DNA from: Anaerolineae bacterium
Lineage (GTDB): Bacteria > Chloroflexota > Anaerolineae > CAZYHC01
Length of the DNA stretch: 64,000 bases
Direction of reading: 5' to 3'
Assembly: GCA_034417895.1 (NCBI GenBank)
Contig: DAOULT010000061.1
Coordinates: forward strand, 22,379-86,378
The stretch's first letter is position 1. Each line of letters starts with the position of its first letter. The position numbers were made by a program, and so were the translations under genes. This document shows positions 1-64,000 of this stretch, piece by piece. The notes below the pieces were generated by a model. The model saw nothing but the letters and a program-made list of their open reading frames with translations, was not told the DNA's origin and did not search any database.

Positions 1-1111
1 ACCAGGGACGGGCGGGCTCCTGAGCAATATTTTCCACCTGCCTTGCAAGCCCCAATAGCTCATCAATTTCTGCTTCTGTGCTCAATCGGCTCAGTCTTTT
101 AAAAAATAAATCAATTTGGAATGGCCACTGGAAGTGCTTCTCTAATTCCTCGTGCTTTTCACGTACCAGCTCAATCAATTTCTCTGGCACGCGACCTGAC
201 TCTACATCGCTACTGTATAAAGTCAGATGGTTTTCAAATACGGCGTGCATATCCTCAACGGCAGCGGACATTTTGCCCACCTGCAATTCAGCTAACTGTT
301 CGACTTGATATGTTGTCGTCAAAATCAAATAAGCGTTTTTTAGCTCGAGCGCAGTGTTGATTGCAGACAAATAAGGCGACGATGACAAATCAGCCGGGTC
401 AACACCGTTCTCAAAAGCGTCTTCAATAATATAAACAGTATTTTCAGCTAGGTCTGAATCTTGAGCGAATTCAATGAGTGAGCGGGTATCACCAGCTGTA
501 CGCTTATAAATGCTAAACCGATGTCCTGAGATTTGCCCTGCCTCGTGCAGATCAAGACCTAGATGCACGGCGCAGGTAAGTTTGCCCGCGTGTTCTGGGC
601 CATGAACGATGCAAACTCTTTCTCCATGAGTTCCAAACCCATGCTTTCGCATGTCCTCATAGCCCGGTGATGGGACAAATACCGCTTTCACTTTGCGCCA
701 TTCCTCTTTCAACTCGGCCAGTGGCAACTTATCCGTATCAGGGGCTTTTTCATCTGTCATTATAGTTTGAAAAATGTTAAGTATATCGCTTCTAACATCA
801 CTAAGTTTGACACTTGGCCCAGTTACTACGTCGCCACCCACATCGCGGCCTACGGATACGGCTCCTTCACCGGAAGCACTGACCTGCCGCCCGGCCTCTG
901 GAGCCTCAGGCGCTTCCGCTTGCTCATCGCCTGCTGGCGCTTCGGGCACGATCTCGGAAGGCTCCACTTGGGGAGTGGCCTCTAAAGCCTCAGGCGCTTC
1001 TTCTTGCTCGGCAGGCTGCCTTTCTTCCTGTTCGTCAAATTGACTGCCCAATGGCTCGTCCATTGTTTGCTCATCGGGTTGATTATTCAACGGTTCGTCC
1101 GTGATATTCAT
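1..1111 (-). CDS. Hypothetical P-loop NTPase-like protein; 5' end at 1111, 3' end beyond the window edge
   Basis: Hand translation of the minus strand gives an open frame from ATG at 1109-1111 to position 1. Because it has no stop inside the window it is absent from the ORF track. It has an acidic N-terminus (MNITDEPLNNQPDEQ...), a Gly/Val-rich segment GRQVSASGEGAVSVGRDVGGDVV, then a Walker-A-like GPEHAGKLT and a Walker-B-like VYIIEDAF. The gene is lower in GC than its surroundings. Confidence 0.45.
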   Translation of the reverse strand, partial: MNITDEPLNNQPDEQTMDEPLGSQFDEQEERQPAEQEEAPEALEATPQVEPSEIVPEAPAGDEQAEAPEAPEAGRQVSASGEGAVSVGRDVGGDVVTGPSVKLSDVRSDILNIFQTIMTDEKAPDTDKLPLAELKEEWRKVKAVFVPSPGYEDMRKHGFGTHGERVCIVHGPEHAGKLTCAVHLGLDLHEAGQISGHRFSIYKRTAGDTRSLIEFAQDSDLAENTVYIIEDAFENGVDPADLSSSPYLSAINTALELKNAYLILTTTYQVEQLAELQVGKMSAAVEDMHAVFENHLTLYSSDVESGRVPEKLIELVREKHEELEKHFQWPFQIDLFFKRLSRLSTEAEIDELLGLARQVENIAQEPARPW

Positions 1112-1213
1112 AGCTCGTTTCGCCTTTCGACTTCTGCTCTATTGTACCATAAACTGATCAATCACGAAGCAGCCTGCCTGCAATGTCCCCTCAAATGGAC
1201 ATCCGCTCTTATC

Positions 1214-1279
1214 ATTATACCACACAAAGGTTATAAACAGGTAAAGATCAGGTTAAGATTTGGTTAAAAATTTCAGAAC
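1214..1279 (-). promoter_or_regulatory. Promoter cassette copy A, read on the minus strand: four (A/T)nACC boxes at 11-bp phasing plus extended -10 GTGTGGTATAAT. It drives the minus-strand NTPase gene.
   Basis: The reverse complement reads GTTCTGAAATTTTTAACCaaatcTTAACCtgatcTTTACCtgtttaTAACCtttgtGTGGTATAAT. The geometry matches the copies at 1592-1657, 15640-15713 and 44772-44827. Confidence 0.4.
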
Positions 1280-1583
1280 ATTTGTGCTGCGCAAAAAGCG
1301 GTCTTCGGAAGCTTCTGCGTTTTGAGCGGCGACAAGACGATCTTTGGCGTGACGGGGTTGTTTTGCAAAGGTACATCACCTGCTTCACCTGGCCGGGAGC
1401 AAAGAGCCGGCCCACGCTCTTTCACTACACGTGTGGTAAAGGGCGAGCTATCGTGGTGTGTTAGTCAATGGCGAAAGGGCGTGATGTGGAAGGGGACGAA
1501 AGAAGGACAGGAAGTGAGCGGGCTGGAGCAGTGGAACTGTTGGGCAAGGCTAGGACACAAAGTCTATCACTCGAGGGCATTTA

Positions 1584-1657
1584 GAACCTACGTTCCGAAA
1601 TTTTTAACCGAATTTTAACCTGGGCTTTACCTGGTAGTAACCTTCTTGTGGTATAAT
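1584..1657 (+). promoter_or_regulatory. Promoter cassette copy A2: a GGAACgtagGTTC palindrome, four phased TTTTAACC/TTTACC/TAACC boxes at 11-bp spacing, and extended -10 GTGGTATAAT upstream of the NACHT gene
   Basis: Sequence GTTCCGAAATTTTTAACCgaaTTTTAACCtgggcTTTACCtggtagTAACCttcttGTGGTATAAT. The last ACC box ends 9 nt before TATAAT, as in the three other copies. Confidence 0.45.
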
Positions 1658-1770
1658 ATTTACGGATGGAGTAGAGCCTCCTGCGAAGATGCGGTCTCGG
1701 CCTGCTTTTGCTGTAGCGAATACCAGTTATGCCTGGGTTGCTAAGAAAGATAAAAGCCAATATAATAGGT

Positions 1771-1816
1771 ATATAAAAAACAAAGCCTCGCATGACCGCA
1801 AAACCAGCCGAGGCTT
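1771..1816 (-). terminator. Hairpin AAGCCTCG-N18-CGAGGCTT followed by a T-tract on the minus strand (intrinsic-terminator-like), inside the long 5' leader of the NACHT gene
   Basis: An 8-bp perfect stem. The minus strand reads ...CGAGGCTT TGTTTTTTATAT after the hairpin. The plus strand has no U-tract. Confidence 0.3.
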
Positions 1817-1966
1817 AGCCCAACCATGTAGCCGGAATGCGATGGAGAACCCGACTTTCTGAGGATATCATACCACAGGAGCCTGCCCCTCGCAAACCGG
1901 CGCAGGCTCTTTGTTATTTTGGCCCTTGCCGGTTTGGTGTTTCGTAGATTGTCTGGAGGGGAACTT

Positions 1967-4768
1967 ATGTCAAATAGAGAGCAGGAAATCGAGCACCTGG
2001 AGAAACTGCGGGCCAGGCATCAGGCGAACATCCGCAAGCTGGAAGAGATGCTGGCCGGGTATGGCATGGATCGTCCCTTGCCGCTGCTCAACAACCTGGA
2101 GTTCGAGCAGGAGCAGGTGCGGCAGGTAGAGGAGCAACTGGCGGCTCTCCGTGGAGAGAGGCCGGAGGAGGCTGCCGAAGAGCAGACCACTCCTGCCCCA
2201 ACAGGCGGGCGGCAGGTCACTGCTTCCGGCGAGAGGGCTGTGGCCGTAGGCGGCGACGTTAAAGGAAACGTGATAATTACACAAATGACCGCCGAAGCTT
2301 CCAGAGACTTCTGGCAGCGGTTTGCCGCTCGTCGTTTGTCAAAAGATGAGCTGCACCGGGCTACCAGCAGCTACCTGAAGCACCTGGTAGACCGCTACCG
2401 CTACCTGGACTTCAAAGGGATGGGCGTCTCTGACCGGGTGCCGCTGCGCCTGCCTCTTTTGGAGATGTACGTCCCGCTCAAGGCGCGCATTGAATTGCCC
2501 CAGGGGGAGACCTGGGCGCGCCAGTTGCAACTGGCGGGGCGCAAAGTCAGCGCCGAAGAAGCGGAAATGATGGGCCGGCGCCTGAGCGAGCCGCGCCCGG
2601 CGCTGGAGTTGCTCAGGGAAAACGACGGTCTCATCATCCTGGGCGACCCTGGCGCGGGCAAGACCACTTTCCTCAAGTACCTGGCCCTGCGCCTGGCGAT
2701 TGGGGAGGGAGAGGCTTTGGGCCTGGGAAAGCGGCTGCCCGTGCTGCTGCCCCTTTCGGCCTACGCCAACGTCCTGGCGGAGCGAGATGTGCCCCTGAAT
2801 CGCTTCATCGACGAGTATTACCAGGATCGGGGGGTCGATCTTCCCCTCGGCCCGATGCTGGACGAGGCTCTGGCGCAGGGGGGCGCGCTGCTCCTGCTGG
2901 ATGGACTGGACGAGGTCAGGGAGTTGAGCCAGCGGCACCTGGTGGTAGAGCGGGTGGTGGACTTCTTCACCTTCCAGCGGCAAAAAGGCAACAAGTGCAT
3001 TCTCACCAGCCGCATAGTAGGCTACCGGGAGGTGCGCCCCATAGCGGAGGGGCTAGCGGAATGCACCCTGGTGGATTTCGAGGAAGAGGAGATAGAGCAG
3101 TTTGTGGGGAAATGGACGGGCGCGCTGGAGCGGGCAGCGCGGGGCGAGACGCAGGTGGCCGAGTACGAAGCCGAACGGGAGCGGGAAGAGCTGCTGACCG
3201 CTATGCGTCGCAACCCTGGCGTCAGGCAACTGGCCTCCAATCCCCTGCTGCTCACCATCCTGGCCCTGATGAAGCGGCAGGGGGTCACGCTCCCTGAGAG
3301 GCGCGTGGAGTTGTACGAGCAATACGTGAGGACGCTGCTCAAAAACTGGAACCTGGCGCGTGGATTGGACCGTCCTCCCAGCCGCGATCTGGACGTGGTG
3401 GAGACCGTGCGGGTGCTGGCTCCGCTTGCTCTGTGGATGCACGAGACCAGTCCAGGGGTGGGGCTGGTGAAGCGGGAGGAGATGAGGCGCAGGCTGGAGC
3501 AGATTTACGCCGGGCGAGAGATGCCAGACCCGGAGGGAGCGGCCAGGCAATTGCTGGAAGACGTGCACGATTACGCCGGCCTGCTGCTGGAGCGGGGCCC
3601 TGGAGAGTACGGGTTCATCCACCTGACCTTCCAGGAGTACCTGGCAGCGGTGGCGATTGCCCAGCAGGGCCAGTTGGGAATTGAACCGGTGGTGGAAGCG
3701 TTGACGGCGCGCCTGGGGGACGACAACTGGCGCGAGGTGGCCCTGCTGACCATCGGATACGTGGGGATAGTGGAGCAGCGCGACAAAGCGGCTGGCGCAA
3801 CTCTGGCGAAGTTGATCGAGGCTGCGCCTGGAGAGCCTGGCCCGGCGGCGGTGCTGGCCGGGGAGGCGGTGGCGGATGCCTGGCCCGGCGGCGTGACTCC
3901 GGCTTGCAAAGAGAGAGTGGTGAGGGCGCTGGTAGAGACGTTAGGGGACGAAAAGGTGCAGGCTCCTCTGCGGGCCGAAAGTGGCCGTGTCCTGGCCCGC
4001 CTGGGCGACCCGCGTCCTGGAGTATGCACCCTGCCGCCGGAGTGGGTGGAGATACCTGGCGGAGAATTCGTTATGGGCGAGGGCAGGGAGCAACATAAAG
4101 TGAATCTGCCAGCTTTCTACATCAGCCGCTACCCGATAACCAACGCTCAGTATAAGCTCTTTGTCGAGGCCGGGGGCTATCGGGAGCGGAAATACTGGAC
4201 GGAGGCCGGATGGAAGTGGAAAAAGGACAGAGCAGAGCCGGAGCGATACGGCCCACCGTTCGACCTGCCCAACCATCCAGTGGTGGTTATCACCTGGTAC
4301 GAGGCGGTGGCCTTCTGCCGCTGGTTGAGCGAGGAGATAGGGCAGGAGGTACGCCTGCCGAGCGAAGCCGAATGGGAGAAGGCAGCGCGGGGTACAGACG
4401 GGCGGGAGTGGCCCTGGGGAAACGAGTTCGATGCGGCGCTGTGCAACGTGGGGGATACGAGGATTGGCACGACGAGCGCGGTGGGATGTTTTCCGGGCGG
4501 GGCGAGTCCGTATGGGGTGCTGGATATGGCCGGAAACGTCTGGGAATGGACGCGCAGTCTTTATAGTGAGTATCCTTATAGGGCTGACGATGGCCGTGAA
4601 GATGCGGAGGCTGGTGGCCGCCGGGTGTTGCGTGGCGGGTCGTGGTTCGATATTGAGTGGTTCGTCCGCTGTGCGTCCCGCGACTGGAGCGATCCGCTCT
4701 ACTACAACTTCAACTACGGTTTTCGGGTGGTGGCGTTGTCCCCGCTTTTTCCTACCTCTGGCCTCTGA
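1967..4768 (+). CDS. STAND NTPase of the NACHT family with an N-terminal coiled-coil, HEAT/PBS-lyase-like repeats and a C-terminal formylglycine-generating-enzyme (SUMF1/FGE-sulfatase) fold domain; NLR-like
   Basis: ORF 1919..4768. The likely start is ATG 1967, preceded by the ribosome-binding site GGAGGGG. It has a Walker A GDPGAGKTT, a Walker B LLLLDGLDEV and the NACHT ILTSR motif. The C-terminus carries FGE motifs: YPITNAQYKLFVEAGGY, LPSEAEWEKAARG, WPWGN and VLRGGSW. Confidence 0.85.
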   Translation: MSNREQEIEHLEKLRARHQANIRKLEEMLAGYGMDRPLPLLNNLEFEQEQVRQVEEQLAALRGERPEEAAEEQTTPAPTGGRQVTASGERAVAVGGDVKGNVIITQMTAEASRDFWQRFAARRLSKDELHRATSSYLKHLVDRYRYLDFKGMGVSDRVPLRLPLLEMYVPLKARIELPQGETWARQLQLAGRKVSAEEAEMMGRRLSEPRPALELLRENDGLIILGDPGAGKTTFLKYLALRLAIGEGEALGLGKRLPVLLPLSAYANVLAERDVPLNRFIDEYYQDRGVDLPLGPMLDEALAQGGALLLLDGLDEVRELSQRHLVVERVVDFFTFQRQKGNKCILTSRIVGYREVRPIAEGLAECTLVDFEEEEIEQFVGKWTGALERAARGETQVAEYEAEREREELLTAMRRNPGVRQLASNPLLLTILALMKRQGVTLPERRVELYEQYVRTLLKNWNLARGLDRPPSRDLDVVETVRVLAPLALWMHETSPGVGLVKREEMRRRLEQIYAGREMPDPEGAARQLLEDVHDYAGLLLERGPGEYGFIHLTFQEYLAAVAIAQQGQLGIEPVVEALTARLGDDNWREVALLTIGYVGIVEQRDKAAGATLAKLIEAAPGEPGPAAVLAGEAVADAWPGGVTPACKERVVRALVETLGDEKVQAPLRAESGRVLARLGDPRPGVCTLPPEWVEIPGGEFVMGEGREQHKVNLPAFYISRYPITNAQYKLFVEAGGYRERKYWTEAGWKWKKDRAEPERYGPPFDLPNHPVVVITWYEAVAFCRWLSEEIGQEVRLPSEAEWEKAARGTDGREWPWGNEFDAALCNVGDTRIGTTSAVGCFPGGASPYGVLDMAGNVWEWTRSLYSEYPYRADDGREDAEAGGRRVLRGGSWFDIEWFVRCASRDWSDPLYYNFNYGFRVVALSPLFPTSGL

Positions 4769-4967
4769 AGCTCTCTGGCCCTCTGAAACTCTGATCGCGC
4801 TCTGGTCTCTGGGGGTGGGGTTTGGGGAGAGGGCGCGCCCCCTCCCCAAAGTTTCAAACCGCCGCAGGCGATCGCGGGGGGCGAGATAGGGAGGTAGTGC
4901 TCGCCCTTGAGAGGACATTGATTTTGGCCTGGGGGCGATTGTCGTGCGAAATGGAAAGGGCCTGATA

Positions 4968-4996
4968 TTGACACACTCCTGGTTGTAGGCTATAAT
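4968..4996 (+). promoter_or_regulatory. Consensus sigma70-type promoter: TTGACA, 17-nt spacer, TATAAT
   Basis: TTGACAcactcctggttgtaggcTATAAT sits about 30 nt upstream of the ribosome-binding site AAGAGGAG and the GTG at 5030. Confidence 0.5.
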
Positions 4997-5029
4997 CAAT
5001 GCCAGCCTTAGCTCAAGAGGAGATTGAAC

Positions 5030-5284
5030 GTGATCGAAGGTAACGATAAGGACAACGAAGTGGTGAAGAGTAAGTGGGCCGGTCTGGGCTGTATAGTCCT
5101 GGGGGTGATCGGCATTATCTGGGGCGGCGCGGTGGGGGTGTTGGGGGTGATGACCATCCTGGGCGGCGATCCCTGGGACGCCTGGTTCGGCTACATCCTG
5201 ACCTGTCTGTTCATGATCGGGCTAGGCGTTTTGGCTATCGTGATGGGGCTGGCCGACCGTCGCCAGGGGCCAGAGGCGGGCTGA
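5030..5284 (+). CDS. Small hydrophobic membrane protein (two predicted transmembrane helices), hypothetical
   Basis: ORF 5024..5284. GTG at 5030 lies 8 nt after AAGAGGAG. The sequence is Gly/Ile/Leu-rich (GLGCIVLGVIGIIWGGAVGVLGV). Its 3' end overlaps ybeY convergently by about 50 nt. Confidence 0.5.
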   Translation: MIEGNDKDNEVVKSKWAGLGCIVLGVIGIIWGGAVGVLGVMTILGGDPWDAWFGYILTCLFMIGLGVLAIVMGLADRRQGPEAG

Positions 5285-5792
5285 CGTTATTCAACTGCCG
5301 CAGGATATCATCCTGTCTGGCCCACATCCTGGCCTGTTCTTCCTGGTCGGCGTGGTCGTAGCCCAGCAGGTGCAACACCCCGTGAACGATGAGCAGGCTT
5401 AGCTCCCGTTCGAGGGAGTGGCCGTGTTCTTGAGCCTGGAGGGCGGCCCGCGGGCAGGAGATCACCACATCGCCCAGGTAAGGCGTCGCAGCCCCGGCGG
5501 CCACGATGAAACCATCCCCTTCCCTCTCCAGGGAAAAGGCCAGAACGTCGGTGGGGGCATCCACGCCCCGGAAACGTTTGTTTAGCTCCCGAATGTTTTG
5601 GTCATCGGTGATGACCAGGCTCAGTTCAATCTCTCCGCTTTCCCCCTCACTGTGGAAGGTTTTGGCTACCACCTCGGCCAGCCACTCGTCGTCAAGGTCG
5701 AGGTCGATGGTGGACTGCACCCTGACCCGCAAGCCGTCTGACGTTTGAGGGGGGGAGCGGTCAGCGGACTCGCTCCGGGCTTCTTTGGGCAT
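5235..5792 (-). CDS. ybeY: Endoribonuclease YbeY (rRNA maturation factor)
   Basis: It carries the metal-binding motif HGVLHLLGYDHAD. The ORF overlaps the stop of the upstream 7TMR-HD gene by 32 nt. The true start may be the internal GTG near 5720. Confidence 0.85.
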   Translation of the reverse strand: MPKEARSESADRSPPQTSDGLRVRVQSTIDLDLDDEWLAEVVAKTFHSEGESGEIELSLVITDDQNIRELNKRFRGVDAPTDVLAFSLEREGDGFIVAAGAATPYLGDVVISCPRAALQAQEHGHSLERELSLLIVHGVLHLLGYDHADQEEQARMWARQDDILRQLNNVSPPLAPGDGRPAPSR

Positions 5793-7986
5793 TCTGTTCG
5801 ACCTCTTTCACTGCCGGTTTCGGGGCCTCCTGCTCGACCCTTCTAGCTGCCGGTTTCGGTTTCTCTTGTTCAACCTTTTTCACGGCCTGTTTCAGCGGCT
5901 CAGGATATTTCACCCTGGGGTGGAAAACGCCTTGCAGAGTTTTGACGAAAGCGGCCCTGATATTTTTCAGATCGTCCAGGGTGAGGTCGCTATCGTCCAG
6001 CTCCCCCTGGGAAAGTTTATCGTTAATGATCTTGTGCACCAGCCTGTCGATCTCCTCAGGGGAGTTGGGGCGGGCGCTACGCACGGCGGCCTCACAGCTA
6101 TCGGCCAGCATCACGATAGCCGTCTCCTTGCTCCGGGGTCTGGGGCCCGGATAACGAAAATGAGCTTCGTCCACGGCCTGCGGCATTTCGTTCTCCTGGC
6201 GAGCCTCTCGATAAAAATAGCTGACCAGACCGGTGCCTTGATGTTCGGTGATGAAATCACGTATCCTGGGAGGCAGGTCATATTTCTTAGCCAGGTCCAG
6301 GCCATCTTTGACGTGGCTGATGATGACCTGGGCGCTGGTGTGAGGATCGAGCCGGTCGTGAATGTTTGCGCCCTCCACCTGGTTATCGACGAAAAAGTAA
6401 GGCCGCACGGTTTTGCCAATGTCGTGATAGTAGGCTCCCACGCGGGCCAGGAGATCGTCGGCGCCGATACTTTCCGCCGCCTGCTCGGCCAGATTGCTGA
6501 CCAGGATGCTGTGATGATAGGTGCCCGGCGCTTTTAGAAGGAGTTGACGAAGCAGAGGGTGAGTGGGGCGAGCCAGCTCATGCAGTTGAAAGGAAGTGAG
6601 AACGCCGAAAATATTGCTCAACGGAACGAAGCCCGCCATAGTCAGACTGGCCGCCAGAGCGCCGTTGACCAGGCTGACCCCCATTAGAGTCAGCAAACCC
6701 AACGTATCGTAGTTATGGCCGGGCAGCCGAAAAGCGAGAACGACGGCCAGATTTACGGCGGCCACGTAAGCTCCCGACCGGAAAAGGATGTTCAGCCGTT
6801 CCACCCGGCCCAGAAGGAGGGAGGCCACCAACCCCCCACACAGAGAATAGGCCGTCAATTCCAGAGAACCGTCCGAGAGAAAACCGACCGTCACACTGAG
6901 CAGGATAGAGGTCATTACCGCCAATTGCGGATCGAACAGGATGGAAAGCAACATGGAGAGGGTAGCCAGGGGGAATAGATACGGCAAAATGGTGTGCCCC
7001 TCGACCATCACCTTGGCCACCAAGGCGAAGAAGATGAGCAACGAGGACAATCTCGACAGGTGGTGCAAATTTTTCCATAAATCCGGGCGGAAGCGGATAA
7101 TATACAGGGCCATAACAGACACGACGATGAGCGCGAACAGGATGGCGGCCACCACGTCCAACCATTCGATCTTGGGCTGACGCACTCCCAGGGCGTCGAG
7201 AGCTTCCACGTGCCGGGCGGTAACGATATCTCCGGCTCGCAGAATGATCTCCCCTCTTTCCACGCTCTGCGTGATCTGGGCCACCCTCTCACGAGCCTGC
7301 CGCTTGGCCTCCGTCGTCTTATCGGCGTTGTAGAAGCTATTAGGTCTGACCAGATTCTTTACCAGCTCGATGACGATGGCAGCCTGGTTTTCGGATAGAT
7401 CGAGGCTGATGTCGGTGGGCAGGGAACGTTTGGCCTCGGCCAACTGGTTTTCCTGAATTACGCGGCGCATGGCCCGGCCCAGCACCTCGCTGGTCTGCTC
7501 CACCGTCTTTTTCCATTCCTCAGCGCTGAGAACGAGAATGGCGTCAATGATTTCCGGCGAAAGGCTCAGGTCAGGGATAGCGGCGATCCATTGTCTTTTC
7601 TGCTCTAAAGTAGCGTAGGAATCGTGACGGATGGAATCGATGTAATCACATACCTGGCGCGCTTTGACTATTTGTCGGCGGGCAACCTGCGGATCGGGAG
7701 GATCGTAGACATCCCGCACCGCCGCTTCGGCCCGCGCCTTTTCCTGTTCGGTCAACACCTGGCTGACGTAGGTTTTCTGCACCGGGGCGCGAATGTCCCG
7801 CGGGCTGACATCCCCGACGTCGATAGTCACCTGGCCGATGGGCAAAATGGGGAACGCCAGGATCAAACTCATAATAATGGCAGAAAACAGTCCCAGGAAC
7901 AAGGCGCGAGCTTTTGTCTGCCAGATTATGGCCTGCTCCGTAGAAGGCACCCGTCGATTGAAATTGCCGTAGGTGTTCACCAACAT
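5761..7986 (-). CDS. 7TM-receptor domain fused to an HD/HDIG phosphohydrolase (PgpH/YqfF-like)
   Basis: It has multiple transmembrane helices and an HD motif (HHSILVSNLAEQ ... AYYHDIGK). It lies immediately upstream of ybeY, as in the conserved yqfF-ybeY operon. Confidence 0.85.
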   Translation of the reverse strand: MLVNTYGNFNRRVPSTEQAIIWQTKARALFLGLFSAIIMSLILAFPILPIGQVTIDVGDVSPRDIRAPVQKTYVSQVLTEQEKARAEAAVRDVYDPPDPQVARRQIVKARQVCDYIDSIRHDSYATLEQKRQWIAAIPDLSLSPEIIDAILVLSAEEWKKTVEQTSEVLGRAMRRVIQENQLAEAKRSLPTDISLDLSENQAAIVIELVKNLVRPNSFYNADKTTEAKRQARERVAQITQSVERGEIILRAGDIVTARHVEALDALGVRQPKIEWLDVVAAILFALIVVSVMALYIIRFRPDLWKNLHHLSRLSSLLIFFALVAKVMVEGHTILPYLFPLATLSMLLSILFDPQLAVMTSILLSVTVGFLSDGSLELTAYSLCGGLVASLLLGRVERLNILFRSGAYVAAVNLAVVLAFRLPGHNYDTLGLLTLMGVSLVNGALAASLTMAGFVPLSNIFGVLTSFQLHELARPTHPLLRQLLLKAPGTYHHSILVSNLAEQAAESIGADDLLARVGAYYHDIGKTVRPYFFVDNQVEGANIHDRLDPHTSAQVIISHVKDGLDLAKKYDLPPRIRDFITEHQGTGLVSYFYREARQENEMPQAVDEAHFRYPGPRPRSKETAIVMLADSCEAAVRSARPNSPEEIDRLVHKIINDKLSQGELDDSDLTLDDLKNIRAAFVKTLQGVFHPRVKYPEPLKQAVKKVEQEKPKPAARRVEQEAPKPAVKEVEQNAQRSPERVR

Positions 7987-8013
7987 CTGTTTTTAAAATT
8001 CTCCAACCACATA

Positions 8014-8040
8014 AGAAATAAAAGAGCGCCTCATGCGCTC
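8014..8040 (-). terminator. Intrinsic terminator downstream of yqeY
   Basis: The minus strand reads GAGCGC-atgag-GCGCTC followed by TTTTATTTC. Confidence 0.5.
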
Positions 8041-8080
8041 CCATTTCCACAGATTATTAAAAACAAGGCATAAAGTTCCC

Positions 8081-8533
8081 TTACGTTTCTGCGGCCAGAA
8101 TTTCTTTTACTACCTGGCTGACCAAACGTCCATCAGCCTTGCCTTTCAAGCCAGGCATCAGATAGCGCATGACCTGACCCATCTGAGCCGCACTGGTAGC
8201 CCCTACCTCCTGGATGGCCTGCCGGGCCACGGTTTCGATCTCCTCCCTGGACATCTGGGGGGGCAGATAGGCTAGAAGTAAGCCTAACTCGGCCTCTTCC
8301 TGCTCAATCAGATCCTGGCGACCGCCTGTGGCAAATTCAGTTATAGCTTCACGACGGCGCCTGACTTCTCTGGCTACGATCTCCAGAATCTCCTCATCGT
8401 TCAGCGGATGGCCTTGCTCGATTTCGGCATTTTTGATGGCGGCTTTCACCAGGCGAATGGTGTTTTTGCGTCGTTCGTCCTTCTGGCGTAAGGCTTCTTT
8501 CAGGTCTTGTGTCAGCCTATCTTGCAGACTCAT
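8081..8533 (-). CDS. yqeY: GatB/YqeY domain protein
   Basis: MSLQDRLTQDLKEALRQKDERRKNTIRLVKAAIKNAE is typical of YqeY. It sits directly downstream of rpsU, as in the conserved rpsU-yqeY pair. Confidence 0.85.
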   Translation of the reverse strand: MSLQDRLTQDLKEALRQKDERRKNTIRLVKAAIKNAEIEQGHPLNDEEILEIVAREVRRRREAITEFATGGRQDLIEQEEAELGLLLAYLPPQMSREEIETVARQAIQEVGATSAAQMGQVMRYLMPGLKGKADGRLVSQVVKEILAAET

Positions 8534-8572
8534 CCTCTCTCCTCAAATGACAATTGGGACTGTAGACCTCTA

Positions 8573-8773
8573 TCATCCCCGGTTGCTTTTGCGGGTTTGC
8601 CTTTGACTCTTACGCCGTTTGGCTGCTTTTTTCTTTTTGCGTTCCACGCTGGGTTTTTCGAAGAAACGACGGCGGCGCACTTCAGACAACACCCGATCCG
8701 CCTGCACCTTTCGGTTAAAGCGTTTCAAAGCACTTTCAAAAGGTTCGTCTTTTGCAACAATGATCTGCGTCAC
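8573..8773 (-). CDS. rpsU: 30S ribosomal protein S21
   Basis: The S21 core is EPFESALKRFNRKVQADRVLSEVRRRRFFEKPSVERKKKKAAKRRK. The start is GTG at 8773, with AAGGAGGGGAGG immediately upstream. The track ORF begins earlier, at 8833. Confidence 0.9.
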   Translation of the reverse strand: MTQIIVAKDEPFESALKRFNRKVQADRVLSEVRRRRFFEKPSVERKKKKAAKRRKSQRQTRKSNRG

Positions 8774-8804
8774 ATGCCTCCCCTCCTTACATTCTTTGAC
8801 TAAA

Positions 8805-8833
8805 ATTATAACCTCAGATGGCCTGAATGTCAA
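8805..8833 (-). promoter_or_regulatory. Consensus promoter for rpsU (TTGACA-17-TATAAT on the minus strand)
   Basis: The minus strand reads cTTGACAttcaggccatctgaggtTATAAT, then the 5'UTR carrying AAGGAGG. Confidence 0.5.
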
Positions 8834-8901
8834 GTAGCCCGCCTTTGAAATCCCTGGATAAGCATCCAGGGGCTGGAGGTTATCTACAGGGGCGGGCTTG
8901 T

Positions 8902-10530
8902 CTATTCCGGGATTGGGGTTTCCTCCTCTGTCACGGGTGTCTCGTCAGCAGGCTGTTCCTCTTCCGGTAGGGGCGTCTCTTCATAATAGATTTCCTCATA
9001 GGGTTCCTCTTCTGGAGGCAGAAGAAGCTCTCCGGTGGGGCAGAAGGCCAGATCGCCATCTACCAGACAGTAATAAGACAGATTACCCTGGGCTAACAAC
9101 TTCAGAGTGGCGGCCAGGCCCTCCTCGGTGGAGGCCAGAACGATCAGCGCGTGGCGGCCTCCTTTCTCCTCCAGGTAGAGAAGGGCCGTACCGTTCATCT
9201 CCAACGGGCCGATGCCTTTTATCTCTATCTTGCCCACCTTCTTTTCTTCCTCTTCCTCGGCAGCCCCTTCTGTTTCGGGAGAAGGAGTCAGAGAAGGGGT
9301 CTTGGGGCTTTTCTCTTTGGGTTGCGCGGTGGCCGTCGCCGTCGCCGTTGCGGTGGCGGTCGTCGTTCCTGTCTCCTCTTTCTTTTCCTCGGGCGGGATG
9401 AGAGTGATGTGGCGGCTTGCCAGATAGCTGTCTACTGCTTCTGTCTCGCTGTAGAGACCGATGAAAAGTGTATCATGGCGGCGATCTTCTTTCTCCCTCA
9501 CGATAAGCTGTCGGTCGGCCTTCTCAAAAGTTTGTTGCAAGATGCTGCCCTGCTCTATGGCCGCGCTGCTAATGGGTTCGGGGCCAGCATATACCAGGTC
9601 TACCTCCTGGGCGAAGAAATAAGGGAAATCCTCCAGCGGATAGCGTCGCTCCGGCTCGGTCAGGAAATCGGCGATGTTGGAGATCAGTTGGTTGTTATCG
9701 TGGACGGTGTTATAAGGCTCGGTCATGAAGGTCAGGTCGGAAAGGGCCAGCACGTGGCCTCCCCCTCCCAGGACCGTGGCGGCCAGGTCGCCTTGTTGTT
9801 CGCTCAAGGAAGAGCGGGTGTCGTCGTCGCTGACGATCAGCTTATCCTGCTGAGAAGAGATGGAGTGAGCGGCGTAAAAGACCACCTTGTTCAGACTGGC
9901 GGTAAGAGGATGCGCGGTGGGGAAATCTTGCAGGATGATATTTTGATAGTTGCCTTCATTGCTGACCATGTTATACAGATAATCGTCCCCGAAAACGATG
10001 CCAAACACAGCCGCCAGGCTGTTCATGCTTAAAGCGTCGCTCCTCAGGTCAACGGCAAAGCCGTAATCGTCGTAAATGTAGGTGAACCTGGTGGGGTCAG
10101 TGACGAGCAGGAGCTTACCACCTTTTTCCACGAATTCTTCGAGCTGTTGGGTTTCATCGTCGGTAAAACTTTGGGCGGGAGCAATGACGACCATGGCGTT
10201 CGCGTATCTGAGTTTAGCAGCCAGGTCGTCATCTGCCTCCAGGAGATCGGCGCGGTAACCACGAGCCGCCAGTCTGGAGAGAAGGGTGTTAAGCTCGGTG
10301 CTGGTGTAATTGTTGGCGTGAGCCTGGTCGAAAAGGATAGCGCCCCGCCCTTCTTCGTAGCGGTCCACAAAGCTGCTCTTGATAGCGGTCGGCACTTCGA
10401 TGCTCTGCCAATCCGGTTGGGAAACGGCGGGCGCGGTATAACGTCCAGGATACTTGAGGATCACCCAGCGGCCCACCACCGGCAGTCCGACCAACAATAA
10501 AGCCAAGATAATTTTCCCTGCTGTTTTCAC
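8902..10530 (-). CDS. Membrane-anchored hypothetical protein (possibly DUF4350/GldG-like) with a Thr-Ala linker and an acidic Pro/Glu-rich C-terminal tail
   Basis: It has an N-terminal transmembrane segment (KIILALLLVGLPVVG), a (TA)n linker and a C-terminal EEEPYEEIYYEETPLPEEE tail. It overlaps sppA by 4 nt (operon). The family assignment is weak. Confidence 0.55.
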   Translation of the reverse strand: MKTAGKIILALLLVGLPVVGRWVILKYPGRYTAPAVSQPDWQSIEVPTAIKSSFVDRYEEGRGAILFDQAHANNYTSTELNTLLSRLAARGYRADLLEADDDLAAKLRYANAMVVIAPAQSFTDDETQQLEEFVEKGGKLLLVTDPTRFTYIYDDYGFAVDLRSDALSMNSLAAVFGIVFGDDYLYNMVSNEGNYQNIILQDFPTAHPLTASLNKVVFYAAHSISSQQDKLIVSDDDTRSSLSEQQGDLAATVLGGGGHVLALSDLTFMTEPYNTVHDNNQLISNIADFLTEPERRYPLEDFPYFFAQEVDLVYAGPEPISSAAIEQGSILQQTFEKADRQLIVREKEDRRHDTLFIGLYSETEAVDSYLASRHITLIPPEEKKEETGTTTATATATATATAQPKEKSPKTPSLTPSPETEGAAEEEEEKKVGKIEIKGIGPLEMNGTALLYLEEKGGRHALIVLASTEEGLAATLKLLAQGNLSYYCLVDGDLAFCPTGELLLPPEEEPYEEIYYEETPLPEEEQPADETPVTEEETPIPE

Positions 10531-11384
10531 TTTATAACCCTTTCCTTGAGACCCAGATATAAGTAATAGATGCCCGGCGGCAACTCACTGTCCAGGCGTT
10601 GTCCTTTATTGCTCACGCCCGCATCCGGCCACAGGTCTATAGGGGAGACGCGACCGATCTCCACCACCTGGTAGGTGGTCAACCCGGCCTGGCTGGCCGC
10701 CTTCTCCACCGCATCGGAGATCGAGCCTAGAGAGTCGATCAGCCCCAGATCAAGGGCGCGCATCCCGATGTAAGCCTCTCCCTGGGATAGAGTCTGCCGA
10801 TCCACTTTCAACCGTTCTCCGCGACGGGTGGTGACCGCTTCCAGAAAGCCTTCTTTGGACATTTCCATCTGCCGGATATAGCTATCGCGAGAGGCCCCGA
10901 CAAACTTGAAAGGGCCAGTGAAGAGCAGATCCTCATCCGCGAAACTGGGCGAGGGCAGGAACGAAATCACCCCAATATTGCCCACCAGAGAAGAAGGTTT
11001 GGCATAGATGAAATCAGCAGCCACGGCCATGTAGTAAGCGCCACTGGCGGCCATGCCATCCACCGAAGCCACCACCGGTTTGGCCCCGCGCAGGTTGAGC
11101 ACCTCGTAATAAAGGCTTTCGCTGGCTGCCACCTCGCCGCCGGGACTGTCGATCTCCAGCACCACGGCTTTGATGGTATCGTCCTTTTTGGCTTTGGTCA
11201 GCAGGTTAATAGCGGTGTTCACATTCAAGCTCCATATCTCGTCCTGGATGCGGATGATCCCTATCTTGGGCTTCGGCACCACCACCAGAGAGAGAAGATA
11301 ACCAGCCGCCAGGGGCAACAAGACCCATAGAATGATGAACCCGACTGAAAGACGAAAAGAGCCACCCCGATCATTAGAGTTCAT
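10527..11384 (-). CDS. sppA: Signal peptide peptidase SppA (36K type)
   Basis: IDSPGGEVAASESLYYEV ... ASVDGMAASGAYYMAVAADFIYA, with the catalytic Ser region and an N-terminal transmembrane segment. Confidence 0.85.
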   Translation of the reverse strand: MNSNDRGGSFRLSVGFIILWVLLPLAAGYLLSLVVVPKPKIGIIRIQDEIWSLNVNTAINLLTKAKKDDTIKAVVLEIDSPGGEVAASESLYYEVLNLRGAKPVVASVDGMAASGAYYMAVAADFIYAKPSSLVGNIGVISFLPSPSFADEDLLFTGPFKFVGASRDSYIRQMEMSKEGFLEAVTTRRGERLKVDRQTLSQGEAYIGMRALDLGLIDSLGSISDAVEKAASQAGLTTYQVVEIGRVSPIDLWPDAGVSNKGQRLDSELPPGIYYLYLGLKERVIK

Positions 11385-11501
11385 TATTTTTCCAGCCTCC
11401 CACCTGAACTGAATTTCTCATTATTAGTATATCACAAGTGGTCAGGTTTATCAAATAGCAGGTTTTCATGGGGGACAGCTAAAAGCGCCAGGCCCCTGGT
11501 A

Positions 11502-11534
11502 CAAAAAAGGGCGAGGCTCTTGCGAACCTCGCCC
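11502..11534 (-). terminator. Intrinsic terminator after the M4 protease gene; a member of the conserved 3' element family
   Basis: The minus strand reads GCTGCTCCAAACATCCAACGGGCGAGG-ttcgcaaga-GCCTCGCCC TTTTTTGT. Confidence 0.55.
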
Positions 11535-11567
11535 GTTGGATGTTTGGAGCAGAGTTGTGTCCAGCTC

Positions 11568-14500
11568 TCACTTTCGGATAAGGGGCAGATTAACAGAGGG
11601 CTGCCGCACCGTAGTGGTGACCGGGCTGCCCATAGTAGGAGTCACTCCTACGACGTTTGTTATCACCGCCCCGTAGTCGTCGTTAGTGATGAGCGTCCCA
11701 GGGGCTGCATTTTTGTCCACCGTGATCGCGAAGGTCAGGGTGATGCTCTCGGTCGGGCTGATTTCCAGGCCCGACCAGGCCACTGTGTTTGTGGCACTGA
11801 TAAACGTACCACCCTGCCCGATGCTGGCGCAGCAGGTGCTGTTCGCTGGCACGGTATCGGTCACCTGGACGTTGTATTCAGGGATGGTAGGGATGGTGGG
11901 GACGGTTTGTTGCTCAGAAACCTGGCCCGGCCCCGCCCAGCCGTCTGCCAGTCCGCCCGTTGTAGCTCCGCTCGTGGCGGTGAGGACGATGGTGTAGTTG
12001 AGCACCCCGCCCGGAGCCACCGGGTCAGGAGAGTCGCTCTTGCTGATGTCCAGGGATAGGGGGGGCATGACCATAGTGGTCACCGCCGGCCCCCAGACTG
12101 GAGTGGGCACCTGCTCGCAGCATACGCCGCAGATAGTGTTGACGATGGCCTGGCCGCCGGCTAAACTGGAGATGGTCACTGTAAACACGCGATTGATGGA
12201 TGCTCCGCTGGGCAGGCTGGCTACGTTCCAGGTCACGATTCCGTCTGACTCTGTGCCTCCATCGCTGGCCGAGTCGAAGCTGGTGTTAGCGGGTACGGCG
12301 TCGGTGATGACCAGGTTCGAGGCCGGACTCGGGCCGGAGTTGGTGATGGTCAGGGTGTAGGTCAGCAGACTGCCGGCCAGAATCGGGCCCGGTTCCCCGG
12401 CCTTGTAGATGCACAGGCATGGCGGGGGAATGACCGTAGTGGTCACTGCCGTGCCCCAGGTTACAGTGGGCACCTGGTCGCAGCGCACGCCGTAGGTGGT
12501 GTTGGTGATGACCTGGCCGGCGGCTAAACTGGAGATGGTCACCGCAAATGTGCGAGTGATAGATGCCCCACCAGCCAGGCTGGACACCGTCCAGCTTACC
12601 ACATTGCCTGCTGCCAGCGTGCCTCCATCGCTGGCTGAGACGAAGCCTGTGTCAGCGGGCAAAGTGTCGGTGATGACCAGACTGGAGGCCGCGCCCGCGC
12701 CGGAGTTGGCGATGGTCAGGGTGTAGGTCAGCAGGCCACCGGCCTGGACCGGGTCCGGGTTATCGACCTTGGCGATGCTCAAGGATGGCGGGATCTCGCA
12801 AGTGCAGATGCGGAAATCGTCAATGAACCAGCCGTAAGCATCAGCCGAGCTGTCGGTGCCGATGCGGAAGCGGAAGCGCACGTTCTCCCCGGCCAGCATG
12901 CTCAGGTTAAGACGGCTGGAGATGTAGCCGTTGCTTTCCTGGCCAAAGGCCTGTCGCCCACCCAGCGGGTTGCCATAGCCAGTGTAGATGGTTCCCCTGT
13001 AGCCGTTGTGAGTGATCAACGACCCGGCGTCTTGCCACGAGGTGCCGCCATCGGTGCTGTACTCGATCACGCCGCCATCATACATGGTTGTTGCATAATC
13101 TTCGAAGGCGTAGGCGTGGTTGAAGTGCAGGTAGGGCGTGCTTCCGGCTGGCAGGGCCACGTCTGAGGTCATGGCTATGTAGTAGTCGGCGACACTGGGT
13201 TGGTTGTAGCCCCAGAGGTTGTAGACGCCGCTGGTGGCGTAGGTGGCATCGAAGCCGTAGGGATTGGCTGTCTGGGGATAGTACCACTCATCGACTCCGA
13301 CCAGCGCCGCATGAGCCCAGTTGCCGCTGGCTGTGTTCTCCATATCATCAAAGAACAGATTGTTGGGCGACTGTCCGATGGGGCAGATGGAAGACTCGGT
13401 CGCCTGGCATGATGACGGCTGTAGGTTCATCTCCGTGGCGTCCACCGCATCCTTTACCTCCTGGCAATCGGCGGCGGTGATGCCGCTGGTGCCGATCAGG
13501 TTGGTGCACGCCTGTTGCAGGCCGTTGTACAGATCGTTGTAGTCGGCGGCCGAGGTGAACATGTTGGCCTGCACTTCGTAGAAGATCTTGGCTGTTTTGT
13601 CAATGCCGATACCGGCGACGGTGTAGCCGTTGAAGATGTCGCCGTCCACCATCAGGTAGGCGGCTTTGCTGCCGACGCCCATGTTGGTATGCACGCCGCC
13701 GTTGTCCCCTTCGCCACAGTAGTAATAGGTGCTGCCCATTCTATCCGGGTCGCCATGGGCCGGTGGGTTGCTCATGTCGCGGATGGCGCCAATGGGCAGG
13801 TCCTCACCCATCTGCCAGCGGTCGGCCGGCATGTCACTGCCTGCCCCGTTGGTCAGGTCAACGAACTCGCCCCATATATCGGAGAAAGCTTCGTTGACAG
13901 CGCCAGACTGCATGTAGTAGAACAGATGCGAGGCATACTCGGTGACGCCGTGGGTCATCTCGTGGGCCACCACGTCGTCGGCCGCAGCGTAGCCCTCACC
14001 GTAGACCATTTGCTGGCCGTTCCAGAAGGCATTGGCGAAGGGGCAACTGCCTGCGTCCGGGCAGTAGCGCACAGTTTGAGTGAGGGTCATACCGGCGTTG
14101 TCGAGGCTATCCCGGTCATGCGTGTTGTAGTAGAAATCGTACGTGTCGCCGCCGTAATCGTAGGCGTCGTCCGCATCCGGTACACCGGTCGCTGGCCCTC
14201 CCTCGGTACGGACCGGGCCGGTACCAGGCAGACCTGCGGTCCAGTCGTTGTTATTGTCGTAGATCACGCGGTTTCTGGCCACGTCGATCTGGTTGAAGTG
14301 CAGAGCGACCGCCCCGGTGTGGGCATCTATCAGGACCAGTTCGCGGACGGGTTGTAGCTCCACCGGAGTCACTTCCATCCGCCAGACCAGGGCGCTCAGG
14401 TTGAAGCTCGGTCCGAGCAGGATCGGGCTGTAGATCCACAGTTCCGGCTGGCTCACCGTGAGGTCGCCGGCGTTGAGGTCATAGTATTTGGTCACCAGAC

Positions 14501-15041
14501 CACGCGCCAGTTCACGAGCGGTACTTGCCTCCAGCCGGGGGGTGGTGTTCACTTTCAGACCGGGCAGAATCTCCCCGCCGGCGGAGATGACGTTCTTTTC
14601 GGCATCCATCTGGACGATCAGTTCGCCGCCCACCACCGGGATACCCTGATAAACCTGCTGGAAACGGACAAAGGAACGGCCCCGGTCGGCCGATGTGACG
14701 CGCATTACCGTTAGCTCCTGAGCCTGGTCGGTCAGGCCGAAAAGCGGGCCGTAAGTTTCCAGAAACCGCCGGGCGGCCTGCTCTGGAGGGTCTCCCCCTT
14801 GAGGGATGGGGTGGGCCAGGTCGGTGCCGATGAACCGGACCCGGCCGGTTTGGGCGTGATAGGCAATGCTTGCCCGGCCGCCTGTTGCCCGCTGCAACTG
14901 GTCAATCAGGCTTGCGTCTGCGGGAGTTGGCGTTGGTGCCTGAGCAGGGGGGGCGGCTTGTGCGGTGACGAGAAAACCGGGAGAAAGGATCAACAAACTG
15001 AAGCAAACGACAATAGATAGAAAGCGCATTATCAATGACAT
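11568..15041 (-). CDS. Secreted M4 (thermolysin-family) zinc metalloprotease with a propeptide and C-terminal DUF11 repeat domains
   Basis: The ribosome-binding site AAGGAGGAGG precedes the ATG at 15041. It has a signal peptide, the HEXXH motif VVAHEMTHGV and the downstream GAVNEAFSD motif. There are at least three DUF11-type repeats (DNPDPVQAGGLLTYTLTI...). The C-terminus ends in PLIRK. Confidence 0.85.
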   Translation of the reverse strand: MSLIMRFLSIVVCFSLLILSPGFLVTAQAAPPAQAPTPTPADASLIDQLQRATGGRASIAYHAQTGRVRFIGTDLAHPIPQGGDPPEQAARRFLETYGPLFGLTDQAQELTVMRVTSADRGRSFVRFQQVYQGIPVVGGELIVQMDAEKNVISAGGEILPGLKVNTTPRLEASTARELARGLVTKYYDLNAGDLTVSQPELWIYSPILLGPSFNLSALVWRMEVTPVELQPVRELVLIDAHTGAVALHFNQIDVARNRVIYDNNNDWTAGLPGTGPVRTEGGPATGVPDADDAYDYGGDTYDFYYNTHDRDSLDNAGMTLTQTVRYCPDAGSCPFANAFWNGQQMVYGEGYAAADDVVAHEMTHGVTEYASHLFYYMQSGAVNEAFSDIWGEFVDLTNGAGSDMPADRWQMGEDLPIGAIRDMSNPPAHGDPDRMGSTYYYCGEGDNGGVHTNMGVGSKAAYLMVDGDIFNGYTVAGIGIDKTAKIFYEVQANMFTSAADYNDLYNGLQQACTNLIGTSGITAADCQEVKDAVDATEMNLQPSSCQATESSICPIGQSPNNLFFDDMENTASGNWAHAALVGVDEWYYPQTANPYGFDATYATSGVYNLWGYNQPSVADYYIAMTSDVALPAGSTPYLHFNHAYAFEDYATTMYDGGVIEYSTDGGTSWQDAGSLITHNGYRGTIYTGYGNPLGGRQAFGQESNGYISSRLNLSMLAGENVRFRFRIGTDSSADAYGWFIDDFRICTCEIPPSLSIAKVDNPDPVQAGGLLTYTLTIANSGAGAASSLVITDTLPADTGFVSASDGGTLAAGNVVSWTVSSLAGGASITRTFAVTISSLAAGQVITNTTYGVRCDQVPTVTWGTAVTTTVIPPPCLCIYKAGEPGPILAGSLLTYTLTITNSGPSPASNLVITDAVPANTSFDSASDGGTESDGIVTWNVASLPSGASINRVFTVTISSLAGGQAIVNTICGVCCEQVPTPVWGPAVTTMVMPPLSLDISKSDSPDPVAPGGVLNYTIVLTATSGATTGGLADGWAGPGQVSEQQTVPTIPTIPEYNVQVTDTVPANSTCCASIGQGGTFISATNTVAWSGLEISPTESITLTFAITVDKNAAPGTLITNDDYGAVITNVVGVTPTMGSPVTTTVRQPSVNLPLIRK

Positions 15042-15639
15042 GATGTTCCTCCTCCTTTTAATCTAAGGTAGATGATTTTCAAATTTAACTACGACCTGTA
15101 TTCTTATTATAAATCACCTCCTTATCCTGCATGGCAATGCCGTTAACTTGAGGGCCAAGGCGATGAAAACAACAGCCTGACCGCATCCGAAAATCCAAAT
15201 AGATAGCCGTGGAGACAGATTGCCTCTCCACATTCTCGTTGAATCTGGCGCAGCAAGCGAACAGGCGAGACGATATTGTCACCTGGTCTTTAGGCCAATT
15301 CTTAAATTAATGAGATCATATTATCGTCGATGTTCTTTGGGAGATTAGAAGATATTTTGTGGAGTAATTGTAAGACAGAGGAGGTATAATGTGCATTGAG
15401 GTTATGATGTGGCAGAACACAGAGTAGAACGGACAACAAAGCTCTATGCTCGATATAGCTCAAGTGATGGGTACTAGAACAACAGGTCTTCAGAGCCTTT
15501 TAGTACCGCGAAGTTACCAGCGTCGAAAAGAGAGTTTAGCAAATTCCTTTCGTTAGCTTGTTACTAAAATTATAAACCGTCCCCCCTTCAAAGTCAAGAG
15601 CTACAACCTTAAAATTTTGCCTAATTGCCCATTATTAAT

Positions 15640-15713
15640 ATTATACCACAAAAAGGTTATTTTTGGGTAAAGATCAGGTTAAAATTTGGTAAAAAATTTC
15701 AGAACGTATGTTC
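15640..15713 (-). promoter_or_regulatory. Promoter cassette copy B (minus strand) with the GAACgtatGTTC palindrome, located about 600 nt upstream of the protease start
   Basis: The reverse complement reads GTTCTGAAATTTTTTACCaaatTTTAACCtgatcTTTACCcaaaaaTAACCtttttGTGGTATAAT. It is about 85% identical to the copy at 1214-1295. Confidence 0.4.
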
Positions 15714-15728
15714 TAAACATGCTCAATG

Positions 15729-15768
15729 CGCAAACAAACAAAAAGCCCCCGGCCTTAACCGGAGGCTT
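15729..15768 (-). terminator. Intrinsic terminator of the alpha-2-macroglobulin gene
   Basis: The minus strand reads AAGCCTCCGG-ttaagg-CCGGGGGCTT followed by TTTTGTTTGTTTG. Confidence 0.5.
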
Positions 15769-15798
15769 CGTTTGCGCAACAGAACTATTCAAATGGTG

Positions 15799-18700
15799 CT
15801 ATTCGGAGATGGTGAACAGCCGCCCGTCGGAGCGGCCAAACACCTCCGGGAAATACATCTCGTTGGCGAAGGTGGGGATCACCCGGTATTCGCCCGGCAG
15901 GGTGGCGCGGAAGGTGTAGACGTATTCGTAGCTGCCGGCCGGCAGGTAATCGGCGAAGAGCACCATCTTCTCGTCGCGCATCTCGTAGCGGCTGTACCAG
16001 CGCCACCACCACCAGTAGAACTCCCGCCACCGCTCGTTCTGGGATTGGCGGTAGAGGTGAGGATCCCGCTCCAGCAGGCTGGTGGTCGCCAGGCTGGGGT
16101 CGATGGCCTCCGCCCCGGCCGGCAGCGGATCCTCGACGACCACGTAATACAGGTCGTGAGGAGCCACGATGGTCAGCTTGACCTGGATCACGTCGTCGAC
16201 TTTGGCACTGTCCACCTCTTCGCACTCCTTCCCCACGGCGCAGTCGGCCCTGGTGTACTGGCGGTAGACGATGATGCCCCGGTTGATGGGTTCGATGTCC
16301 TCCACGGGCAGGTAGATTTTCAGGTGAGCGGTGTAGTACAGGCGGCCCGGCCCTTCGTAGCGGCCAATGTCCAGTCGGTTGCCCTGGTCACGCAGCAGCT
16401 CGGCCACCGCCACCCGCAGCTTTATGCTCTGGTCCACGTTTTCGGCGTTCACCGCGCCAGAGGCCAGCTCTTCATCGTTGAGGGCGGCGAAGTACTCGTA
16501 CTGGCCCTGAAGCTCGCCGGTTACCACCATCCAGTCGGTCAGGGCGATCAGCGCCCAGGCCGTCTCCTGCGTGGTCTCCCAGATGCCATCCCGCCGGGCG
16601 ACCATCAGCCAGCGCACCACGTTGGGGATCAGGTCGTTGTCCGGATCCAGTTTAGCCAGGGCGTCCAGGATGATGGCCGTAGAACGGGTATCGGTGTTCA
16701 TGGCCCACCAGTCGTAGTGGGCTTCTTCCCAGTGGGCGCCGGTGGCGCTCAGGATGGCGGCGTTGTTGAGGTCGCTCAGGAGGGTGGGGAGGCGGTCATC
16801 GTTGGGGTTAATCAGGTCCAGGGTCATAGCCAGCAAAGCTCGACCGTAGTGAGATAGCTTCTCGCGATTCTCTAACAGGTCGCCGGTGTACTCACTGGCC
16901 CAGGCCGCATTTCCAGCCTCGGCCATAACGTAGAGGATGAACGCCTGACGGTTGGCCTGGCGATAGCCTTTCAGTTCGCGGCTGGTGACCAGTTGACCGA
17001 ACAGGTATTCCAGCCCCCTGGTGATGACCTCTTCCCTCACCTCGAAGCCGGCCTCGCGGGCTTTGTCCATCCCCAGGATTACGTAAGCGGTCAGGTGCGG
17101 GTTGCTGCTGGTGCTTCTGTACCACCACCCCCAGCCGCCATCGTCGTGCTGCATGAGATAGAGCTTGTTCAAGGCCGTCTCCACCAGGTCGGGCAGTATC
17201 TCCTCCAGGTCAGGCCGTTCGATGCCCAACTCACGCAGGGCGCGGTAGGTGAGCACGTTGGGCAGGAACCTGGACACCACCTGCTCGGAACATTCGTAGG
17301 GGAAGTGTTCCAGGTATTTCAGCCCGTCCTGCATCCCCGCGGCCAGAGAGGGATCGAGTTGGATCGTCAACTGACCCTGGCGTTCGTCGTAGCGGGGCGG
17401 CAGGGCTATCACTTCGGTGCGGGTGCCCTGCTCCACCAATTGTCCGCCGGTGCCGACCACCTCCGGGGCAGAGTAGCGATAGACCAGGAGCGTGCCCTCC
17501 GGGCCGGTGGTCAGCCGCGGACGGGCGGCGTCGCTGTATTCCCCGCACACGGCGCTGAAGATCAACTCAGCTTCCTCCACGTCGAGGACGGTCACGTCCC
17601 AGGTCACTTTAGCCTCCCCACCAGCCGGGATGTTGACGGTCTGTTCGGCGTCGCTGTGCAGCTTCAGGCCGCTGGAGCTGAGGGCCACCACGACGTCAAG
17701 GGCCTGGTCGGCGTTGTTGTTGACCAGGGCTGCCAGTTCGGCCCGGTCGTCTACCACGAAGAAGCGAGGGGTGACGGGGCGAACCAGCAGCGGCTTGGTG
17801 ACCAGAATCTCAGAAGTGGCCTCCCCGACCTGGGTGTTGGCGGTGACGGCCACGCCCCGGCATACCCAGGTGGTCAGGTTATCGGGCAGCGGGATCTCGA
17901 CGCTGGCCTGGCCGCTCCGGTCGGTGACTACGGTGGCGTTCCAGTAGGCGGTGTCGGCGAACTCTTCGCGCAGCTCCACTCCCGGCGGAGGCGCGGCCTG
18001 CTTCTCCTCAGCGAATTCCTCGTCTGCCGCCATCCCAGGCGTCATGGTAGCCGCTGGCGCAGGAGGAACCTCCCCCAGCATCATCCCTTCTTCTGCCCCT
18101 CTGGCGTGTTTGTCATACTCTTCGCCCCGCTCTTTGAGTTGTTCCAGCACCAGGCGGTTTATGGAGATAGCCAGGCCGCTGGAAGTGCTTACCCCCAGGC
18201 CCCGCTGGCCGTAGAAAGTGTTGACGATGGCCTCTGGCGGGCGGGGCGAAAGAGTCAGGATAGCTTTATCGACCAGGTCGAGGGAGAAGGCCGCCGCCAC
18301 CGGCTCTCCGGTATGATCGGTGGCCCGCACCTGGTAAGTCACGGTGTCGCCTGGCCCGGCCTTCTCCACGCTGGGGGTCAGGGTGATGGTCAGCTTTTGC
18401 GGCTCAGGATCGACGCTAAAGGCGGCGTAACCGACTTTGTAGTTAGCCACCGGGTTGTCTTCGTCCTGGCCCTTGACGATGACGGCTGAGACGTAGACGT
18501 TGGGCACGTGATCGAGGGTGATGGGCAGCTCGTAGACCTGGCTGTTGCTTTCCAGTTGGAGCACTTCACGATGGATGATGTTGCCCCGCTCGACAGTGAT
18601 CAGAGCATAGTGCTCGCCCTGGAAGGGAGAGGGGATCAGGATTTCAGCCGTCTCTCCCACGGTATAGCTGCCCTTGTCGGCGATGAGGTTGATGCGGTCG

Positions 18701-21700
18701 TTGTTCTCGCGTCGCCAGGAAACGTACTCGCGCCCGCTGACCCACACAAAGATGCTGCTCTGCACCAGGCGCTCGGTGGTGTCGCGCCCGTTGACCACGA
18801 TGCGGTACGATCCGCCTTTGGGCGGGATGAAGGTGGTAACCGCCTCGGCGTTTTGGTCGGTGGTGATGGTCTCCTCAAAGACCAGTTCGTTCACCGTCTC
18901 CCATTTCCAGCGGCCTCCGCCGGCTTCGTCCTCGACGAAGGTGTTGACCCACTCCCGACGGTAAACCTCCACTTTTAGCTTCTGGTTGGGGAACCGCTCT
19001 CCGGCCCAATCGACGGTCACGACGTCCACGGACATCTCTTTTTCGGCCCGCCCGATGTATTGGCGCGGAGCCAGGCCGACGTAAAATTCGCCCTGGTGGA
19101 CGACGATATCCTTCCGACCGGAGATGACCTGGTTGTCTGCGCCGGTAGCGGTGGCTTCCACGATCAGGCGACGGCTGCCCACCGGCCCTTCGCGGTCTGG
19201 AGCGACGGTCAACTGAGCGATGTTGCCCGGCAGCTCGACGATCAGTTGGCCGTTTTTATCGGTGCGCCCCGCCCCGCTGAGCACTACCTGGGGCGGTTCG
19301 GGATACCACCACCAGCAATCAAAGCAAATCCAGGGATCGTTGGTGTCGGTGAATCTGTAGCGACCGAATTGCGGCGGTTTGAAGCGATAGGTTTCGGCCA
19401 TCACGTTCCACTGGACGGGCACGTCTACCACCGGGCCGCCGAAGAAATATTTCACCTCGACGGTGGCCTTAGTAGGCTCTCCGGCCACGACCTCTTCCTG
19501 GTCGGGGGTGACGACCACCTCGAACTCCGGGGGACGATAGGCCGCCACCTGGAAACTGCCGGGGAAGTTAGAGCCTGCGAAGTTAGCCCGAATCTGGTAG
19601 TGGCCCAGAGACGCGCCCCCGGCCAGAGCCAGCTCCCCGTGGAAAGCGCCGAACTCGTCCAACTCCAGTTCCTCGTTATATACCTCCTCCCCGGCGGCGT
19701 CACGAATGGTAACGTACACTGGCTCCAGGTCGGGCAGGCCATAGTGAACGTCGTCTTCGGCGCGGATGATGCCCCGGAAGTACACCGTCTGTCCGGCGCG
19801 ATAGATGGGCCGCTCGGTGTAGACGTGGGCGCGGAAGTCACGCTTATACTCCTGGTTAAAGCCGAAGTCCCAGGACGTGACGCCGGGGTTCCACCCTTCG
19901 CCGCCCATAGTGAAGGGGGCTTCGCTGAGGACGAATATAGTGTTAGAGCGCCCGGAGCCTGTATCGAAGTGAGCCAGCCCATCGGCGTCGGTGGTGGCTG
20001 CGCCCAGCTTGTCTCCGTCCCGGTCGAGGGCCTTGAGTTCCAGGCCCGCCACCGGCCGGCCGGTAGGCAGGTCGGTGGCCCAGGCCAGCATCTCGTCGTC
20101 GGCGATCTTGAGGGTCAGGTTGGTCTCGGACACCACCAGCAGATGACGATGCCACCAGCGTTCGTAGGTCACATCCGGCGAATCGATATCCAAGAGATAG
20201 ATGCCGGACGGCAGCCTTCCCCCGCCTTCGACCAGATCGACGGGCAGGTATTGCTCTTCGTTCAGCGGCGCTTCGACCCACACCGACCAGGCCCGCATCA
20301 GGTCTCTACCAGGCGGGATGAAGTCATACCCCTCTCTCTGGGCCTGGAGGAAGTCATCCACGTCGAGGCCATAGAGCATCAAATCCAGGCGGCTGGTGTT
20401 GAGGTAGGCCACGAACAGGCGAGCCGGGTCGGCGGCGTTGTAGGTGCCCACCAAGCCGGGAACGTGCAGGCGGACCATCGGCTCCAGGGCCGCGGTGGTG
20501 AAGCGCACGGTCATCTCCTGGCCGGTGGTGTTGCCGTAGGGGTCGGCGATGTGGGGGCCGATGTGCACCTGGTAGTCGGTCGAGGGTTGGGGATTGAAGT
20601 AGAGCACAAAACTGTTATCCCAGGTGTCGAAGTAGGTGTAGACCTGGGTAGGCGAGAGCGGCGGGGTCATGGTCAGGTTGCCCATCACCGTGTCGGGGTC
20701 GATGGGGGCGTTAAAATGGATCCTGAAATCGGTGTAGGGATAGGCGTCCTTCGTCCCATCAGGGGGGGAAGTGCCGATGATGCGCGGCAGGGGCGCGGTG
20801 GTGAATCGCCACTCATAGTCAGCGCGCATCCCCTCCCCGCCGGACAGGCTGGTCACCCCGCGGGCGATGCGCACCTCATACGTCTGGTCAAAATCCAGCA
20901 TTTCCTCCGGCTGGAAAACTAAAGTGTTGGTGTAATACTCGAAGTCGCCGATCACCCGGCGGCCATCTGCGGTTTTGAGGCTGAAAGCTTCCTTGAAGGA
21001 TGAGAGGTCTATCGGCTGATTGAACTGCACCTCGATTTTGGTCACAGGGGCCACCAGGGTTTGATCGGTTGAGGGCGTAGTCCAGGTCACTTCGGGCGGC
21101 TGGGTGCTGAAGGTCCAGTCGTAATCTTCTTCCAGGAGGCCGCCGGTAGTGTCGCTGAGGCCGGCCACGACGCGGGCCGTGTAAGTGACGCCTCCGGCCA
21201 GGGGCTTATCCGGGGTGAAGATGTACATGGAGGTGTTCAGCCACTCGCCGCGGCCCGTGACTTGCGGCTCGAAGGTCAGCGGTTGGGGCAGGTCGGCCTG
21301 CTCGTCCAGGGTGGTCAGAGGCACGACGGGGCGGTTGAACATCACCGTCAGGCTGCCATCGGTCTCCACGTCGTAGCTCTCGGGGGCGGGGATGACCTGC
21401 GATACCTCCAGGTAGCCGACGGTGGTGAAGCGGAACGCATAAGTCTCTGCCAGAGAAACGCCGTCAGCGGCTTTGGCTTCCATTCCCAGGCTGACCTTAT
21501 AGGTCGTGGAGCGGGCCAGCGGCTCGGCGGGATAGAAGCGGACTGTCCTCTCGTCGGGCCACTCGAAGCGGCCTGCAACTTCAGGAGCGATGCGGAAAGC
21601 GTTTTCCACCGCAGCCTGATCCATGGCCCGGTCGAAGACCAATTCGACGGGGCCCTCCAGAGGCAACTCCTGGCCGCGCTCAGGCGTGCGCTGGATGACG

Positions 21701-21813
21701 ATGGGGGCCGGAACAGGGCCAGGGGACGCAGAGGTCTTCCTGGGCCGGCCAATGGCCCCCAAAAGCAGGCTGGTCACCACGACCAGCGTTAAAGCGATGT
21801 ACAGGTGTTTCAT
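15799..21813 (-). CDS. Bacterial alpha-2-macroglobulin family protein (about 2000 aa) with N-terminal Big_5/SbsA-type Ig domains and a CxEQ thioester motif
   Basis: The start is ATG 21813 with AGGAGGGAAG upstream and a signal peptide MKHLYIALTLVVVTSLLLGA. The thioester region is LEHFPYECSEQVVSRF. Its size and repeat architecture are typical of bacterial A2M. Confidence 0.85.
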   Translation of the reverse strand: MKHLYIALTLVVVTSLLLGAIGRPRKTSASPGPVPAPIVIQRTPERGQELPLEGPVELVFDRAMDQAAVENAFRIAPEVAGRFEWPDERTVRFYPAEPLARSTTYKVSLGMEAKAADGVSLAETYAFRFTTVGYLEVSQVIPAPESYDVETDGSLTVMFNRPVVPLTTLDEQADLPQPLTFEPQVTGRGEWLNTSMYIFTPDKPLAGGVTYTARVVAGLSDTTGGLLEEDYDWTFSTQPPEVTWTTPSTDQTLVAPVTKIEVQFNQPIDLSSFKEAFSLKTADGRRVIGDFEYYTNTLVFQPEEMLDFDQTYEVRIARGVTSLSGGEGMRADYEWRFTTAPLPRIIGTSPPDGTKDAYPYTDFRIHFNAPIDPDTVMGNLTMTPPLSPTQVYTYFDTWDNSFVLYFNPQPSTDYQVHIGPHIADPYGNTTGQEMTVRFTTAALEPMVRLHVPGLVGTYNAADPARLFVAYLNTSRLDLMLYGLDVDDFLQAQREGYDFIPPGRDLMRAWSVWVEAPLNEEQYLPVDLVEGGGRLPSGIYLLDIDSPDVTYERWWHRHLLVVSETNLTLKIADDEMLAWATDLPTGRPVAGLELKALDRDGDKLGAATTDADGLAHFDTGSGRSNTIFVLSEAPFTMGGEGWNPGVTSWDFGFNQEYKRDFRAHVYTERPIYRAGQTVYFRGIIRAEDDVHYGLPDLEPVYVTIRDAAGEEVYNEELELDEFGAFHGELALAGGASLGHYQIRANFAGSNFPGSFQVAAYRPPEFEVVVTPDQEEVVAGEPTKATVEVKYFFGGPVVDVPVQWNVMAETYRFKPPQFGRYRFTDTNDPWICFDCWWWYPEPPQVVLSGAGRTDKNGQLIVELPGNIAQLTVAPDREGPVGSRRLIVEATATGADNQVISGRKDIVVHQGEFYVGLAPRQYIGRAEKEMSVDVVTVDWAGERFPNQKLKVEVYRREWVNTFVEDEAGGGRWKWETVNELVFEETITTDQNAEAVTTFIPPKGGSYRIVVNGRDTTERLVQSSIFVWVSGREYVSWRRENNDRINLIADKGSYTVGETAEILIPSPFQGEHYALITVERGNIIHREVLQLESNSQVYELPITLDHVPNVYVSAVIVKGQDEDNPVANYKVGYAAFSVDPEPQKLTITLTPSVEKAGPGDTVTYQVRATDHTGEPVAAAFSLDLVDKAILTLSPRPPEAIVNTFYGQRGLGVSTSSGLAISINRLVLEQLKERGEEYDKHARGAEEGMMLGEVPPAPAATMTPGMAADEEFAEEKQAAPPPGVELREEFADTAYWNATVVTDRSGQASVEIPLPDNLTTWVCRGVAVTANTQVGEATSEILVTKPLLVRPVTPRFFVVDDRAELAALVNNNADQALDVVVALSSSGLKLHSDAEQTVNIPAGGEAKVTWDVTVLDVEEAELIFSAVCGEYSDAARPRLTTGPEGTLLVYRYSAPEVVGTGGQLVEQGTRTEVIALPPRYDERQGQLTIQLDPSLAAGMQDGLKYLEHFPYECSEQVVSRFLPNVLTYRALRELGIERPDLEEILPDLVETALNKLYLMQHDDGGWGWWYRSTSSNPHLTAYVILGMDKAREAGFEVREEVITRGLEYLFGQLVTSRELKGYRQANRQAFILYVMAEAGNAAWASEYTGDLLENREKLSHYGRALLAMTLDLINPNDDRLPTLLSDLNNAAILSATGAHWEEAHYDWWAMNTDTRSTAIILDALAKLDPDNDLIPNVVRWLMVARRDGIWETTQETAWALIALTDWMVVTGELQGQYEYFAALNDEELASGAVNAENVDQSIKLRVAVAELLRDQGNRLDIGRYEGPGRLYYTAHLKIYLPVEDIEPINRGIIVYRQYTRADCAVGKECEEVDSAKVDDVIQVKLTIVAPHDLYYVVVEDPLPAGAEAIDPSLATTSLLERDPHLYRQSQNERWREFYWWWWRWYSRYEMRDEKMVLFADYLPAGSYEYVYTFRATLPGEYRVIPTFANEMYFPEVFGRSDGRLFTISE

Positions 21814-21837
21814 TTTCTTCCCTCCTGATCTCAGGTG

Positions 21838-21856
21838 ATCGTGGACGTACCACGAT
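21838..21856. promoter_or_regulatory. Inverted repeat ATCGTGG-acgta-CCACGAT, about 25-45 nt upstream of the A2M start; operator-like
   Basis: It has perfect 7-bp arms and an adjacent GCCATGGC palindrome. Confidence 0.25.
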
Positions 21857-22182
21857 GGCCATGGCGCTAAATCTACCTTAGAGACGTTGGAGCTGGCGAG
21901 AAAGTTCCCCCACGTTGCTGCTGATGGGTGCATTGTACCACAGCCTCTTCAGGGGGTCAAAGAGGACAGCAGGGGCCTGGCACGACGAACGTTCGCTGTT
22001 GAAGTGCCAGGCGGCTGAAAATTGGAAAGTCGGAAAAACGCGAAGAATATGGTATAATGTCAGGCGTGGAGCGGCCATTGACCGGCTCATTCGCAGGGGG
22101 CTGACGGCGAGGTGACACCGCTAGACGAAGGTTTCAATTTCGCATTGTGTTTATCTCCGAAGAGGAGAAAGGAGAAAATAAC

Positions 22183-23892
22183 ATGTACAAACTCATCACC
22201 AAGGGACTGCGTCTACTTTTCATCGTGGCCCTGGCTGCCGGGCTGGCTCTGGGCGCGGCGCCCGTGCCGGTGGCTCACGCCGCTACGATCAATGTCAACA
22301 GCACCACCGATAACACGACCGCTGGCGACGGCACCTGTACCCTGCGCGAAGCTATCAATAACGCCAACGCCGACGCCGATACTACCGGAGGCGACTGTGC
22401 TGCCGGCAGCGGCGCTGACACCATCAGCCTTCTTGCCGGCACCTACACCCTGACGATAGTTTCCACAGACGAAGACGCCAACGCCGACGGCGACCTGGAC
22501 ATCACAGGAGGAAGCGACCTGACCATCCAGGGCGCAGGCGCAGCCACCACCATCATCGACGGCAACGGCAGCGTGACGAATGGCCGTGTGCTCCACATCA
22601 CCATAAGCGACATCACCGTCAGCATAGACGGGGTGACCATTCAGAACGGCAACATGGGAGACTGGGGAGGGGGCATCTACAACCACGGCAGCCATTTGAA
22701 CGTCGCCAACAGCATCATCTCCGGCAACCAGGCAAGCCACCACGGCGGCGGCATCTTCAACTTCGGCGGCACGGCGACCATCTCTAACAGCACCATCTCC
22801 GGCAACCAGACAATACACTACGGCGGCGGCATCGACAACAGCGGCGCGGTGACCATCACCAACAGCACCATCTCCGGCAACCAGGCAAACTGGGGCGGCG
22901 GTGGCATCCGCAACAGCGGCGGCACGTTGAACGTCGCCAACAGCACCCTCTCCGGCAACCAGGCAGACTCTGACGGCGGCGGCATCTACAACGGGAGCGG
23001 CACGACCACCCTGGACAACGTGACGATTAGCGGCAACACCGCCAGCGGCGACGGCGGGGGGGTCACCGGGGACCCCCAATATGGCGGTATAGTCAATCTC
23101 AGAAACACCATCATCGCCGGGAACACCGACACGGGCGGAGAAGCGCCCGATGGTAGCGGGACGCTTACCTCCCTGGACTACAACCTGGTAGGGAACAGCA
23201 CGGGCTGCACCATCACCCTGCAAGCGAACGACCAGATAGGCACCGGCGGCAGTCCCATTGACCCCATGCTGGGACCCCTGGCCGACAACGGCGGCGCGAC
23301 GCACACACACGCCCTGCTCATCGGCAGCCCGGCCATTGATAAGGGCCATTGCACCGACAGCGGCGGCAACCCTGTCACCACCGACCAGCGCGGCGTGGCC
23401 CGGCCACAAGGCGCTACCTGCGACGTCGGGGCATACGAGAAAGCCATTGCGCCTGGCGTGCCAGATTTGTCCATCGGCAAGAGCGCCATCCCTGATCCGG
23501 TGATTGCTGGCGGCCTGTTGACCTACACCATCAACGTGGCCGAAAGGGGCGGCCTGGTAGACGCTACCGGGGTGCAGATGACCGACACCATACCCGCCGA
23601 CACCGTTTTCGCCTGGGCCGACAACGGCGGCTCTCTGGTGGGCGGCGACGTGCTATGGTCGGGCCTGACCATCAGCGCCAGCCAGAGCATCAGCATCGCC
23701 TTTGTAGTGACGGCCAGCTATAGACCCCATGCCACCACGCTCCGCTGGTTCCTCCACAACGATCACTACCAGGCGGTCATCGCTACCACCGCAGGGATAA
23801 GCGTGGTGACAGGCAGCGCCGTGACCACCACGGTACGGGCCATTGGAGCCTATCTGCCCACCATCCAGAGGAACAACGTCATCACGCCGTAA
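22183..23892 (+). CDS. Secreted CSLREA-domain protein with right-handed beta-helix repeats (NSTISGNQA rungs) and a C-terminal DUF11 domain
   Basis: The ribosome-binding site AGGAGAAAGGAG precedes the ATG at 22183. It has a signal peptide, a GDGTCTLREAINNANAD motif, about eight NxTISGNQ(A/T) repeats and a DUF11 motif (PDPVIAGGLLTYTINV). Confidence 0.75.
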   Translation: MYKLITKGLRLLFIVALAAGLALGAAPVPVAHAATINVNSTTDNTTAGDGTCTLREAINNANADADTTGGDCAAGSGADTISLLAGTYTLTIVSTDEDANADGDLDITGGSDLTIQGAGAATTIIDGNGSVTNGRVLHITISDITVSIDGVTIQNGNMGDWGGGIYNHGSHLNVANSIISGNQASHHGGGIFNFGGTATISNSTISGNQTIHYGGGIDNSGAVTITNSTISGNQANWGGGGIRNSGGTLNVANSTLSGNQADSDGGGIYNGSGTTTLDNVTISGNTASGDGGGVTGDPQYGGIVNLRNTIIAGNTDTGGEAPDGSGTLTSLDYNLVGNSTGCTITLQANDQIGTGGSPIDPMLGPLADNGGATHTHALLIGSPAIDKGHCTDSGGNPVTTDQRGVARPQGATCDVGAYEKAIAPGVPDLSIGKSAIPDPVIAGGLLTYTINVAERGGLVDATGVQMTDTIPADTVFAWADNGGSLVGGDVLWSGLTISASQSISIAFVVTASYRPHATTLRWFLHNDHYQAVIATTAGISVVTGSAVTTTVRAIGAYLPTIQRNNVITP

Positions 23893-23924
23893 GGGGTCGG
23901 GCGGGGCTGCTCCACACGTCCAAC

Positions 23925-23954
23925 GGGCGAGGTTGTAGAAGCCTCGCCCGTTTT
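23925..23954 (+). terminator. Intrinsic terminator after the CSLREA gene; a conserved 3' element family member
   Basis: GCTGCTCCACACGTCCAACGGGCGAGG-ttgtagaag-CCTCGCCC GTTTTGT. Confidence 0.55.
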
Positions 23955-24137
23955 GTATCAGCAGAGCAGACACGGATTAGGATCACGGATTTCACGGATT
24001 GGAGTCGCGGATTCCACAAAGAATCGGTGAAGAAAATCCGTGTTGGCTGCGGCGGGCAATCGTCCTTGTCAGAAAGGGAAAAATATGGTATCCTCTGATT
24101 GGAGGAGAGATCAAAAGCGAGAACGAAGGAGTATGCA

Positions 24138-25355
24138 ATGTCAACCAAAGACTTTCCGGGCAGGGGCAAAGTAGCCATCCTCAAAACCCATCCTGACACC
24201 GTGCTGGAGGACTACCGCCGCCTGATGCACCTAGCCGGCTATCAGGAAGCCCTGCCCCAAGATAAAGAGACGATCCTCAGGATCAACATCTCCTGGCAAC
24301 AGTGGTATCCGGCCTGTTCCACCGTCCCCTGGCAATTGGAAGGGGTCATCAAGACCATGCTGGCCGACGGCTACCAGGGTTTAATCGCCGCCCAAAACCG
24401 TACCGTGGTGGTGGACGCCTACGTCGCGGAGCGCAACAACAAGCACAAGCTGGTGGTCGAAAAATACGGTTTGCGCAACGTCCATCTCTACGAGCCGCAG
24501 GTGGAATGGGTGCACTACGAACCTGAAGAGCCCTTCCTGGCGCTGCACGACGTCTATCCCGAAGGGCTTAAAATCCCCAAGATGTTCATCGGGCGCAACG
24601 TGATCCAGTTCCCTACGGTCAAGACCCACGTGTTCACCACCATCACCGGGGCGATGAAAAATGCCTTTGGCGGGTTGCTCTCGAACAGGCGGCACTGGAC
24701 ACACGGCGTCATCCACGAAACCCTGGTCGATCTGTTGAGCATCCAGCAGGATATCCACCCCGGCATTTTTGCCGTCATGGATGGTACCTTTGTGGGCGAC
24801 GGGCCCGGCCCGCGCGCCATGCGCGTCTTTGAGAAGAACATCATCCTGGCTTCGGCCGACCAGGTAGCCATCGACGCCCTCTCGGCCTATATTCAGGGCT
24901 TCGATCCCCTGAACATAGGCTTCATCCGCCTGGCCCACGAACGAGGGTTGGGAGTGGGCGACATGCGCGATATCGAGGTGGTGGGAGACGTGGACATCGA
25001 GAAGATTCGCTGGCAGGCCGAGACGGGCGATACCTTCGCCAGCCGGGGACAGAAGCTCATTTACTACGGCCCCCTGAAGCCCTTCGAGAACTTCCTGTTA
25101 CGCACTCCGCTGGTACCCTGGTCGTATCTGGCTTCGCGGGGCTATTTCGATGGTTTCTGGTATCCCTGGGTCGGTAACAGGCGGGTACAGGCGGCCCTGA
25201 ACACCAAATGGGGGCGATACTTTGCCCGGTACGGCGACGTTCCAGCGATCACCGAGCCCCTTTACCAGCCCTGGATGATGGGCCTGATTGCGCTGGGGGC
25301 CGGGCTTATGACCTTAGGCTGGTTGCGGTTGCGGGGGCGGAAGAGGAAAGGATAA
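24138..25355 (+). CDS. DUF362-family protein with a C-terminal transmembrane helix
   Basis: GAAGGAG precedes the ATG at 24138. The DUF362 assignment rests on overall similarity and is uncertain. The tail LIALGAGLMTLGWL is hydrophobic. Confidence 0.55.
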   Translation: MSTKDFPGRGKVAILKTHPDTVLEDYRRLMHLAGYQEALPQDKETILRINISWQQWYPACSTVPWQLEGVIKTMLADGYQGLIAAQNRTVVVDAYVAERNNKHKLVVEKYGLRNVHLYEPQVEWVHYEPEEPFLALHDVYPEGLKIPKMFIGRNVIQFPTVKTHVFTTITGAMKNAFGGLLSNRRHWTHGVIHETLVDLLSIQQDIHPGIFAVMDGTFVGDGPGPRAMRVFEKNIILASADQVAIDALSAYIQGFDPLNIGFIRLAHERGLGVGDMRDIEVVGDVDIEKIRWQAETGDTFASRGQKLIYYGPLKPFENFLLRTPLVPWSYLASRGYFDGFWYPWVGNRRVQAALNTKWGRYFARYGDVPAITEPLYQPWMMGLIALGAGLMTLGWLRLRGRKRKG

Positions 25356-25544
25356 TTGCGTCCCCGATGGTCTGATCGAGCGTGTGATTTCAAGATGCCG
25401 CCGCCATCTTTGCAGGCCCAATCGGAGTAATGAGCCATACCATATATAGGCTCAAAACGCTGAGCGAGCCAACATCTAGTGGTTTCTCTCGCGGCCAAAG
25501 GGCTGATGAAGACCAGGCAAGCAAAAGCAAGCGAAAATCAGCTA

Positions 25545-25573
25545 TTGACATGGGACGCATTTCGTGGTATACT
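25545..25573 (+). promoter_or_regulatory. Sigma70-like promoter TTGACA-17-TATACT, leaving a leader of about 350 nt before the small DUF11 gene
   Basis: TTGACAtgggacgcatttcgtggTATACT. Confidence 0.4.
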
Positions 25574-25888
25574 AAAGTCAACTTTCAGCAATAAACTGTG
25601 CATTTGTATCCTTACGGCTTTGCGGAGCGGAGCGGCTACGCCCCTTGTTGTCTTTTCATAAATTGATCTGGCTCTGGCTTACTCCACCTGCCTGAGGGGA
25701 GGAGAGCAGCGATGACATATGTTGTCGTCATGACCGGGGCCAGCGAAGACAGTGGGGGTGTAAAGCTTTGGTAATCTCTGAGAAAGATAAATGAAAGGAG
25801 GGAAAGAAAAGGTTACTTACACCGGTTTATTGTTAAGGAGGTAAAGAAAAGGTACAACAGGCGACTGTCAAGAAAGACCAGACGAGAT

Positions 25889-25906
25889 AGAACAGTTGAC
25901 TGTTCT
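25889..25906. promoter_or_regulatory. Inverted repeat AGAACAG-ttga-CTGTTCT next to the CTTGTACAAG palindrome, immediately upstream of the ribosome-binding site of the small DUF11 gene
   Basis: It has perfect 7-bp arms. A 10-bp perfect palindrome follows 1 nt later. Confidence 0.3.
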
Positions 25907-25927
25907 TGTACAAGAAGGAGGAAAGTT

Positions 25928-26554
25928 ATGCGTAAAACAAAAGACAATGCTAAATTCCCCTCAGGTTTATCTATTCTAATCGTCGTGGGCCTGGCCCTGG
26001 TTATGCTGCTTGCGGCCAGACCTACCGTCTGGGCTACGGGAGAGCAACAGACTATACCTACTATACCTACTATACCGACCATACCCTCTCCACTGACCAT
26101 CACCAAGACCGACTGTCCTGATCCGGTGGAGCCAGGCGCTATTCTCAACTACACCATCGTGGTCGCTGCCGTGGCCCCTGTCGTACCGGACGGGCCAGCA
26201 GACGAGTGGGCGGGGGCAGGGCAGGTTAGCTCTCGGCAGACCCTCCCTTACGGCATAGTGGTGACCGACGTCGTGCCGGCTAACACCACTTTCTCCAGCG
26301 CCGATAGCGGCGGCACGTACATCAGCGCCACAAACATGGTGGTCTGGTCGGGCCTGTCAATCACCGCCGGCGAGAAGATCACTGTACAGCTCAATGTCCG
26401 GGTCGCCCAAGGTCTATCCGTGGGAACGGTTCTCGAGAACGCCTACTACGGGGCGATGGTAACAAACACCGCGGGAGTGAGTGCTACGGTGGGTGTCCCG
26501 GTCACCACTACGGTGGCGTGGAACCCTCTGAGGCTGCCTCTCATTCGGAAGTAA
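25928..26554 (+). CDS. Small secreted DUF11-domain protein, a paralog of the protease C-terminal domain
   Basis: The ribosome-binding site AAGGAGG is present. It has a signal peptide, a TIPTIPTIPTIP repeat and PDPVEPGAILNYTIVV. The C-terminal 100 aa align with the C-terminus of the 11568..15041 protein, and both end in LPLIRK. Confidence 0.7.
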   Translation: MRKTKDNAKFPSGLSILIVVGLALVMLLAARPTVWATGEQQTIPTIPTIPTIPSPLTITKTDCPDPVEPGAILNYTIVVAAVAPVVPDGPADEWAGAGQVSSRQTLPYGIVVTDVVPANTTFSSADSGGTYISATNMVVWSGLSITAGEKITVQLNVRVAQGLSVGTVLENAYYGAMVTNTAGVSATVGVPVTTTVAWNPLRLPLIRK

Positions 26555-26591
26555 GAGCCGAGTATAGCTGTAGCTGCTCCAAACATCTGGC

Positions 26592-26627
26592 GGGCGAGGT
26601 TTCAGGACCTCGCCCGTTTTTGTTGTT
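26592..26627 (+). terminator. Intrinsic terminator; a conserved 3' element family member
   Basis: GCTGCTCCAAACATCTGGCGGGCGAGG-tttcaggac-CTCGCCC GTTTTTGTTGTT. Confidence 0.6.
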
Positions 26628-26762
26628 GGGGAGGTCTTTTTCCTGCTTTCACACAAACCACCTCCCGGGTATCTTGTCCAACGTTTCCTGGCAAGAAGTC
26701 CGCCAGGAAAGCCCTTGCTCCTGGCTTCGGCAATGACGGCGACGACAACGACGCAAGCGAAT

Positions 26763-26791
26763 TTGTCAATTTGGCCGAATGTGTGTATAAT
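26763..26791 (+). promoter_or_regulatory. Promoter TTGTCA-17-TATAAT with an extended -10 (TGTGTATAAT)
   Basis: TTGTCAatttggccgaatgtgtgTATAAT lies about 120 nt upstream of the DksA/TraR-like gene. Confidence 0.4.
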
Positions 26792-26914
26792 TCAGGGCAC
26801 GTCGGATTGGGCACACCCTGTTTTAGTCTCAAAGAGACAGATAATGGTACATTATATGGCCTGGAGTCTAGATAGGGAAATTAGCCCCGGCAACATGCAA
26901 GGGGGGTGATAAGG

Positions 26915-27295
26915 ATGAGAGCCAGAAACAAGCCGACCGGGCGAGAGCGGGAGAAGTTGGAGAGAGAACGTGAAGAAACCCAGCGCAAGCTCGAACGGAT
27001 GCGAGAGTATTTGAAGTACGAGATAGATGCCAGCGCTGACGAAGGCGATCCCGATATCTACGAGCGAGAGAAAAATCTGGCTCTGGTTCAAAGTCTGGAG
27101 CGTAAATTGGATTCCATTACCCACGCCCTCCGCCTGTTTGAGGCCGGTATGTATGGCATCTGCGAGAGGTGCGGGGAGACGATAGACCCGGCTCGTCTGG
27201 AGGCGCTGCCGGACGCTACTCTGTGCCTCAAGTGCAAGACTGAGGTGGAGAGGTTGGCTAAAAAAAGAAGAATGGTAGGATCAGGGCCTTTTTGA
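26915..27295 (+). CDS. DksA/TraR-family C4-type zinc-finger protein
   Basis: The C-terminus is CERCGETIDPARLEALPDATLCLKCK. The N-terminus is a coiled coil. Confidence 0.75.
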   Translation: MRARNKPTGREREKLEREREETQRKLERMREYLKYEIDASADEGDPDIYEREKNLALVQSLERKLDSITHALRLFEAGMYGICERCGETIDPARLEALPDATLCLKCKTEVERLAKKRRMVGSGPF

Positions 27296-27320
27296 CAACC
27301 GGCTCGATTTCTGCTAAAAT
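27292..27320 (+). promoter_or_regulatory. Promoter TTGACA-17-TAAAAT for the oxidoreductase operon
   Basis: TTGACAaccggctcgatttctgcTAAAAT overlaps the stop codon of the DksA-like gene. Confidence 0.45.
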
Positions 27321-27402
27321 ACACCAGTGATGTCCAAGGTATGCTTCAGAGAGCAAATTTTTCCCCAGGGGAAGAGTTTGCCCCTGAGAGCGTATGGTCG
27401 GT

Positions 27403-27440
27403 GGGTTAGATCCGTCCCGGGGACAATCTAACCCTATTTT
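27403..27440 (+). terminator. Terminator-like hairpin plus T5 inside the 150-nt leader of porG (candidate attenuator)
   Basis: GGGTTAGA-tcc-GTCCCgGGGAC-aa-TCTAACCC then TATTTTT. A second hairpin CAGGGG-aagagtttg-CCCCTG lies about 15 nt upstream. Confidence 0.35.
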
Positions 27441-27473
27441 TGCGCTCTACAATTCTCTATGAGGAGGGTTATA

Positions 27474-28046
27474 ATGAGTAAATGTACCGAAATCCGCTGG
27501 CATGGGCGGGGCGGACAAGGGGTGGTCACCGCCGGAAAACTTTTGGCCGATACCGCGCTGGGGACCGGCCAGTATTTCCAGGCTTTTCCTGACTACGGGC
27601 CGGAACGGATGGGCGCGCCTATTCGGGCCTACACCCGTCTCAGCCCGGAACCTATTGACCTGCATTGCCAGATCGAGGACCCGGATATTGTCCTGGTCCT
27701 GGACCCCACCCTGCTGGGCACAGTCCACGTGGCCGAAGGCCTCAAGGAGGATGGCATTTTGCTGGTCAACACCAACCAAACCCCGGCCCAAGTACGCGAG
27801 ACTCTGGGTTTCACTACTGGCCGGGTTTGCACCGTGAACGCCAGCCAGATCGCCATCGATATTCTGGGGCGGGAGATCACCAACACCCCCATGCTGGGCG
27901 CCTTCGCCAAGGTCACGGGCCTGTTCAGTCTCGATGAAATCATCGAGCAGACCCGCCACCGCTTTGGCAAGAAGTTGCGGGCCGAAATCGTCGAAGCTAA
28001 CGTGGAGGCCATCAAGCGGGCGGCCAACGAGGTGCAGACAGAATGA
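27474..28046 (+). CDS. porG: 2-oxoacid:ferredoxin oxidoreductase gamma subunit
   Basis: GAGGAGGG precedes the ATG at 27474. MSKCTEIRWHGRGGQGVVTAGKLLA is characteristic of the POR/KOR gamma subunit. The substrate is not determinable from the sequence. Confidence 0.85.
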   Translation: MSKCTEIRWHGRGGQGVVTAGKLLADTALGTGQYFQAFPDYGPERMGAPIRAYTRLSPEPIDLHCQIEDPDIVLVLDPTLLGTVHVAEGLKEDGILLVNTNQTPAQVRETLGFTTGRVCTVNASQIAIDILGREITNTPMLGAFAKVTGLFSLDEIIEQTRHRFGKKLRAEIVEANVEAIKRAANEVQTE

Positions 28047-28094
28047 CACCAGGTCAGGACTCAAAAAAATCCAAAATTTCAAGGAGGTAAAGTC

Positions 28095-28394
28095 GTGAGC
28101 GACCTTAAAGGGTGGAAAGACATCCCTATCGGGGGGGTAGTCCTGGAGGCCGGCAGCACTGTCGAGTACAAAACCGGCACCTGGCGAGCCTTCCGGCCTA
28201 TCAGGGATGTGGAAAAATGCACCAATTGTTTGCTCTGCTGGGTTTATTGCCCGGATTCGAGCATTCTGGTTGAAGATGAAAAGATGACTGGCTTCGACCT
28301 GGATCACTGCAAGGGGTGCGGCGTCTGCGCCAGTGTATGCCCGGTTAGTTGCATTGAGATGGTCGAAGAATGGAAATTTCAGGAAGAGAAATAA
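28095..28394 (+). CDS. porD: 2-oxoacid:ferredoxin oxidoreductase delta subunit (2x[4Fe-4S] ferredoxin)
   Basis: AAGGAGG is followed by a GTG start. It has two CxxCxxCxxxCP motifs (CTNCLLCWVYCP and CKGCGVCASVCP). Confidence 0.85.
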   Translation: MSDLKGWKDIPIGGVVLEAGSTVEYKTGTWRAFRPIRDVEKCTNCLLCWVYCPDSSILVEDEKMTGFDLDHCKGCGVCASVCPVSCIEMVEEWKFQEEK

Positions 28395-28433
28395 GGGCTT
28401 CTGATCCCCTACTTTGAGGAGGAACACATAATT

Positions 28434-29624
28434 ATGAGCGAATTCATGGCTTTGGACGGCAACTCGGCTGTGGCCGAGGCCATGCGCCAGATCAATCCTG
28501 ATGTGGTGGCCGCCTATCCCATTACTCCGCAGACTTCTACGGTACAGACCTTTTCCCAGTTTGTAGCCGATGGGAAGGTGGACACCGAGTTCGTCACCGT
28601 AGAGAGCGAGCACAGCGCCATGAGCGCCTGTGTGGGGGCCTCGGCCGCCGGGGCGCGGGTGATGACCGCTACGGCGGCCAACGGGTTGGCCCTGATGTGG
28701 GAGATCGTCTACATCGCTTCCTCCACCCGCCTGCCCATCGTCATGCTGGTGGTCAACCGCGCCCTGTCGGGTCCCATCAACATTCACTGCGACCATTCCG
28801 ACAGTATGGGAGCACGAGATGCGGGCTGGATTCAGATCTTCTCCGAGAACCCCCAGGAATCCTACGACAACATCATCCAGGCGATCCGCATCGCCGAACA
28901 TCCCGACGTCCTTTTGCCGGTGATGGTCATGCACGATGGGTTCATCACCAGCCACGGCCTGGAGCGGGTGGAAATCTATGATGACGATAAGGTCAAAAAA
29001 TTTATAGGCACCTACACCCCCCAACTGCCCACCATGCTGGACATCGATCATCCCGCCACTTACGGCCCCTTCGACTTCTACGACTACTACTTCGAGCACA
29101 AGCGTCAGCAGGTGGAGGGTATGTCCCACGCCAAAGACGTTATCCTTCAGGTGGGCCAGGAGTTTGGTGAGCAGTTTGGCCGTCAGTACGGCCTGTTCGA
29201 GACCTACCAGTTGGACGACGCCGAGGTGGCCGTGGTGGTTCTGTCTTCTGCGGCGGGCACCACCAGGTCGGTGGTCGATAACCTGCGGGCGCAGGGACTC
29301 AAGGTCGGGATGCTGAAACCACGCGTTTTCCGTCCTTTCCTGGCCCAGGAATTGGTCGATGCCCTGCGACACGTCAAGGTCGTGGGCGTGATGGACCGCT
29401 CCATCTCTTTCGGAGCGATGCACGATAGCGGGCCACTGTTCCTGGAACTGTGCGCCGCCCTCAAGATATACGATAGCCAGACGCCGATAGTCGATTACAT
29501 TTTCGGCCTGGGGGGGCGGGACATCGTTCCTTCCCAGATCGAAAGCGTCTTCCGTGACCTGCTGAAAATCGCCGACACGGGGGAAGTGGAGAATCTGGTC
29601 ACTTATCTGGGTGTTCGAGAATAA
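28434..29624 (+). CDS. porA: 2-oxoacid:ferredoxin oxidoreductase alpha subunit
   Basis: The assignment rests on operon context and sequence character. The gene follows porD, and GAGGAGG lies upstream. Confidence 0.85.
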   Translation: MSEFMALDGNSAVAEAMRQINPDVVAAYPITPQTSTVQTFSQFVADGKVDTEFVTVESEHSAMSACVGASAAGARVMTATAANGLALMWEIVYIASSTRLPIVMLVVNRALSGPINIHCDHSDSMGARDAGWIQIFSENPQESYDNIIQAIRIAEHPDVLLPVMVMHDGFITSHGLERVEIYDDDKVKKFIGTYTPQLPTMLDIDHPATYGPFDFYDYYFEHKRQQVEGMSHAKDVILQVGQEFGEQFGRQYGLFETYQLDDAEVAVVVLSSAAGTTRSVVDNLRAQGLKVGMLKPRVFRPFLAQELVDALRHVKVVGVMDRSISFGAMHDSGPLFLELCAALKIYDSQTPIVDYIFGLGGRDIVPSQIESVFRDLLKIADTGEVENLVTYLGVRE

Positions 29625-29642
29625 AGATGAGGAGTATATACA

Positions 29643-30578
29643 ATGGCCACTAAACTCAATTTGAAAGAGTTATCCAAAAAAGAGGATCGGCTGGCTCCAG
29701 GACACCGTCTGTGTGCCGGGTGCGGCGCTCCTATTATCATGCGCCAGATTCTATTGGCTATCGACGAGCCGGTGGTGCTCACCAACGCCACCGGCTGTCT
29801 GGAGGTGAGCAGCACCTATTATCCTTCCACGGCCTGGCGTGTGCCCTGGATGCACAATGCCTTTGAGAACTCAGCGGCCACCGCCAGCGGCATCGAGGCG
29901 GCCTATCGTTCGCTGGTCAGGCAGGGCAAAATCGAGGACCGGGACGTCAAGTTCATCGCCATCGGGGGCGATGGCGGCACCTATGACATCGGCCTCCAGT
30001 CCCTTTCCGGGATGCTGGAGCGCGGCCACAGGGTGATGTACGTCTGTTACGACAACCAGGCCTACATGAATACCGGCATCCAACGGTCGGGAGCAACCCC
30101 CTATGGAGCGCACACCACCACCTCCCCGGCCGGTTCGGTCGTCCCCGGCAAGAGACAGTTTCACAAGGACCTGACGGCCATCGCCGTGGCCCACAACGTC
30201 CCCTACGTGGCCCAGGCTTCGCCCCATCGCTGGAAAGACCTGATGCAAAAAGCTCGCAAAGGGGTGGCCGCCGATGGTCCGGCTTTCCTGAACGTGATTG
30301 CCTCCTGCAACCGGGGCTGGCGACACGACACCGGCGAGACCATCGAGCTAAGCAAGCTGGCAGTGGACACCTGTTTCTGGCCCCTGTTCGAGGTGGAGAA
30401 CGGGGAGTGGAAGCTGAACTACAAGCCCAAGAAAAAGTTGCCCATCGCCAGTTGGCTCGAACGTCAGGGACGATTCCGACACCTCTTCCGCCCCGAAAAC
30501 GAGCACATCATCGGCGAACTCCAGGCCGAGGTGGACCGCCGCTGGGAGCGACTGTTACGCCTGTGCGGCGAGGCTTAA
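29643..30578 (+). CDS. porB: 2-oxoacid:ferredoxin oxidoreductase beta subunit (TPP-binding)
   Basis: It has a Cys cluster (CAGCGAPII) and a TPP-binding region (GGDGGTYDIG). Confidence 0.85.
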   Translation: MATKLNLKELSKKEDRLAPGHRLCAGCGAPIIMRQILLAIDEPVVLTNATGCLEVSSTYYPSTAWRVPWMHNAFENSAATASGIEAAYRSLVRQGKIEDRDVKFIAIGGDGGTYDIGLQSLSGMLERGHRVMYVCYDNQAYMNTGIQRSGATPYGAHTTTSPAGSVVPGKRQFHKDLTAIAVAHNVPYVAQASPHRWKDLMQKARKGVAADGPAFLNVIASCNRGWRHDTGETIELSKLAVDTCFWPLFEVENGEWKLNYKPKKKLPIASWLERQGRFRHLFRPENEHIIGELQAEVDRRWERLLRLCGEA

Positions 30579-30604
30579 ATCACACACCTGGGCATTCAAA
30601 ATTT

Positions 30605-30670
30605 AGCCACAGAGAGCACAGAGTGCGCAGAGGTTTCTCTGAGTTCTCCGTGTCCTCTGTGGCTTTTTAA
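30605..30670 (+). terminator. Intrinsic terminator of the por operon (nested hairpins plus T5)
   Basis: An outer stem AGCCACAGAG ... CTCTGTGGCT is followed by TTTTT. An inner stem is CAGAG-gtttc-TCTG. Confidence 0.5.
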
Positions 30671-30700
30671 TCGTAACAGTATTTTTCAATTCCCTTAGAG

Positions 30701-30729
30701 TTGACCTATGAGATGTTTTGTTTTATAAT
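30701..30729 (+). promoter_or_regulatory. Promoter TTGACC-17-TATAAT for the DUF433/DUF5615 pair
   Basis: TTGACCtatgagatgttttgtttTATAAT. Confidence 0.45.
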
Positions 30730-30777
30730 TATTTGCAGGGAACAAGGGATATTATAGCACCGTAGGAGGTGTTCATA

Positions 30778-31002
30778 ATGACTTTTCAACGCATTACCGT
30801 AAACCCTGAAATTTGCAGCGGTAAACCTTGTATTCGAGGTTTACGCTTCCCTGTTTCGCGCCTGCTTGGCCTGCTGGCTGCTGGTGAAACTCCAGAGTCA
30901 ATCTTAACATCATATCCCTACCTGGAGCCGGAAGATATTCAAGAAGCGCTGCATTACGCTGCTTTTTTAGCTGATGAGCAAGTCGTAGAGTTTGCTCAAT
31001 GA
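30778..31002 (+). CDS. DUF433-family small protein (putative antitoxin-like partner)
   Basis: GGAGGTG precedes the ATG at 30778. Its length and sequence character (MTFQRITVNPEICSGKPCIRGLRFPVSRLLGLLAAGETPESIL) match DUF433 members. A 4-nt ATGA overlap joins it to the next gene. Confidence 0.7.
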   Translation: MTFQRITVNPEICSGKPCIRGLRFPVSRLLGLLAAGETPESILTSYPYLEPEDIQEALHYAAFLADEQVVEFAQ

Positions 31003-31373
31003 AAGCTCTCCTCGATATGCCAGTTTCCTCCCTGCTACTTGACGTGCTCCACGCCCACGGACATGAGGGTGTCCATGCTCATCAAATCGGCAAAGACCGG
31101 GCCTCAGATAGCGAGCTATTGGAGATAGCTCGTCGTGAAGACCGCGTGGTTATCACAGCAGATTTGGATTTCCCCCGGCTGTTAGTGCTCAGTTCGGCGG
31201 AGGGGCCAGGCGTAATTTTATTTCGAGGCGGCAATTACTCCGATAGTGAGATGTGCCATTTGCTGGAACGAGTGTTAAAAGAAGCGCCACCAGAAATTCT
31301 GAAAAGTTCCATTTGCGTTGTGGACAAAAAACGCATCCGCCTCACTCAACTACCGCTAAATCGCAGACCTTAA
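30999..31373 (+). CDS. DUF5615-family protein (PIN-like/Mut7-C-like putative RNase), paired with DUF433
   Basis: The start codon overlaps the preceding gene. Acidic residues in ITADLDFPRLLVLSSAEGPGVILFRGGNY are consistent with a PIN-like fold. Confidence 0.65.
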   Translation: MKALLDMPVSSLLLDVLHAHGHEGVHAHQIGKDRASDSELLEIARREDRVVITADLDFPRLLVLSSAEGPGVILFRGGNYSDSEMCHLLERVLKEAPPEILKSSICVVDKKRIRLTQLPLNRRP

Positions 31374-31417
31374 AGGGCAGCGGTTTAAGAGTTCCTATGC
31401 GCAGCGCATACCAGCGG

Positions 31418-31735
31418 CTAGCCTCTCAGCCCTTCCCTGACCTTTTGTAGAGTGGCGTCCCAAAGATAGCCCGTAAAAATAGCGGTGGGCCAATCCTTGA
31501 TGGCGCCGCCGGTATATTTGACGTAAAGCCAGGTCAGGAAGCCCACTATCACAGAAGCCAGAGCCACACTGACGTAAGGTCTGGCAAGCTCCCACAATAT
31601 TTGCCCCCAGCTCTTTTCTGCGGCGATGCTGATCTCCTCTGGACTTTTGGGCCTCAATATGCTCACGGCAATGGGCACCAGCGCGCTCAAAAGGACGCCA
31701 ACTATTATACCGATCAACGACTCCCAATCCGACAT
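31418..31735 (-). CDS. Small hypothetical membrane protein (2 transmembrane helices)
   Basis: The only support is the ORF and two hydrophobic helices. Confidence 0.4.
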   Translation of the reverse strand: MSDWESLIGIIVGVLLSALVPIAVSILRPKSPEEISIAAEKSWGQILWELARPYVSVALASVIVGFLTWLYVKYTGGAIKDWPTAIFTGYLWDATLQKVREGLRG

Positions 31736-31847
31736 GATAGATCCCCTCCTTTGATCTTGCTATTTGCTGATAGGTTCATTATATTGGAGCTTTAGATTTT
31801 TGTCAAAGGGAACTAAAATGGTGCGTCCTTGACGCTCACCACCGTTT

Positions 31848-31970
31848 GTGGTATCATTTCATTGTTCTCTCTATCATCGGTTGGCCGAACGAGCCAGACA
31901 AGAAACCCTCAGTCTCAACCAGTTCGTGGCTACCGCTCTGGCCCAGATCGCAAACCGAGAGTAAGATAAG
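31848..31970 (+). pseudogene. Short remnant resembling the C-terminal ribbon-helix-helix part of a HicB-family antitoxin
   Basis: Hand translation gives ...HRLAERARQETLSLNQFVATALAQIANRE*. Only about 40 codons are open, with a GTG at 31848 as a possible start. It lies immediately upstream of a DUF2283 gene. Confidence 0.3.
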
Positions 31971-31981
31971 GATGAAGGCCC

Positions 31982-32206
31982 ATGATCTTTCAATATCATC
32001 CAGACACGGATATGCTTTACATCAAACTTGCTGATGGGGCAAGTATGGAATCTGAAGAAGTTGCGCCTGGCATCGTGCTCGACTTTAACGAGCATAACCA
32101 GGTTATCGGGATAGAGATTGAGGACGCCAGTATGTTCATTGATCTATCACGAGTGGAAGTGCTAGCCTTACCTGTTGCTCACTTGAGCTTCAGTGAGAAA
32201 GGGTAA
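31982..32206 (+). CDS. DUF2283-family small protein (copy 1)
   Basis: MIFQYHPDTDMLYIKLADG ... VIGIEIEDAS fits the DUF2283 pattern. Confidence 0.65.
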   Translation: MIFQYHPDTDMLYIKLADGASMESEEVAPGIVLDFNEHNQVIGIEIEDASMFIDLSRVEVLALPVAHLSFSEKG

Positions 32207-32211
32207 TAACA

Positions 32212-35061
32212 TTACTCACCTATCCATATCTCTCCCAACACCACCCTGTCCCCCATAGCCTCTCCCCCGGCCTCGAAGGCCGGGAGGCGCGCCCCGCTGG
32301 CCTCCTCGTACATCCCAATCTCGACCACGTACCGGCCCGGCGGCGCATCGGCCCGCACCGGGAGACGGTAGGTGTCGCTCAGATATTCTCCCGGCTGCCA
32401 GCCGCTGGTAGGCGGGTCGGGGAACTTATCCTGCTGGCCCCAAATGTGGCCCGCCTGGTCTACCAGGTGGGTGAAGACCTTGTAACTTTTATCCATAGAA
32501 TGCAAAGCCTGCCAGTAAAGGGTCAGGGAGAGCGTCTGGCCGGGCGAGAGATGATCGGCGCTTAAGTCGTAGCCCACCAGCCCCACCCCCTGGCCCAGAC
32601 GCGCTTCCAGGGGATGCTGGATGTTCTGGGGCCGCTCGAAGAGAGCCGGACGGCCCTGAACGGCCACCGTCGCCAGGGTGAAATAATCCTCCCCGCAGAA
32701 AAACCATAGTCCCGATCTTCGCCTCAGCCGCGAGCGGTCGGCGGCGCGGTATAAGCCCACGACGAGACGATATCGCCCGGCCGGCGCGCCAGCCGGAAGC
32801 AGCAGGTCGTGAGGGTCGCGCACGATCTCTTCTCGCCTCCAGCCAGAGGTCGGGTAGCGGCCTGCTACTGGCCCAGACTCCTCCGCCGCCTGCCAGACTC
32901 CCTCGTCGTCCAGCAGCTCTATAAAAACGACGTAGTCTGCCAGATTGTCGGCCAGCGCTCGCCAGAAAAGATCGACGGTCAACTGACCGCCTGGCTCGAC
33001 GGTCAGGGCCGACAGGTCGTAGCCCATAAGCTCCACCTGGTGGGCGAAGTTGGCCCTGGCCGCATAGGTCATGGCTGGCGCTCCCCTGGCAGTCGGGGGG
33101 CAGCTGATTTCTACAGAACCTATCCCGATCCAGGGACCCTGGTCGCGCGCCTCCAACGCCTTCCCCGTGTGCGGATCGTACATCCCCACTTTCAACTCGT
33201 ACCGGCCAGGCGGCGTACCGGGGGGCACGGTCAGACGCAAGGGATGGCGGACGACCTGCCCCACGGCCCAACGCGCAGGGCCGTAGAGCGGGCCTGAAGG
33301 CACCTCGTCCACCTGGGCCCACAGACGACCCTGCGGCCCGAAAAGGCCACAAACGACGTGATAATCCCGCTTTGGGGCCAGCCGAGGCTCCCAATACAGG
33401 GCCAGGTCGAGGGCCTCGCCTGCCGCCACAGAGTTTAGCGCTGCTTCGTAGCCTGCCAGGGTCAGCTCGTCGTCCAGGCTGAGGTCGAGGGTGTGGGTGG
33501 GGGACGATTGGCGATTGGTGAGATAGCCCTGCGCCCTGACGTTGCTCTCCCCGCTGAAAACCCGATCGTCGAATTTCAGGCCGTGCTCGTCGAGCCAGGC
33601 GCGGACGAAGCCGTCCACATCGACTACGGTGTCGTAAGCGCGCAGCACCCACAGGCGAGGGTGGGCGGCAAAGACTCGCTCCAGGGCGTGGGCCGTCTCC
33701 TGTTCGCTGGTAGCGTAGAAATCCGAAGCCGCATCGCCCCACCCCAGGCCGGGGTCGCCGCCAATGGAGCCTGTTTGCAAGACCACCAGGCCCTCTCTGT
33801 CCGTCGCCACGTAATCCACCAGCCGCCCCCGCCAGGCGATGTCGTCATCTCCCCGGTAATAATAGAGAAAAGTGGGGTAAACGTACCCGGCGTTGACGAG
33901 CACGGCGTCGCCAAGCCGGTAGCCCTGGACGATGTGGCTCACTGCGGCGCGGTAATCGTCGCTGGCGTATTGGCTATCGAAGTGAAAGCGGTAGAAAGAA
34001 TAGCCCAAAGCAGCCACCACGATGGCCGCCCCCAGGAGGGCTATGGGCCGGGAGCGTCCGGCCAGCCAGGCCAGTCCCGCCGCCAACAGTACGTAGAAGG
34101 CCGGCGAGTAAGTGAAAACGTAGCGGATGTGGAAAAGCGGCGTCCAGAAGGAAGCCAGATAAATGAGGGCCAGCGGCCCAAAAGTGTGGCCCAAAAGCAG
34201 CAGGCCAGAGCCCGGTGAGCGGCGAAGGAAACCCAGAATGTAAATGGCCGCTATAATTAGCAATACCGGCCAGACCGCCCCCGGCGACACAGATTGCCCC
34301 AGAGCCAGAGCTGACCACGACTCGACGACCACCGTCCAGACAGAGGTGAAGGCCCGCCAGGGAGGGACGGGCGGATCAAGGGCCTGGCGCAAAGCGATGG
34401 GCAGCCAGGGCAGGTAGAGTACCACGACGGCCAGTTGGGCCAGGCTCCATTTCCGAATCCACTTCCAGGGCCGCCGCCGAGCGACGATCCAGCAGCCCAC
34501 GTAGAGATTGATGAAAATGAGCAGAAAGGCGAAATAATAAAGGACGTAGAGACCCAGCACGGCGCTCAAAACGTATCCGAGCCAGGGGCCTAAGCTCGTA
34601 CCATGCCGCAGTTGGAGCAGATAGTGGAGGGTCAGCAGGCCCAGGCAGGCCCCCAGGGTATACATCCGTATCTCCTGGGAGTACCATACATTGTAGGGGG
34701 AGAGAGCTACCGCCCCGGCGGCCAGCAACCCCACCACAGGATCGTAGAGACGCCGCCCCAGGCGATAAACCAGAGGGACAAGCAACACCCCAAAAATGAG
34801 GGACAGGAAGGCCGCCGCGAACTCGCTGGAGCCTGCCGCTCTGATCCAGAAATGCAGCAGGTAATAGTAGAGAGGAGGATGGATGTCGCCGGCCGTGTGA
34901 GCGGTCAGGGCTGGCAGACTCCTGGCTGCCAGGTGGAGACTGACCGCTTCGTCGTACCAGATGCTCTGATAGCCGAGCCTGTAGAGGCGCAAGGCGCAGC
35001 CCCCCAGAATGATGCCGAGCAATATTGCCCGCCGCCTCCCACCGAGATGGTTTTTGTCCAC
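32212..35061 (-). CDS. Polytopic membrane protein with an N-terminal GT-C fold (glycosyltransferase family 39 / ArnT-PMT-like) and three C-terminal LYW repeats
   Basis: It has the N-terminal WYDEAVS motif followed by more than 10 transmembrane helices. Three repeats of about 120 aa contain GYDL...L.LYW.AL ... PTSGW ... APGRY..VG.Y. Confidence 0.8.
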   Translation of the reverse strand: MDKNHLGGRRRAILLGIILGGCALRLYRLGYQSIWYDEAVSLHLAARSLPALTAHTAGDIHPPLYYYLLHFWIRAAGSSEFAAAFLSLIFGVLLVPLVYRLGRRLYDPVVGLLAAGAVALSPYNVWYSQEIRMYTLGACLGLLTLHYLLQLRHGTSLGPWLGYVLSAVLGLYVLYYFAFLLIFINLYVGCWIVARRRPWKWIRKWSLAQLAVVVLYLPWLPIALRQALDPPVPPWRAFTSVWTVVVESWSALALGQSVSPGAVWPVLLIIAAIYILGFLRRSPGSGLLLLGHTFGPLALIYLASFWTPLFHIRYVFTYSPAFYVLLAAGLAWLAGRSRPIALLGAAIVVAALGYSFYRFHFDSQYASDDYRAAVSHIVQGYRLGDAVLVNAGYVYPTFLYYYRGDDDIAWRGRLVDYVATDREGLVVLQTGSIGGDPGLGWGDAASDFYATSEQETAHALERVFAAHPRLWVLRAYDTVVDVDGFVRAWLDEHGLKFDDRVFSGESNVRAQGYLTNRQSSPTHTLDLSLDDELTLAGYEAALNSVAAGEALDLALYWEPRLAPKRDYHVVCGLFGPQGRLWAQVDEVPSGPLYGPARWAVGQVVRHPLRLTVPPGTPPGRYELKVGMYDPHTGKALEARDQGPWIGIGSVEISCPPTARGAPAMTYAARANFAHQVELMGYDLSALTVEPGGQLTVDLFWRALADNLADYVVFIELLDDEGVWQAAEESGPVAGRYPTSGWRREEIVRDPHDLLLPAGAPAGRYRLVVGLYRAADRSRLRRRSGLWFFCGEDYFTLATVAVQGRPALFERPQNIQHPLEARLGQGVGLVGYDLSADHLSPGQTLSLTLYWQALHSMDKSYKVFTHLVDQAGHIWGQQDKFPDPPTSGWQPGEYLSDTYRLPVRADAPPGRYVVEIGMYEEASGARLPAFEAGGEAMGDRVVLGEIWIGE

Positions 35062-35125
35062 CGCTCTTTTATCCTTCCAGACTGCTGGTGTTTTATCTTA
35101 GCACACTCCGTGCATTCCGGCAACC

Positions 35126-35153
35126 TTGACAACGCCCTCCAAAATGCTATAAT
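35126..35153 (+). promoter_or_regulatory. Promoter TTGACA-16-TATAAT upstream of dtd
   Basis: TTGACAacgccctccaaaatgcTATAAT. Confidence 0.4.
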
Positions 35154-35244
35154 GACACGACACAATTTGAAGACAAAGTGATCCAGGAGACCTTACGAGA
35201 CCATTTTGACCTGACAGAGAATGGTGATTAAGGAGGAGTAGACC

Positions 35245-35694
35245 ATGCGCGCCGTGATTCAGCGTGTCCGCAGGGCGAGCGTGGCCGTCGAGGGCGAGGT
35301 GGTGGGCGCTATCGGGCCGGGCCTGGTCATCCTGCTCGGCGTGGGCCAGGCTGATACCAGGGCCGAAGCCGACAAACTGGCCCACAAGATAGCTCACCTG
35401 CGCATCTTCGCCGACGCACAGGGTAAGACCAACCTTTCAGCCCTGGATGTAGAGGCCGAGGCCCTGGTCATTTCCCAGTTCACGCTGTACGCCAACTGCC
35501 GCAAGGGGCGCCGACCGAGCTTCACCGAGGCCGCTCCGCCTGAGCTGGCCGAACCGCTGGTGGAGCATTTTGTGATCAGGCTCCAGGAAGAGGGCATTAA
35601 GCGGATGGAGACGGGCGTTTTCGGGGCCTTGATGCTGGTGGAAATTCACAACGACGGGCCAGTGACTATCATCCTGGATACAGACAGCCTGTGA
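35245..35694 (+). CDS. dtd: D-aminoacyl-tRNA deacylase
   Basis: [33 protein letters not shown] ... SQFTLYAN ... GRRPSF. Confidence 0.9.
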
Positions 35695-35709
35695 GTTTGG
35701 AGGTATTAC

Positions 35710-36630
35710 ATGAAGACTCGTCCCTATCCCGGTGAGAGGGCTTTTGCGGGAGTGATCCCGGCTCTTTTGACTCCGCTCCTGGAGGGCGGACAGGGCGTGG
35801 ACGAAAAAGCTCTGGAGCAGGTGTGCGCCTTCCTGATAGAACGAGGAGCGCATGGACTTATGCCCTGCGGCACGACCGGCGAAGGGCCACTTTTGAGCCT
35901 GGAGGAACGGAAACGGGTGACTGAAGTGGTGTTAGAGGTCGCCAGGGGGCGGGCGTTTGTGATCGCCCACGTAGGAGCGGCCACCACTCAGGAGACCGTA
36001 GAGTTAGCCCGACACGCCCACGACAGAGGAGCAGATGCCTGTTCTATCGTCACCCCTTATTATTATCGCCTGGAAGAAGAGGCCCTGATCGCTCACTTCT
36101 CCAGGGTGGCCGACAGCCTGCCAGATTTCCCCATCTTTCTATACAACATCCCTCAAAACACCGGCAACAACCTCTCGCCCCAGGCGGTACGGACTCTGGC
36201 CGAAAGGTGCGCCAACGTGGTCGGCATTAAGGATAGCAGCGGGGACATGGGCCAACTCCTCAGCTACCTGGAGGTGCGGGGCGGGGCGTTCAACGTGATC
36301 GTAGGGAGCGACGGCTTGATCTTCCCGGCCCTGAGCATGGGAGTCCGCGCCTCGGTCTCAGGCAACGCCAACGTCTTCCCAGAGGTGTTTGTGGCCCTGT
36401 TCGCAGCCTTCCAGAAAGGCGATTATGCCGCCTGCCAAACCCTTCAGAAAAAGATCAACGCCATAGCCAGACTGATGGGCTATGGCCGAGACCTGTCCCT
36501 TTTCAAAAAGATGCTGGAGCGGCGAGGGGTTCGGGGCGGAGATGTGCGAGCGCCTTTGCCGCAAGCGACTCCAGACCAGGTGGAAGCCTGCGCCAGAGCC
36601 TTGCGCCAGTTGGGTATTGACTTGGCGTAG
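35710..36630 (+). CDS. Dihydrodipicolinate synthase / N-acetylneuraminate lyase family (DapA-family) class I aldolase
   Basis: GVIPALLTPLLEGGQGVDEKALEQVCAFLIERGAHGLMPCGTTGEG. The exact substrate is not determinable. Confidence 0.8.
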   Translation: MKTRPYPGERAFAGVIPALLTPLLEGGQGVDEKALEQVCAFLIERGAHGLMPCGTTGEGPLLSLEERKRVTEVVLEVARGRAFVIAHVGAATTQETVELARHAHDRGADACSIVTPYYYRLEEEALIAHFSRVADSLPDFPIFLYNIPQNTGNNLSPQAVRTLAERCANVVGIKDSSGDMGQLLSYLEVRGGAFNVIVGSDGLIFPALSMGVRASVSGNANVFPEVFVALFAAFQKGDYAACQTLQKKINAIARLMGYGRDLSLFKKMLERRGVRGGDVRAPLPQATPDQVEACARALRQLGIDLA

Positions 36631-36814
36631 CTATGGGGGTATAATTAAATTAGCCTACAATGTCATGGAGTGCCTGAAAGAAAAGAAGCTGGAAGCAAAC
36701 TGCGACCTGTCTCTTGATAAGGAGGTGATGTCTATCAGTTGTACTGTTGATAAGTGAAATGGTTTGTAAACCACCTGTTCACAAATCTTTCGAGGAGGAA
36801 GGAGGATTTAGAAA

Positions 36815-38155
36815 ATGCTGGATGGTAAAATCAAGCGCAGAGATTTCTTGAAACTGAGCGCGGCCACTATGGCCACCATGACCCTGGGCCGCTCATTGGC
36901 TTTTGCTCAGCCGCTCTCGCTCTGGATGAACACCCTGTTTCATGGCGGTGACGCCCAGGCCATGGAAAGGATCATCCAAAAGTTCAACGAGGAGCAGAAG
37001 GAGCAGGCGTTCATCTCCCTGACGCAGGGCCAGTGGGAGGTGTACTACAGCCAGTTGTTCAACTCCGTGGTGGCTGGTAATCCGCCCCAGATTGGCATCT
37101 GCCATACCACCAACCTGCCTGAGGTGGATGCCGCTTTGACCCACCTGGAGGAATCCCCGGCGGGCAATCTTCTGGAGGTAGCGGGGATCGAAGCCGACAA
37201 TTATCTCCCCGCGCTGTGGGAGGGCGGGGTGTACAACGGGGTGCGCTACCTGATCCCGCTGGACAGCCACATGTGGGGGACGTGGTACAACAGGAGCCTG
37301 TTCGAAGAAGCAGGGCTGGACCCGGATAACCCTCCCGATAACATGGAGGATTTCGAGGCGGCCTGCAACGCCATCATGGAGACGGGCAAACGCGCCTTCT
37401 TCGCCGCCGACCTGGGGGCCCCCAGACACATCCGCCGCGCCTGGTGCATCTTCCTGTGGCAGATGGGCGGCGAACTGTTCGACGAAGGTTACACCAAAGC
37501 CACCTTCAACGACGACATCGGAGTGGCCGCCCTGGATTTCCTGGTCAGCACGGTCACGCCCACCGATGGCAAGGTGATGGGCACCGACACGCCGGGCAAG
37601 GGCTGGAACGAGCCAGGCTCCGACGGCAACAAGCAGTTTACAGCCGGCGAACTGGGGATGCTCTGGGTCGGCAACTGGTTCTACTGGACGGCTAAGGAAA
37701 GCGGCGTCGATTTCGACTTCCACTACATCCCCAAATTGTTCGATAAACGGGTGACGTGGGGCAACAGCCACAACCTGGTCATCCCCTTGCAGGCCAGCGG
37801 CGTCTCGGACGAGGTATACGTCGCTGCCATCAAGGCCATCAAGTGGATCAACGAGAACTCCGATATCTGGGGCATCTACGGCGGACACATCCCCGCTTAC
37901 AAGCCCGTGTTCGAGAGCGCAGAGCTACAGGCGTCCGACACCTGGAAGACGTGCCTCAAGAAGTTCGTCGATATGGCCGCCGCCGAAGAGGATGGCGGCC
38001 TGGACGCCTTCCGCTACGACGTCTTCCACCCCAAGATTTCCAAGATTCTGGCCGCCATGGACCCGCTCATCGAAGAAGCTTTCAACGGCACGATGTCCCC
38101 GCCGGACGCTTTAGCCCAAGCCGAAGAGAACGTGAACGCGGTGCTGGCCGAATAA
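36815..38155 (+). CDS. Sugar ABC transporter substrate-binding protein (family 1) with a Tat/Sec signal
   Basis: The N-terminal signal is RRDFLKLSAATMATMTLGRSLAFAQ. It is followed downstream by two permease genes. Confidence 0.85.
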   Translation: MLDGKIKRRDFLKLSAATMATMTLGRSLAFAQPLSLWMNTLFHGGDAQAMERIIQKFNEEQKEQAFISLTQGQWEVYYSQLFNSVVAGNPPQIGICHTTNLPEVDAALTHLEESPAGNLLEVAGIEADNYLPALWEGGVYNGVRYLIPLDSHMWGTWYNRSLFEEAGLDPDNPPDNMEDFEAACNAIMETGKRAFFAADLGAPRHIRRAWCIFLWQMGGELFDEGYTKATFNDDIGVAALDFLVSTVTPTDGKVMGTDTPGKGWNEPGSDGNKQFTAGELGMLWVGNWFYWTAKESGVDFDFHYIPKLFDKRVTWGNSHNLVIPLQASGVSDEVYVAAIKAIKWINENSDIWGIYGGHIPAYKPVFESAELQASDTWKTCLKKFVDMAAAEEDGGLDAFRYDVFHPKISKILAAMDPLIEEAFNGTMSPPDALAQAEENVNAVLAE

Positions 38156-38175
38156 TCCAGACAGGACGAAACGGA

Positions 38176-38207
38176 GAGGCCCGGCCATCTAATATTGGCC
38201 GGGCCTC
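38176..38207 (+). terminator. Strong 12-bp hairpin after the binding-protein gene (attenuator/terminator-like; weak U-tract)
   Basis: GAGGCCCGGCCA-tctaatat-TGGCCGGGCCTC then CTTAAAGGCAGATTT. Confidence 0.4.
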
Positions 38208-38224
38208 CTTAAAGGCAGATTTCA

Positions 38225-38452
38225 ATGAAAATAGACGAGCTTGTGGAATTCTTCGATACCCACGATATGGGCGAGTATTGGGATCAAATGCCTGAAGCTC
38301 ATTTCGATATTGACATCAGGAGCAGAAGGCATATCTTCACCATTGACGCAGAGATCGCCGATAAATTGACCGAGATCGCTAGGTCGAAGCAGATACCTTC
38401 CGAGGCGCTCATCAATGAATGGTTGAGAGAGAAAATCATGGGAGAGGTCTGA
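38225..38452 (+). CDS. BrnA/CopG-like antitoxin-family small protein (orphan)
   Basis: ELVEFFDTHDMGEYWDQMPEAHFDIDIRSRRHIFTIDAEIADKLTEIARSKQIPSEALINEWL matches the BrnA-type antitoxin pattern (EFWDTHD ... ribbon-helix-helix). No RelE/BrnT-like partner is adjacent. Confidence 0.5.
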   Translation: MKIDELVEFFDTHDMGEYWDQMPEAHFDIDIRSRRHIFTIDAEIADKLTEIARSKQIPSEALINEWLREKIMGEV

Positions 38453-38458
38453 AGAGCG

Positions 38459-38668
38459 ATGGAGCAGGTGAAAGTATTCTACGACCGGGCAGGCAACACA
38501 CTCACGGTCTGGTTTGGCGATCCTGAAGATGAATACGTCTGCGAAGAAACCGGCGATGAGGTAATCTTGATGAAGGATCGGACAGGGCGGGTGATCGGCT
38601 TCGAGAAGCTCAACTTTTCTCTGCCCACCTCGGAAAAATTACGGATTGCATTTGAGGCCGTCGGTTGA
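38459..38668 (+). CDS. DUF2283-family small protein (copy 2)
   Basis: MEQVKVFYDRAGNTLTVWFGDPEDEYVCEETGDEVILMKDRTGRVIGFE. Confidence 0.6.
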   Translation: MEQVKVFYDRAGNTLTVWFGDPEDEYVCEETGDEVILMKDRTGRVIGFEKLNFSLPTSEKLRIAFEAVG

Positions 38669-38683
38669 TAGTGGAAGGGGGAT

Positions 38684-38938
38684 ATGGCTTCCAACCTGAT
38701 TTGTTCGTTGCGGGGGCATGACTGGAGTGAATGGACTGAACAGTCTCCAAACTCGTGTGATTGGGTCAGGATTTGTCGTCGCTGCGGCGCTGAGGAGAGA
38801 CAGCAGCACGACTGGAGTGAATGGCAGTATCGTGGTTTTGTGAGAGTTGGCGATTGGGAGCACGAGTTGCCGACCGAAGCGTTCAGGACCTGTCGTCGCT
38901 GTGGGGCTGAGGAAAGTCGTCAGATGTCTTTCTGGTAG
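38684..38938 (+). CDS. Small Cys-rich protein with an internal duplication (HDWSEW ... CRRCGAEE, twice); putative zinc ribbon
   Basis: Two repeats of about 40 aa each end in a CRRCGAEE CxxC motif. No family is recognised. Confidence 0.4.
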   Translation: MASNLICSLRGHDWSEWTEQSPNSCDWVRICRRCGAEERQQHDWSEWQYRGFVRVGDWEHELPTEAFRTCRRCGAEESRQMSFW

Positions 38939-38952
38939 TTATATCGTGGTGA

Positions 38953-39774
38953 GTGAGGTTCATCCGTATGGAAAGTGAGCAAACCGTGAAGCAACTTGAC
39001 AACCTTCTATCGCCGAACCAACGGCAGGCTTTGGCCGAGGTGCGTCGCAGGCTGTTGGGCGATCCCGATATCGAAGTCGAGGAAATCGTGCTGTATGGCT
39101 CCGTCGCCCGCGGGGAGGCGGATGAGGAATCCGATCTCGATCTGCTGGTGGTGACGGCCAGGCCACTCAGCCGGACTGAAAGTCACGAGAAGATAACCCA
39201 CGTTGTGTTCGAGGTGAATCTACGTTTCGACACAAACGTCAGCACCCTGGTAGTTGATCGCCACGAGTGGGAGACTGGTCTTATAGCGGTTCTGCCCATT
39301 CGAGAAGAAATCCTGCGCGATGGTGTACCATATTTCAGGCGAAATCCTTCGAGACGGAGTATCAGTATGAACACTGATGAACAGCGCGCCGAAGCAGTGC
39401 GCCGCTTTTGGGCCATGGCCCAGGAAAGCCTGGCCTCTGCCAGGCTCGTACTCGAAGCTGGTCATTATACATCCGCCCTCAACCGCATTTACTACGCTGC
39501 ATTTTATGGAGTGAGTGCTGTGCTTCTTGAGCGTCGGTTGTCTTTCAAAAAGCATTCTGGAGTTCGCACCGCGCTTCATCGAGATCTTATCCAGCCTGGA
39601 TTACTTGATTCAAAGTGGGGCAAGTTTTACGACGATCTTTTCCGGGATCGTCATGCAGGGGATTACAATGCGTTCGCTTCATTCGACCGCGAGTACATAG
39701 AGTCTCACCTTGCCCGCTGCACCCGGTTCCTGGCCGAACTTCGTCCCCTGATCACCTCGTTACCGCAGGAGTGA
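38953..39774 (+). CDS. Fused minimal nucleotidyltransferase (MNT) plus HEPN domain protein
   Basis: The N-terminal nucleotidyltransferase motif is LYGSVARGEADEESDLDLLVV. The C-terminal HEPN domain is LESARLVLEAGHYTSALNRIYYAAFYGVSAVLL ... RDRHAGDY. Confidence 0.75.
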   Translation: MRFIRMESEQTVKQLDNLLSPNQRQALAEVRRRLLGDPDIEVEEIVLYGSVARGEADEESDLDLLVVTARPLSRTESHEKITHVVFEVNLRFDTNVSTLVVDRHEWETGLIAVLPIREEILRDGVPYFRRNPSRRSISMNTDEQRAEAVRRFWAMAQESLASARLVLEAGHYTSALNRIYYAAFYGVSAVLLERRLSFKKHSGVRTALHRDLIQPGLLDSKWGKFYDDLFRDRHAGDYNAFASFDREYIESHLARCTRFLAELRPLITSLPQE

Positions 39775-39779
39775 CATTA

Positions 39780-40685
39780 GTGTTCAACAAGGTATCATCC
39801 TTCCTGAAAAGAACAGGCATCGCCGCCGAGGTGGAGGGAATTTTGTTCATCCTCCCTTACGCCGTGTTCTGGCTGCTTTTCCTGGTCTGGCCTCTCATTT
39901 ATGGCTTTTACATCAGCCTGTTCAAGTGGGACCCTTTGCGTGGCTCGAAGTTCCTGGGCTTCGGCAACTACGCGGCTCTCTTCCGCGACCCCAGGTTTTG
40001 GAACGCTTTTTTCAACACCTTCGAGTTTGCCCTCATTGCCATTCCTTTGATCGTCGTCCTGGGGCTGGCCTTCGCTCTGCTGATGAAAGGGGCCAAGGTT
40101 ATAGGCAGCCAGTTTGTAGAGGCCAGTTTTTTCTTCCCCTACCTGCTGACCGTCTCCATCGTAGCCATAGTATGGGAGTGGCTTTTCGACCCCGACTTTG
40201 GCCTGATCCTGGAATATCTGTCCGGTTTGGGGCTGAACCCGCCGGTCTTTTTGAACGATAAGCTGTGGGTCATACCGGCCATCGCCTTTACCACGGCCTG
40301 GTGGCTGGCGGGCTACAGGATGGTCATCTTCAGGGCCGCCCTGGAGGACATACCACAGGAATTATACGAAGTGGCCGAGCTGGACGGGGCCACCTGGCTG
40401 CAAAAACTGTGGTGCATCACCCTGCCGCTACTGAAACCGGCCATCTTATTTGCCGTGGTCCTGACTGCCATCTCCGGGTTCAGGGTCTTCGGCCAGGTGT
40501 TGATGATGACCGATGGCGGGCCGGGCACGGCTTCTGAGGTATTGGCCCTCTACCTGTACCGCTACGGCTTCACTTTCCTGGAGATGGGCCAGGCAGCGGC
40601 CACCGGCTTCGTTTTGCTTTTGATCGTGCTGGCCGTAACTTTGATCAGCTTCAGGCTACTGGGCTTTGAATCAGAATTGAGGTGA
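39780..40685 (+). CDS. Sugar ABC transporter permease (MalF-like)
   Basis: The ORF track starts at 39615, overlapping the previous gene. The likely start is GTG 39780, which follows the stop of the MNT-HEPN gene. It has 6 transmembrane helices. Confidence 0.8.
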   Translation: MFNKVSSFLKRTGIAAEVEGILFILPYAVFWLLFLVWPLIYGFYISLFKWDPLRGSKFLGFGNYAALFRDPRFWNAFFNTFEFALIAIPLIVVLGLAFALLMKGAKVIGSQFVEASFFFPYLLTVSIVAIVWEWLFDPDFGLILEYLSGLGLNPPVFLNDKLWVIPAIAFTTAWWLAGYRMVIFRAALEDIPQELYEVAELDGATWLQKLWCITLPLLKPAILFAVVLTAISGFRVFGQVLMMTDGGPGTASEVLALYLYRYGFTFLEMGQAAATGFVLLLIVLAVTLISFRLLGFESELR

Positions 40686-40695
40686 GAGACAGGCA

Positions 40696-41523
40696 ATGAA
40701 GGAAGGGGTGGCAAAGAAGGTCCTCAAACACCTGTTTTACTATGCCCTGGCGCTCTTATGGCTCGTTCCTATACTATGGATGGCAGATACGGCTTTTAAG
40801 CCTTCGCCGGAGATATTTGTCCACCCGCCCAGGTGGCTCCCTTCTTACCTTACCCTGAAGCACGTGCGCGGCATCCTGACCGACTGGCCTTTTGTCGAAT
40901 GGGTGATAAACAGCTTCGTGGTAGCCAGCAGCGCCACCCTGATATCCCTGGTAGTCTCGGTCTTGGCCGGGTTTTCCTTTGCCCGGCTGCGCTGGCGGGG
41001 ACGGGACATCATATTTGTGATCTTTCTAAGCTCCATGCTGATACCCTGGGAGGTCGAGGTGGTGCCCCTGTATTTCATAATGAACAAATTTCGCCTGCTC
41101 AACACCCGGCCTGGGGTTTTTCTTCCCTTCGTGGCTATGCCCATCGGCATTTTCCTGCTCAGGCAGTTTTTCATCAACATCCCCGTAGAGCTGGAGGATG
41201 CGGCCCGGATAGACGGCTGCGGCAGCCTGGGAGTGCTGTGGCACGTCACTTTGCCGGTGTCCAAACCGGCGCTGGTGGCTTTAGGCATCTACATGTTTAT
41301 CTTCTCCTGGAACGAGTTCTTGTGGTCCCTGATTTCTTTGCAAAGCCCGCAGATGTTGACCCTGCCCATTGGCCTGAAGCTCATTCGTGGGGTGCACGAT
41401 ATGGAATATGGTCTGTTTATGGCCGGCTCCTTCCTGGCCTCCTTACCGGCTTTGCTGATATTCCTGGTGCTTCAAAGGAGGATCATCAAAGGGATAGCCA
41501 TGACCGGCGGCATCAGAGGGTAG
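40696..41523 (+). CDS. Sugar ABC transporter permease (MalG-like)
   Basis: The EAA loop is EDAARIDGCGSLGVLWHVTLPVSKPAL. Confidence 0.85.
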   Translation: MKEGVAKKVLKHLFYYALALLWLVPILWMADTAFKPSPEIFVHPPRWLPSYLTLKHVRGILTDWPFVEWVINSFVVASSATLISLVVSVLAGFSFARLRWRGRDIIFVIFLSSMLIPWEVEVVPLYFIMNKFRLLNTRPGVFLPFVAMPIGIFLLRQFFINIPVELEDAARIDGCGSLGVLWHVTLPVSKPALVALGIYMFIFSWNEFLWSLISLQSPQMLTLPIGLKLIRGVHDMEYGLFMAGSFLASLPALLIFLVLQRRIIKGIAMTGGIRG

Positions 41524-43204
41524 GATAAGGCCCGTCAACAAACCTGGACCTCAATTGCCCATCTATCAACTGAAAGACGAATTTGCCGTTGAAGGCGGGA
41601 TCGAGAAAAGGGAAATCCAGCCGGGAGTGGCCTCCCCGACTTTCTTTACGCAAACTGGCGGCCCTGACAATGACCTCTCCTACAGTGACCATATTTTTCA
41701 ACGAGAGAGCCATCTGAAGCTGGCCGGGGCTGGAGAGATAGATGTCACTCAGCCTGTCCTTTACGGCCTTCAATTCCTCCAGAGCTTCCTGCAAGGAAGC
41801 CGCGCTGCGGGCCACCAGCACCTTCTCCCACATCGCCTGCTGAATGCGTCGGTGGGCTTCTTCGGCGCAGAAGCCAGAGTCTCGCTTCCGCACCGCCTCA
41901 ACCTCTTTTTGGGTCTGGGCCAAAAGGGAGGAAAAGTGGTGTTTCTTTTGGGGATGCGAAGCGGCTATGGCCGCCGCCGCCCGTCCGGCTCGCGCTCCAA
42001 ATACCTGGCAGGCGGCGTGCATGTTGCCTCCCAGCCGGTCGGCGCCATGCGGGCCGGCGGCGATCTCTCCGGCGGCGAAGAGACGGGGCACGGTCGTCCG
42101 GCCCTCATCGTCGATGCGCAGCCCGCCGTTGAAGGCGTGGGCGCAGAGGGTGATCTCCAGCAGGGAAGCCTGCGGATCGAACCCGGCAGAAAGCAGCCAC
42201 TCGTACCAGATGCGGGCCAGGGGCGTCCCGATCAGCTCTTCCCTGGGCACATTCCGCAGGTCCACAAAAACGCCCCTCTCGCCCGCCAGCAACCTTTGAT
42301 AAATGGCGTAATCCACGTACCTGGACACGTAGCGAGTGGTGAAAGGGTAATGATAGCCCCGGATGCGCAGACAGTCAGAGGGCTTGAGGCGGGCAGGCGT
42401 CTGTGCGGACAGGAACTCCTGACCGGCCCGGTCGGACAGCGGGGGGTTAAAGACGAAAATCCGGTCCAGAAACAGGCCCCTGTGCAGGGGCGATACCAGG
42501 CCCATCCCAATCTGGAAGAATTCCATGTTCTCTACTTCCGCCCCCGCTTCCAGGGCCAGGGCCTGCCCGTCGGCGGTGATGTCGGGGGTGTTCAGGTTGT
42601 GTCGGAAGAGCTGTCCCGCGCCGCCGGTAGCCAGAATGGTGGCTTTGGCCGGGAGGAGAGAAGCTTTCCCCTCTCTATCGACGGCCACCGCGCCCAGGCA
42701 TTCGCCGTCTTCCTGGATGAGCTTCACCGCCATGCTACATTCGAGGATGGGAATCTGCCGTCGCTCCACCTGGGCGCGCAGAGCCTGGCCGATAGCTTCC
42801 ACCCCACTGACCTGGAAAGCTCGTTTGCGGCTGCTGAAACAACCTCTTATCCTGACGTAAGAGCCATCGGCCTTCTTTTCAAAGGGAAGCCCCCAACGCT
42901 GCAAGTCCTGTACGCGGTCGGGCGCGTCCGCCACCAGCACGCGGGCCAGATGTGGGCTGCACACCCCCTGGGCGGCTTCCAGGATGTCAGCCAGGTGTAC
43001 GTCGGGGCTATCGTTCTCCTCTTCCTCCGTAGAAAAAGCCTGAATGCCCCAGCCCGGACTGAGCGGATAAAAAGAAGAACCGCTGCGCCCCAACAGGCCC
43101 TTATTCAGCAGGAGGACGTTGGCTCCTTCGTCTTTAGCGGCGATGGCGGCCCTTATGCCGGCCGCTCCTCCACCTATGACCAGAACGTCAACTGTTTTTT
43201 CCAT
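41513..43204 (-). CDS. FAD-dependent oxidoreductase of the succinate dehydrogenase/fumarate reductase/L-aspartate oxidase flavoprotein family
   Basis: The N-terminal dinucleotide fold is VDVLVIGGGAAGIRAAIAA. The C-terminus has ESRGGHSR. Confidence 0.75.
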   Translation of the reverse strand: MEKTVDVLVIGGGAAGIRAAIAAKDEGANVLLLNKGLLGRSGSSFYPLSPGWGIQAFSTEEEENDSPDVHLADILEAAQGVCSPHLARVLVADAPDRVQDLQRWGLPFEKKADGSYVRIRGCFSSRKRAFQVSGVEAIGQALRAQVERRQIPILECSMAVKLIQEDGECLGAVAVDREGKASLLPAKATILATGGAGQLFRHNLNTPDITADGQALALEAGAEVENMEFFQIGMGLVSPLHRGLFLDRIFVFNPPLSDRAGQEFLSAQTPARLKPSDCLRIRGYHYPFTTRYVSRYVDYAIYQRLLAGERGVFVDLRNVPREELIGTPLARIWYEWLLSAGFDPQASLLEITLCAHAFNGGLRIDDEGRTTVPRLFAAGEIAAGPHGADRLGGNMHAACQVFGARAGRAAAAIAASHPQKKHHFSSLLAQTQKEVEAVRKRDSGFCAEEAHRRIQQAMWEKVLVARSAASLQEALEELKAVKDRLSDIYLSSPGQLQMALSLKNMVTVGEVIVRAASLRKESRGGHSRLDFPFLDPAFNGKFVFQLIDGQLRSRFVDGPYPTL

Positions 43205-43465
43205 GCTCTCACCTCTCTGGCAATGTTTGATTGTCCCAGGCGCCTTTTAATTATAGCCGCTGTAGGGCGGATTGCCAAATGGGGCAAAAAGTGATAGAAT
43301 TAATGTAGATAGCAGCCCCTGATAGGAGCGGTTTTATCTCAAAGGAGAAGCCTGTCGTGGTCGATAAGGCCCTGGACAGCAGTTTCTTTACCTTCGGGCC
43401 AGGCATATCTGTCGCAGGATTTCCGTTCAGAAAGTTGTGTAATGCGCCAAACGGGTAGATAATAT

Positions 43466-44707
43466 ATGACAGATGAGAACCTACCACAAAATTCAGAAGT
43501 TGACAGCGTGGCTAGAAATCAGGTAGCGGCCCTGAAGACCCTTCAGAGCGTAGCCCAAACCCTGGCCTCCGAGTTGGATCTGGGAAAGTTGCTCAGAGAG
43601 ATCATCCATGCCTCCGTCGAGATTTTGAATGCCACTACCGGCTCTCTGCTCATCTGGGACCGCAACGACGACACCCTGGTCTTCGCTGTGACGGAGGGAG
43701 CCGAGGGCAGGAAGCTCGAAAATCGCCGCATCTCCACCCGTGAAGGTCTCGCGGGCTGGATTTTCACCTTCCGTCAGCCGGTCATCGTCGATGACGTGAG
43801 CAAGGATGGCCGATTCTTCAGCGCCATCGACGAGAGCGTGGGCCACCATACCACGTCGTTGATCGGCATCCCCCTTATGACCAAGGGAGAGATGATAGGG
43901 GTCATCGAGGTTCTGAACAAAAAATCGGGAGAAAAGTTCCACGAGCACGATCTGGAGATGCTGAGCGCCCTGGCTAACCATGCGGCCATTGCTATCAAAA
44001 ACGCCCGTCTCTACCGTGCTCTCCGCGAGGAGAGGGATCGCCTCATCGACGTGGAGGAAGAAGTGCGCAAGAAACTGGCCCGCGATCTTCACGATGGTCC
44101 GGCCCAAACTCTGGCCTCCATACTGATGAGTATCGATTTTATCCGGCAGGCCCTGGAGAAAGACCCCTCCCAGGCAGAAGCAGAACTGGAGAGCCTCGAA
44201 CAGGCAGCCAGGAAGACCCTGCATCAGGTGCGCAATATGCTTTTCGAGCTTCGCCCCGTCGTCCTGGAAGCGGAGGGCCTGGAAGCCGCGTTACGGGCCT
44301 ACGTAGAACGCCTGCGCGAAGTCGATGACATGACTATCCATCTCAGTCTGAAGGGACTCGAAGAACGAGTGCCGCCCAAAGTCGAGGAGGTCAGTTTCGC
44401 CATCGTCCAGGAGGCTCTTAGCAACGCCAGAAAACACGCCCAGGCCCGCAACGTCTGGCTGACGGTCAATCGCAGCGAAGAAACGCTCAAGGTGGTCATC
44501 AAGGACGACGGAATCGGCTTCGATATGCATAAGATAGGGCAAAAATATGCCGAAAAAGGAAGCCTGGGACTACTCAATATCCGGGAACGGTCCGAGATGT
44601 TAGGGGGGCAGGTTTCCATCAAGTCGAGGCCGGGCAAGGGCACTTCAGTCACCCTGGTCGTTCCCTTATATCAAAAAGGTTCTGATCACAAGTCATCAAC
44701 GAATTAG
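43466..44707 (+). CDS. GAF-domain sensor histidine kinase (HisKA_3 / NarL-type partner class)
   Basis: It has a GAF region, an H-box LHDGPAQTL and a C-terminal HATPase region (GIGFD ... GLLNIRER). Confidence 0.85.
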   Translation: MTDENLPQNSEVDSVARNQVAALKTLQSVAQTLASELDLGKLLREIIHASVEILNATTGSLLIWDRNDDTLVFAVTEGAEGRKLENRRISTREGLAGWIFTFRQPVIVDDVSKDGRFFSAIDESVGHHTTSLIGIPLMTKGEMIGVIEVLNKKSGEKFHEHDLEMLSALANHAAIAIKNARLYRALREERDRLIDVEEEVRKKLARDLHDGPAQTLASILMSIDFIRQALEKDPSQAEAELESLEQAARKTLHQVRNMLFELRPVVLEAEGLEAALRAYVERLREVDDMTIHLSLKGLEERVPPKVEEVSFAIVQEALSNARKHAQARNVWLTVNRSEETLKVVIKDDGIGFDMHKIGQKYAEKGSLGLLNIRERSEMLGGQVSIKSRPGKGTSVTLVVPLYQKGSDHKSSTN

Positions 44708-44771
44708 CGAAGAGGGCTAATCCAGGAATTGGCAAAAAAGAGCGCAGGTCTTGCTCTCAGAGCAAGTCCTT

Positions 44772-44827
44772 TTTTAACCAGATTTTAACCTTATTTTAAC
44801 CAGATAATAACCATAACGTGGTATAAT
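44772..44827 (+). promoter_or_regulatory. Promoter cassette copy D: four phased TTTTAACC/TAACC boxes at 11-bp spacing plus extended -10 GTGGTATAAT, upstream of the receiver gene
   Basis: TTTTTAACCagaTTTTAACCttaTTTTAACCagataaTAACCataacGTGGTATAAT. Confidence 0.45.
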
Positions 44828-44883
44828 GGAAGTGAGGCTTGACCGAAGAGCCGGACAATAACTTTCTGGAGCGGGGGAGAAAG

Positions 44884-45249
44884 ATGAAAAAGAAGGCCAG
44901 AATCATGGTGGTGGACGATAACGAAGCCATGAGGGAAAGCTTCCGGCTGATACTCTCGGCCGAGGGTTATGAGGTGGTCACGGTGGAGCGTGGCCTGCAA
45001 GCCCTGGCCAGGTTGGGGGAAAACTCTTTCGACCTGGTTCTGACCGACCTGGCAATGCCCGGTATGAGCGGTCTGGAATTGTTGGGCAACATCAGAGCCA
45101 TAGCTCCTCAAACAGCAGTGGTGGTCGTTACCGGCCAGACATCGTTGCCCTCGGCCCTGATGGCCCTGCAAAGGGGAGCCAGCGATTACCTCGATAAAAC
45201 TATGAGCGCTGAAGAGATGTTGAGCGTGATCCGAAAAACTCTAAGGTAA
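44884..45249 (+). CDS. Single-domain response regulator (CheY-like receiver only)
   Basis: ARIMVVDDNEAMRESF ... DLVLTDLAMPGMSGLELL. There is no output domain. Confidence 0.85.
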   Translation: MKKKARIMVVDDNEAMRESFRLILSAEGYEVVTVERGLQALARLGENSFDLVLTDLAMPGMSGLELLGNIRAIAPQTAVVVVTGQTSLPSALMALQRGASDYLDKTMSAEEMLSVIRKTLR

Positions 45250-45428
45250 TTGTGCGTCCTCTGTGACTGCTGGCGGTGACTGGTTTTGGGGTTTCATGGT
45301 CGGGCCAGGCACCTACCAAAAATCTGGACGCACCCACACTGAAATTGAAATGTTGACACCTGGCGACTGGTTGTGATATAATGAACGGGTCAAACTCTGA
45401 CAGCGAGAATTTACGAGGAGGTAATGGT

Positions 45429-45620
45429 ATGGAGGTTTTGACTTATCAGTGTCCCGAGTGCGGCAAGACGAGCCAGTTTGAAAATTGGGAAAACTCGCCT
45501 TACAAGGCCGAAGACCAGCCCATCTCTATGACCTGTGGCCGCTGCGCCATGTGGAAAAACTACGAAGTCACCGACGGGAGACCCAAGGGCCTGATCTTCG
45601 TGGTGACTCAGCAGTATTGA
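45429..45620 (+). CDS. Small zinc-ribbon protein
   Basis: GAGGAGG is present 9 nt upstream of the ATG. MEVLTYQCPECGKTSQF ... MTCGRCAMW has two CxxC pairs. Confidence 0.5.
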   Translation: MEVLTYQCPECGKTSQFENWENSPYKAEDQPISMTCGRCAMWKNYEVTDGRPKGLIFVVTQQY

Positions 45621-45642
45621 TCTGCTTGATCGATCTAACTAA

Positions 45643-48390
45643 ATGTACCAACGTTTGCGAAAGGGGGTAGCCAAAATCGATCCCGGCCTGGTGGTGATCT
45701 TTTTGGCTACCCTTTTCGTTATTTTTCCTTTCCTGCGGCCCGGTCTGCCCGGCACCGCCGATGCTCCCATCCACCTTTTTCGCGCCGCTGAATGGGGGCG
45801 TTGCTGGACGGAGGGGGTCTATTATCCTCGTTGGGCCCCTGACCTGGCTTTTGGCTACGGCTACCCTCTTTTCATTTTTGCTCCCCCCCTGCCTTACGTC
45901 ATCATCCAACTGTTTCACCTCCTGGGGGCCAGCCTGGAGACGGCCACCAGGCTGCTGCCCATCCTCTGTTTTCTCCTGGCCGGAGGGGGCATGTATCTTT
46001 TCGTCAGAGAGGTCATGGGGAGCAGAGGGGCAGTGCTGGCCGCAGTAGCCTACATCTATGCTCCCTTTCAGCTTCGGGAAGCCCTGATCTACGGCGGAAA
46101 CTATCCTCAACTCCTGGCGGTGGCCTTTTTCCCTTTCATCTTGTGGGCCATTCACCGGCTGGTGATTACGGGCCGCGCTCGGTACATGGTGATGGGCGCG
46201 GTCCTGTATGGCGGCCTGATCCTCAGCCACAATTTCCACGCTCTGGTCTTCAGCCCTCTCCTGCTGGCATACGCTTTGCTCCTTTTGCTTCTACACGGCA
46301 AGGGAAGAAGATTTCTGGACGTGGGCCTGACCGTTATTCTGGGCCTGGGCCTGACGGCGATCTTCTGGCTGCCCGCCCTCTACGAGCGGCGCTGGTGCAT
46401 GGCCCAGGAAGCTTTTTACCTGGAGCGCAGCGATTTACATCTGCGTTTTCTGGACTGGGGGGAACTGCTGGCTCCGCCGGTGCCCCTGGATTCCGCCGCC
46501 GCCAACCCGTACATGCCTTTCAGCCTGGGGCTGGCCGCTCTTTTGCTGGCATTGGTGGCCCTGCTCGTTTTCGCCCTGAAACGCTCCTTAGAAGGATTAC
46601 AGGCGGCTTTTTTTCTCCTGGTGCTGCTGGCTGCGGTCTTTCTGATGCTGCCCCTTTCCGCCCCCATCTGGGAGAGGATGCCCTTTCTGGCTACCGCCGA
46701 GTTCCCCTGGCGCTTTATGGGTCTGGCCAGTGTGGCGGTCGCTTTTCTGGCCGGGGCCAGCCTGCATCTGTTGGAGGGTGGAAGGGTGGAAGGGTGGAAG
46801 AAAACGCTTGCTCTCGCTGGTTGTTTACTTTTCGTGTGGCTGACCTCGGCTGTCTACCTTTATCCGCCCAGGCCCTTTGTCCTTTACGGCACCCCCTCCC
46901 TGGCCGATGCTGTGCGGTTCGAGGTGGCGACCCAGACCATCGGCACCACCACCCTGGGCGAATATAACCCGCGCTGGGTCGAGGCGGTGCCTTCTACCTC
47001 TCCTCTGGTGGAGGATTATCTGGCCGGACGCCCCCTCGATAAGCTGGACCGTGAGGCCCTGCCCGACGGTGTGCGGGCCGATAAGCTGGAACACACGGCC
47101 ATTTCCGACCGCTACCATTTCCAGAGCGCAGAGCCATTTGTGGCCCGCTTCCACACCTTCTACTTTCCTGGCTGGCGAGCTTACCTGGACGGCCAGCCCG
47201 TAGAGATCGAGATCACCAAACCCGAGGGTCTAGTGGCCGTGACCGTGCCCGCCGGAGAGCACAAGCTCCTGCTCCGCTTCGAGAGCACGCCCGACCGCGC
47301 CATTGGCGGCCTACTCTCTCTGGCCTCGGTTCTGGGGCTGGGGGCGGTGGCCGTCTTCCGCGGCGGACAGGCATCCGAACGCTCTCCCAAACGAGTCCTG
47401 CCCACGAGACAGGCCCTGGGCCTATCCTGTCTCGTGCTGGCCCTCTTCCTGGTCAAAGTGGCAATCATCGACCCTTACACCACCCTGTTCCGGCGGCGCT
47501 CTCCAGCGGGCCAGGTCATAGGGGTTGAACATCCAGCCCACGTCAACCTGGACGACAAAGTTCTCTTCCTGGGCTACGACCTGGCAAGCGACACGGTGCG
47601 CCAGGGCGAGGCTCTGCATCTGCGACTATACTGGCAGGCCCTACACCCCCTGGAAAAAAATTACAGTTCTTTCGTGCACCTGGACGCCCGGCCCGATCTT
47701 ACCACTCACGCCGGGTCCGATAACCCCCATCCGGGCGACGCCAGGGCGCAGATAGATATCCCGACGACCACCTGGAGCACTGACACTTACGTCCGAGACG
47801 AACACCACCTGGCAGTAGCGGCCCAAATCCTGCCCGTGGAGTACATCCTGCGCGTGGGGCTTTACGATCAGAAGACGAACGAGAGGCTGGCCGTGCTGAA
47901 CGACCAGGGAGAGGCGGTGGACGAGGCCATCACCTTGCAGCCCATCCAGGTATTATGGGCCAGGCCGCCGAAGCCGTCTTATCAGGAGCAGTTTGTCCTG
48001 GGTGGCAAAATCGAGTTTCCAGGCTACGATCTGAGCGGCACGGCGCTCCAGGCCGGCGATACTCTGGAAGTCAGGTTGTATTGGCGGGCAACAGCAAAAG
48101 TGGAGAGGGATTATACCGTTTTCGTGCACCTTCTGGACGAAGGGGGCCAGATGCGAGGGCAAAAAGATGGCCCGCCCGCCGAAGGCATGTATCCCACCAC
48201 CTCGTGGCGGACGGGTCTGGTGGTCGAAGACCGGCACCTGATCCCTCTAACGGTCGCCCCTGGCCGCTACCGACTGGCGGCAGGCATGTACGATTTGAAA
48301 ACACTGGAAAGGCTGGCAACCGTGGACGCCGCCGGGGAACGCCTGCCGGACGATCAGATCATCCTCGGCCAGGAGATAATCGTCAGGTAA
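45643..48390 (+). CDS. Polytopic membrane protein (putative GT-C-like glycosyltransferase) with two C-terminal LYW repeats, paralogous to the C-terminus of 32212..35061
   Basis: About 12 transmembrane helices precede repeats of LFLGYDLASDTVRQGEALHLRLYWQAL ... and EFPGYDLSGTALQAGDTLEVRLYWRA ... TTSWRTG ... APGRYRLAAGMYD. Confidence 0.75.
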   Translation: MYQRLRKGVAKIDPGLVVIFLATLFVIFPFLRPGLPGTADAPIHLFRAAEWGRCWTEGVYYPRWAPDLAFGYGYPLFIFAPPLPYVIIQLFHLLGASLETATRLLPILCFLLAGGGMYLFVREVMGSRGAVLAAVAYIYAPFQLREALIYGGNYPQLLAVAFFPFILWAIHRLVITGRARYMVMGAVLYGGLILSHNFHALVFSPLLLAYALLLLLLHGKGRRFLDVGLTVILGLGLTAIFWLPALYERRWCMAQEAFYLERSDLHLRFLDWGELLAPPVPLDSAAANPYMPFSLGLAALLLALVALLVFALKRSLEGLQAAFFLLVLLAAVFLMLPLSAPIWERMPFLATAEFPWRFMGLASVAVAFLAGASLHLLEGGRVEGWKKTLALAGCLLFVWLTSAVYLYPPRPFVLYGTPSLADAVRFEVATQTIGTTTLGEYNPRWVEAVPSTSPLVEDYLAGRPLDKLDREALPDGVRADKLEHTAISDRYHFQSAEPFVARFHTFYFPGWRAYLDGQPVEIEITKPEGLVAVTVPAGEHKLLLRFESTPDRAIGGLLSLASVLGLGAVAVFRGGQASERSPKRVLPTRQALGLSCLVLALFLVKVAIIDPYTTLFRRRSPAGQVIGVEHPAHVNLDDKVLFLGYDLASDTVRQGEALHLRLYWQALHPLEKNYSSFVHLDARPDLTTHAGSDNPHPGDARAQIDIPTTTWSTDTYVRDEHHLAVAAQILPVEYILRVGLYDQKTNERLAVLNDQGEAVDEAITLQPIQVLWARPPKPSYQEQFVLGGKIEFPGYDLSGTALQAGDTLEVRLYWRATAKVERDYTVFVHLLDEGGQMRGQKDGPPAEGMYPTTSWRTGLVVEDRHLIPLTVAPGRYRLAAGMYDLKTLERLATVDAAGERLPDDQIILGQEIIVR
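46776..46799 (+). repeat. Perfect tandem repeat (GGGTGGAA)x3 inside the CDS
   Basis: It is directly visible in the sequence. It encodes EGGRVEGWKK. The 8-nt unit is not a multiple of 3. Confidence 0.6.
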
Positions 48391-48435
48391 GAAGGGACAG
48401 GTGACGAATAACCACCTGCCCCCACTCCCCACTCC

Positions 48436-48963
48436 CTACTTTTTCGGCTCCAGGTTATAAGTCAGGCCGGTGATCTTCCAGCGCCCTTCTTCCTTTTCGA
48501 AGGTCCACTCATCTCCGCCTGGGGAGACCTCCTTGCCGATGGTGGTGGTGGAAACGGCGGTGGCTGCCGCGCCTTCGATGGTGATCTCAGCCTCGGTGGT
48601 GGCCGCCTCGTCGGGGGCCGAGGGGAAGACCAGGGTCACGTACCGCTCGCGGATGGCGTCGTGGCCTTCCCACTGACTGTCATCACTGGGGTCGTCCGGG
48701 GTGTGGTTGGCGTCGGTGATCACCCCCTCCTCGTCCCAGATGTCCAGCAGGCGGTCGATGTCCTGCTGCAAGATGCCTTCCTTCTCGGCGTTCAATAGTT
48801 GCCAGATAGCCTCCTCGTCGGTGGCGGGCACGGGCGTCGGGGTAGGCGGCTCCCTGGTGGGCATGGCGATGGGGGTGGGTGGAGGCGCGGGCGCCGCCCG
48901 ACCGCCACAGCCCCCCAAGACGATAATGACCACAATCAGACAGACAAATAAACCTTTTTTCAT
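48436..48963 (-). CDS. Lipoprotein with an NTF2-like/SnoaL-like fold (hypothetical)
   Basis: It has a signal peptide plus lipobox (VLGGCGG). The C-terminus shows an NTF2-like pattern. Confidence 0.55.
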   Translation of the reverse strand: MKKGLFVCLIVVIIVLGGCGGRAAPAPPPTPIAMPTREPPTPTPVPATDEEAIWQLLNAEKEGILQQDIDRLLDIWDEEGVITDANHTPDDPSDDSQWEGHDAIRERYVTLVFPSAPDEAATTEAEITIEGAAATAVSTTTIGKEVSPGGDEWTFEKEEGRWKITGLTYNLEPKK

Positions 48964-49080
48964 CCCTGTATAATCCCTCCTTACGAGGCCATATCATACC
49001 ACAACTATAGAAATTCAGCAAGCTTGACTGGAGGGACGGATTTCAAAACGCAGCCCCTGTGAAAGCAACGCCAACCTGAG

Positions 49081-49109
49081 TTGATAAACTTCCATACGTA
49101 TGATATAAT
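49081..49109 (+). promoter_or_regulatory. Promoter TTGATA-17-TATAAT
   Basis: TTGATAaacttccatacgtatgaTATAAT. The track ORF that starts here is spurious at its 5' end. Confidence 0.4.
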
Positions 49110-49146
49110 AATTCCAGTTCTAAGAGGCAAAATGGGGAGGTTCACT

Positions 49147-51540
49147 ATGAGTCGCAGATTTCAAATTCGCTTGTTCTGGACTATCTTCAGCAGCTTACTA
49201 TTTATCCCCATCCTGGGCCTGTTACTCCCCATGTCGGTCATCCCGACAAAAGCCCAAACCAGCAGCATCTACGGTTTTGTCACCGAGCCTGACGGAGTGA
49301 CGCCCGTGCTGAATTGCGACGTTGAGCTTTGGCCGATGCGCGCCAGCGCGCCTATAGCCTGGGATACTACCCTCATCGACGGCTCTTTCGTCTTTGCTAC
49401 CGAATCATTGTCCCCCGGCCAGTACCAGGTTATAGCCCGTCAACCCGGCGGCGCATTCGGGGCTTCTGTCCCCCATACCATTTATCTGGGGAACAACGTC
49501 ACCGATGTCAAGGTGGACCTCATCCGTCTCACCTATCCCCAGCTTGAGGGGGTGGTGGTAGGCCCGGAGGGCACCACTCCCCCAGAGGCCATAGAGGTCA
49601 ACCTGGTAAGCGCCGATGGCAAAATCTCCCAGTGGGATTCCAGCACCCCCACCAGGCACTTCAGATTTGGTGGTCTGCCGCCCGGCGCCTATACCCTTGG
49701 GGTCGAAGTGCCGGACGGCGCTCCCTTCTGGGCCCCAGGCTCGATGCCGATCACCATTGAAGAAAAAGATATCTATCAGCCCTCCAGCACCCAGTTTGTA
49801 ACCATCAAGCTGACCTATCCCCAGATTGTGGGCGCGGTCATGCAACCGGACGGCGTCACCCGTTACGAGGGAGGAGACGTCAACCTGCGCAGCGCAGACG
49901 GCACGGTCTCGCTGTGGGACAGCAGCGGCCCCGATAAAGACTTTACGTTTGGACAGGTGGAGCCAGGCTCGTACACCGTCCAGGCCATGGTGCCGGATGA
50001 CTCGCCTTACTGGCCTGCCGCGCCGGTAGAGATCATCGTCACGGAGGACGCCCAGGTGGCCGGTCCTGAGTTTGTGACCATCACCCTGAGCTATCCCCAG
50101 GTGGCAGGCGTGGTGGTGGAACCGGAAACCAACCAGCGGGTCTCCACCCCGAACGTCAACCTGTACAAAGCCGACCATTCCATTTCGGAGTGGGGTTCGA
50201 CCACCATCACCGCCCCCTTCCGCTTTGGGGGTTTGCCTGTCGGGGATTACTTCCTGGAAGCCAGTGCGGAGGGAGAAGAAACGCCCCTCCTGTCCACAGA
50301 GCCGCTGGCCGTGGCCCTGAAGGAGCCGGGCGAGTATCGGGAGAGCGGCCCCCAGACTGTGACCCTGACCCTGACTTACGTTCAGGTCAAGGGGGTGGTG
50401 GTGGAGCCGGACGGCGTCACCCGAGCCGCGGTGGAGGGAGTGAACCTGCGAAACGCGAACGCGACCATCACCCGCTGGTCCCGGACCACTATCACCAGTC
50501 CTTTTACTTTCGGCGGGTTGCCTGCCGGCGAATACGTTCTGGAGGCCAGCCTGGAGGAGACCTCGCCCTACTGGTCAACGGAGCCGCTATATGTGGCCGT
50601 CAGCGCAGAGAGCAAGTACCAGGCAGAGGCGGTCCAGTTCGTTACCCTGACGCTTTACTATCCCCAGGTGGCAGGCATCGTTGTGGAGCCGGACGGCGTC
50701 ACCCCGGCCTCGACGGGCGACGTAAACATGAAGACTCCCGATGGCGCTATCTCGCTGTGGGATACCGTCGCCGCTGGCAAATTCCGCTTTGGAGGAGTGC
50801 GAGCCGGCACCTATAACCTGGAAGCTCTGGCTTCTGAAAACTCGCCCTTCTGGAATTCGCGGGGCATATCCCTCACCATTGCCGAGGGCGAACGCTATCC
50901 CAAACAGCCACCCAGGGCTATCGTCCTGACTCTGACCTATCCTCAGATTGTGGGCCGGGTGGTAGAGCCGGATGGCGTCACCCAGCTCGGCGGCGTGGAA
51001 GCATATCTGAAGAGCGTCGATGGCACCACTGAGCAGTGGAGTACCAGCACCAGCACTACTCCTTTCCGCTTCAGCGGACTGAAAGCGGGCCACTATATCC
51101 TGGAGGTTCATTTGCCGGCCGGCGTACCTTTCTGGCCGCCAGCCTCCACGACCATCAACGTGGAGGAGAGCATCCAGGATCGCCCCCCCGAGGTCATCAC
51201 CCTGATGGCAGGATATCCTGACGTGGTGGGCAGAGTCATTTACGAGGGCCAGCCCGTGCCTGGAGCTTACCTGGGAGCTTATACCCTGGATGGTTCGATC
51301 TCTAACTGGACGTTCAGCGACGACCAGGGATATTTTGCCATCGGCGGGCTGCTCCCCGACAGGTACATCCTGGATATAACAGGCCCTGTGCCCGAAGAGG
51401 CCAGGTATTGGATCGGTCCGCCCGCCCAGATCGCCTTCGAAGTGGCGGCTGCGGAGGATGAAGGGCACACGCCTCTAGACCTGGGCGTCATCGAGTTAGT
51501 AAAATGGCCTTCGCTGGTAGACAGCCGTCTGAGTCAGTAG
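49147..51540 (+). CDS. Secreted protein made of about 8 tandem carboxypeptidase-regulatory-like (prealbumin-fold) repeats
   Basis: GGGGAGG precedes the ATG at 49147. It has a signal peptide. Repeats of about 95 aa begin LTYPQ(I/V)(V/A)G.V.EPDGVT and contain FRFGGLP.G.Y.LEA. Confidence 0.75.
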   Translation: MSRRFQIRLFWTIFSSLLFIPILGLLLPMSVIPTKAQTSSIYGFVTEPDGVTPVLNCDVELWPMRASAPIAWDTTLIDGSFVFATESLSPGQYQVIARQPGGAFGASVPHTIYLGNNVTDVKVDLIRLTYPQLEGVVVGPEGTTPPEAIEVNLVSADGKISQWDSSTPTRHFRFGGLPPGAYTLGVEVPDGAPFWAPGSMPITIEEKDIYQPSSTQFVTIKLTYPQIVGAVMQPDGVTRYEGGDVNLRSADGTVSLWDSSGPDKDFTFGQVEPGSYTVQAMVPDDSPYWPAAPVEIIVTEDAQVAGPEFVTITLSYPQVAGVVVEPETNQRVSTPNVNLYKADHSISEWGSTTITAPFRFGGLPVGDYFLEASAEGEETPLLSTEPLAVALKEPGEYRESGPQTVTLTLTYVQVKGVVVEPDGVTRAAVEGVNLRNANATITRWSRTTITSPFTFGGLPAGEYVLEASLEETSPYWSTEPLYVAVSAESKYQAEAVQFVTLTLYYPQVAGIVVEPDGVTPASTGDVNMKTPDGAISLWDTVAAGKFRFGGVRAGTYNLEALASENSPFWNSRGISLTIAEGERYPKQPPRAIVLTLTYPQIVGRVVEPDGVTQLGGVEAYLKSVDGTTEQWSTSTSTTPFRFSGLKAGHYILEVHLPAGVPFWPPASTTINVEESIQDRPPEVITLMAGYPDVVGRVIYEGQPVPGAYLGAYTLDGSISNWTFSDDQGYFAIGGLLPDRYILDITGPVPEEARYWIGPPAQIAFEVAAAEDEGHTPLDLGVIELVKWPSLVDSRLSQ

Positions 51541-51600
51541 AAGCTACGTAACAGGGGCCTGGCGCTTTAGAAGCGCCAGGCGATTGGAGAGGAAGCAACC

Positions 51601-52419
51601 ATGAAACGTATAGCGCTATTCGCAGCCCTGATTATAGTTTTGATCGCCGCCTGGGGAGGGGCGGACTTGACCTCGGGGGCCGCCCCCTTACCGGCGAGCA
51701 CCCCGCCCCCTGGGGCCGGTCAGGTTTTTTGGCACGCCCGCATCGTGCAACAATACGGGGCCCCTATGGGCGCCACCCTGATCGTGCAGACGATAGGAGC
51801 GCCTGGTATGCCCATAGAGGTCATTGCCGAGGGCGTAAATTTGCAGAACTTCACCGGCACCAAGCCGGAGTATGAATCTGCCTGCGAGTTCGTTGGACTC
51901 AAGCCGGGCACTTATCTGGTCTTCGCCCGCGACCTGCACATGGGCCTCTACGTCGATCTCAGGCGAGGTGGGTTCGCCCTGGTGGAGTTCAGGCCCTACA
52001 CCGGCTTCCCGCCGGGCGCTCCGGCCCCAAGGTGTATATTGCGGGTGGTCAATAATGTTACTCAAGCGGTGCGCCTGACCATCGAGAACTACGAATACGA
52101 CATCCAACCCAAAATACCCCAAACCATAAGCATCGATCCAGGAATTCATTCCTACACTATCTCCTCCGTCGATTACGGCTCGATCACCGCGGAGATGGAC
52201 TTCCAGGTGGGCTACTGGACGTGGAACATCGACGCCTGGGGCGACTTCGGCCCTACCCCCACCCCTATGCCAGACACAGGCACATTTGTGCAGGGCCACT
52301 ATTATTACGGCGCACTTACGCCTACACCTGCACCTACGCCCACTCCAGGAGTCACCCCAGAGGTCACAGGGGAGGTGGTGTCCTCTCCCGAAGATATGCC
52401 CGAAACGGGCGTGCCCTAG
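51601..52419 (+). CDS. Secreted hypothetical protein with a Thr/Pro-rich C-terminal tail
   Basis: It has a signal peptide and a TPTPMPDTG ... TPTPAPTPTPG tail. Confidence 0.5.
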   Translation: MKRIALFAALIIVLIAAWGGADLTSGAAPLPASTPPPGAGQVFWHARIVQQYGAPMGATLIVQTIGAPGMPIEVIAEGVNLQNFTGTKPEYESACEFVGLKPGTYLVFARDLHMGLYVDLRRGGFALVEFRPYTGFPPGAPAPRCILRVVNNVTQAVRLTIENYEYDIQPKIPQTISIDPGIHSYTISSVDYGSITAEMDFQVGYWTWNIDAWGDFGPTPTPMPDTGTFVQGHYYYGALTPTPAPTPTPGVTPEVTGEVVSSPEDMPETGVP

Positions 52420-52494
52420 TCGCCTGTTGTTGGCCGGGTGGTTATCAGGTGACTGAGCGGGTTGTTCGTGCATTATGGCAGATATAGATGACAA

Positions 52495-52872
52495 ATGAAA
52501 CGCGTTGCTCTACTCGTCGTGATCCTGGGAGCTTTGTTCCCTTTTGGGTGGCTGACCCTTTACTCTGCGCCGTATCGTTCGGTTTTCAGGTACGCCTTTG
52601 CCAGCCCATTGACCCACTTGCTGATGCACGCGGCCATCTTCTTGAGCCTGGGCTATTTGCTGGCAGTGTGCTTTTCGGGCCGGGAGCTGACGAACCGGCG
52701 CCTGTTGATTCTGATTGCAGTCGTCGTTATGGTTGCTATCTTGCAGGAGACCTTTCAATTGATGTATAAGTCACGGCTTCCTGGGGAAGCCGAATGGTTT
52801 GATCTGGGCACCGACATGGTTGGAGGCGCGGTGGGGATTATCTTGTATGGCCTCACAAAAAAGGTCTCTTAA
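52495..52872 (+). CDS. Small membrane protein, possibly VanZ-like
   Basis: It has four predicted transmembrane helices. The family assignment is weak. Confidence 0.4.
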   Translation: MKRVALLVVILGALFPFGWLTLYSAPYRSVFRYAFASPLTHLLMHAAIFLSLGYLLAVCFSGRELTNRRLLILIAVVVMVAILQETFQLMYKSRLPGEAEWFDLGTDMVGGAVGIILYGLTKKVS

Positions 52873-52893
52873 AAAGATGCCTGGGAAACAAAA

Positions 52894-52926
52894 AGCCACT
52901 CCCTGGCAAGATAGGAGTGGCTTTTA
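52894..52926. terminator. Bidirectional intrinsic terminator between convergent genes
   Basis: AAGCCACTCC-ctggcaagat-GGAGTGGCTT is flanked by A5 and T4, so U-tracts are present on both strands. Confidence 0.5.
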
Positions 52927-52936
52927 CCTGGCAACC

Positions 52937-54412
52937 TCACCACATGATCAGGCCCACGTTTATCAGGGCCTTGATCATGATCCCCAGGCCCAGAACGATG
53001 CCTGCCATCCCGCTGATCAGGGGTAAACTTTGGGCCAGGCGGTCAAGGCCGCTCATCTTTGCCAGGAAAGATTTGGAGGTGACAGTCAGGACGCTGACAG
53101 CGATCACGATGGCTCCCAGGCCGAAGCTGAAAGCCACGATCAGGGCCAGCCCGAGCAGTATCTTTTTCAGGTCTATCGCCACCAGCATGATAGCCATTTC
53201 GGTGGGGCAGGGCACCAGACTACCCGAAATAGCCAGGATAAAGATGTCTCGCAGAGGCACACGGCCTTGATCGCCACGATGATCATGATGACCATGACCG
53301 CAGCCGTGATGTCTGCCCTCGAAGTGCTCAGCCAGGTGGTTCAGGCACAGGATCATCAGCAAAAGAGCGGCGGCAATCTTTACGTAGGGGACGATGTTTT
53401 GAGGCACAAAGTAACGGGCCGCCACCATCATCACCAGGCTCAGGACGGTGGCGTTAATGGTATGGGCCAGGGTCACCACCCCACCCAGCAGGGCCGCGTG
53501 TCCTAACGTCCCCCTGGAGCCCACCAGATAGGCGGCTACAAAAGCCTGGCTGTGGCCGGGTGTCAGGGAGTGGAAAACGCCCAATACGACCGCTACAGTC
53601 AGAGCCACGATCACAAAACTCAGGCTAGAATCCGACTCCTGAAGGATGCTCCCCAGCTTCTTTTGGGCCAGGCTTTGTAACTGGCTGGGGGCCTGTTGCT
53701 GAGGGGTGACTTTCTCCGCCGGGCCGGGGGGCAACACGCAGGGCAGGTTCCGACCCTGGTAAGCGCCGCTTATGGAGGAAGAAAAGTCCTCCTCAGAGCT
53801 TTTCCCTCCGGCAGAACATCTCTTCTCCAGCCAGGCCCTCGTCTCTTCAGAGACCTCTCCCCGGCCATAGACCGCCAGGAAGCAGTTGGCCTGTTCGTTA
53901 TTGCATTGACCCAGGATATCGATCCCGCTGGATTGATCAGATTGAATCTCGTACCAGTATGAGTTCTGCCAGTCGGAATAGGTGTGGTTGGCGTATTCCA
54001 GCCGATGGACCCCTTGTATGGGACCTGTCTGCACGCGAAGACGGAGGGCGACAGGCTCCAGACCTATCGTAAACTTATCACGTTCGGGGATAACGACTTC
54101 TTCGAGCTTCCAGGCGACGGCCTCGTCGTCTATCTTTATAAGGAGGGCTTCCATCATCCGTTGCGCCCAGCCCTCCATCTCTGCCTCTGTCACCTGCATG
54201 TCGCCGCTCAAGTCTGCTTCGGCCAGAAGCTTGTGGGCGGCCAGAGTGTTAGCCCTGATCTCCAGGTTCAGGCTGATCCCCTCGGCATCGATCATCAGAT
54301 AGGACCACTGATGGGCGTGGGGATTAAGGGGATGGGCCGCCGCAGGAGAAGCGAGGAGCAGAAAGAAACTCCCTGCCAGAAACAGTGGTAGGATTCTCCA
54401 AATGATTTTCAT
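52937..54412 (-). CDS. Putative nickel/cobalt transporter (RcnA/NicO-like membrane domain with a His-rich loop) fused to a 290-aa N-terminal extracytoplasmic domain
   Basis: HSLTPGHSQ and LVPCPTEM resemble RcnA motifs. The loop HFEGRHHGCGHGHHDHRGD is His-rich. It has an N-terminal signal peptide. Confidence 0.55.
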   Translation of the reverse strand: MKIIWRILPLFLAGSFFLLLASPAAAHPLNPHAHQWSYLMIDAEGISLNLEIRANTLAAHKLLAEADLSGDMQVTEAEMEGWAQRMMEALLIKIDDEAVAWKLEEVVIPERDKFTIGLEPVALRLRVQTGPIQGVHRLEYANHTYSDWQNSYWYEIQSDQSSGIDILGQCNNEQANCFLAVYGRGEVSEETRAWLEKRCSAGGKSSEEDFSSSISGAYQGRNLPCVLPPGPAEKVTPQQQAPSQLQSLAQKKLGSILQESDSSLSFVIVALTVAVVLGVFHSLTPGHSQAFVAAYLVGSRGTLGHAALLGGVVTLAHTINATVLSLVMMVAARYFVPQNIVPYVKIAAALLLMILCLNHLAEHFEGRHHGCGHGHHDHRGDQGRVPLRDIFILAISGSLVPCPTEMAIMLVAIDLKKILLGLALIVAFSFGLGAIVIAVSVLTVTSKSFLAKMSGLDRLAQSLPLISGMAGIVLGLGIMIKALINVGLIMW

Positions 54413-54472
54413 AGGCTCTACCTGGGCTATCAGCCCCGGAAAATCTCGTGACCCGGGTAACCTACCACCTGA

Positions 54473-55558
54473 CTACGGCGACCACAGGGGCCTTATATCG
54501 TCAGCCGGGTCGTCAGTCAGCCTCCTCTGGTTGGAGCCGTCGCTATTCATAACGTAGATGTTCCAGTTGCCGTCGCGCTCGGATTGGAAGACGAGGTGCT
54601 GGCTATCGGGCGACCAGGCAGGCGCCACATCGCTCCCCTGAGCGTCGGTCAGCCTGGTCAGGTTCAAGCCGTCGCTGTCTACGACGAAGATATCGGACTC
54701 GCCCTCCGAGACCACGGCCACGAACGCGATCCTGGTCCCATCCGGCGACCAGGCGGGGGAATGGCAATCGTGAGCAGACTCCAGCAGCCGGGTCAGGTTT
54801 GTGCCATCGCGGTCGATGAGGTACAACTGGTTCAGTTCGGGGTCAGCGCGCCGCGAGGCAAAAACGAGGCGCTGATTATCCGGCGACCAGGCCGGGTAGC
54901 CATCCCGGAATTCGTCACGGGTCAGGTTAAGGCCGCGCGAGCCGTCCGCCTCAGAAGCGAAGAGGTCGGTGCTGCCCCCGAAGGTGCGGGCAAAGGCCAG
55001 GCTGCTGCCATCGGCCGACCAAGTGAAATCGTAGCCATCTTCTGGCAGGCGCTCCAGGGTAACCTGGTCCGAGCCGTCGCTGTTCATGGCTACAAAAATG
55101 GGCCCCATAGGCCCGGCGGTGGAAAAGACCAGCCGGTCGTGGCCTATCCAGGACACGGCCCAGTCTTCGCCTCTCTCTGTCGTCAGCCGGGTGAGGTTGG
55201 AGCCATCGCTGTCCATGACGTACACCTCCAGGTTGCCGTCCCGTTCGGAGGTAAAGGCGATCTTATCCCCGGATGCTCGTGGCGTGGGAGTAGCCGTCGG
55301 ATTCCTTTGCAGACTTCCCGGTATGGCCTCGCTGCCTCCCGGGCCGGGCGTGGCCGTGGGTCCCGAGGGAGTAACGGTAGGCTCAATTAACACCTCCTCC
55401 GCTTCGGGCATTTCGACCGGTTCCTGGCTGCCCACGTCCCCTTTGAGGCCGGCCCGCATTCGGAAAACGGCCCACCCAAAGAAGCATGGTATCAGTATGA
55501 GCATCGCAATTATTATAGAAGTGTTTCTGCCTCCACGCATGATACCTCCGTGCTCCAA
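54473..55558 (-). CDS. TolB-like WD40/PD40 beta-propeller repeat protein, secreted or anchored
   Basis: It has repeated DGS..L..T ... D..P.WSPDG units and an N-terminal transmembrane/signal segment. Confidence 0.7.
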   Translation of the reverse strand: MEHGGIMRGGRNTSIIIAMLILIPCFFGWAVFRMRAGLKGDVGSQEPVEMPEAEEVLIEPTVTPSGPTATPGPGGSEAIPGSLQRNPTATPTPRASGDKIAFTSERDGNLEVYVMDSDGSNLTRLTTERGEDWAVSWIGHDRLVFSTAGPMGPIFVAMNSDGSDQVTLERLPEDGYDFTWSADGSSLAFARTFGGSTDLFASEADGSRGLNLTRDEFRDGYPAWSPDNQRLVFASRRADPELNQLYLIDRDGTNLTRLLESAHDCHSPAWSPDGTRIAFVAVVSEGESDIFVVDSDGLNLTRLTDAQGSDVAPAWSPDSQHLVFQSERDGNWNIYVMNSDGSNQRRLTDDPADDIRPLWSP

Positions 55559-55563
55559 TCACT

Positions 55564-57429
55564 TTAAGAACCGCTGGCCGGGGGAAGCAGCCTGAGACGC
55601 GCTTCTTCACTCATGCCTTTCAGAATGTATAGATTGTAGCCCTCTCCTTCATAGCAATGTACCAACTGGGCGTTGACCAGGTTAGCCAGGTCTACCCGTC
55701 GACCGTCGTTGACCCTGACCTGGAAGTGCAGAGGATGCCCCTCGAAGCGGACGGTGATCTCGTCCGGCTGGCTGAAATCGTAGGTGGCTTTGGTCGGCAT
55801 GTAATCCTGCAACTCCCAATAAGCCTCCTCAGTGGTCATGTAACGCAGCCAGGGGTAGTGCTCCTCGACGAAGGATAACAGGGCCTCAAGCCCGTAGTAC
55901 ATCCCGTTCTTTTCCCCGCTGTGATCGCCCCGCCAGGGAAGCTCGTGGGGGTTGCGGGTTTCAGCCGGGTCGTCGTAGGGGTAGTTGGTGGGCGTGTTTA
56001 TCACGTCATCCGGGTGGATGAAGTGGGTCCAGACCCCGAAGGTGCCCATCTCGGACAGGAGCACGATCTTGGTCGCGCCGTCGGCAGCGTAGCCATCAGT
56101 CCAGCGCGGGATGGCGTAAAAGGCTTCGTTCCAGGGCTCCGGCCCGAACTCACGGTCGCCCCCTTCGTTAAAATCGCCGAAGGCCATGCCCCCTATGACC
56201 TTTATGGAAGGAAACGCTTCGTGCAGGGCCTCCAGACCGGCTGCGTCGTACAGGTTGTTGGGGGCGATGTAGGAGAAGGGCAGAGGGCCAAAACCATCGT
56301 AAGGCCAGCGTTCCAGCGCCTGGTTCAGAGAGTCCACCATGTTTTCGGGGCCGTCGATGCGCCACCAATCCAGGCGCAGGGATTGATGGTTGTAGCCGTG
56401 CAGGGCCATCTCGTGACCCTGGGCGCACAACTGAGAGATGTAAGGACAGAAGGGAACGATCTGGTCATTAATCTCCACCCTGGAATCCACCCACTCGGCG
56501 AAGTCCCAGGGAGGCAGGATTTTGCCGTTGTAGTTGAAGGGGATGATCCAGGTGTACTTCAGGTCGTATTTGCCTGCCAGGCGCATCATATCCGGGTACC
56601 ACACCTGGCGGTAGAATTCGGCCATGCTCAGGTCGAACTCGGACTTGATGGGCTCCAGCCTGGCGTTGGAGGACGGGGCGGGAAAATCGTCCACGTGGAA
56701 GGTGGCAAAGTTCGCCAATGAGGAGGCCGCCACCTTGGGCACGCTCAACACGGACTGCACGATGAACCCTCTGAACTCTTTGACCGACAGCCAGTCGCTA
56801 TTCCAGTAGATGACCCGGCCCTTGCCATAGGTATTTTGCCAGGCTATGGGCTTACCCCCCGCGGTTTCAATCAGCACCTTGACGCCGTCCAGGAGGATAA
56901 CGTCGAAGGCGCTCCAGTCAGCAATAAAGGCTTCCTTCAGTTCCAGACCTTGCTGGCCGGGGAAAAGATCGCCCTGGAAACGGGCGCTGTCTGCCATCAT
57001 CGCGAACGCAGGTTCGCGCGGGTTGTAGATGCCAAACACCTCGTGCAAAACCCGGTTCCAGCCCCGGTAGAGCACCGCCAATCCCCCACCGTTCTTCACG
57101 AACTCCTTGATCTGCAATACCTCCGGCCCGAGAAGGTCGTAGATGTTCTCTGTGATTATGACCAGGGCGGCGTAGTCCTCCAGGTTGCCCAGGTCGGTGG
57201 TTTTGGAAAGGTCCACAAGGTCGTAGGCGATCTTGGCGTGGTCCAGGGCCGGCTCCATCTGTTCGTAGACCCTTTCACTGCCCTCCCCGCTGCTGTCGTG
57301 GAGGACCAGAAACTTCTGATTAGTCCCACCGGTCTGAGCCGACTGGGACTGAACGGAGATTATCTGAGAGCCAGCCACCATTAATAATACGATCAACACG
57401 AAAATGCAAAGGATTTTTTTCACGTTCAT
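55564..57429 (-). CDS. DUF2194-like protein: an N-terminal GATase1-like (ThuA-like) region plus a polysaccharide-deacetylase-like region (paralog 1)
   Basis: It has a signal/anchor sequence and the motifs GGGLAVLYRGWN, GRVIYWNSDWL and HGYNHQSL. It is paralogous to the adjacent gene. The family name is from memory and uncertain. Confidence 0.6.
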   Translation of the reverse strand: MNVKKILCIFVLIVLLMVAGSQIISVQSQSAQTGGTNQKFLVLHDSSGEGSERVYEQMEPALDHAKIAYDLVDLSKTTDLGNLEDYAALVIITENIYDLLGPEVLQIKEFVKNGGGLAVLYRGWNRVLHEVFGIYNPREPAFAMMADSARFQGDLFPGQQGLELKEAFIADWSAFDVILLDGVKVLIETAGGKPIAWQNTYGKGRVIYWNSDWLSVKEFRGFIVQSVLSVPKVAASSLANFATFHVDDFPAPSSNARLEPIKSEFDLSMAEFYRQVWYPDMMRLAGKYDLKYTWIIPFNYNGKILPPWDFAEWVDSRVEINDQIVPFCPYISQLCAQGHEMALHGYNHQSLRLDWWRIDGPENMVDSLNQALERWPYDGFGPLPFSYIAPNNLYDAAGLEALHEAFPSIKVIGGMAFGDFNEGGDREFGPEPWNEAFYAIPRWTDGYAADGATKIVLLSEMGTFGVWTHFIHPDDVINTPTNYPYDDPAETRNPHELPWRGDHSGEKNGMYYGLEALLSFVEEHYPWLRYMTTEEAYWELQDYMPTKATYDFSQPDEITVRFEGHPLHFQVRVNDGRRVDLANLVNAQLVHCYEGEGYNLYILKGMSEEARLRLLPPASGS

Positions 57430-57510
57430 TCTCCTCCCAGGGGCCTGGCACTTCCAAAGGGCCAGTCACCTGAGTCAAATAGACGCGCCTTCTTCCATCA
57501 TGGGTTAAAC

Positions 57511-59400
57511 TTAAAGCTCGATAGAGGGGAGTAACACCTCGAAGCTTAGCTCCTGGCCCAAGGCCCGGATGATGTAAAGGTTGTAATCGTCCCCGTTGTA
57601 AAAGTACAAGAGTTGAGCGGATTTGACGGTGGAGATATCCAGGCGTCGATCATCGTTGAACCTGATCAGAATGCAACTGGGAGCGCCAGAGAAGGCAACG
57701 GTCATCCTGTAGGGTTTGCTGACACTGTAAATCACCTCGCCGCCGGACAGCAGGTAGGTTCCCAGACGTTGGTAAGCTCCCTCGGTGGTCATGTGGTCTA
57801 ACCAGGGATAATTGTCGTGGACGAAGGTTAGCAGAGCCTCGAACCTGTCGCCCAGCCCGTCGTTTGGATCGTCCTCGTCGCCTCGCCAGGGCAGGGTCGG
57901 CGGGCCGAGAAGGTCATCAGGACGGAGGGAATGGGTCCAGACGCCAAACAGGCCCAGTTCCGAGAGGATACGCAGCCGGGTGGGGCCGTCGAGCACGTAT
58001 CCTTCGCTCCAGCCTGGCAGGTCAAATAAAGCCTCGTTCCAGGGCTCCGGGCCGAATTCCCGGTCTCCGCCCTGGTCAAAAGAGCCAAAGCCTGTCCCGG
58101 CCACCACTTTCATGGATGGGAAGACCTGAAGCAGAGCTTGCAGACCAGTCTCGTCGTAGGCGTCGCCGGGAGGAATGTAGCTGACGGGCAGGCTCCCCAG
58201 ACTATCCGTCTTCCAGCGCTGCCTGGCTGCTTCCAGGGCGGCCACCATGTTGTTGACCTCTCCCCACTGCTCCTGGCGAAGAGGCTGGTAGTTGTAACCG
58301 GCCAGGGCCATTTCGTCCCTTCTCTGGGAGGCCAGGCGGGAGATATAGGGGCTAAAGGGCACCATCTGAGCATTGAGTTCTATTTCAGGTTTCATCCAGT
58401 CGGAGAAGTCGTCAAAAGGGGACGTGATCCGCTCGTTGGAGTTGAAGGCCACCGCCCAGGTGTAATGTATGTTGTGTCTTTTGCTCAGCGCGACCATATC
58501 CGGGTACCAGACCTGGTTGTAGAACTCGGCAGGGCTTAGATCGTATTCGCGGGCCACAGGCTCTATTTTCTGCCCGGCGGCAGGGGGCGGAAAACCTTCG
58601 ATCTGGAAAGTAGCCACGTTAGCCAGGGAAGCCACGGCCACTTCCTGGACGCTCAACACCGATTGCACGATGAAGCCCCTGAAGACCTTGTTAGCCAGCC
58701 AGTCGGTGTTCCAGAAAAGAACCCGGCCCTTGCCGTATTTGCGCTCCCAGACGAGTGGCCGGGCCTGGTTATCAGTCGAAACGGCCACGACCTGCGCTTC
58801 TCCTTCTTTGAGCGAGATAGGAGCCAGGCTGCTGAACTCGCCCAACTCGCCTTCTTCCAGTTCCAGACCCTTCACGCCGGGGAAAAGGTCCCTCTCAAAA
58901 CGCACCCCCGCCGCGCTCTGGACGACCTGCGGTTCGCCGGCATTGAGGATGCCCATAGTCTCTTGTAAGAAACCGTTCCAGGCCCGATAGAGCACGGCCA
59001 ACCCGCCGCCCTTTTCCACGTATCTCTGAATATCAAGGCTCTCCTGTTCGGCCAGGTGCCTGATATTCTCTGTGACGAAAAGGAGGCCGGTATATTCTTG
59101 CAGGCAGGTATCTTCCTGGCGTTGCTCTGGCTGGCAGAACACCCTGGTCTCGCTCAGATCCAGCGGATCGTAGGTCAGCCTGGCATAGTCCAGAGCCTTG
59201 AGCGTTTGCCTGTAAACCTGCTCACCACCCTGGTCGGAGCTATCGTGGACGATGAGCACCTTCTGTGGGGGGCCGCCGGTATAGACAAATTCCGGCTGGA
59301 AGACCACCTTCGTGGCTACGACGTAGAAGCCCGCGGCCCCTAGCAAGACGAGAACCAATATGGAAAAGATTGTCAGAACTATTTTGATCATGGCACTCAC
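57511..59400 (-). CDS. DUF2194-like protein (paralog 2)
   Basis: It shares GGGLAVLYRAWN, GRVLFWNTDWL and the overall layout with 55564..57429. Confidence 0.6.
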   Translation of the reverse strand: MSAMIKIVLTIFSILVLVLLGAAGFYVVATKVVFQPEFVYTGGPPQKVLIVHDSSDQGGEQVYRQTLKALDYARLTYDPLDLSETRVFCQPEQRQEDTCLQEYTGLLFVTENIRHLAEQESLDIQRYVEKGGGLAVLYRAWNGFLQETMGILNAGEPQVVQSAAGVRFERDLFPGVKGLELEEGELGEFSSLAPISLKEGEAQVVAVSTDNQARPLVWERKYGKGRVLFWNTDWLANKVFRGFIVQSVLSVQEVAVASLANVATFQIEGFPPPAAGQKIEPVAREYDLSPAEFYNQVWYPDMVALSKRHNIHYTWAVAFNSNERITSPFDDFSDWMKPEIELNAQMVPFSPYISRLASQRRDEMALAGYNYQPLRQEQWGEVNNMVAALEAARQRWKTDSLGSLPVSYIPPGDAYDETGLQALLQVFPSMKVVAGTGFGSFDQGGDREFGPEPWNEALFDLPGWSEGYVLDGPTRLRILSELGLFGVWTHSLRPDDLLGPPTLPWRGDEDDPNDGLGDRFEALLTFVHDNYPWLDHMTTEGAYQRLGTYLLSGGEVIYSVSKPYRMTVAFSGAPSCILIRFNDDRRLDISTVKSAQLLYFYNGDDYNLYIIRALGQELSFEVLLPSIEL

Positions 59401-59430
59401 CTGTCGCCATTCCTTGACTGATGGGGAAAA

Positions 59431-61467
59431 TCACGCACTGCTGGCCTCTTCCTTTTCAGGCTCAGGATGATAGATGTGGTAAACTACGACGCGCCCGTCT
59501 TCATAATAGACGGTTATGCTGGCTTCACTGGCGGTGTTCTCGTTTAATTGCTGGTAGCGCCTGCACCAGGCCCATAAATCCTGTCCGATCTTATCCCTCA
59601 AGGCCACCGTTTTGGCCGTAGCCGGGGCGGCAAAGACCTGTTTCTCGACGAAGATGAAAACGTGATCGGTGGGAATCCCCAACTCGGGTTTTTTGAGGTC
59701 ACGGCGGTAGGTATCGGGCGAGAAGTTTTGCAGGAAGTATTCGCTGTTCATATACCAGCCACTATCCAGAATCTGGGGCAGGTCCTCGGCTGAAGAAACC
59801 ACCGTCCATTTATAGGCCAGATAATCGCTCTTGATAGAGTACAGCACCTTGACGAAGGCGTCGTATTGTCCCAGAGGCGGCCCGGCGATGAACAGAGAGG
59901 GACTCAGGACAAGCATGGCGATCAAGACCAGCACCGTCAGCCCCAGACCAATCGCCGAGAAGGGCGGAGATGAACCTGCCAGGGATGCAGGCGTCGGGCG
60001 CAATCTCCGGCCCAGGGCGTTTACCCAGGAAACCACCTGAGTCAACTCCAGGCCCAGGACAACGCACACCAGAGGCGAAAGGATAGCTCCCCAGGCCACC
60101 GGCGAGAACAATTCGGGCAGCCCGAAACGCACCGCCTCCAGGGGCAGCGCCAAAAGCAACAGGCAGAAGCCGAACAAAATCCGGCCCGCCCGGGCTGGTC
60201 GGTCGTCCTCTCCCCGAGGCAAGACCAGCAAAGGCAAGGCCAGCAAAGCCAGGTAATAGAGGGTTGTGCTTCCCATGTATTGCTGGAGAGCGAACTCCTT
60301 TTCCGTGAAAAGGCTCCCCAGGAAGCGCCTGGTTATGTCGAGGGGGCCATTGTGCCACCACAGGCCGGCCAGGAGGCCGATGGAATAGAAAATGTTCCCC
60401 ACCACCACGGCGGTCAGAGAAGCCAGGAAAAGGCGTCTCGGATTTCCTATCCGCCAAAATCTGGCGAATAGAGCAGCGGGAAAGCCCGCCACCAGGGCCG
60501 CCAGAGCCACGAAACCCACCAGCGGATGGATCAGAAATACGGAGGCCAACCCCTGAAAGAAGAGAAGCAGCGAGGCGTTCTTTCCTTCGGCCAGGTAATC
60601 GGCCAGGAAGCCAATGGTTACAGGCAGAAGGGCGATAGCCAGCTCCAGGGGGATGATCCGACCCGGGCTTAAAGGATAGATAAGCAGCCACCCGGCAAAA
60701 GAGAAAATACTGTACAGAGCAGCGACGAGAACGGCTGGCCCCCGGTTTTTGGTGAAGCGCCGCACGGTCGCATAGATGACCGCCGCCACCAAAACACCGA
60801 TCAGTCCCTCCGTGGCTCTCAGGAGCAGTCCCTCGTCCACCATAGCAAACTGGTTCAAAGCGCTCAACAGGGCGTAAGAGCCGTAAGGATAGAGACCGCC
60901 GCTGTAAACCTCGTCCCGGCCCAGACCCTTGAGCCAGTCCAGGTGGAGATACAAAGAAGGCGTCGGAGCGGCGTTGGTGAGGGGTTCGTAAAGACGCAGA
61001 TAAGCCCCGCACCCCAGCACCCAAAGCAGCACCAGAAACCAGAGCACCTGTCCTGCGGTCGGGAGCCGCTCAGGGAGGCTCTCTCTAAAAGCTTTTTTCC
61101 GCTGTTGGTACACTGCTCTTAAATCGCTCCGTCCTTCCAGAAAATCCATCGAGGTGAGCATCGCGCCTGTAGCCGCATTTTTCAGCTCTGTCAGAGACCC
61201 GCCCTCCGCTCGCAAAAACGGCAAGCCGAAGTAGAGTAAAACGTAGCTGCCCACCAGGGAAAAGAAATCGTAAAGGCCCATAAAAGCCAGGACGTGGACG
61301 ATGATGATGGTGGCGAACGTCATGCGCACCACATCTTCCCCCCAGTGTCGCTCCCCATCCTCCGGGGCAGTAGCAAATAGCTGCCTGGGAACAAGAACGA
61401 AGAGCACCACAAACCAAAAGATGACTCTGATAGCCGAGACCACCAGCCCAAGTTCGTATTTTCCCAT
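59431..61467 (-). CDS. Large polytopic integral membrane protein, hypothetical (possibly polysaccharide-related)
   Basis: It has more than 12 transmembrane helices. No family is recognised. Confidence 0.55.
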   Translation of the reverse strand: MGKYELGLVVSAIRVIFWFVVLFVLVPRQLFATAPEDGERHWGEDVVRMTFATIIIVHVLAFMGLYDFFSLVGSYVLLYFGLPFLRAEGGSLTELKNAATGAMLTSMDFLEGRSDLRAVYQQRKKAFRESLPERLPTAGQVLWFLVLLWVLGCGAYLRLYEPLTNAAPTPSLYLHLDWLKGLGRDEVYSGGLYPYGSYALLSALNQFAMVDEGLLLRATEGLIGVLVAAVIYATVRRFTKNRGPAVLVAALYSIFSFAGWLLIYPLSPGRIIPLELAIALLPVTIGFLADYLAEGKNASLLLFFQGLASVFLIHPLVGFVALAALVAGFPAALFARFWRIGNPRRLFLASLTAVVVGNIFYSIGLLAGLWWHNGPLDITRRFLGSLFTEKEFALQQYMGSTTLYYLALLALPLLVLPRGEDDRPARAGRILFGFCLLLLALPLEAVRFGLPELFSPVAWGAILSPLVCVVLGLELTQVVSWVNALGRRLRPTPASLAGSSPPFSAIGLGLTVLVLIAMLVLSPSLFIAGPPLGQYDAFVKVLYSIKSDYLAYKWTVVSSAEDLPQILDSGWYMNSEYFLQNFSPDTYRRDLKKPELGIPTDHVFIFVEKQVFAAPATAKTVALRDKIGQDLWAWCRRYQQLNENTASEASITVYYEDGRVVVYHIYHPEPEKEEASSA

Positions 61468-61508
61468 AATTACCTCGGTTGTTATAGCCAGTAAGTATCT
61501 GCCCTCGC

Positions 61509-63152
61509 TTAATAGGCCGAATAGTAATAATAATCCAACGAATTCAGCACGCGTATAAGATACCAGGTCGAAACGGCCCCAAAGACGAAAGCTCCAACAA
61601 CCAGACCAATAATGCTATACTCGTAGCTGATCACCCGGCTGAGGAAGAACCCCACTATTATGTTAACGAGGCAGGCCAGCCCCAGAGCGCGCAGGATCAA
61701 ACCAGGCCGGGAGAGGGACAGGAAGAAAACGGCGTTCAGAAGCCCCCAGGCCAGGAGAGCGTACCCCACCATCCCCCAATTGAAGACGAAGGGCGTTATT
61801 CTGTCATCGCCCACAGAGACGTCAGGTAATGTTCTGAGCCAGTTTACCACCATGTGAGTGAAGAAGATGCTGACCACGGCCACGATCAGCAGCAGGATCA
61901 GTTGCCTGAAGTAAAAAGCCTTGAAGGTCCTGTTGTGTTCCGGTACGTCCAGCATGGCGTCGAGTTTTTCCTGAGTGGGAATGATCGTGGTGGCGAACTC
62001 GTTGATGGTGTACTCCAGCATGGCGATGGTCAGGATCAGAGAGATGAGAGCCAGGTCGATGCCCACCTCGTAGGGGGTTCTGAACCAGATGATGTAGGGC
62101 GACTTCCACCCGCCATAAGAAGCCGACCAGCCAATCAGCCGATCCAAAAAGAGGAATCCGAAGTAAAATATGCCGTATACAAAATAGGGACTCACCAGAT
62201 AAGCAGTGATGGAGTCGCGGGGCAACTGGGCCAGCTTTTGGGCGCCGGCCACATCTTTGGACTTACGGGCCAGCACCTGATAACCCCACAAAAAGGCCAG
62301 GATGTTGGCCGCCAGCATCCCAAACAGGTGGGCGATGTAGATGCCCCAGGGAGTGAAGTTCATCACCACCCAGACCAGAAGCCCACCGAGCACAGTAGCG
62401 ATCAGAATCGCCAGCCACGATTCCAGGGTATAGAGGATGGAAGCGTTCAACCACAGACAGGACAGGAGCACAAAATACATCAGGCAGACGATGATCATGT
62501 CCTGCTCGAAGAAGGGCACGATCAGGTTGAAGATGTACCACAGCACGGCCACCACCACCACCAGGATCAGCCCCACCGTAAAGAAGCGATAGCAAATGCG
62601 TTTGGCTAACAGGTAACTGTCCTGTTTCCAATAGAACATGCCCCGGCGGCTGATGATCTGGGTGAACCCGCCGGTCACGATGTAACTGGCGATGGTGCCG
62701 ATGGCAATAACGGTGGCCTGGCGCTCGCTGAAGAAAAGGTAAGCCCATAGCGAAGAACTGAGCAGGAAGAGCACAATGATCTGGGCTGTCATGGGCATGG
62801 CAAACAGGCTGCCTTTGGCGTACATCAAGATGAAACGCCCTATGCGGCGGAGGGGGTTCAGCCTCTTGACTTCCCGCGGCCCGGCCTGCTGGCCTTTAAC
62901 CCGCTGGTGGAGCCTGACGTACAATTCCTCGGCCAGCTCGAACAGGTTTTCTTCGCCAAAGTCCGCTTGAGCGTCGATGGGGCGTAATCCCCTGCTTTCC
63001 AGGGTGGCGGCCACCGCCCGGGTATCCACCGGCATACCGCAGGTTTCCAGGATGAAGTCCTCCAGTTCCCTTTTGCGCCTCTCGATGGCATCGGCGGACG
63101 GTTGTTCCAGACCCATCTGGCTTATCGCTCCTTCAGCAATGCTCATCTTCAT
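61509..63152 (-). CDS. Polytopic membrane protein with a 120-aa N-terminal cytoplasmic region, hypothetical
   Basis: It has about 10 transmembrane helices. No family is recognised. Confidence 0.55.
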   Translation of the reverse strand: MKMSIAEGAISQMGLEQPSADAIERRKRELEDFILETCGMPVDTRAVAATLESRGLRPIDAQADFGEENLFELAEELYVRLHQRVKGQQAGPREVKRLNPLRRIGRFILMYAKGSLFAMPMTAQIIVLFLLSSSLWAYLFFSERQATVIAIGTIASYIVTGGFTQIISRRGMFYWKQDSYLLAKRICYRFFTVGLILVVVVAVLWYIFNLIVPFFEQDMIIVCLMYFVLLSCLWLNASILYTLESWLAILIATVLGGLLVWVVMNFTPWGIYIAHLFGMLAANILAFLWGYQVLARKSKDVAGAQKLAQLPRDSITAYLVSPYFVYGIFYFGFLFLDRLIGWSASYGGWKSPYIIWFRTPYEVGIDLALISLILTIAMLEYTINEFATTIIPTQEKLDAMLDVPEHNRTFKAFYFRQLILLLIVAVVSIFFTHMVVNWLRTLPDVSVGDDRITPFVFNWGMVGYALLAWGLLNAVFFLSLSRPGLILRALGLACLVNIIVGFFLSRVISYEYSIIGLVVGAFVFGAVSTWYLIRVLNSLDYYYYSAY

Positions 63153-63331
63153 TTTCCTCTTTCTGTCATAAGTGCCAGGCGCATGGCGCGCCGGTCATAA
63201 TAACGTTCGCCACAGTTGTTGCAAACGAGAACCTCGACCGGAATCAAAATCACGTCGTTGCCCATCCAGAAGGATTCGTTAACTGCTTTTTTTCCAATCT
63301 CAGGACCGTGACACACGACACACTTCATCAT
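63149..63331 (-). CDS. YgiT-type (MqsA-N-like) zinc-finger protein
   Basis: AGGAGAAG precedes the start ATG at 63331 (written ATGATG in the sequence). MMKCVVCHG ... CNNCGE has two CxxC pairs. Confidence 0.5.
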   Translation of the reverse strand: MMKCVVCHGPEIGKKAVNESFWMGNDVILIPVEVLVCNNCGERYYDRRAMRLALMTERGK

Positions 63332-63423
63332 CTTCTCCTGCCAGCTCACCCTCTTGACGAAATGGGTCTTTGGCAGTATACTTTTTATATCAGCACCCTT
63401 CACCCAAAGCGAGGTGACAATCC

Positions 63424-63837
63424 ATGAAAAGACAAACACTCAGGGCTCTGCCCATCGAAGAAGAAGCGCTGGGCCAGGAGCCCGTCATCCTGGAACGAGA
63501 CGGGCAAGCAGTAGCAGCCATCATCCCTATCGCCGACTACGAAGCCTTCTGCGTCTGGCGCGAGAGCCAGGAACGTGAACGCCACTGGCGCGAGAACCAG
63601 GAAGCCTTCGAGCGTGAGCGCCGGGCTTACGACCGTCTGGAAAAGAGTCTGTTGGAAAAGTACAAAGGGCTTTACGTTGCCATCCGGGACGGCCAGGTCG
63701 TTGACAGCGATGCGGATGAGATGACCCTTGTACAGCGAGTCTACGAGCGATTCGGCTATGGACCAATGTACGTCCGCCAGGTCGGTGCTCCTTTGCCTGC
63801 GCGCCGTATATTCTCACCGAAAGTCGTCCGTCAATGA
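63424..63837 (+). CDS. Phd/YefM-like N-terminal region fused to a DUF5678-like C-terminal domain
   Basis: The N-terminus (PVILERDGQAVAAIIPIADYEAF) is antitoxin-like. The C-terminus is GLYVAIRDGQVVDSDADEMTLVQRVYERFGYGPMYVRQV. Confidence 0.5.
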   Translation: MKRQTLRALPIEEEALGQEPVILERDGQAVAAIIPIADYEAFCVWRESQERERHWRENQEAFERERRAYDRLEKSLLEKYKGLYVAIRDGQVVDSDADEMTLVQRVYERFGYGPMYVRQVGAPLPARRIFSPKVVRQ

Positions 63838-64000
63838 TACCTTACAATCAAACTTTCGAGCCACCGGCTCCTCTGCTCAACATCACCATCTTTGCCCCAA
63901 CAAATACCCACATAAGGGCAAATGTCCAGGCTCTATTGGATACGGGAGCAGAGATATCCGTCATTCCAGATGTTATCATCCGTCATCTGGCTCTGACTCC
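63834..64000 (+). CDS. Retropepsin-like (clan AA) aspartyl protease, 5' part only (continues beyond the window)
   Basis: The ATGA overlap with the previous stop places the start at 63834. It has the catalytic motif LLDTGAEISVIP. Confidence 0.5.
   Translation, partial: MIPYNQTFEPPAPLLNITIFAPTNTHIRANVQALLDTGAEISVIPDVIIRHLALT

Follow-up and report, generated by a model that had tools for sequence, protein, structure and literature searches.

Described systems and the layout of the locus

Several described conflict systems resemble parts of the locus analyzed here. Experimentally characterized antiphage NLRs (bNACHT, Avs, EruA) consist of an N-terminal module, a NOD with a NACHT core and a C-terminal sensor. 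Dore et al. (2024, PMC10907252) describe DGR-diversified STAND proteins (NACHT/nSTAND1) as "putative antigen sensors"; in these, NACHT precedes an FGE-type C-type-lectin fold at the C-terminus. FGS-domain components, which are among the closest known relatives of our second gene, are described by Kaur et al. (2020, PMC7159879), as are GAP1-N2-type GTPase systems and the MoxR-vWA and iSTAND ternary systems, in which AAA+/STAND-like and vWA-like domains form the regulatory core. In BASS Bell/NLR pairs, a motif of approximately 25 amino acids (aa) is common to the products of neighboring genes, one of which is an NLR; these motifs are defined by their position at the end of an upstream protein and in the NLR, and 91% of the pairs have collinear genes (Dyrka et al. 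2020, bioRxiv 10.1101/2020.01.06.895854). For Bab/Agp (BASS11), abortive infection is mediated through such architecture (Ibarlosa et al. 2024, bioRxiv 10.1101/2024.11.07.622273).

The two divergent genes studied here occupy positions 1-4768 of the window, the whole 64,000-nucleotide stretch of DNA that was analyzed (Table 1). Gene 1 encodes a protein that we call BIG, and gene 2 encodes an NLR-like protein. The start of gene 2 is most plausibly the ATG downstream of GGAGG, and the ORF list also contains a longer alternative with a TTG start at 1919. We lean towards the view that two conflict-type modules meet in this region and that a shared beta-strand-prone peptide of about 25 aa probably couples them.

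Table 1. Positions of the features in the window
Feature	Position	Strand	Basis
Gene 1 (BIG), 5' part, aa 1-370 of 1368 aa	1..1111	-	ATG at 1111; cut by the left edge of the window
Degenerate Walker A GPEHAGKL of gene 1, aa 171-178	578..601	-	Sequence
Shared motif of gene 1, aa 74-98, GRQVSASGEGAVSVGRDVGGDVVTG	818..892	-	Sequence comparison
Promoter-type cassette facing gene 1: phased TTAACC/TTTACC boxes, then TGTGGTATAAT	1214..1288	-	Repeat search
Promoter-type cassette facing gene 2, then ~310-nt leader	1583..1657	+	Repeat search
Gene 2, NLR-like protein, 933 aa	1967..4768	+	Pfam matches; predicted-structure model
N-terminal helical (coiled-coil-like) pair, aa 3-62	1973..2152	+	AlphaFold model
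Shared motif of gene 2, aa 81-105, GRQVTASGERAVAVGGDVKGNVIIT, BASS6-like	2207..2281	+	Sequence comparison
NACHT NTPase domain, aa 222-384	2630..3118	+	Pfam
Walker A GDPGAGKT of gene 2, aa 226	2642-2665	+	Within NACHT
Short helical-repeat linker before the sensor domain, ~7 helices, aa 555-680	3629..4006	+	Model
FGE-sulfatase/C-type-lectin-fold domain, aa 691-922	4037..4732	+	Pfam, 203.8 bits

Gene 2 and the GTPase cassette of gene 1

The product of gene 2 is ordered as coiled coil, motif, NACHT, helical linker and FGE/C-type-lectin fold, and the domain matches support the sequence-only reading of it as an NLR-like NACHT protein with an FGE sensor end. NACHT scored 37.3 bits in Pfam (cutoff 26.7), with Walker A, Walker B (DGLDE, aa 312-316) and TSR (aa 347-349) all present, and the FGE fold was backed by Foldseek matches to FGE, pFGE, EgtB and ToxD (AlphaFold model, pLDDT 80.2). 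The coiled coil without recognizable effector, also noticed from the sequence, was seen in the model as two helices (aa 3-31 and 45-62), and an N-terminus of this kind, with a coiled coil ahead of the motif, is repeated in the homologues P0028, P0039, P0047, P0056 and P0104 and in the NLR of locus L018. The HEAT-like repeats claimed after NACHT could not be recovered, as the Pfam profile search gave no HEAT match in gene 2 and the model contains only the short helices of the linker.

There are more than 3,358 homologues of gene 2, hundreds of them at 55-70% identity, with TIR, kinase, SIR2 or EAD domains at their N-termini; homologues are found as DGR targets, adjoining RVT_1 and bAvd genes with VR/TR pairs. 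By sequence, gene 2 is assigned to the published, often DGR-diversified family of putative antigen sensors, with which it shares an uncharacterized or adaptor-type N-terminus. It differs from them in that the 82 kb of contig examined contain no RT, Avd or template repeat, that it is not locally diversified and that its neighbor is a GTPase cassette. Gene 2 also differs from the antiphage NLRs: it has no fused effector, it reaches 40.6 bits with the EruA NCBIfam model, whose cutoff is 1000, and the search of defense models that had been proposed as a check, run with PADLOC, matched no protein of the locus.

Gene 1 had been interpreted as one half of a divergent pair of P-loop NTPases; instead, it opens a conserved multi-gene cassette. 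This seven-gene "conflict" cassette, which is rare, runs BIG, DO-GTPase2 (the two copies score 41.3 and 37.5 bits, cutoff 27), p224 (a conserved protein of about 224 aa), GAP1-N2 (25.8 bits, cutoff 24), DO-GTPase2, a 183-aa Zn-finger/TM protein and a Prok-RING/TM/beta-propeller protein. The order is kept in L001, L002, L005-L011, L018, L020 and L022-L024, down to approximately 24% identity. Most cassette loci had no NACHT-FGE neighbor, and BIG was absent from the few NACHT-FGE neighborhoods examined (L014-L017).

Judged by its gene content, the cassette is a variant of the GAP1-N2 GTPase systems that is undescribed in the available text of Kaur et al. (2020). It has in common with the systems of that text two paralogous DO-GTPase2, GAP1-N2 downstream of DO-GTPase, Zn-ribbon and transmembrane accessory proteins, a variable effector slot (CHAT, TIR-CHAT, PNP-TIR or TCAD9) and homologues labelled Chloroflexota, although in the window's copy the usual upstream slot contains no effector gene. 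The third component given there, an FNIII-repeat protein, was not found; the cassette has instead BIG (about 1350 aa) and p224, neither of which we found in the same text, and BIG appears to occupy the place of the FNIII-repeat component.

BIG begins with an acidic disordered N-terminus and the motif. The degenerate AAA+/STAND-like P-loop module comes next, and the protein continues outside the window as a HEAT-like solenoid and then as alpha/beta domains with a vWA-like fold; its folds were assigned from a structure model and fold searches. The degenerate Walker A reported for gene 1 proved to be a family-wide feature (327 BIG representatives at E <= 1e-3): of about 150 representatives, at least 123 have F, L, Y or W at the Ser/Thr position and 45 have Arg instead of Lys. 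The P-loop module is probably a scaffold rather than an active STAND NTPase. Its sequence is unrelated to NACHT, and one BIG homologue has an EAD7 adaptor domain that is placed inside the module, not N-terminally. BIG shares its domain types with the MoxR-vWA and iSTAND regulatory cores, its own AAA+/STAND-like module being apparently inactive. In BIG, however, a single polypeptide contains these domains together with a HEAT solenoid, and the operon is GTPase-centric, without MoxR or VMAP; there is no sequence-level relationship to these systems.

Distribution of the shared motif

Both Gly/Val-rich peptides quoted in the sequence-only reading were found in the two genes. Their location, given as 100-150 aa before the P-loop, was correct for gene 2 (121-145 aa before Walker A), whereas in gene 1 the segment is closer (73-97 aa). 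The likeness is far over chance (local alignment score 106 versus 38.8 +/- 4.6 in shuffles). At the nucleotide level, identity is 74% within the motif and drops to 45% and 18% in the flanks (60 nt each), the pair forms an inverted repeat (823-904 and 2195-2276), and the first seven codons are almost the same DNA. The motif is rich in G, V and A and contains no P or L, and in gene 2 its region is low-confidence and disordered in the AlphaFold monomer model. No other ORF in the 82 kb of contig carries it.

Elsewhere, the motif was found in at least 41 of 120 NACHT-FGE homologues, approximately 125 aa ahead of Walker A, and this spacing is fixed even when kinase or metallophosphatase domains are in front. 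At L017 it terminates a TIR_2 protein encoded just upstream of the NLR, and at L016 and L014 it terminates small proteins that start with MDP... and whose genes immediately precede the NLR, similar to BASS pairs. A motif HMM made from the instances at NACHT-FGE loci gave 21.2 bits for gene 1. The motif also closely resembles published BASS6 instances such as ATGFRSVAVGGDVGVAITGDGAR, both in composition and in its ASGER-AVAVGGDV core. With a BASS6 HMM, gene 2 ranked first in the window at 14.3 bits, and none of 1,132 six-frame background pieces and 600 shuffles scored higher, although the alignment reaches only the first half of the motif; gene 1 scored a marginal 7.0 bits, and the "GAIAQG" variants gave no score with this HMM. 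BASS6 is described in Actinobacteria, with NB-ARC/NACHT and TPR/WD receptors and not with FGE or GTPase cassettes (bioRxiv 10.1101/2020.01.06.895854). The window differs from classical BASS pairs in that both carriers are large NTPase-type proteins with an internal motif, whereas the classical motif is at the extreme termini; the genes are divergent, there is no Bell-type executioner and the HMM support is modest. From this distribution we infer that the motif behaves as a trans-acting signaling element.

Among BIG proteins the motif is present in only 3 of 159 representatives and is absent from the closest orthologues of gene 1 (P0122 and P0123, 60% identity). All three loci have a second carrier, which is the NACHT-FGE protein in the window, a caspase-EAD7 protein and a NACHT-FGE protein at L018, and a 145-aa protein with an MDP... 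start at L024. In the 13 BIG-cassette loci compared, a second carrier accompanied 3/3 BIG with the motif versus 0/10 without it (Fisher p ~0.0035); several of the ten are on short contigs, where absence of a carrier is not fully established, and, because L018 and L024 are related, the three positive loci amount to about two independent lineages. At L018, the motifs of BIG, caspase and NLR are one locus-specific variant (scores 176, 120 and 86). When the gene 2 motif was compared with 159 BIG N-termini, gene 1 was the best match (77; next, 48).

Proposed coupling of the two modules and alternative explanations

In the coupling that we favor, the FGE domain of gene 2, predicted from its sequence to be a non-catalytic ligand sensor, would bind a ligand, and NACHT-driven oligomerization would cluster the N-terminal motifs. 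Co-operative folding of the clustered motifs might produce an amyloid-like beta-arch nucleus, as in BASS, and this nucleus could capture or template the identical-type motif on the flexible N-terminal tether of BIG, and this capture would recruit or switch the DO-GTPase/GAP1 machine and its membrane-anchored Zn-finger partners. An NLR sensor would then be wired by the shared motif to a GTPase-switch cassette. The proposal implies a putative physical interaction of the two products, and the amyloid character, the direction of signaling and the function in defense are likewise presumed. No conventional executioner (Bell, TIR, CHAT or caspase) with the motif is present in the 82 kb of contig. In an equally permitted variant, BIG and the NLR would both be on the receptor side and would feed into a single executioner that carries the motif and is encoded at another place in the genome. 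Recruitment in trans through the shared segment is the best-supported interpretation; the sequence-only reading had suggested that an effector might be recruited in trans.

The same arrangement might arise from a horizontally acquired DO-GTPase/GAP1-N2 island next to a resident NACHT-FGE gene, each using a widespread motif with separate partners, by homo-oligomerization or with distant executioners, and without cross-talk. The lower GC noted for gene 1 was confirmed (GC 0.52 versus 0.635, GC3 0.53 versus 0.76 for gene 2), and the cassette is foreign in composition (GC3 0.43-0.58) while the NACHT-FGE gene is host-like. The genes are also divergent rather than collinear, most BIG cassettes lack a NACHT-FGE neighbor, many NACHT-FGE proteins carry the motif, and the gene 1 motif fits an unrelated NACHT-FGE protein (P0068, score 81) as well as or slightly better than it fits gene 2 (77). 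We nevertheless consider mere coincidence rather unlikely, given the rarity of the motif in BIG and its absence from the closest orthologues, the other carrier at all three loci, the common variant at L018 and the near identity of the first seven codons in the window.

That the motif acts in cis, as a beta-hairpin linker or as an autoinhibitory or homo-oligomerization strand on its own NTPase module, neither intermolecular nor amyloid-like, would agree with its internal position, its fixed distance to NACHT, its weak likeness to YadA-head beta-roll repeats (E 0.057 to 0.8) and the lack of a confident AlphaFold fold. However, the same segment is C-terminal on TIR_2 and small helical proteins, which lack an NTPase module, is found inside the caspase-EAD7 protein, and is carried by BIG despite its unrelated NTPase module, which makes this account improbable. 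Finally, public names of gene 2 homologues include "SUMF1/EgtB/PvdO family nonheme iron enzyme", and the best PDB sequence matches of gene 2 are ToxD, EgtB and OvsA. An enzyme or regulator of this type in place of an immune-type receptor is, however, highly improbable: gene 2 fell far short of every equivalog cutoff (114 bits against 360-420), among them those of EgtB and SenA, it lacks the DinB-like N-terminal domain of EgtB and, between GGSW and VRC, any Cys at the place of the FGE catalytic pair, its FGE domain is fused to NACHT, and its homologues are DGR targets and have the N-terminal TIR, kinase, SIR2 or EAD domains described above.

The shared promoter cassette reported before both genes is a real repeat; the two copies are 81% complementary, with TGTGGTATAAT at the end of each. 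Two further copies (15635-15714 and 44771-44827), making four in all, are ahead of unrelated genes, so the cassette is not specific to the pair and is a generic genome-wide element. The sequence observations of the earlier reading were confirmed overall, and its interpretation stands for the NLR-like gene 2 and recruitment in trans, but not for a two-gene P-loop unit, HEAT repeats or a pair-specific promoter. The leader before gene 2 matched no Rfam family. An identical gene 2 protein is present in the assembly GCA_964534025.1.

The NACHT-FGE receptor gene and its promoter region

The most interesting feature of this locus is a BASS-like motif (BASS, bacterial amyloid signalling sequence) on BIG, the large subunit of a GTPase island, with a putative interaction and a putative role in defence. 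The sequence-only reading had proposed an NLR-like conflict system with recruitment in trans. This was partly right, and the real unit is an NLR gene (gene 2, NACHT-FGE) abutting a seven-gene GAP1-N2/DO-GTPase island that begins with gene 1 (BIG).

Features of the locus and of comparison loci (L numbers); positions without a locus refer to the window
Feature	Position	Strand	Details
Gene 1, BIG	<1-1111	-	ATG at 1111, runs off the left edge; aa 1-370 inside the window
Gene 2, NACHT-FGE	1967-4768	+	ATG at 1967 most plausible start, GGAGG before; 933 aa
Motif, gene 1	aa 74-98		73-97 aa ahead of Walker A
Motif, gene 2	aa 81-105		121-145 aa ahead of Walker A
Promoter-type module, ~70 nt	1214-1288	-	one of four in 64 kb
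Promoter-type module	1583-1657	+
Promoter-type module	15635-15714	-	after a terminator, upstream of the M4 protease gene
Promoter-type module	44771-44827	+
Region between divergent promoter copies and gene 2	1289-1966		294-nt spacer; ~310-nt gene 2 leader
Terminator-like hairpin	~1784-1805	-
Terminator-like hairpin	1874-1915
Sigma-70 consensus	4968-4996		TTGACA, 17 nt, TATAAT
86-aa membrane protein ORF	5024-5284
M4 protease gene	11568-15041
Large inverted repeats	11.5-12.1 kb vs 23.5-26.6 kb
Direct repeats	22669-23043		~78 nt, four diverged copies
Direct repeats	49509-51107		~280 nt, six diverged copies
Cassette gene after BIG, 1			DO-GTPase2, 462 aa
Cassette gene after BIG, 2			p224, 224 aa
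Cassette gene after BIG, 3			GAP1-N2 protein, 540 aa
Cassette gene after BIG, 4			second DO-GTPase2, 326 aa
Cassette gene after BIG, 5			Zn-finger/TM protein, 183 aa
Cassette gene after BIG, 6			390 aa: Prok-RING, TM, PD40/TolB-like propeller
Motif-ended protein directly upstream of NACHT-FGE	L017		229-aa TIR_2, overlaps the NLR start
Motif-ended protein directly upstream of NACHT-FGE	L016		156 aa, start MDPLIQS...
Motif-ended protein directly upstream of NACHT-FGE	L014		328 aa, start MDPIVTS...
Second motif carrier	window		NACHT-FGE
Second motif carriers	L018, downstream of cassette		Peptidase_C14-EAD7, then coiled-coil-motif-NACHT-FGE
Second motif carrier	L024, just after last GTPase gene		145-aa MDP... 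protein, C-terminal motif, 33.4 bits
Two-motif protein and its two neighbours	L014, 1150-2136, 2137-5466, 6001-8640
Parts of two divergent GAP1-N2 cassettes	L011, 1-1447 and 3285-10373
Kinase ORF, then FGE-sulfatase fragment	L007, 12018-13383		~2.5 kb downstream of BIG cassette

Membership of the NACHT-type STAND proteins was judged by the Pfam gathering score together with Walker A (GxxxxGK[ST]) and Walker B (hhhhDGxDE). The gene 2 product scores 37.3 bits for NACHT (cutoff 26.7), with both motifs intact (GDPGAGKTT, aa 226; LLLLDGLDE, aa 308-316), and 203.8 bits for FGE-sulfatase, so that both assignments of the sequence-only reading hold, as does the three-part layout of a coiled coil with the motif (aa 1-105), NACHT with helical domains, and an FGE fold. 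The HEAT repeats proposed for the same protein found no support from Pfam HMMs; about seven short helices (aa 555-680) lie between the NACHT/helical core and the FGE fold in the AlphaFold model (mean pLDDT 80.2). The predicted N-terminal coiled coil was recovered as helices at aa 3-31 and 45-62, and, as anticipated, no enzymatic effector was detected there, Pfam giving no match for aa 1-210. Residues 60-97, which include most of the motif, are of low confidence, and the motif region is disordered in this monomer model.

Foldseek comparison with FGE, pFGE, EgtB and ToxD confirmed the FGE fold, with TM 0.6-0.67 relative to FGE structures. The EgtB, SenA and OvoA equivalog scores were 89-115 bits, far under the cutoffs of 360-420, and for the whole protein the model of the antiphage NLR EruA gave 40.6 bits against a cutoff of 1000. 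In addition, the loop RGGSWFDIEWFVRCASR has no CxxxxC at what we take to be the position of the catalytic Cys pair of FGE, a placement that PDB entries named 'C336S' and 'C341S mutant' support. From the low EgtB, SenA and OvoA scores and the missing Cys pair, the domain is judged very unlikely to be an enzyme. Homologues of gene 2 number more than 3,358, and the identity of their core is 55-70%. Their N-termini are interchangeable (TIR, metallophosphatase, kinase, SIR2, DUF4062, EAD1 and EAD7), and RVT_1 and bAvd genes adjoin them together with variable-repeat/template-repeat (VR/TR) pairs. Judged by this core identity and these neighbours, gene 2 belongs to the STAND-C-type-lectin 'putative antigen sensors' diversified by diversity-generating retroelements (DGRs), a class published by Dore et al. 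2024 (PMC10907252); FGS domains appear in Kaur et al. 2020 (PMC7159879). The C-terminal C-type-lectin/FGE fold of DGR variable proteins is present in gene 2. When the window and its flank (L001, a BIG cassette locus) were searched, tblastn gave no match to RT or Avd, and the stretch 4300-4800 had no repeated copy; VR/TR pairs were recovered in the positive controls (the NACHT-FGE loci L014 and L016). An active DGR at gene 2 was therefore rejected locally.

Directly downstream of gene 2, and overlapping the 3′ end of ybeY, is a gene for an 86-aa membrane protein, which is preceded by a perfect sigma-70 consensus, lacks the motif and gives a sub-threshold match to Phage_holin_3_6 (24.7 bits, cutoff 28.4).

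The divergent genes are separated by an 855-bp spacer, in which a 75-nt repeat faces each gene. The claim that both are driven by the same promoter cassette stands as far as the repeat is real, but the repeat is not specific to the pair. With four copies in 64 kb, the module is generic to this genome and gives no evidence for co-regulation specific to the two genes. Inspection by eye shows four TTAACC/TTTACC boxes about 11 bp apart, followed by an extended -10 box, TGTGGTATAAT (or CGTGGTATAAT). Two of the four copies lie directly after terminator-like hairpins, and all of them precede long 5′ leaders, roughly 100-800 nt as read from the coordinates. The module could serve a dedicated activator or sigma factor as its site; alternatively, it may be a strong UP-element promoter of a kind usual in the lineage. 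The two hairpins between the promoters and gene 2 have no Rfam match, and an attenuator or small RNA is possible in this region; Rfam at permissive thresholds over 1-6000 returned only a chance miRNA match, and neither a riboswitch nor an sRNA family was recognised in the long leaders. Among the other repeats of the window, the large inverted pair suggests paralogous genes, one being the M4 protease gene.

BIG and its GTPase cassette

The full gene 1 and its cassette were read on GCA_964534025.1 (CAZHQI010000007.1), where gene 1 encodes the 1368-aa BIG, the next genes are tightly spaced and co-directional, and housekeeping genes lie beyond the last gene of the cassette. The two DO-GTPase2 paralogues score 41.3 and 37.5 bits (cutoff 27), and GAP1-N2, encoded downstream of a DO-GTPase in the order DOG_a, p224, GAP1-N2, scores 25.8 bits (cutoff 24). 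The lower GC noted for gene 1 extends to the whole cassette: GC3 is 0.43-0.58 in its seven genes, 0.76 in NACHT-FGE and 0.66-0.73 in flanking genes. This contrast marks the cassette as foreign in composition and gives the NLR gene the look of a resident.

In the GAP1-N2 systems of Kaur et al. 2020 (PMC7159879), the third component is a protein with FNIII repeats; BIG is not named in the sections consulted. The present cassette resembles such a DO-GTPase system in having two DO-GTPase2 paralogues and a downstream GAP1-N2, but none of its proteins matches FNIII, and BIG occupies the position of the large component, as it does in 13 of 13 loci. All informative loci recovered keep the five-gene core (BIG, DOG, p224, GAP1-N2, DOG), even where identity falls to about 24%. 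The likeness of BIG to iSTAND/MoxR-vWA ternary systems is at fold level only; no Pfam match to MoxR, vWA or VMAP was found in the island. As for the defence-model check, PADLOC gave nothing significant for either window protein or for any of the seven cassette proteins, and NCBIfam named nothing in the locus except the TolB-like propeller. The slot directly upstream of BIG is usually occupied by an effector gene, namely CHAT (three loci), TIR-CHAT (L002), PNP_UDP-TIR or TCAD9 (L005); there is none in this slot in the window cassette.

When the P-loop module was used as the profile in an exhaustive search, it yielded 327 BIG representatives at E <= 1e-3, of which 122 remained at E <= 1e-30; a scan of species-representative genomes for BIG gave no match. 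The degenerate Walker A noticed earlier in gene 1 is seen throughout the family: among about 150 representatives, at least 123 have F/L/Y/W where Ser/Thr is expected, 45 have Arg in place of the Lys, and the acidic residue of Walker B is unconserved. Degeneracy of Walker A is therefore a family trait, and judged from these residues the module is probably catalytically inert. The model of BIG (aa 141-1340) has pLDDT 83.3 and pTM 0.67, and by eye the DxSxE and DxSxN of its two alpha/beta domains resemble degenerate MIDAS metal-binding motifs. BIG has no sequence-level relatives in the PDB.

Several side observations concern the family. In the BIG homologue P0130, which also has an N-terminal zinc ribbon, an EAD7 adaptor domain (42.2 bits, aa 276-339) lies within the P-loop module rather than N-terminally, indicating that BIG proteins can carry adaptor modules. 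Two homologues of the terminal DO-GTPase from other organisms (P0284 and P0324) are small DO-GTPase2 proteins fused to TIR (528 aa) or CHAT (569 aa), so direct attachment of an effector to the GTPase is possible. One contig (L011) holds parts of two divergent GAP1-N2 cassettes, with a CHAT gene ahead of BIG, and the kinase ORF and FGE fragment near the cassette of L007 may be a disrupted kinase-FGE sensor.

The shared motif

When gene 1 and gene 2 were aligned locally, the Gly/Val-rich segments scored 106 vs 38.8 +/- 4.6 for shuffles; the presence of a segment in both genes, claimed earlier, is thus borne out, and the similarity is beyond chance. Its placement 100-150 aa before the P-loop applies to gene 2 and not to gene 1. 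The motif was also detected as an 82-nt inverted DNA repeat with nucleotide identity of 74% inside the motif and 45% and 18% in the flanks, and its 24 codons comprise 8 identical, 8 synonymously different and 8 non-synonymous ones. No other ORF across 82 kb of the contig carries it.

The motif precedes Walker A by about 125 aa in at least 41 of the best 120 NACHT-FGE homologues. The family pattern (...G.GAIAQ..GVAAG..GVAVGRDV.GDVI...) is kept behind other N-terminal domains too, and the N-terminal order of coiled coil then motif recurs, which on sequence grounds makes the motif native to the NACHT-FGE family. In three NACHT-FGE loci, a motif-ended protein is encoded directly upstream of the receptor. 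The MDP starts of two of these proteins (L016 and L014) are unrecognised by Pfam and by eye resemble the conserved 'MEPIS'-type start of Bell/Bab cell-death executioners.

A BASS is defined by the pairing of an effector that has the motif C-terminally with a neighbouring NLR that has it N-terminally (Dyrka 2020, bioRxiv 10.1101/2020.01.06.895854), and this architecture drives abortive infection experimentally in Bab/Agp (Ibarlosa et al. 2024, bioRxiv 10.1101/2024.11.07.622273). In the window, a short motif within the usual length (~20-30 aa) occurs in adjacent gene products, one of which is an NLR. Both copies are internal and N-proximal in NTPase-type proteins rather than divided between an NLR N-terminus and an effector C-terminus, and 82 kb of contig contain no effector-side copy. 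The effector C-terminus/NLR N-terminus layout is present in the sister loci L016, L017 and L024. The composition, rich in G, V and A and devoid of P and L, fits the published BASS bias.

The gene 2 segment ASGERAVAVGGDVKGNVIIT and the gene 1 segment ASGEGAVSVGRDVGGDVVTG closely resemble BASS6 instances of Supplementary Table 2 of Dyrka et al. (ASGERAIAAGESIGVAVSGDNAR, ASGDRAVAVGHNQGIVSTGDGAV and ATGFRSVAVGGDVGVAITGDGAR); such peptide strings were found in that table and not in the main text of the papers searched. With an HMM built from 26 published BASS6 instances, gene 2 scored 14.3 bits, over aa 86-97 only (the first half of the motif), which was the top score among 1,132 six-frame window pieces and 600 shuffles (best others 7.7 and 5.2). 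Gene 1 scored a marginal 7.0 bits, and the 'GAIAQG...' variants gave no score, so that their membership of BASS6 was rejected. For these reasons we call the motif BASS6-like by sequence and stop short of placing it in BASS6.

Proposed coupling of BIG through the motif

Only 3 of 159 BIG representatives have this type of motif (the window protein, P0134 and P0147); it is absent from the orthologues P0122 and P0123, which are 60% identical, and distant BIGs (L009-L011) have acidic N-termini only. A second carrier was found at all three motif-bearing BIG loci and, in six frames, at none of ten cassette loci with a motif-less BIG (Fisher p ~0.0035), a comparison in which some contigs are short and which amounts to about two independent lineages, since L018 and L024 are related. 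In L018, BIG, the caspase and the NLR have a common locus-specific variant of the motif (pairwise scores 176, 120 and 86).

Two stronger forms of coupling fared less well. The idea of a motif common to each BIG and the product of its upstream gene was rejected, as the upstream proteins of L002 (TIR-CHAT) and L005 (TCAD9) show no similarity to their BIG above chance. Among BIG N-termini, gene 1 is by far the best match to the gene 2 motif (77 vs 48 for the next). Unique co-evolution of the gene 1 motif with gene 2 is weakened by an unrelated NACHT-FGE protein, P0068, which matches the gene 1 motif slightly better (81) than gene 2 does (77).

Beside the observed domain identities, cassette conservation, motif distribution and association of motif and partner, we set the following scheme. 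A ligand recognised by the FGE/lectin domain would cause the NACHT protein to oligomerise, and the clustered N-terminal motifs would form a beta-arch, amyloid-like nucleus. The nucleus would capture the matching motif on the 70-aa acidic tether of BIG, which would in turn engage the DO-GTPase/GAP1-N2 switch and the membrane Zn-finger partners. In a more far-reaching reading, a BASS-type prion-like, templating peptide would plug an NLR sensor into a GTPase switch, beyond firing a small pore-forming executioner, and BIG would be a new adaptor or scaffold (an inactive AAA+ module, a HEAT solenoid and vWA-like folds) turning NACHT-lectin amyloid-type nucleation into activation of DO-GTPase/GAP1-N2 and the membrane Zn-finger proteins. 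We hold this further reading only tentatively and think it less likely than not. The arrangement of L018 and L024 suggests a different wiring, in which BIG takes the part of the receptor in a BASS pair and its counterpart is a caspase or a small protein with an MDP start. By this wiring, the NLR and BIG of the window may both be on the receptor side and converge on an executioner encoded elsewhere.

Each part of the locus is of a known kind, and the novelty is at the level of variants, in the BIG-containing cassette and in the motif that links it with NACHT-FGE, with caspases and with Bell-like proteins. To our knowledge, DO-GTPase/GAP1 systems and NACHT-lectin 'antigen sensors' are purely computational predictions with no known input-output logic, and amyloid signalling has so far been shown for receptor-to-executioner pairs only. 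A matched BASS-like motif on a NACHT-FGE receptor, on a caspase or Bell-like protein and on the large subunit of a GTPase cassette offers a cheap, testable hypothesis of cross-talk between modules, and BIG itself is an uncharacterised family of about 327 clusters at 50% identity that seems to stand in for the FNIII component in one GAP1-N2 branch. If the coupling of NLR sensor to GTPase switch were true, it would be a composite immune pathway without a conventional effector, and the motif would serve as a modular 'motif bus' common to NLRs, caspases, TIR proteins, Bell-like proteins and GTPase systems. If this is borne out, bacterial immune networks would have a general wiring standard in short templating motifs, analogous to the Death-fold or TIR adaptors of animals.

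In L014, the 328-aa protein appears by eye to bear two different short motifs. The first belongs to the GAIAQG type, as does that at the N-terminus of an 879-aa NACHT-FGE; the second, VQVGGIRAGRIEAENVVDGVQ, is similar to VGVQAGQITAENVVSGMQ of the 1109-aa NNH2-NACHT-FGE next to it. Read in this manner, the locus would have one executioner addressed by two receptors.

Follow-up and report, generated by a model that had tools for sequence, protein, structure and literature searches.

In an uncultured Anaerolineales lineage, one near-identical operator-promoter module was found in front of many unrelated genes for defence, secreted proteases and signalling. Four copies, cassettes A to D, lie in the window, which is the whole 64-kb stretch of DNA that was analysed. 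Judging from the sequence, each cassette is probably an activator-dependent promoter of the housekeeping sigma factor that has spread by copying to several places in the genome and defines a regulon of conflict and secretion genes. Since the near-identical module fronts unrelated genes both in this genome and in its relatives, the findings suggest that one regulator switches on immune-type, protease and signalling genes together. Within this explanation, we infer the start of transcription at the cassettes, the protein that binds them and the signal that it answers.

The cassettes in the window

The four cassettes are as follows:

1214 to 1289, minus strand: cassette A (promoter P1-A), pointing at an nSTAND3 gene; TGGTATAAT at 1214-1222, box ACCs (GGT in plus-strand coordinates) at 1229-31, 1240-42, 1251-53 and 1262-64, GTTCTGAAA at 1271-1279 and a degenerate half-palindrome, GCAC, at 1284-1287
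1584 to 1657, plus strand: cassette B (P1-B), pointing at a NACHT/FGE-sulfatase gene; GAAC-N4-GTTC at 1584-1595, ACC at 1607-09, 1618-20, 1629-31 and 1640-42, TGGTATAAT at 1649-1657
15640 to 15715, minus strand: cassette C (P1-C), pointing at an M4 protease gene; TGGTATAAT at 15640-15648, palindrome at 15702-15713
44770 to 44827, plus strand: cassette D (P1-D), pointing at a receiver-only gene; four boxes, TGGTATAAT at 44819-44827, no palindrome

All four had been proposed by a sequence-only reading of this DNA and were recovered where it had placed them. The strict pattern TTAACC-N5-TTWACC-N6-TAACC-N5-GTGGTATAAT gave exactly four matches in the window, even with three mismatches allowed, and none in 100 shuffles. 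TGGTATAAT occurred five times in the window against 0.13 expected, and four of these five occurrences were the cassettes. A cassette HMM made from 22 copies found no copy in the window beyond the four. Ungapped identity was 80-87% over 56-76 nt among A, B and C, and 75-79% over 56 nt for D. Conservation reached slightly further than had been described, to 1289 in A, to 15715 in C and from 44770 in D.

Each 11-bp unit consists of a conserved 8-bp core, repeated directly, and a 3-bp linker. The consensus of the core is CTTAACCT, also given as (C/T)TTAACCT. Four such units are followed by 8 bp and then by TATAAT preceded by TG. The ACC boxes were indeed spaced by exactly 11 nt across all four units in A, B, C and D, as had been claimed. 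The claimed spacer of 9 nt holds from the last ACC to TATAAT (8 nt from the last 8-mer), but the distance from the last ACC to TGGTATAAT is 6 nt. The same series of boxes was present in every copy except for box 1 of C, TTTTTTACC, and box 3 of D, TTTTAACC. Of the two upstream elements assigned to three copies, GTTCYGAAA is present in A, B and C, whereas only B and C have the full GAAC-N4-GTTC; A carries GCAC-N4-GTTC.

The cassettes are considered non-coding because stop codons interrupt five to six of the six reading frames of every copy. All four are intergenic and oriented toward a gene start. In a profile of 22 copies, conservation extended from about -75 through TATAAT, peaked on the boxes and collapsed immediately afterwards. 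The intergenic position, the orientation and the end of conservation exactly at TATAAT support the original interpretation of these elements as promoter cassettes. The linkers, like the boxes, were highly conserved among copies, so a large share of the identity stems from recent copying and not from selection for binding.

A sigma-70 scan made no call at any of the four P1 sites because there is no -35 hexamer at 16-18 bp. For contrast, a normal promoter in the same genome does have a -35 element and reads TTGACA-18-TGATATAAT (45353-45382). Box 3 (TTTACC) was rejected as a -35 element, since the spacer would have to be 20 nt. With promoter numbering that assumes a start 7 nt after TATAAT, the array would replace the -35 hexamer at about -61 to -18, ending 8 bp before a perfect extended -10 (TGnTATAAT). 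In all four copies there are four head-to-tail 11-bp repeats that stand in place of a -35 element and end 8 nt before the -10 (9 nt from the last ACC), within the 8-10 bp expected of class II operators of the OmpR/PhoB type.

The Pfam assignments of the downstream genes agreed with those given earlier. The genes and the spacer around the cassettes are the following:

2 to 1111, minus strand: nSTAND3-like NTPase gene, target of A; its 5' part is reported to run off the window
1290 to 1583, no strand assigned: A-B spacer, two upstream-extension modules between the back-to-back cassettes
1967 to 4768, plus strand: STAND gene with NACHT and FGE-sulfatase domains, target of B; start revised to ATG 1967, with a GGAGG ribosome-binding site
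11568 to 15041, minus strand: secreted M4 (thermolysin-type) protease gene with FTP propeptide and DUF11 repeats, target of C
43466 to 44707: GAF-HisKA_3 kinase gene, directly upstream of the receiver-only gene
44884 to 45249, plus strand: receiver-only response-regulator gene (121 aa), target of D

The leader of the nSTAND3 gene is about 95 nt from the inferred P1-A start, with 102 nt from the end of TATAAT to the ATG, and the leader from cassette C to the M4 protease gene is about 590 nt. Upstream of cassette C lies an alpha-2-macroglobulin gene, whose terminator (15742-15769) precedes the cassette. Box 1 of cassette D overlaps the T-run of the kinase gene's terminator hairpin (44750-44766). 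The A side of the A-B spacer (about 1290-1345) is conserved in four related loci (L003, L019, L028 and L035) and the B side (about 1416-1583) in three others (L006, L012 and L016); a hairpin, GGCCGGGAGCAAAGAGCCGGCC, lies at about 1393-1414. An ORF across the spacer (1322-1618, 98 aa) was treated as non-coding because it has no Pfam match, overlaps cassette B and shows indels that are not multiples of three in homologous spacers.

Relatives of the cassette and candidate regulators

The same cassette was found at least 17 times in one related Anaerolineales MAG, before non-homologous genes for defence, secreted proteases and regulators. The defence genes behind near-identical cassettes included Cas10, Cmr1, a type IIG restriction-modification enzyme, an HmaA/DrmD-like SNF2 helicase, TIR and a ThsA-like SIR2; C11 and S8 proteases, SBBP proteins and a LuxR-type regulator were also found there. 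A small regulon joining defence-like and secreted-protein genes had been proposed from the window. This link was strongly extended by the census in relatives, but with at least 17 copies in one relative the regulon can no longer be called small.

Public genomes and metagenomes were scanned with a query that required only three ACC triplets and TGGTATAAT, and the matches were mostly from Chloroflexota/Anaerolineae. The ACC at the fourth position, which the query did not require, was present in 13 of 19 independent families compared to 1 of 10 presumed chance matches. Phage and plasmid records matched at chance level only and viral contigs gave no match; an origin of the cassette in phages or plasmids was rejected for this lack of real matches. 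Other Anaerolineae showed the same architecture with different box sequences. Boxes resembled each other more within one cassette than between families (2.82 compared to 2.11 matches out of 5, permutation p <= 2e-4), which is predicted if the boxes co-evolve with a sequence-specific protein. A conserved target gene across the cassette families was rejected, as the downstream receivers and kinases of different families are not orthologues.

A kinase and an OmpR-type regulator (REC + Trans_reg_C) adjoin the cassette in four loci (L059, L065, L068 and L002), which represent two independent cases, all in sister families with other box sequences. Orthologues of the L059 operon occur on L065 and L068, and in both the cassette directly follows the regulator gene. 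For the TTAACC family itself, no OmpR-type regulator was detected next to a copy. Two-component genes that follow cassettes belonged to the NarL/LuxR, HisKA_3 or receiver-only kinds. In the window, a Pfam scan of all ORFs of at least 90 aa except three short ones detected no Trans_reg_C domain, and BTAD or SARP genes were seen neither in the window nor among the other genes scanned against Pfam.

The geometry of the cassettes matches that of two known operator classes. Pho boxes are direct repeats of 8 bp + 3 bp located about 10 bp upstream of the -10, and the SphR consensus in Synechocystis is CTTAACCT, identical to cassette box 2 (PMC1906773, PMC4415409). The pho boxes of PhoB in E. coli, SphR in Synechocystis and PhoP in Streptomyces and Bacillus are tandem 11-bp units with 7-8 conserved and 3-4 variable bases. 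As in the cassettes, two to four or more units stand in place of the -35 and end about 10 bp before the -10. The cassettes differ in having no phosphate genes downstream, in being near-identical over 60-80 bp including the linkers and in having a binder that is only putative. SARP boxes are also 11-bp repeats; in each unit 8 bases are conserved and contacted, unlike the final 3. A gap of 8 bp separates the 3' repeat from the -10, and the afs box spans -40 to -19 (PMC10936776). In the cassettes, boxes 3 and 4 run from about -39 to -18, with the same 8 bp to the -10 as in SARP/AfsR operators of Streptomyces. However, SARPs are actinobacterial, act on antibiotic gene clusters and usually have two repeats, whereas the cassettes have four repeats and a perfect extended -10 and precede defence and protease genes in Chloroflexota.

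Both this geometry and the OmpR-type regulator and kinase beside cassettes in diverged families favour the earlier proposal of a direct-repeat-binding regulator, possibly a winged-helix response regulator. Two tandem dimers of an OmpR-type winged-helix protein would most likely occupy the array, the candidates being an OmpR/PhoB-family response regulator or a SARP-like protein. Once bound, this protein may act like PhoB and AfsR, which recruit sigma region 4 and RNA polymerase. The module appears to have been copied before unrelated genes (promoter propagation), and one regulator could therefore co-induce the regulon, which would comprise conflict/defence systems, secreted proteases and surface proteins, and signalling proteins.

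Alternative explanations

The match between box 2 and the SphR consensus, together with the requirement for three or more 8+3 repeats and the spacing from the -10 (PMC1906773, PMC4415409), would also fit a true phosphate-starvation (Pho) promoter bound by a PhoB/SphR orthologue, in which case phosphate limitation would induce the defence and protease genes. We consider this quite unlikely. Among the roughly 45 downstream genes of all families, none was pst, phoA/D/X, phoU, ugp or another phosphate-acquisition gene, and no PstS or PhoU homologue was present in the 480 kb of loci examined. TTAAC and GTTAC half-sites are common among OmpR-family regulators such as ArcA and OmpR, which counts against a reading specific to Pho. 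Another explanation, which we regard as unlikely, is that the cassette is a strong, self-sufficient promoter that was copied without a dedicated regulator, the boxes being UP-like, curved or hitch-hiking. The perfect extended -10 might let the promoter fire without an activator, the distal boxes are A/T-rich (AAATTTTTAACCAAATCTTAACC) and the flanking modules are conserved in patches. Copies also share 80-97% identity, including the linkers, before non-homologous genes. This is the definition of putative mobile promoters, which are at least 50 nt long, at least 80% identical and upstream of non-homologous genes with non-homologous upstream neighbours (Matus-Garcia et al. 2012, PMC3488235). Cassettes A, B and C fall within it, by the identity and lengths given above and by their unrelated downstream proteins, and the cassettes share with such promoters a multi-copy presence within a genome and between related genomes. 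That category is purely operational, however, and the cassettes show an internal logic (an operator array with an extended -10) and a bias in their targets: the downstream genes are a biased functional set without housekeeping genes. Sister families retain the 11-bp ACC phase with GC-rich linkers and without A-tracts (CCGTGACC-CTC-CCGTGACC and GTTTACC-CTC-CGTATACC). Phased A-tracts are thus not a conserved feature, and intrinsically curved or UP-like DNA, which the sequence-only reading had also offered, is disfavoured. The uniform box flavour inside a cassette, which differs between families, and the linked OmpR-type two-component genes likewise argue for a dedicated regulator.

The targets of some cassettes could point to a different class of regulator, namely an autoregulated NarL/LuxR-type protein (GerE helix-turn-helix), partnered with a HisKA_3 kinase, which would bind the boxes in place of any winged-helix protein. 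The receiver-only target of cassette D lies next to a GAF-HisKA_3 kinase, and other targets include REC-GerE (L001), GerE (L058, L060), receiver-only (L054) and GAF-HisKA_3 kinase (L046) genes. A target gene need not be the regulator, though, and the receiver of cassette D and the other receivers are not orthologues. Among regulators with a DNA-binding domain, only the OmpR type stands beside the cassette without being its target. Regulators of the GerE type usually act as dimers on inverted repeats rather than on four head-to-tail 11-bp repeats, and this explanation is very unlikely. Gating by DNA damage in B, C and similar relatives would be additive to the other readings; it is possible, though doubtful, that AGAAC-N4-GTTCY serves as a LexA (SOS) operator. 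Firmicutes and Actinobacteria have GAAC-N4-GTTC as their LexA motif, and variants are reported in Chloroflexi (PMC4951493). The palindrome of B and C matches it exactly, two of its three occurrences in the 64-kb window are in cassettes at the same offset, and it recurs in six related loci (L006, L012, L016, L021, L011 and L030). Its centre at about -74.5 is, however, too far upstream to block RNA polymerase at P1, unlike a polymerase-occluding repressor site. The left half is degenerate (GCAC) in about half of the copies and some copies have no palindrome. Three occurrences in the window are marginal against chance, as 5 of 100 shuffles reached that number. The 480 kb of loci examined encoded no LexA. 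It is hardly credible that the cassettes are recombination or transposition sites, either as the ends of a miniature mobile element or as an inverted pair that flips the 300-bp A-B spacer. A and B are indeed inverted copies around about 300 bp, several MAG contigs break close to a copy of this multi-copy family, and diverged copies precede tyrosine-recombinase (L011, L030) and serine-recombinase (L057) genes. Solo copies such as C and D are nevertheless the rule, and copies are always intergenic and gene-facing, with conservation ending exactly at TATAAT. The module boundaries are ragged, and neither terminal inverted repeats nor target-site duplications were evident, so that the copies do not resemble a MITE, an insertion-sequence end or another transposable element.

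Second promoters and the leader RNA

A canonical second promoter (P2) follows three of the four cassettes in some form, fully in B and C and as a -10-only remnant in the leader of A, where a second extended -10-like element, TGGTACAAT, lies at 1141-1149. The elements downstream of B and C are as follows:

1738 to 1766, plus strand: P2-B, TTGCTA-17-TATAAT, sigma-70-type, about 110 nt downstream of P1-B
1743 to 1943, plus strand: leader RNA element of about 190 nt, a member of a 13-copy family, between cassette B and the NACHT gene
15569 to 15597, minus strand: P2-C, TTGACT-17-TATAAT, 11 of 12 matches, about 45 nt downstream of P1-C

The proposed activator-dependent promoter could carry further layers of control: the AGAAC-N4-GTTCY palindrome centred at about -74.5 in B and C, a constitutive P2 45-110 nt downstream of these two cassettes and, at B, a terminator-ended leader RNA before the gene. 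The cassettes had been said to drive the downstream genes; cassette B is not a simple driver, since the second promoter and the leader RNA intervene.

The leader RNA contains a hairpin, AAAGCCTCG...CGAGGCTT, at about 1783-1816 and an intrinsic terminator in which the stem GAGCCTGC (1879-1886) pairs with GCAGGCTC (1902-1909) ahead of a T-run at 1910-1920. The distance from the end of the leader to the NACHT start codon is 45 nt, and an alternative start of that gene, TTG 1919, is inside the T-run. Homologous P2 promoters were found in related loci as counterparts of P2-B. The order of P1, canonical P2 and a conserved RNA of about 150-190 nt was shared by cassette B and at least nine related loci, with the terminator 35-130 nt before the start codon. 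This arrangement resembles riboswitch-like dual-promoter attenuator leaders, which likewise combine P1, P2 and a conserved RNA with an intrinsic terminator before the gene. In contrast to known attenuator leaders, the leader here matches no Rfam family and could instead be an independent small-RNA gene. Its sequence suggests that the leader RNA at cassette B is new. Promoter propagation appears to act on a whole 5' control module made up of operator, promoter, second promoter, leader RNA and sometimes an N-terminal adaptor domain.

The usual view of anti-phage and conflict systems is that each is regulated separately or is expressed constitutively. A broader and more tentative reading is that a single winged-helix regulator controls a lineage-wide immune regulon, many genes of which are gated again by the shared terminator-ended leader RNA, which could be a riboswitch or a protein-dependent attenuator. 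On this reading, the cassette precedes more than 20 unrelated conflict systems, including type III CRISPR effector genes, type IIG, SNF2, TIR, SIR2, HEPN and STAND, in addition to secreted proteases. If it is true, defence in filamentous Chloroflexota would be one coordinated programme instead of being controlled system by system. The cassette also offers a testable handle on coordinated bacterial immunity, as a DNA bait for the regulator and as a motif for mapping the regulon. To our knowledge, there are almost no experimental promoter data for Chloroflexota. In Anaerolineae the cassettes reveal a general promoter grammar of phased ACC boxes ahead of TGnTATAAT, which could improve the annotation of the phylum.

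Rfam (4227 families) was searched with the window and 15 loci, and nothing was found for the cassette or the leaders at the gathering threshold or at E <= 1-5. Covariation in the leader consisted of compensatory changes in the terminator stem only, the copies being too similar to show more, and the copy in the window folded only modestly better than shuffles (z = -1.6). The sole Rfam match was a group II intron in L003, one of the loci that share the A side of the spacer.

Cassette architecture and promoter evidence

The strict pattern TTAACC-N5-TTWACC-N6-TAACC-N5-GTGGTATAAT, with up to three mismatches allowed, returned exactly four matches in the window and none in 100 dinucleotide-preserving shuffles. 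These are the four copies reported by the sequence-only reading, and their common geometry was read directly: the ACC triplets are spaced exactly 11 nt apart, and the final ACC lies 6 nt from TGGTATAAT and 9 nt from TATAAT. All four are intergenic and, as had been claimed, each points toward a gene start.

Cassettes in the window and the genes they face
1214-1289 (-): cassette A, nSTAND3-like NTPase
1584-1657 (+): cassette B, NACHT + FGE-sulfatase protein
15640-15715 (-): cassette C, M4 protease
44770-44827 (+): cassette D, receiver-only response regulator

Conservation extends to 1289 in A and to 15715 in C; in D it sets in at 44770. Ungapped identity is 80-87% over 56-76 nt among A, B and C and 75-79% over 56 nt for D, and stop codons occur in five or six frames of the cassettes. 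An HMM built from 22 copies detected no additional cassette in the window. TGGTATAAT was found five times in the window against 0.13 expected, four of these being the cassettes. The fifth, at 22050-22058 (+), has neither ACC boxes nor a -35; about 130 nt farther 3' is ATG 22184, the probable start codon of a gene for a DUF11/PMP-repeat surface protein whose ORF was called from 22147. The site may be an extended -10-only promoter.

The -10 of the cassettes is a perfect extended -10 (TGnTATAAT). A consensus promoter scan called none of the four sites because a -35-like hexamer is absent 16-18 nt upstream; an ordinary promoter of the same genome, TTGACA-18-TGATATAAT at 45353-45382, does have a -35. 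Taking window and related copies together (22), conservation begins near -75, has its maximum at the boxes and -10, and drops at once 3' of TATAAT, which is the pattern expected if transcription starts just 3' of TATAAT. Judged by its sequence, the cassette is a promoter that lacks a -35. The textbook promoter just mentioned drives (45353-45620, +) a 79-aa small ORF with a CxxC...CxxC zinc-ribbon pattern, whose neighbours are the receiver gene on one side and a large membrane glycosyltransferase-like gene on the other.

A GAAC-N4-GTTC palindrome had been ascribed to three copies. It is complete in B and C, but A has GCAC-N4-GTTC. The palindrome occurs three times in the window, twice inside cassettes at the same offset; its centre is near -74.5, and roughly half of the copies have a degenerate version. 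As AGAAC-N4-GTTCY, it is identical to the LexA box known from Firmicutes and Actinobacteria, variants of which are reported in Chloroflexi (PMC4951493); we consider a LexA role possible but less likely than not.

Cassette families and candidate regulators

A relaxed genome scan, requiring only ACC-N8-ACC-N8-ACC-N6-TGGTATAAT and using one genome per species, yielded 36 loci, about 28 of them in Chloroflexota and mostly in Anaerolineae. The corresponding metagenome scan added 26 loci, and viral contigs gave no matches. In the Anaerolineales MAG CAZYHC01, essentially the same cassette as in the window is present at least 17 times, and MAG CAZNSC01 contains three of the window type. Sister families in other Anaerolineae keep the geometry with other boxes.

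Box types of sister families
AAATTAACC x4
GTTACC/GTAACC
TTTGACC x3
TCTAACC x4
TATGACC
CGTGACC
GTTTACC and GTATACC in alternation

An ACC at the fourth position, not demanded by the scan, was present in 13 of 19 families compared to 1 of 10 presumed chance matches. Boxes were also more alike within a cassette than between families (2.82 versus 2.11 matches out of 5; permutation p <= 2e-4). Both tests are independent of the search pattern and, therefore, the boxes are true direct repeats changing in concert, which fits recognition by a sequence-specific protein. Intrinsically curved DNA, which had been offered as another explanation, is disfavoured since several families have GC-rich linkers without A-tracts.

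Known operators share this geometry. Pho boxes are tandem 11-bp units of 7-8 conserved and 3-4 variable bases, on which PhoB-family monomers sit head-to-tail about 10 bp 5' of the -10 (PMC4415409, PMC1906773). Synechocystis SphR requires three or more 8-bp repeats separated by 3-bp linkers (PMC1906773), and its consensus, CTTAACCT, is exactly box 2 of the cassette. SARP activators bind repeats with an 11-bp period, the 3' one being 8 bp away from the -10; their afs box occupies -40 to -19, and in each unit the protein touches just the first 8 bp (PMC10936776). By comparison, cassette boxes 3 and 4 lie at about -39 to -18, with the start inferred 7 nt after TATAAT, and the cassette 8-mer stops 8 bp before TATAAT. 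PhoB-family, SphR and SARP proteins have an OmpR-type winged-helix domain in common.

Using the PhoB DNA-binding domain, tblastn found OmpR-type regulators in only two related loci, both adjoining a cassette. According to Pfam, the order in L059 is 7TM-GAF-PAS kinase, REC + Trans_reg_C regulator, cassette and thioester adhesin, while in L002 the cassette is divergent from a HisKA kinase and REC + Trans_reg_C pair. Two other contigs encode regulators orthologous to that of L059 (76-79% identity) and keep the kinase-regulator operon; directly 3' of both orthologue genes come phased boxes and TATAAT again, with a receiver-only gene next. This linkage is an association in sister families, not proof; no OmpR-type regulator was found in the window or beside any TTAACC-type (window-type) copy. 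Receiver-only (CheY-like) genes recur as the first gene 3' of cassettes of different families (window 44884-45249; L054:169-567; L065:7015-7200; L068:6992-7411), which hints at a phosphate-sink or connector role within the circuit.

Second promoter, leader RNA and shared domain

Behind the cassette promoter (P1) there is regularly a second, canonical promoter (P2), in relatives TTGCGA-17-TACAAT. Subsets of copies also share upstream extensions of about 60-170 bp, which jointly fill the A-B spacer (1290-1583).

P2, leader and spacer features in the window
1738-1766 (+): P2 after B, TTGCTA-17-TATAAT
15597-15569 (-): P2 after C, TTGACT-17-TATAAT
1743-1943 (+): leader RNA copy
1393-1414: GC-rich hairpin GGCCGG-GAGCAAAGAG-CCGGCC at the junction of two upstream-extension modules, without a T-run on either strand

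A conserved RNA of about 150-190 nt lies 3' of P2 at cassette B and at 12 related places (L035, L032, L023, L025, L005, L028, L017, L006 (two), L021, L003 and L016), making a 13-copy family. A conserved hairpin reads AAGCCUCG...CGAGGC; the terminator is intrinsic, and its stem covaries from subtype to subtype. Each copy has its own canonical promoter, with the terminator just 5' of unrelated genes, among them Cas10, Cmr1, a type IIG restriction enzyme, SNF2 helicase, SIR2, NACHT, ORC/HEPN ATPase and P-type ATPase. In the window, the terminator (stem 1879-1909, T-run 1910-1920) ends 45 nt before ATG 1967, the true start codon of the B target, which has a GGAGG ribosome-binding site. In several relatives this gap is only 35-40 nt and, thus, the gene must be read through the terminator. 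The RNA matched no Rfam family; candidate identities are a new leader (attenuator or riboswitch-like) and a small-RNA gene. In L003:1-1900 (-), a group II intron (Rfam D1-D4 match and a reverse transcriptase with maturase domain) about 100-150 nt 3' of a cassette stands where leader and gene normally lie.

L006 matches window 1430-2276 at 77% identity through the extension, P1, leader and first ~100 codons, beyond which the two proteins differ. A domain of about 60-100 aa recurs in unrelated proteins, which share it at 61-71% identity; the nSTAND3 protein also contains it, at 40% (window 1967-2280 and 820-1060 (-); L006:3404-3715; L021:1230-1444 (-); L032:4076-4256). It is N-terminal in the NACHT, DUF4384 and L021 proteins and C-terminal in a TIR protein, and looks like a homotypic adaptor (effector-associated) domain joining sensors and effectors.

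Genes behind the cassettes and overall reading

The proteins behind near-identical cassettes are mutually unrelated; by Pfam and PADLOC they include those listed as window-type and diverged copies.

Targets in related loci
Window-type: Cas10; Cmr1/Csm3 RAMP protein; type IIG restriction-modification enzyme (E = 5e-288); HmaA/DrmD/BrxH-like SNF2 helicase; TIR protein; ThsA-like SIR2 protein; DUF4384 protein; C11 and S8 proteases; two SBBP beta-propeller proteins; primase-like protein
Diverged copies: tyrosine recombinases; REC-GerE regulator
Sister families: giant M23/cohesin/BNR protein; C11 + DUF4384 protein; GerE regulators; PqqD/radical-SAM peptide clusters with small-ORF arrays; BrnT toxin; receiver-only protein; multihaem cytochromes; serine recombinase; MsrAB; GAF-HisKA_3 kinase

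The proposed regulon joining defence-like and secreted-protein genes is supported by near-identical cassettes before such genes in relatives. No housekeeping gene is among the listed window-type and sister-family targets. The remaining window genes are ordinary chromosomal ones (YbeY, YqeY, Dtd, DHDPS, ABC transporters and an exopolysaccharide cluster), and none of them uses a cassette.

On balance, we favor a reading in which the cassette carries an OmpR-type operator array, which would make its promoter activator-dependent. This promoter would have been propagated ahead of conflict/defence, secreted-protease and signalling genes, with the palindrome, P2 and leader terminator as further layers of control. 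A true Pho promoter would account for the identical box consensus, but no phosphate-acquisition gene is among the targets of either the window type or the sister families and, therefore, the cassettes were not assigned to a Pho regulon. Other explanations, which we hold less likely, are a self-sufficient promoter that was copied, boxes bound by a NarL-type protein, and recombination sites. By the operational criteria in the literature, the copies qualify as putative mobile promoters (PMC3488235). The operator logic of the favored activator-dependent promoter is classical, but its spread in almost unchanged form to many unrelated immune genes is not, nor is the shared leader.

Several further loci were observed. 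The cassette-driven M4 protease gene (11568-15041, -) has directly 5' of it a gene for a 2044-aa bacterial alpha-2-macroglobulin, a protease inhibitor (15799-21933, -), with a strong terminator between them at 15742-15769. The exopolysaccharide cluster (52937-63152, -) is Pel-like, lacks a cassette, and holds a PelG-like exporter, two DUF2194 proteins and a PD40 beta-propeller protein. GTTACC-type cassettes recur every 0.85-1.8 kb before small ORFs adjoining PqqD and radical-SAM/SPASM genes (L027 at 2996, 4795 and 5827; L033 at 2667, 3544 and 4374; L051, two copies; L024, L049 and L039), which looks like a ribosomal-peptide cluster with its own promoter copy per precursor gene. The diverged cassettes at L011:4640-4690 and L030:7210-7260 (-) precede two tyrosine-recombinase genes, and their -10 box is inside a ~42-bp palindrome, GTGGTATAATTTTATGGGAGC-TT-GCTCCCATAAACTATACCAC, that may be an autoregulatory operator.

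Follow-up and report, generated by a model that had tools for sequence, protein, structure and literature searches.

The window, a 64,000-nt stretch of Anaerolineales DNA (contig CAZHQI010000007.1 of the MAG GCA_964534025.1, here the source genome), contains three genes that encode DUF11 proteins with signal-peptide-like N-termini (Table 1). The products are a secreted M4 (thermolysin-like) peptidase, a CSLREA/choice-of-anchor-Q/DUF11 protein and a small protein of 208 amino acids. These gene identities are as a sequence-only reading of this DNA had described them, and so is an LPLIRK C-terminus on two of the products, here the peptidase and the small protein. The CSLREA protein ends in a longer form of the tail, LPTIQRNNVITP. 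DUF11 is named CLIPPER in current Pfam and is an isopeptide-bonded extracellular Ig-like domain (PMC12617251). The M4 peptidase gene adjoins a gene for a 2044-aa bacterial alpha-2-macroglobulin-like protein (locus 11568-21933, minus strand), so that a protease lies beside a protease-trap protein. The macroglobulin-like gene has its own, unrelated terminator.

We found that each of the three DUF11 genes is followed by one copy of the same element. The window consensus is CTGCTCCAmACrTCyrrC-GGGCGAGG-loop-CCTCGCCC-T4-6, with three copies and none expected by chance. A 27-mer comprising the flank and the left stem arm (GCTGCTCCAAACATCCAACGGGCGAGG, up to 3 mismatches) matched exactly three sites in the window, 11527-11553(-), 23906-23932(+) and 26573-26599(+), and gave 0.00 matches in dinucleotide-preserving shuffles. 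The hairpin pattern GGGCGAGG-N8-10-CCTCGCCC occurs in the window only at these three sites. A covariance model of the element, R1, recovered three full elements at 72-75 bits (Table 1), within a few bases of the positions at which the sequence-only reading had placed them (11502-11560, 23905-23957 and 26570-26628).

Table 1. Features of the window, and REP-like repeats at other loci
Feature	Coordinates	Strand	Details
M4 peptidase gene, CLIPPER/DUF11 domains	11568-15041	-	PF02868, PF01447, PF01345; identical to P0002
M4 peptidase tail codons LPLIRK	11571..11588	-	stop codon 11568-11570; post-stop block GAGCTGG 11561-11567, tentative 5' arm of P1
Element copy 1 (flank, terminator hairpin, U-tract)	11498..11556	-	3' of M4 peptidase gene; R1 73.7 bits, E=6e-15; terminator scan 11 pairs, loop of 4, tail TTTTTTGTAC; hairpin -22.4 kcal/mol
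Copy 1 conserved 5' flank TCTGCTCCAAACATCCAAC	11535..11553	-
Copy 1 hairpin GGGCGAGG-TTCGCAAGAG-CCTCGCCC	11509..11534	-	upper stem reaches GCAA tetraloop
Macroglobulin-like gene	15799-21933	-	terminator 15742-15769
CSLREA/choice-of-anchor-Q/DUF11 gene	22147-23892	+	database start gives 569 aa (P0003)
CSLREA tail codons, long form	23854..23889	+	stop codon 23890-23892; post-stop block GGGGTCGGGC 23893-23902
Element copy 2	23903..23959	+	3' of CSLREA/choice-of-anchor-Q gene; hairpin 23925-23949; R1 75 bits; -19.1 kcal/mol
Small signal-peptide CLIPPER/DUF11 gene	25928-26554	+
Small DUF11 protein tail codons LPLIRK	26534..26551	+	stop codon 26552-26554; post-stop block GAGCCGA 26555-26561
Element copy 3	26570..26626	+	3' of small DUF11 gene; hairpin 26592-26615; R1 72.6 bits; terminator scan 13 pairs; -18.3 kcal/mol
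REP-like repeats, window	21970-22017, 51552-51583, 57438-57472	+
REP-like repeat, window	11485-11498	-
REP-like repeats, L063	7038-7075, 7715-7750
REP-like repeats, L062	5248, 8066, 10411
REP-like repeats, L065	4636, 7856, 13501

Read 5' to 3', the element family begins with the stop codon and a semi-conserved block (GAGCCGGGC or GGRGTCRGGC); after a spacer that varies in length come an 18-nt flank, a stem, a variable loop and GTTTTTGT. The flank follows the pattern CTGCTCC-A-n-A-C-r-T-y-C-A-r-C. Within it we distinguish the distal CTGCTCC, CAAACATCC, and the A/C-rich stretch CUCCAAACAUCC. The stem consists of 8 bp (GGGCGAGG/CCTCGCCC), extended to 11-13 bp by U-G and U-A pairs at the top and A-U, G-U or C-G pairs at the bottom. 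A U-tract, GTTTTTGT or a near variant, directly follows the stem in all 12 copies that we describe below (T-tract column identity 0.81). The hairpins of these copies have energies of -15.3 to -22.5 kcal/mol, with GTTTTTG after each. The GC-rich stem, the U-tract and the sense orientation at the end of a unit bear out the earlier view of this hairpin as a terminator, at which the transcript would end.

The three window 3' regions are homologous at the DNA level from the last beta-strand of the domain to the T-tract, with the tail codons and the stop codon included. The copies had been called nearly identical, which holds for the flank and the stem arms. It does not hold for the loops (TTCGCAAGAG, TTGTAGAAG and TTTCAGGA), the post-stop spacers or the sequence beyond the T-tract, which all differ from copy to copy. 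Promoter-like sites, belonging to the next gene, lie just downstream of each of the three window copies, and none was found just upstream of them. Rfam gave no match at gathering score across the whole window, and none on the elements at E<=5 (within 11400-26750).

Copies in two genomes

We used a concatenated C-terminal-region query to find the closest tail-bearing homologues, and fetched the DNA surrounding them. There are 12 copies in all, eight in the source genome and four in a second, related Anaerolineales MAG, GCA_964646625.1 (R1 scores of 48-79 bits). The sequence-only reading had named absence from relatives as evidence against a regulatory RNA element; the element is present in this second species. 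Eleven of the 12 copies start 8-39 nt 3' of the stop codon of a tail-bearing gene, on the sense strand, and the 12th is a relic without a gene. No further copy was found in the ~262 kb scanned from the two MAGs.

The element is tied exclusively to the tail-bearing gene class. Among the closest homologues fetched, every gene with the tail LP[LVIT]I[RQ][KR]... has a copy behind it. The genes with the element include those for a C1 peptidase (P0008, ..YLPVIRK), an S8 peptidase (P0017, ..YLPIIRKQ), a reprolysin-like protein (P0019, ..HLPLIQK), an SBBP protein with CLIPPER (P0004, ..VNVPLIRK) and a small protein (P0001, ..NLPLIRK). In the second MAG they include two genes for PD40/Tricorn-like proteins (P0014, ..YLPTIQKSYVITP; P0035, ..YLPTIQRNLVITR) and a partial SBBP ORF on L028 (..LLPLIQHNSVITP). 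The N-terminal parts of the element-bearing genes are diverse: M4, C1, S8, reprolysin-like, SBBP, beta-helix/CSLREA and PD40.

The relic (L012, 7466-7660, minus strand) is a full element ~140 nt after an ABC-permease gene, with no tail-bearing gene. Decayed tail-like sequence and a second, hairpin-less fragment (GGTCCAAACATAACGCTCCCCGCCGTT) lie ahead of it. It is probably left over from a lost gene, or is a tandem copy, and would now act as the terminator of an unrelated operon. In L062, from the second MAG, a 578-aa gene is followed by a decayed copy of which the right arm alone is left, beside an inserted repeat.

Some related genes carry the tail and lack the element. Three are in one genome: P0049 (..YLPVIWK), where the next gene starts within 30 nt, P0055 (..LPTIMKTS), and P0112 (..LPAVMKTYNP), which has a different terminator of its own. 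The gene for a distant Anaerolineae protein, P0065 (..FLPLIIKK), has an unrelated terminator instead. A JGI relative, P0009 (..LPIILKSY), has an A/C-rich UTR with neither the element nor a hairpin. In a JGI metagenome, a related gene with the tail has a hairpin-free 3' UTR (L067, 2890-2960) containing a long A/C-rich, G-poor stretch (GCCAACCAACACAACAGACCAATCACATAACAC) that resembles a Rho-loading site.

Wider searches found the element in no genome beyond these two. Of 27 matches to CTGCTCCANNNNTCNNNNGGGCGAGG in 185,579 species-representative genomes, 25 were chance and two were real (right stem arm present); both real matches are in GCA_964646625.1. All 26 matches in a relaxed scan of JGI metagenomes were chance hairpins, and a plasmid search returned only a 25-nt coincidence in Azospirillum hutX. 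A viral scan for the bare hairpin found the stem in 93 contigs and the flank in none of them, indicating that the stem sequence alone is commonplace. Within the source genome strong terminators are rare. In a crude census of terminator-like sites (perfect 8-bp stem, 197 kb), 7 of ~13 distinct hairpins were from the element family, and no other stem sequence recurred at separate loci. The source genome has a Rho gene, and presumably most of its other genes rely on Rho or on weaker termination signals.

Conservation and predicted RNA structure

We found that the flank is more conserved than neighboring synonymous sites. As a yardstick we used the 60 codons ahead of the stop codon in the 11 tail-bearing genes and calculated mean pairwise identities. 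Identity was 0.61 at codon positions 1 and 2 and 0.53 at position 3 (0.45 between the two genomes). It was 0.97 in the stem arms, 0.66 in the 13-nt linker, 0.43 in the 8 nt 5' of that linker (partly inside the flank), and 0.28 in the 40 nt downstream of the element. In a hand-corrected register, the 18 flank columns had an identity of 0.73, compared to 0.54 for 56 third-position columns (Mann-Whitney p=0.0005). This supports the earlier claim that a bare terminator does not account for the conservation of the flank, and neutral descent does not account for it either. Flank identity was at least equal to that of codon positions 1 and 2 (p=0.05), and was 0.75 in the distal 10 nt versus 0.70 in the proximal 8 nt. 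It was uncorrelated with third-position identity (r=-0.06). Between genomes, pairs had identities of 0.64 in the flank, 0.96 in the stem and 0.45 at third codon positions. The flank and the stem are under purifying selection, and neutral sites have drifted. Read-through translation of the flank was considered and rejected, as its frame relative to the stop codon differs between copies.

The sequence-only reading had also proposed recent duplication of a tail-plus-3'UTR module. The tail and the 3' UTR are indeed inherited as one module, found behind 11 genes with different N-terminal enzymes. However, the duplication is not recent, as judged from diverged loops, unequal spacers and third positions that are only ~0.53 identical. 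The loops between identical arms cannot be aligned across subgroups, and the post-stop spacer varies in length and sequence. Some paralogue pairs are closer at synonymous sites (up to 0.81-0.89). Exact recent duplication with no covariation had been named as an outcome against a regulatory element; the copies are not exact, and stem covariation is itself minimal.

The stem is paired in 95.5% of cells across the 12 copies. Seven of 13 pairs are invariant, one pair is A-U in ten copies, G-U in one and G-C in one, and in the lower stem four A-to-G changes keep pairing with U. Stem covariation in the 12 copies was not above that in shuffles, because variation is so scarce. G-U pairs are tolerable on the sense strand only, which indicates that the element is read as RNA in the direction of the gene.

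The order of bases in the flank adds to predicted stability. In 11 of 12 copies, the flank, hairpin and U-tract together were more stable with the real flank than after the flank was shuffled (mean z -1.1, t-test p=2e-4; the copies are not independent). The stabilization comes from AAC/GUU and ACA/UGU pairs with the U-tract, an effect like that of an A-tract.

A second helix, P1, is tentative. In all ten aligned copies, RNAalifold pairs the post-stop block (GAG-CGG) with the distal flank (CTGCTC) over 6 bp. P1 cells are paired in 90% of cases, versus 32-54% when the partner columns are slid, and L031 has one compensatory pair. Single-sequence z-scores for P1 were not significant in 8 of the 9 copies that are free of an inserted or longer hairpin there, and its covariation was not above shuffles (116/500). 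In L062 and L063 the position of P1 is taken by a longer hairpin, which is an inserted REP in the former and an unrelated 11-bp stem in the latter. An outer helix joining the distal flank to bases 3' of the U-tract, initially suggested by alifold, was no better than shuffles or genomic controls and was rejected. We also considered whether the flank has a seed-like unpaired state. It is conserved, but the predictions place some of its bases in pairs with the U-tract or within P1.

Candidate functions of the element

On balance, and with modest confidence, we favor the notion that the element is a lineage-restricted, family-specific terminator/3'UTR module in which the flank is an accessory to folding and termination. 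The inherited unit would comprise the last CLIPPER/DUF11-like domain, a short disordered tail (LP(L/V/I/T)I(R/Q)(K/R/H), in some cases extended by N-x-V-I-T-P), the stop codon and the 3' UTR. Within one Anaerolineales lineage, this unit would have been shuffled onto many different secreted enzymes and adhesins. The 3' UTR would act in cis, as a strong Rho-independent terminator and a protector of the 3' end. Its invariant 8-bp GC-rich stem, extended to 11-13 bp, would be followed by the U-tract, where transcripts would end. The stem-proximal flank bases (..ACA..AAC) would act like an A-tract by pairing with the U-tract (GUU..UGU), and the distal CTGCTC would pair with the post-stop block GAGCCGG to form P1. 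With both pairings, the mRNA would end in two hairpins with an A/C-rich linker between them. We infer that the flank is selected for its effect on termination efficiency or mRNA stability, and not for contact with a binding partner.

The element resembles known intrinsic terminators with pairing between an A-tract and a U-tract, in that a GC-rich hairpin and then a U-tract follow the stop codon in the sense orientation, and A-rich bases on the 5' side complement the U-tract. It differs from them in that the stem sequence and an 18-nt flank are conserved over 12 non-orthologous loci, in two species and in one gene class. An A-tract usually accounts for ~8 nt, and the distal flank of the element lies beyond this. 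The distal flank is as conserved as the proximal flank, which exceeds what A-tract pairing covers and is not fully explained by the terminator account. The near-invariant stem sequence likewise exceeds the need of a generic terminator and may point to sequence-specific recognition. Together, these two features leave room for a binding partner or an sRNA derived from the 3' UTR.

There is accordingly a smaller, appreciable chance that the flank is a post-transcriptional site for a regulon of secreted proteins. It could be the seed of an sRNA family, or a docking site for an RNA-binding protein, sRNA or RNase that co-regulates or localizes the mRNAs. Such a site would fit the purifying selection on the flank, its independence of synonymous divergence, the distal bases that U-tract pairing leaves unexplained, the conserved sequence of the stem arms, and the confinement of the element to one functional gene class. 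Known sRNAs derived from 3' UTRs, such as CpxQ, SroC and DapZ, have an unpaired conserved stretch directly 5' of the terminator. The element would match this layout where its flank is unpaired. Like these sRNAs and the UCCCC anti-Shine-Dalgarno sequence in the Staphylococcus aureus icaR 3' UTR, the element has a conserved, perhaps partly unpaired stretch (containing CUCC) 5' of a terminator on envelope or secreted-protein mRNAs. The element differs in having at least 12 copies per lineage, versus one locus for each of these systems, and in that no target or 5'-3' pairing was found in 262 kb or in its own 5' UTRs. Complementary sites in the 262 kb were only the antisense strands of the elements themselves. 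In 8 of 10 genes, the flank paired with random genomic segments as well as it did with the gene's own 5' UTR or ribosome-binding site, and the 5' regions of these genes have no common motif apart from a strong GGAGG. The missing upstream promoter-like sites at the window copies and the lack of an Rfam match also count against a regulatory site. A more specific version, which we think rather unlikely, is that CUCCAAACAUCC and the invariant hairpin form a 3'UTR "address label" on mRNAs of LPxI(R/Q)K-tailed exoproteins, to be bound by a dedicated RNA-binding partner or released as a multi-copy sRNA family. If this were true, expression of the exoprotein class would be coupled to machinery that recognizes the tail, and Chloroflexota would have a post-transcriptional regulon defined by 3' UTRs.

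The conservation might instead be historical, the tail and UTR having spread by duplication, gene conversion maintaining their likeness and the flank hitch-hiking with the hairpin. We consider this quite unlikely. Nearly absent stem covariation and the close synonymous sites of some paralogue pairs would suit it. So would loop subgroups that cut across tail types (CSLREA TTGTAGAAG versus P0019 TTGTAGAAAG; M4 TTCGCAAGAG versus P0017 TTCGCAGGAG), which hint at exchange between copies, and gene conversion may have contributed. However, a conversion tract would homogenize the loops as well, and diverged loops sit between identical arms. The post-stop spacer also differs in length and sequence, and between genomes the flank and the stem are kept while third positions drop. 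Very unlikely, in our view, is insertion behind these genes of a REP-like or MITE-like mobile palindrome that carries a guide flank and is acted on by a Y1 transposase. The conserved arms, variable loops, conserved 5' flank and position just after genes resemble REP/BIME elements, which can terminate or stabilize transcripts, and both genomes hold a genuine REP-like family and the relative a Y1 transposase gene. In contrast to REP/BIME and RAYT systems, the element has a low copy number, a strict orientation (12 of 12 copies), a strict gene class (11 copies at a near-fixed distance from the stop codon) and no link to the Y1 transposase. A different palindrome, GGTGCCTGGCAC..GTGCCAGGCACC, lies on either side of that gene (Y1_Tnp, L063 7094-7675). 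The copies of the element remain homologous further upstream, within the coding tail, and so share descent instead of having arisen by insertion. We found neither terminal repeats nor target duplications at the copies, and none of the 93 viral contigs with the same stem shares the flank. We give least credence, very little indeed, to a DNA-level recombination site like an integron attC that swaps the 3' ends of genes. Its position at gene 3' ends, with the module on many different genes, would fit, and roughly half of the copies have ATCCAAC, which matches the R'' consensus RYYYAAC. On the right side, GTTTTTG departs from GTTRRRY, and the short stem is perfectly paired and free of extrahelical bases. 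There is no integrase gene in the flanking regions examined, and substitutions that preserve G-U pairs point to RNA and to one strand.

The terminator module remains the simplest reading that accommodates these observations. The element is a clean case of a non-coding 3' segment that is more conserved than neighboring synonymous sites, in at least 12 genes of one secreted class and in two species. To our knowledge, very little is known about RNA-level regulation and transcription termination in Chloroflexota. The element is a candidate for asking whether pre-terminator sequence does more than aid hairpin formation, and the covariance model is ready for scanning Anaerolineales genomes. Even if it is only a strong terminator, it could serve as an annotation marker and as a genetic part.

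The protein tail and a separate repeat family

A by-product of the analysis is a widespread, unannotated C-terminal motif of Chloroflexi surface proteins, which may be more interesting than the RNA element. The motif [LFIMV]P[LIVTAMF][IVLTAMF]x[RK] is present in the last 18 residues of 79 of 121 proteins (P0001 and the 120 matches to the concatenated query), in most cases with 0-3 residues after it. The chance expectation, from the rest of the sequences, is ~0.001 matches per protein. In the form [YFL]-L-P-[LVIT]-[IVLA]-x-[RK] followed by 0-7 residues, with no transmembrane segment after it, it occurs in CLIPPER/DUF11 proteins of many Chloroflexi. The tail motif is thus widespread in Chloroflexi CLIPPER proteins, far beyond the lineage with the RNA element. 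It is covered by no Pfam or NCBIfam model, and a text search of the literature found no paper on it.

In the last 60 codons of the 11 genes, replacement sites of the C-terminal domain change nearly as fast as silent sites (0.61 vs. 0.53), and the six-residue tail is fixed. An AlphaFold model of the small window protein has a mean pLDDT of 70.6. Its last strand finishes with VTTTV (192-196), and the tail (197-208) is a low-confidence coil outside the fold, which is more consistent with a linear recognition motif than with a structural strand. The tail looks like an undescribed sorting or recognition signal. Like the LPXTG/sortase and PEP-CTERM/exosortase signals, the protein tail is a short conserved motif at the extreme C-terminus of unrelated secreted proteins. 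In contrast to them, it is not followed by a transmembrane helix or basic anchor, and the protein ends 0-7 residues on. In L065 (10001-13483), 30 nt separate the P0049 gene (..YLPVIWK*) from a downstream PqqD/radical SAM/SPASM gene. We take radical SAM/SPASM proteins to be the kind of enzyme that modifies peptide termini, and a link of this gene to processing of the C-terminal tail is possible.

Both genomes also contain a separate family of REP-like palindromes, (C)AGG(G/T)GCCTGGCAC-loop-GTGCCAGGC(A/G)CC (Table 1). Two of its copies in L063 flank the Y1 transposase gene, the classic REP/RAYT arrangement. A conserved block downstream of some copies of the element, CAGGGGCCTGGCG, proved to be a neighboring REP-like repeat and lies outside the element. 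REP-like copies or half-copies lie directly downstream of three of the terminator elements (the window M4 copy, L060 and L028), and one lies inside the L062 3' UTR.
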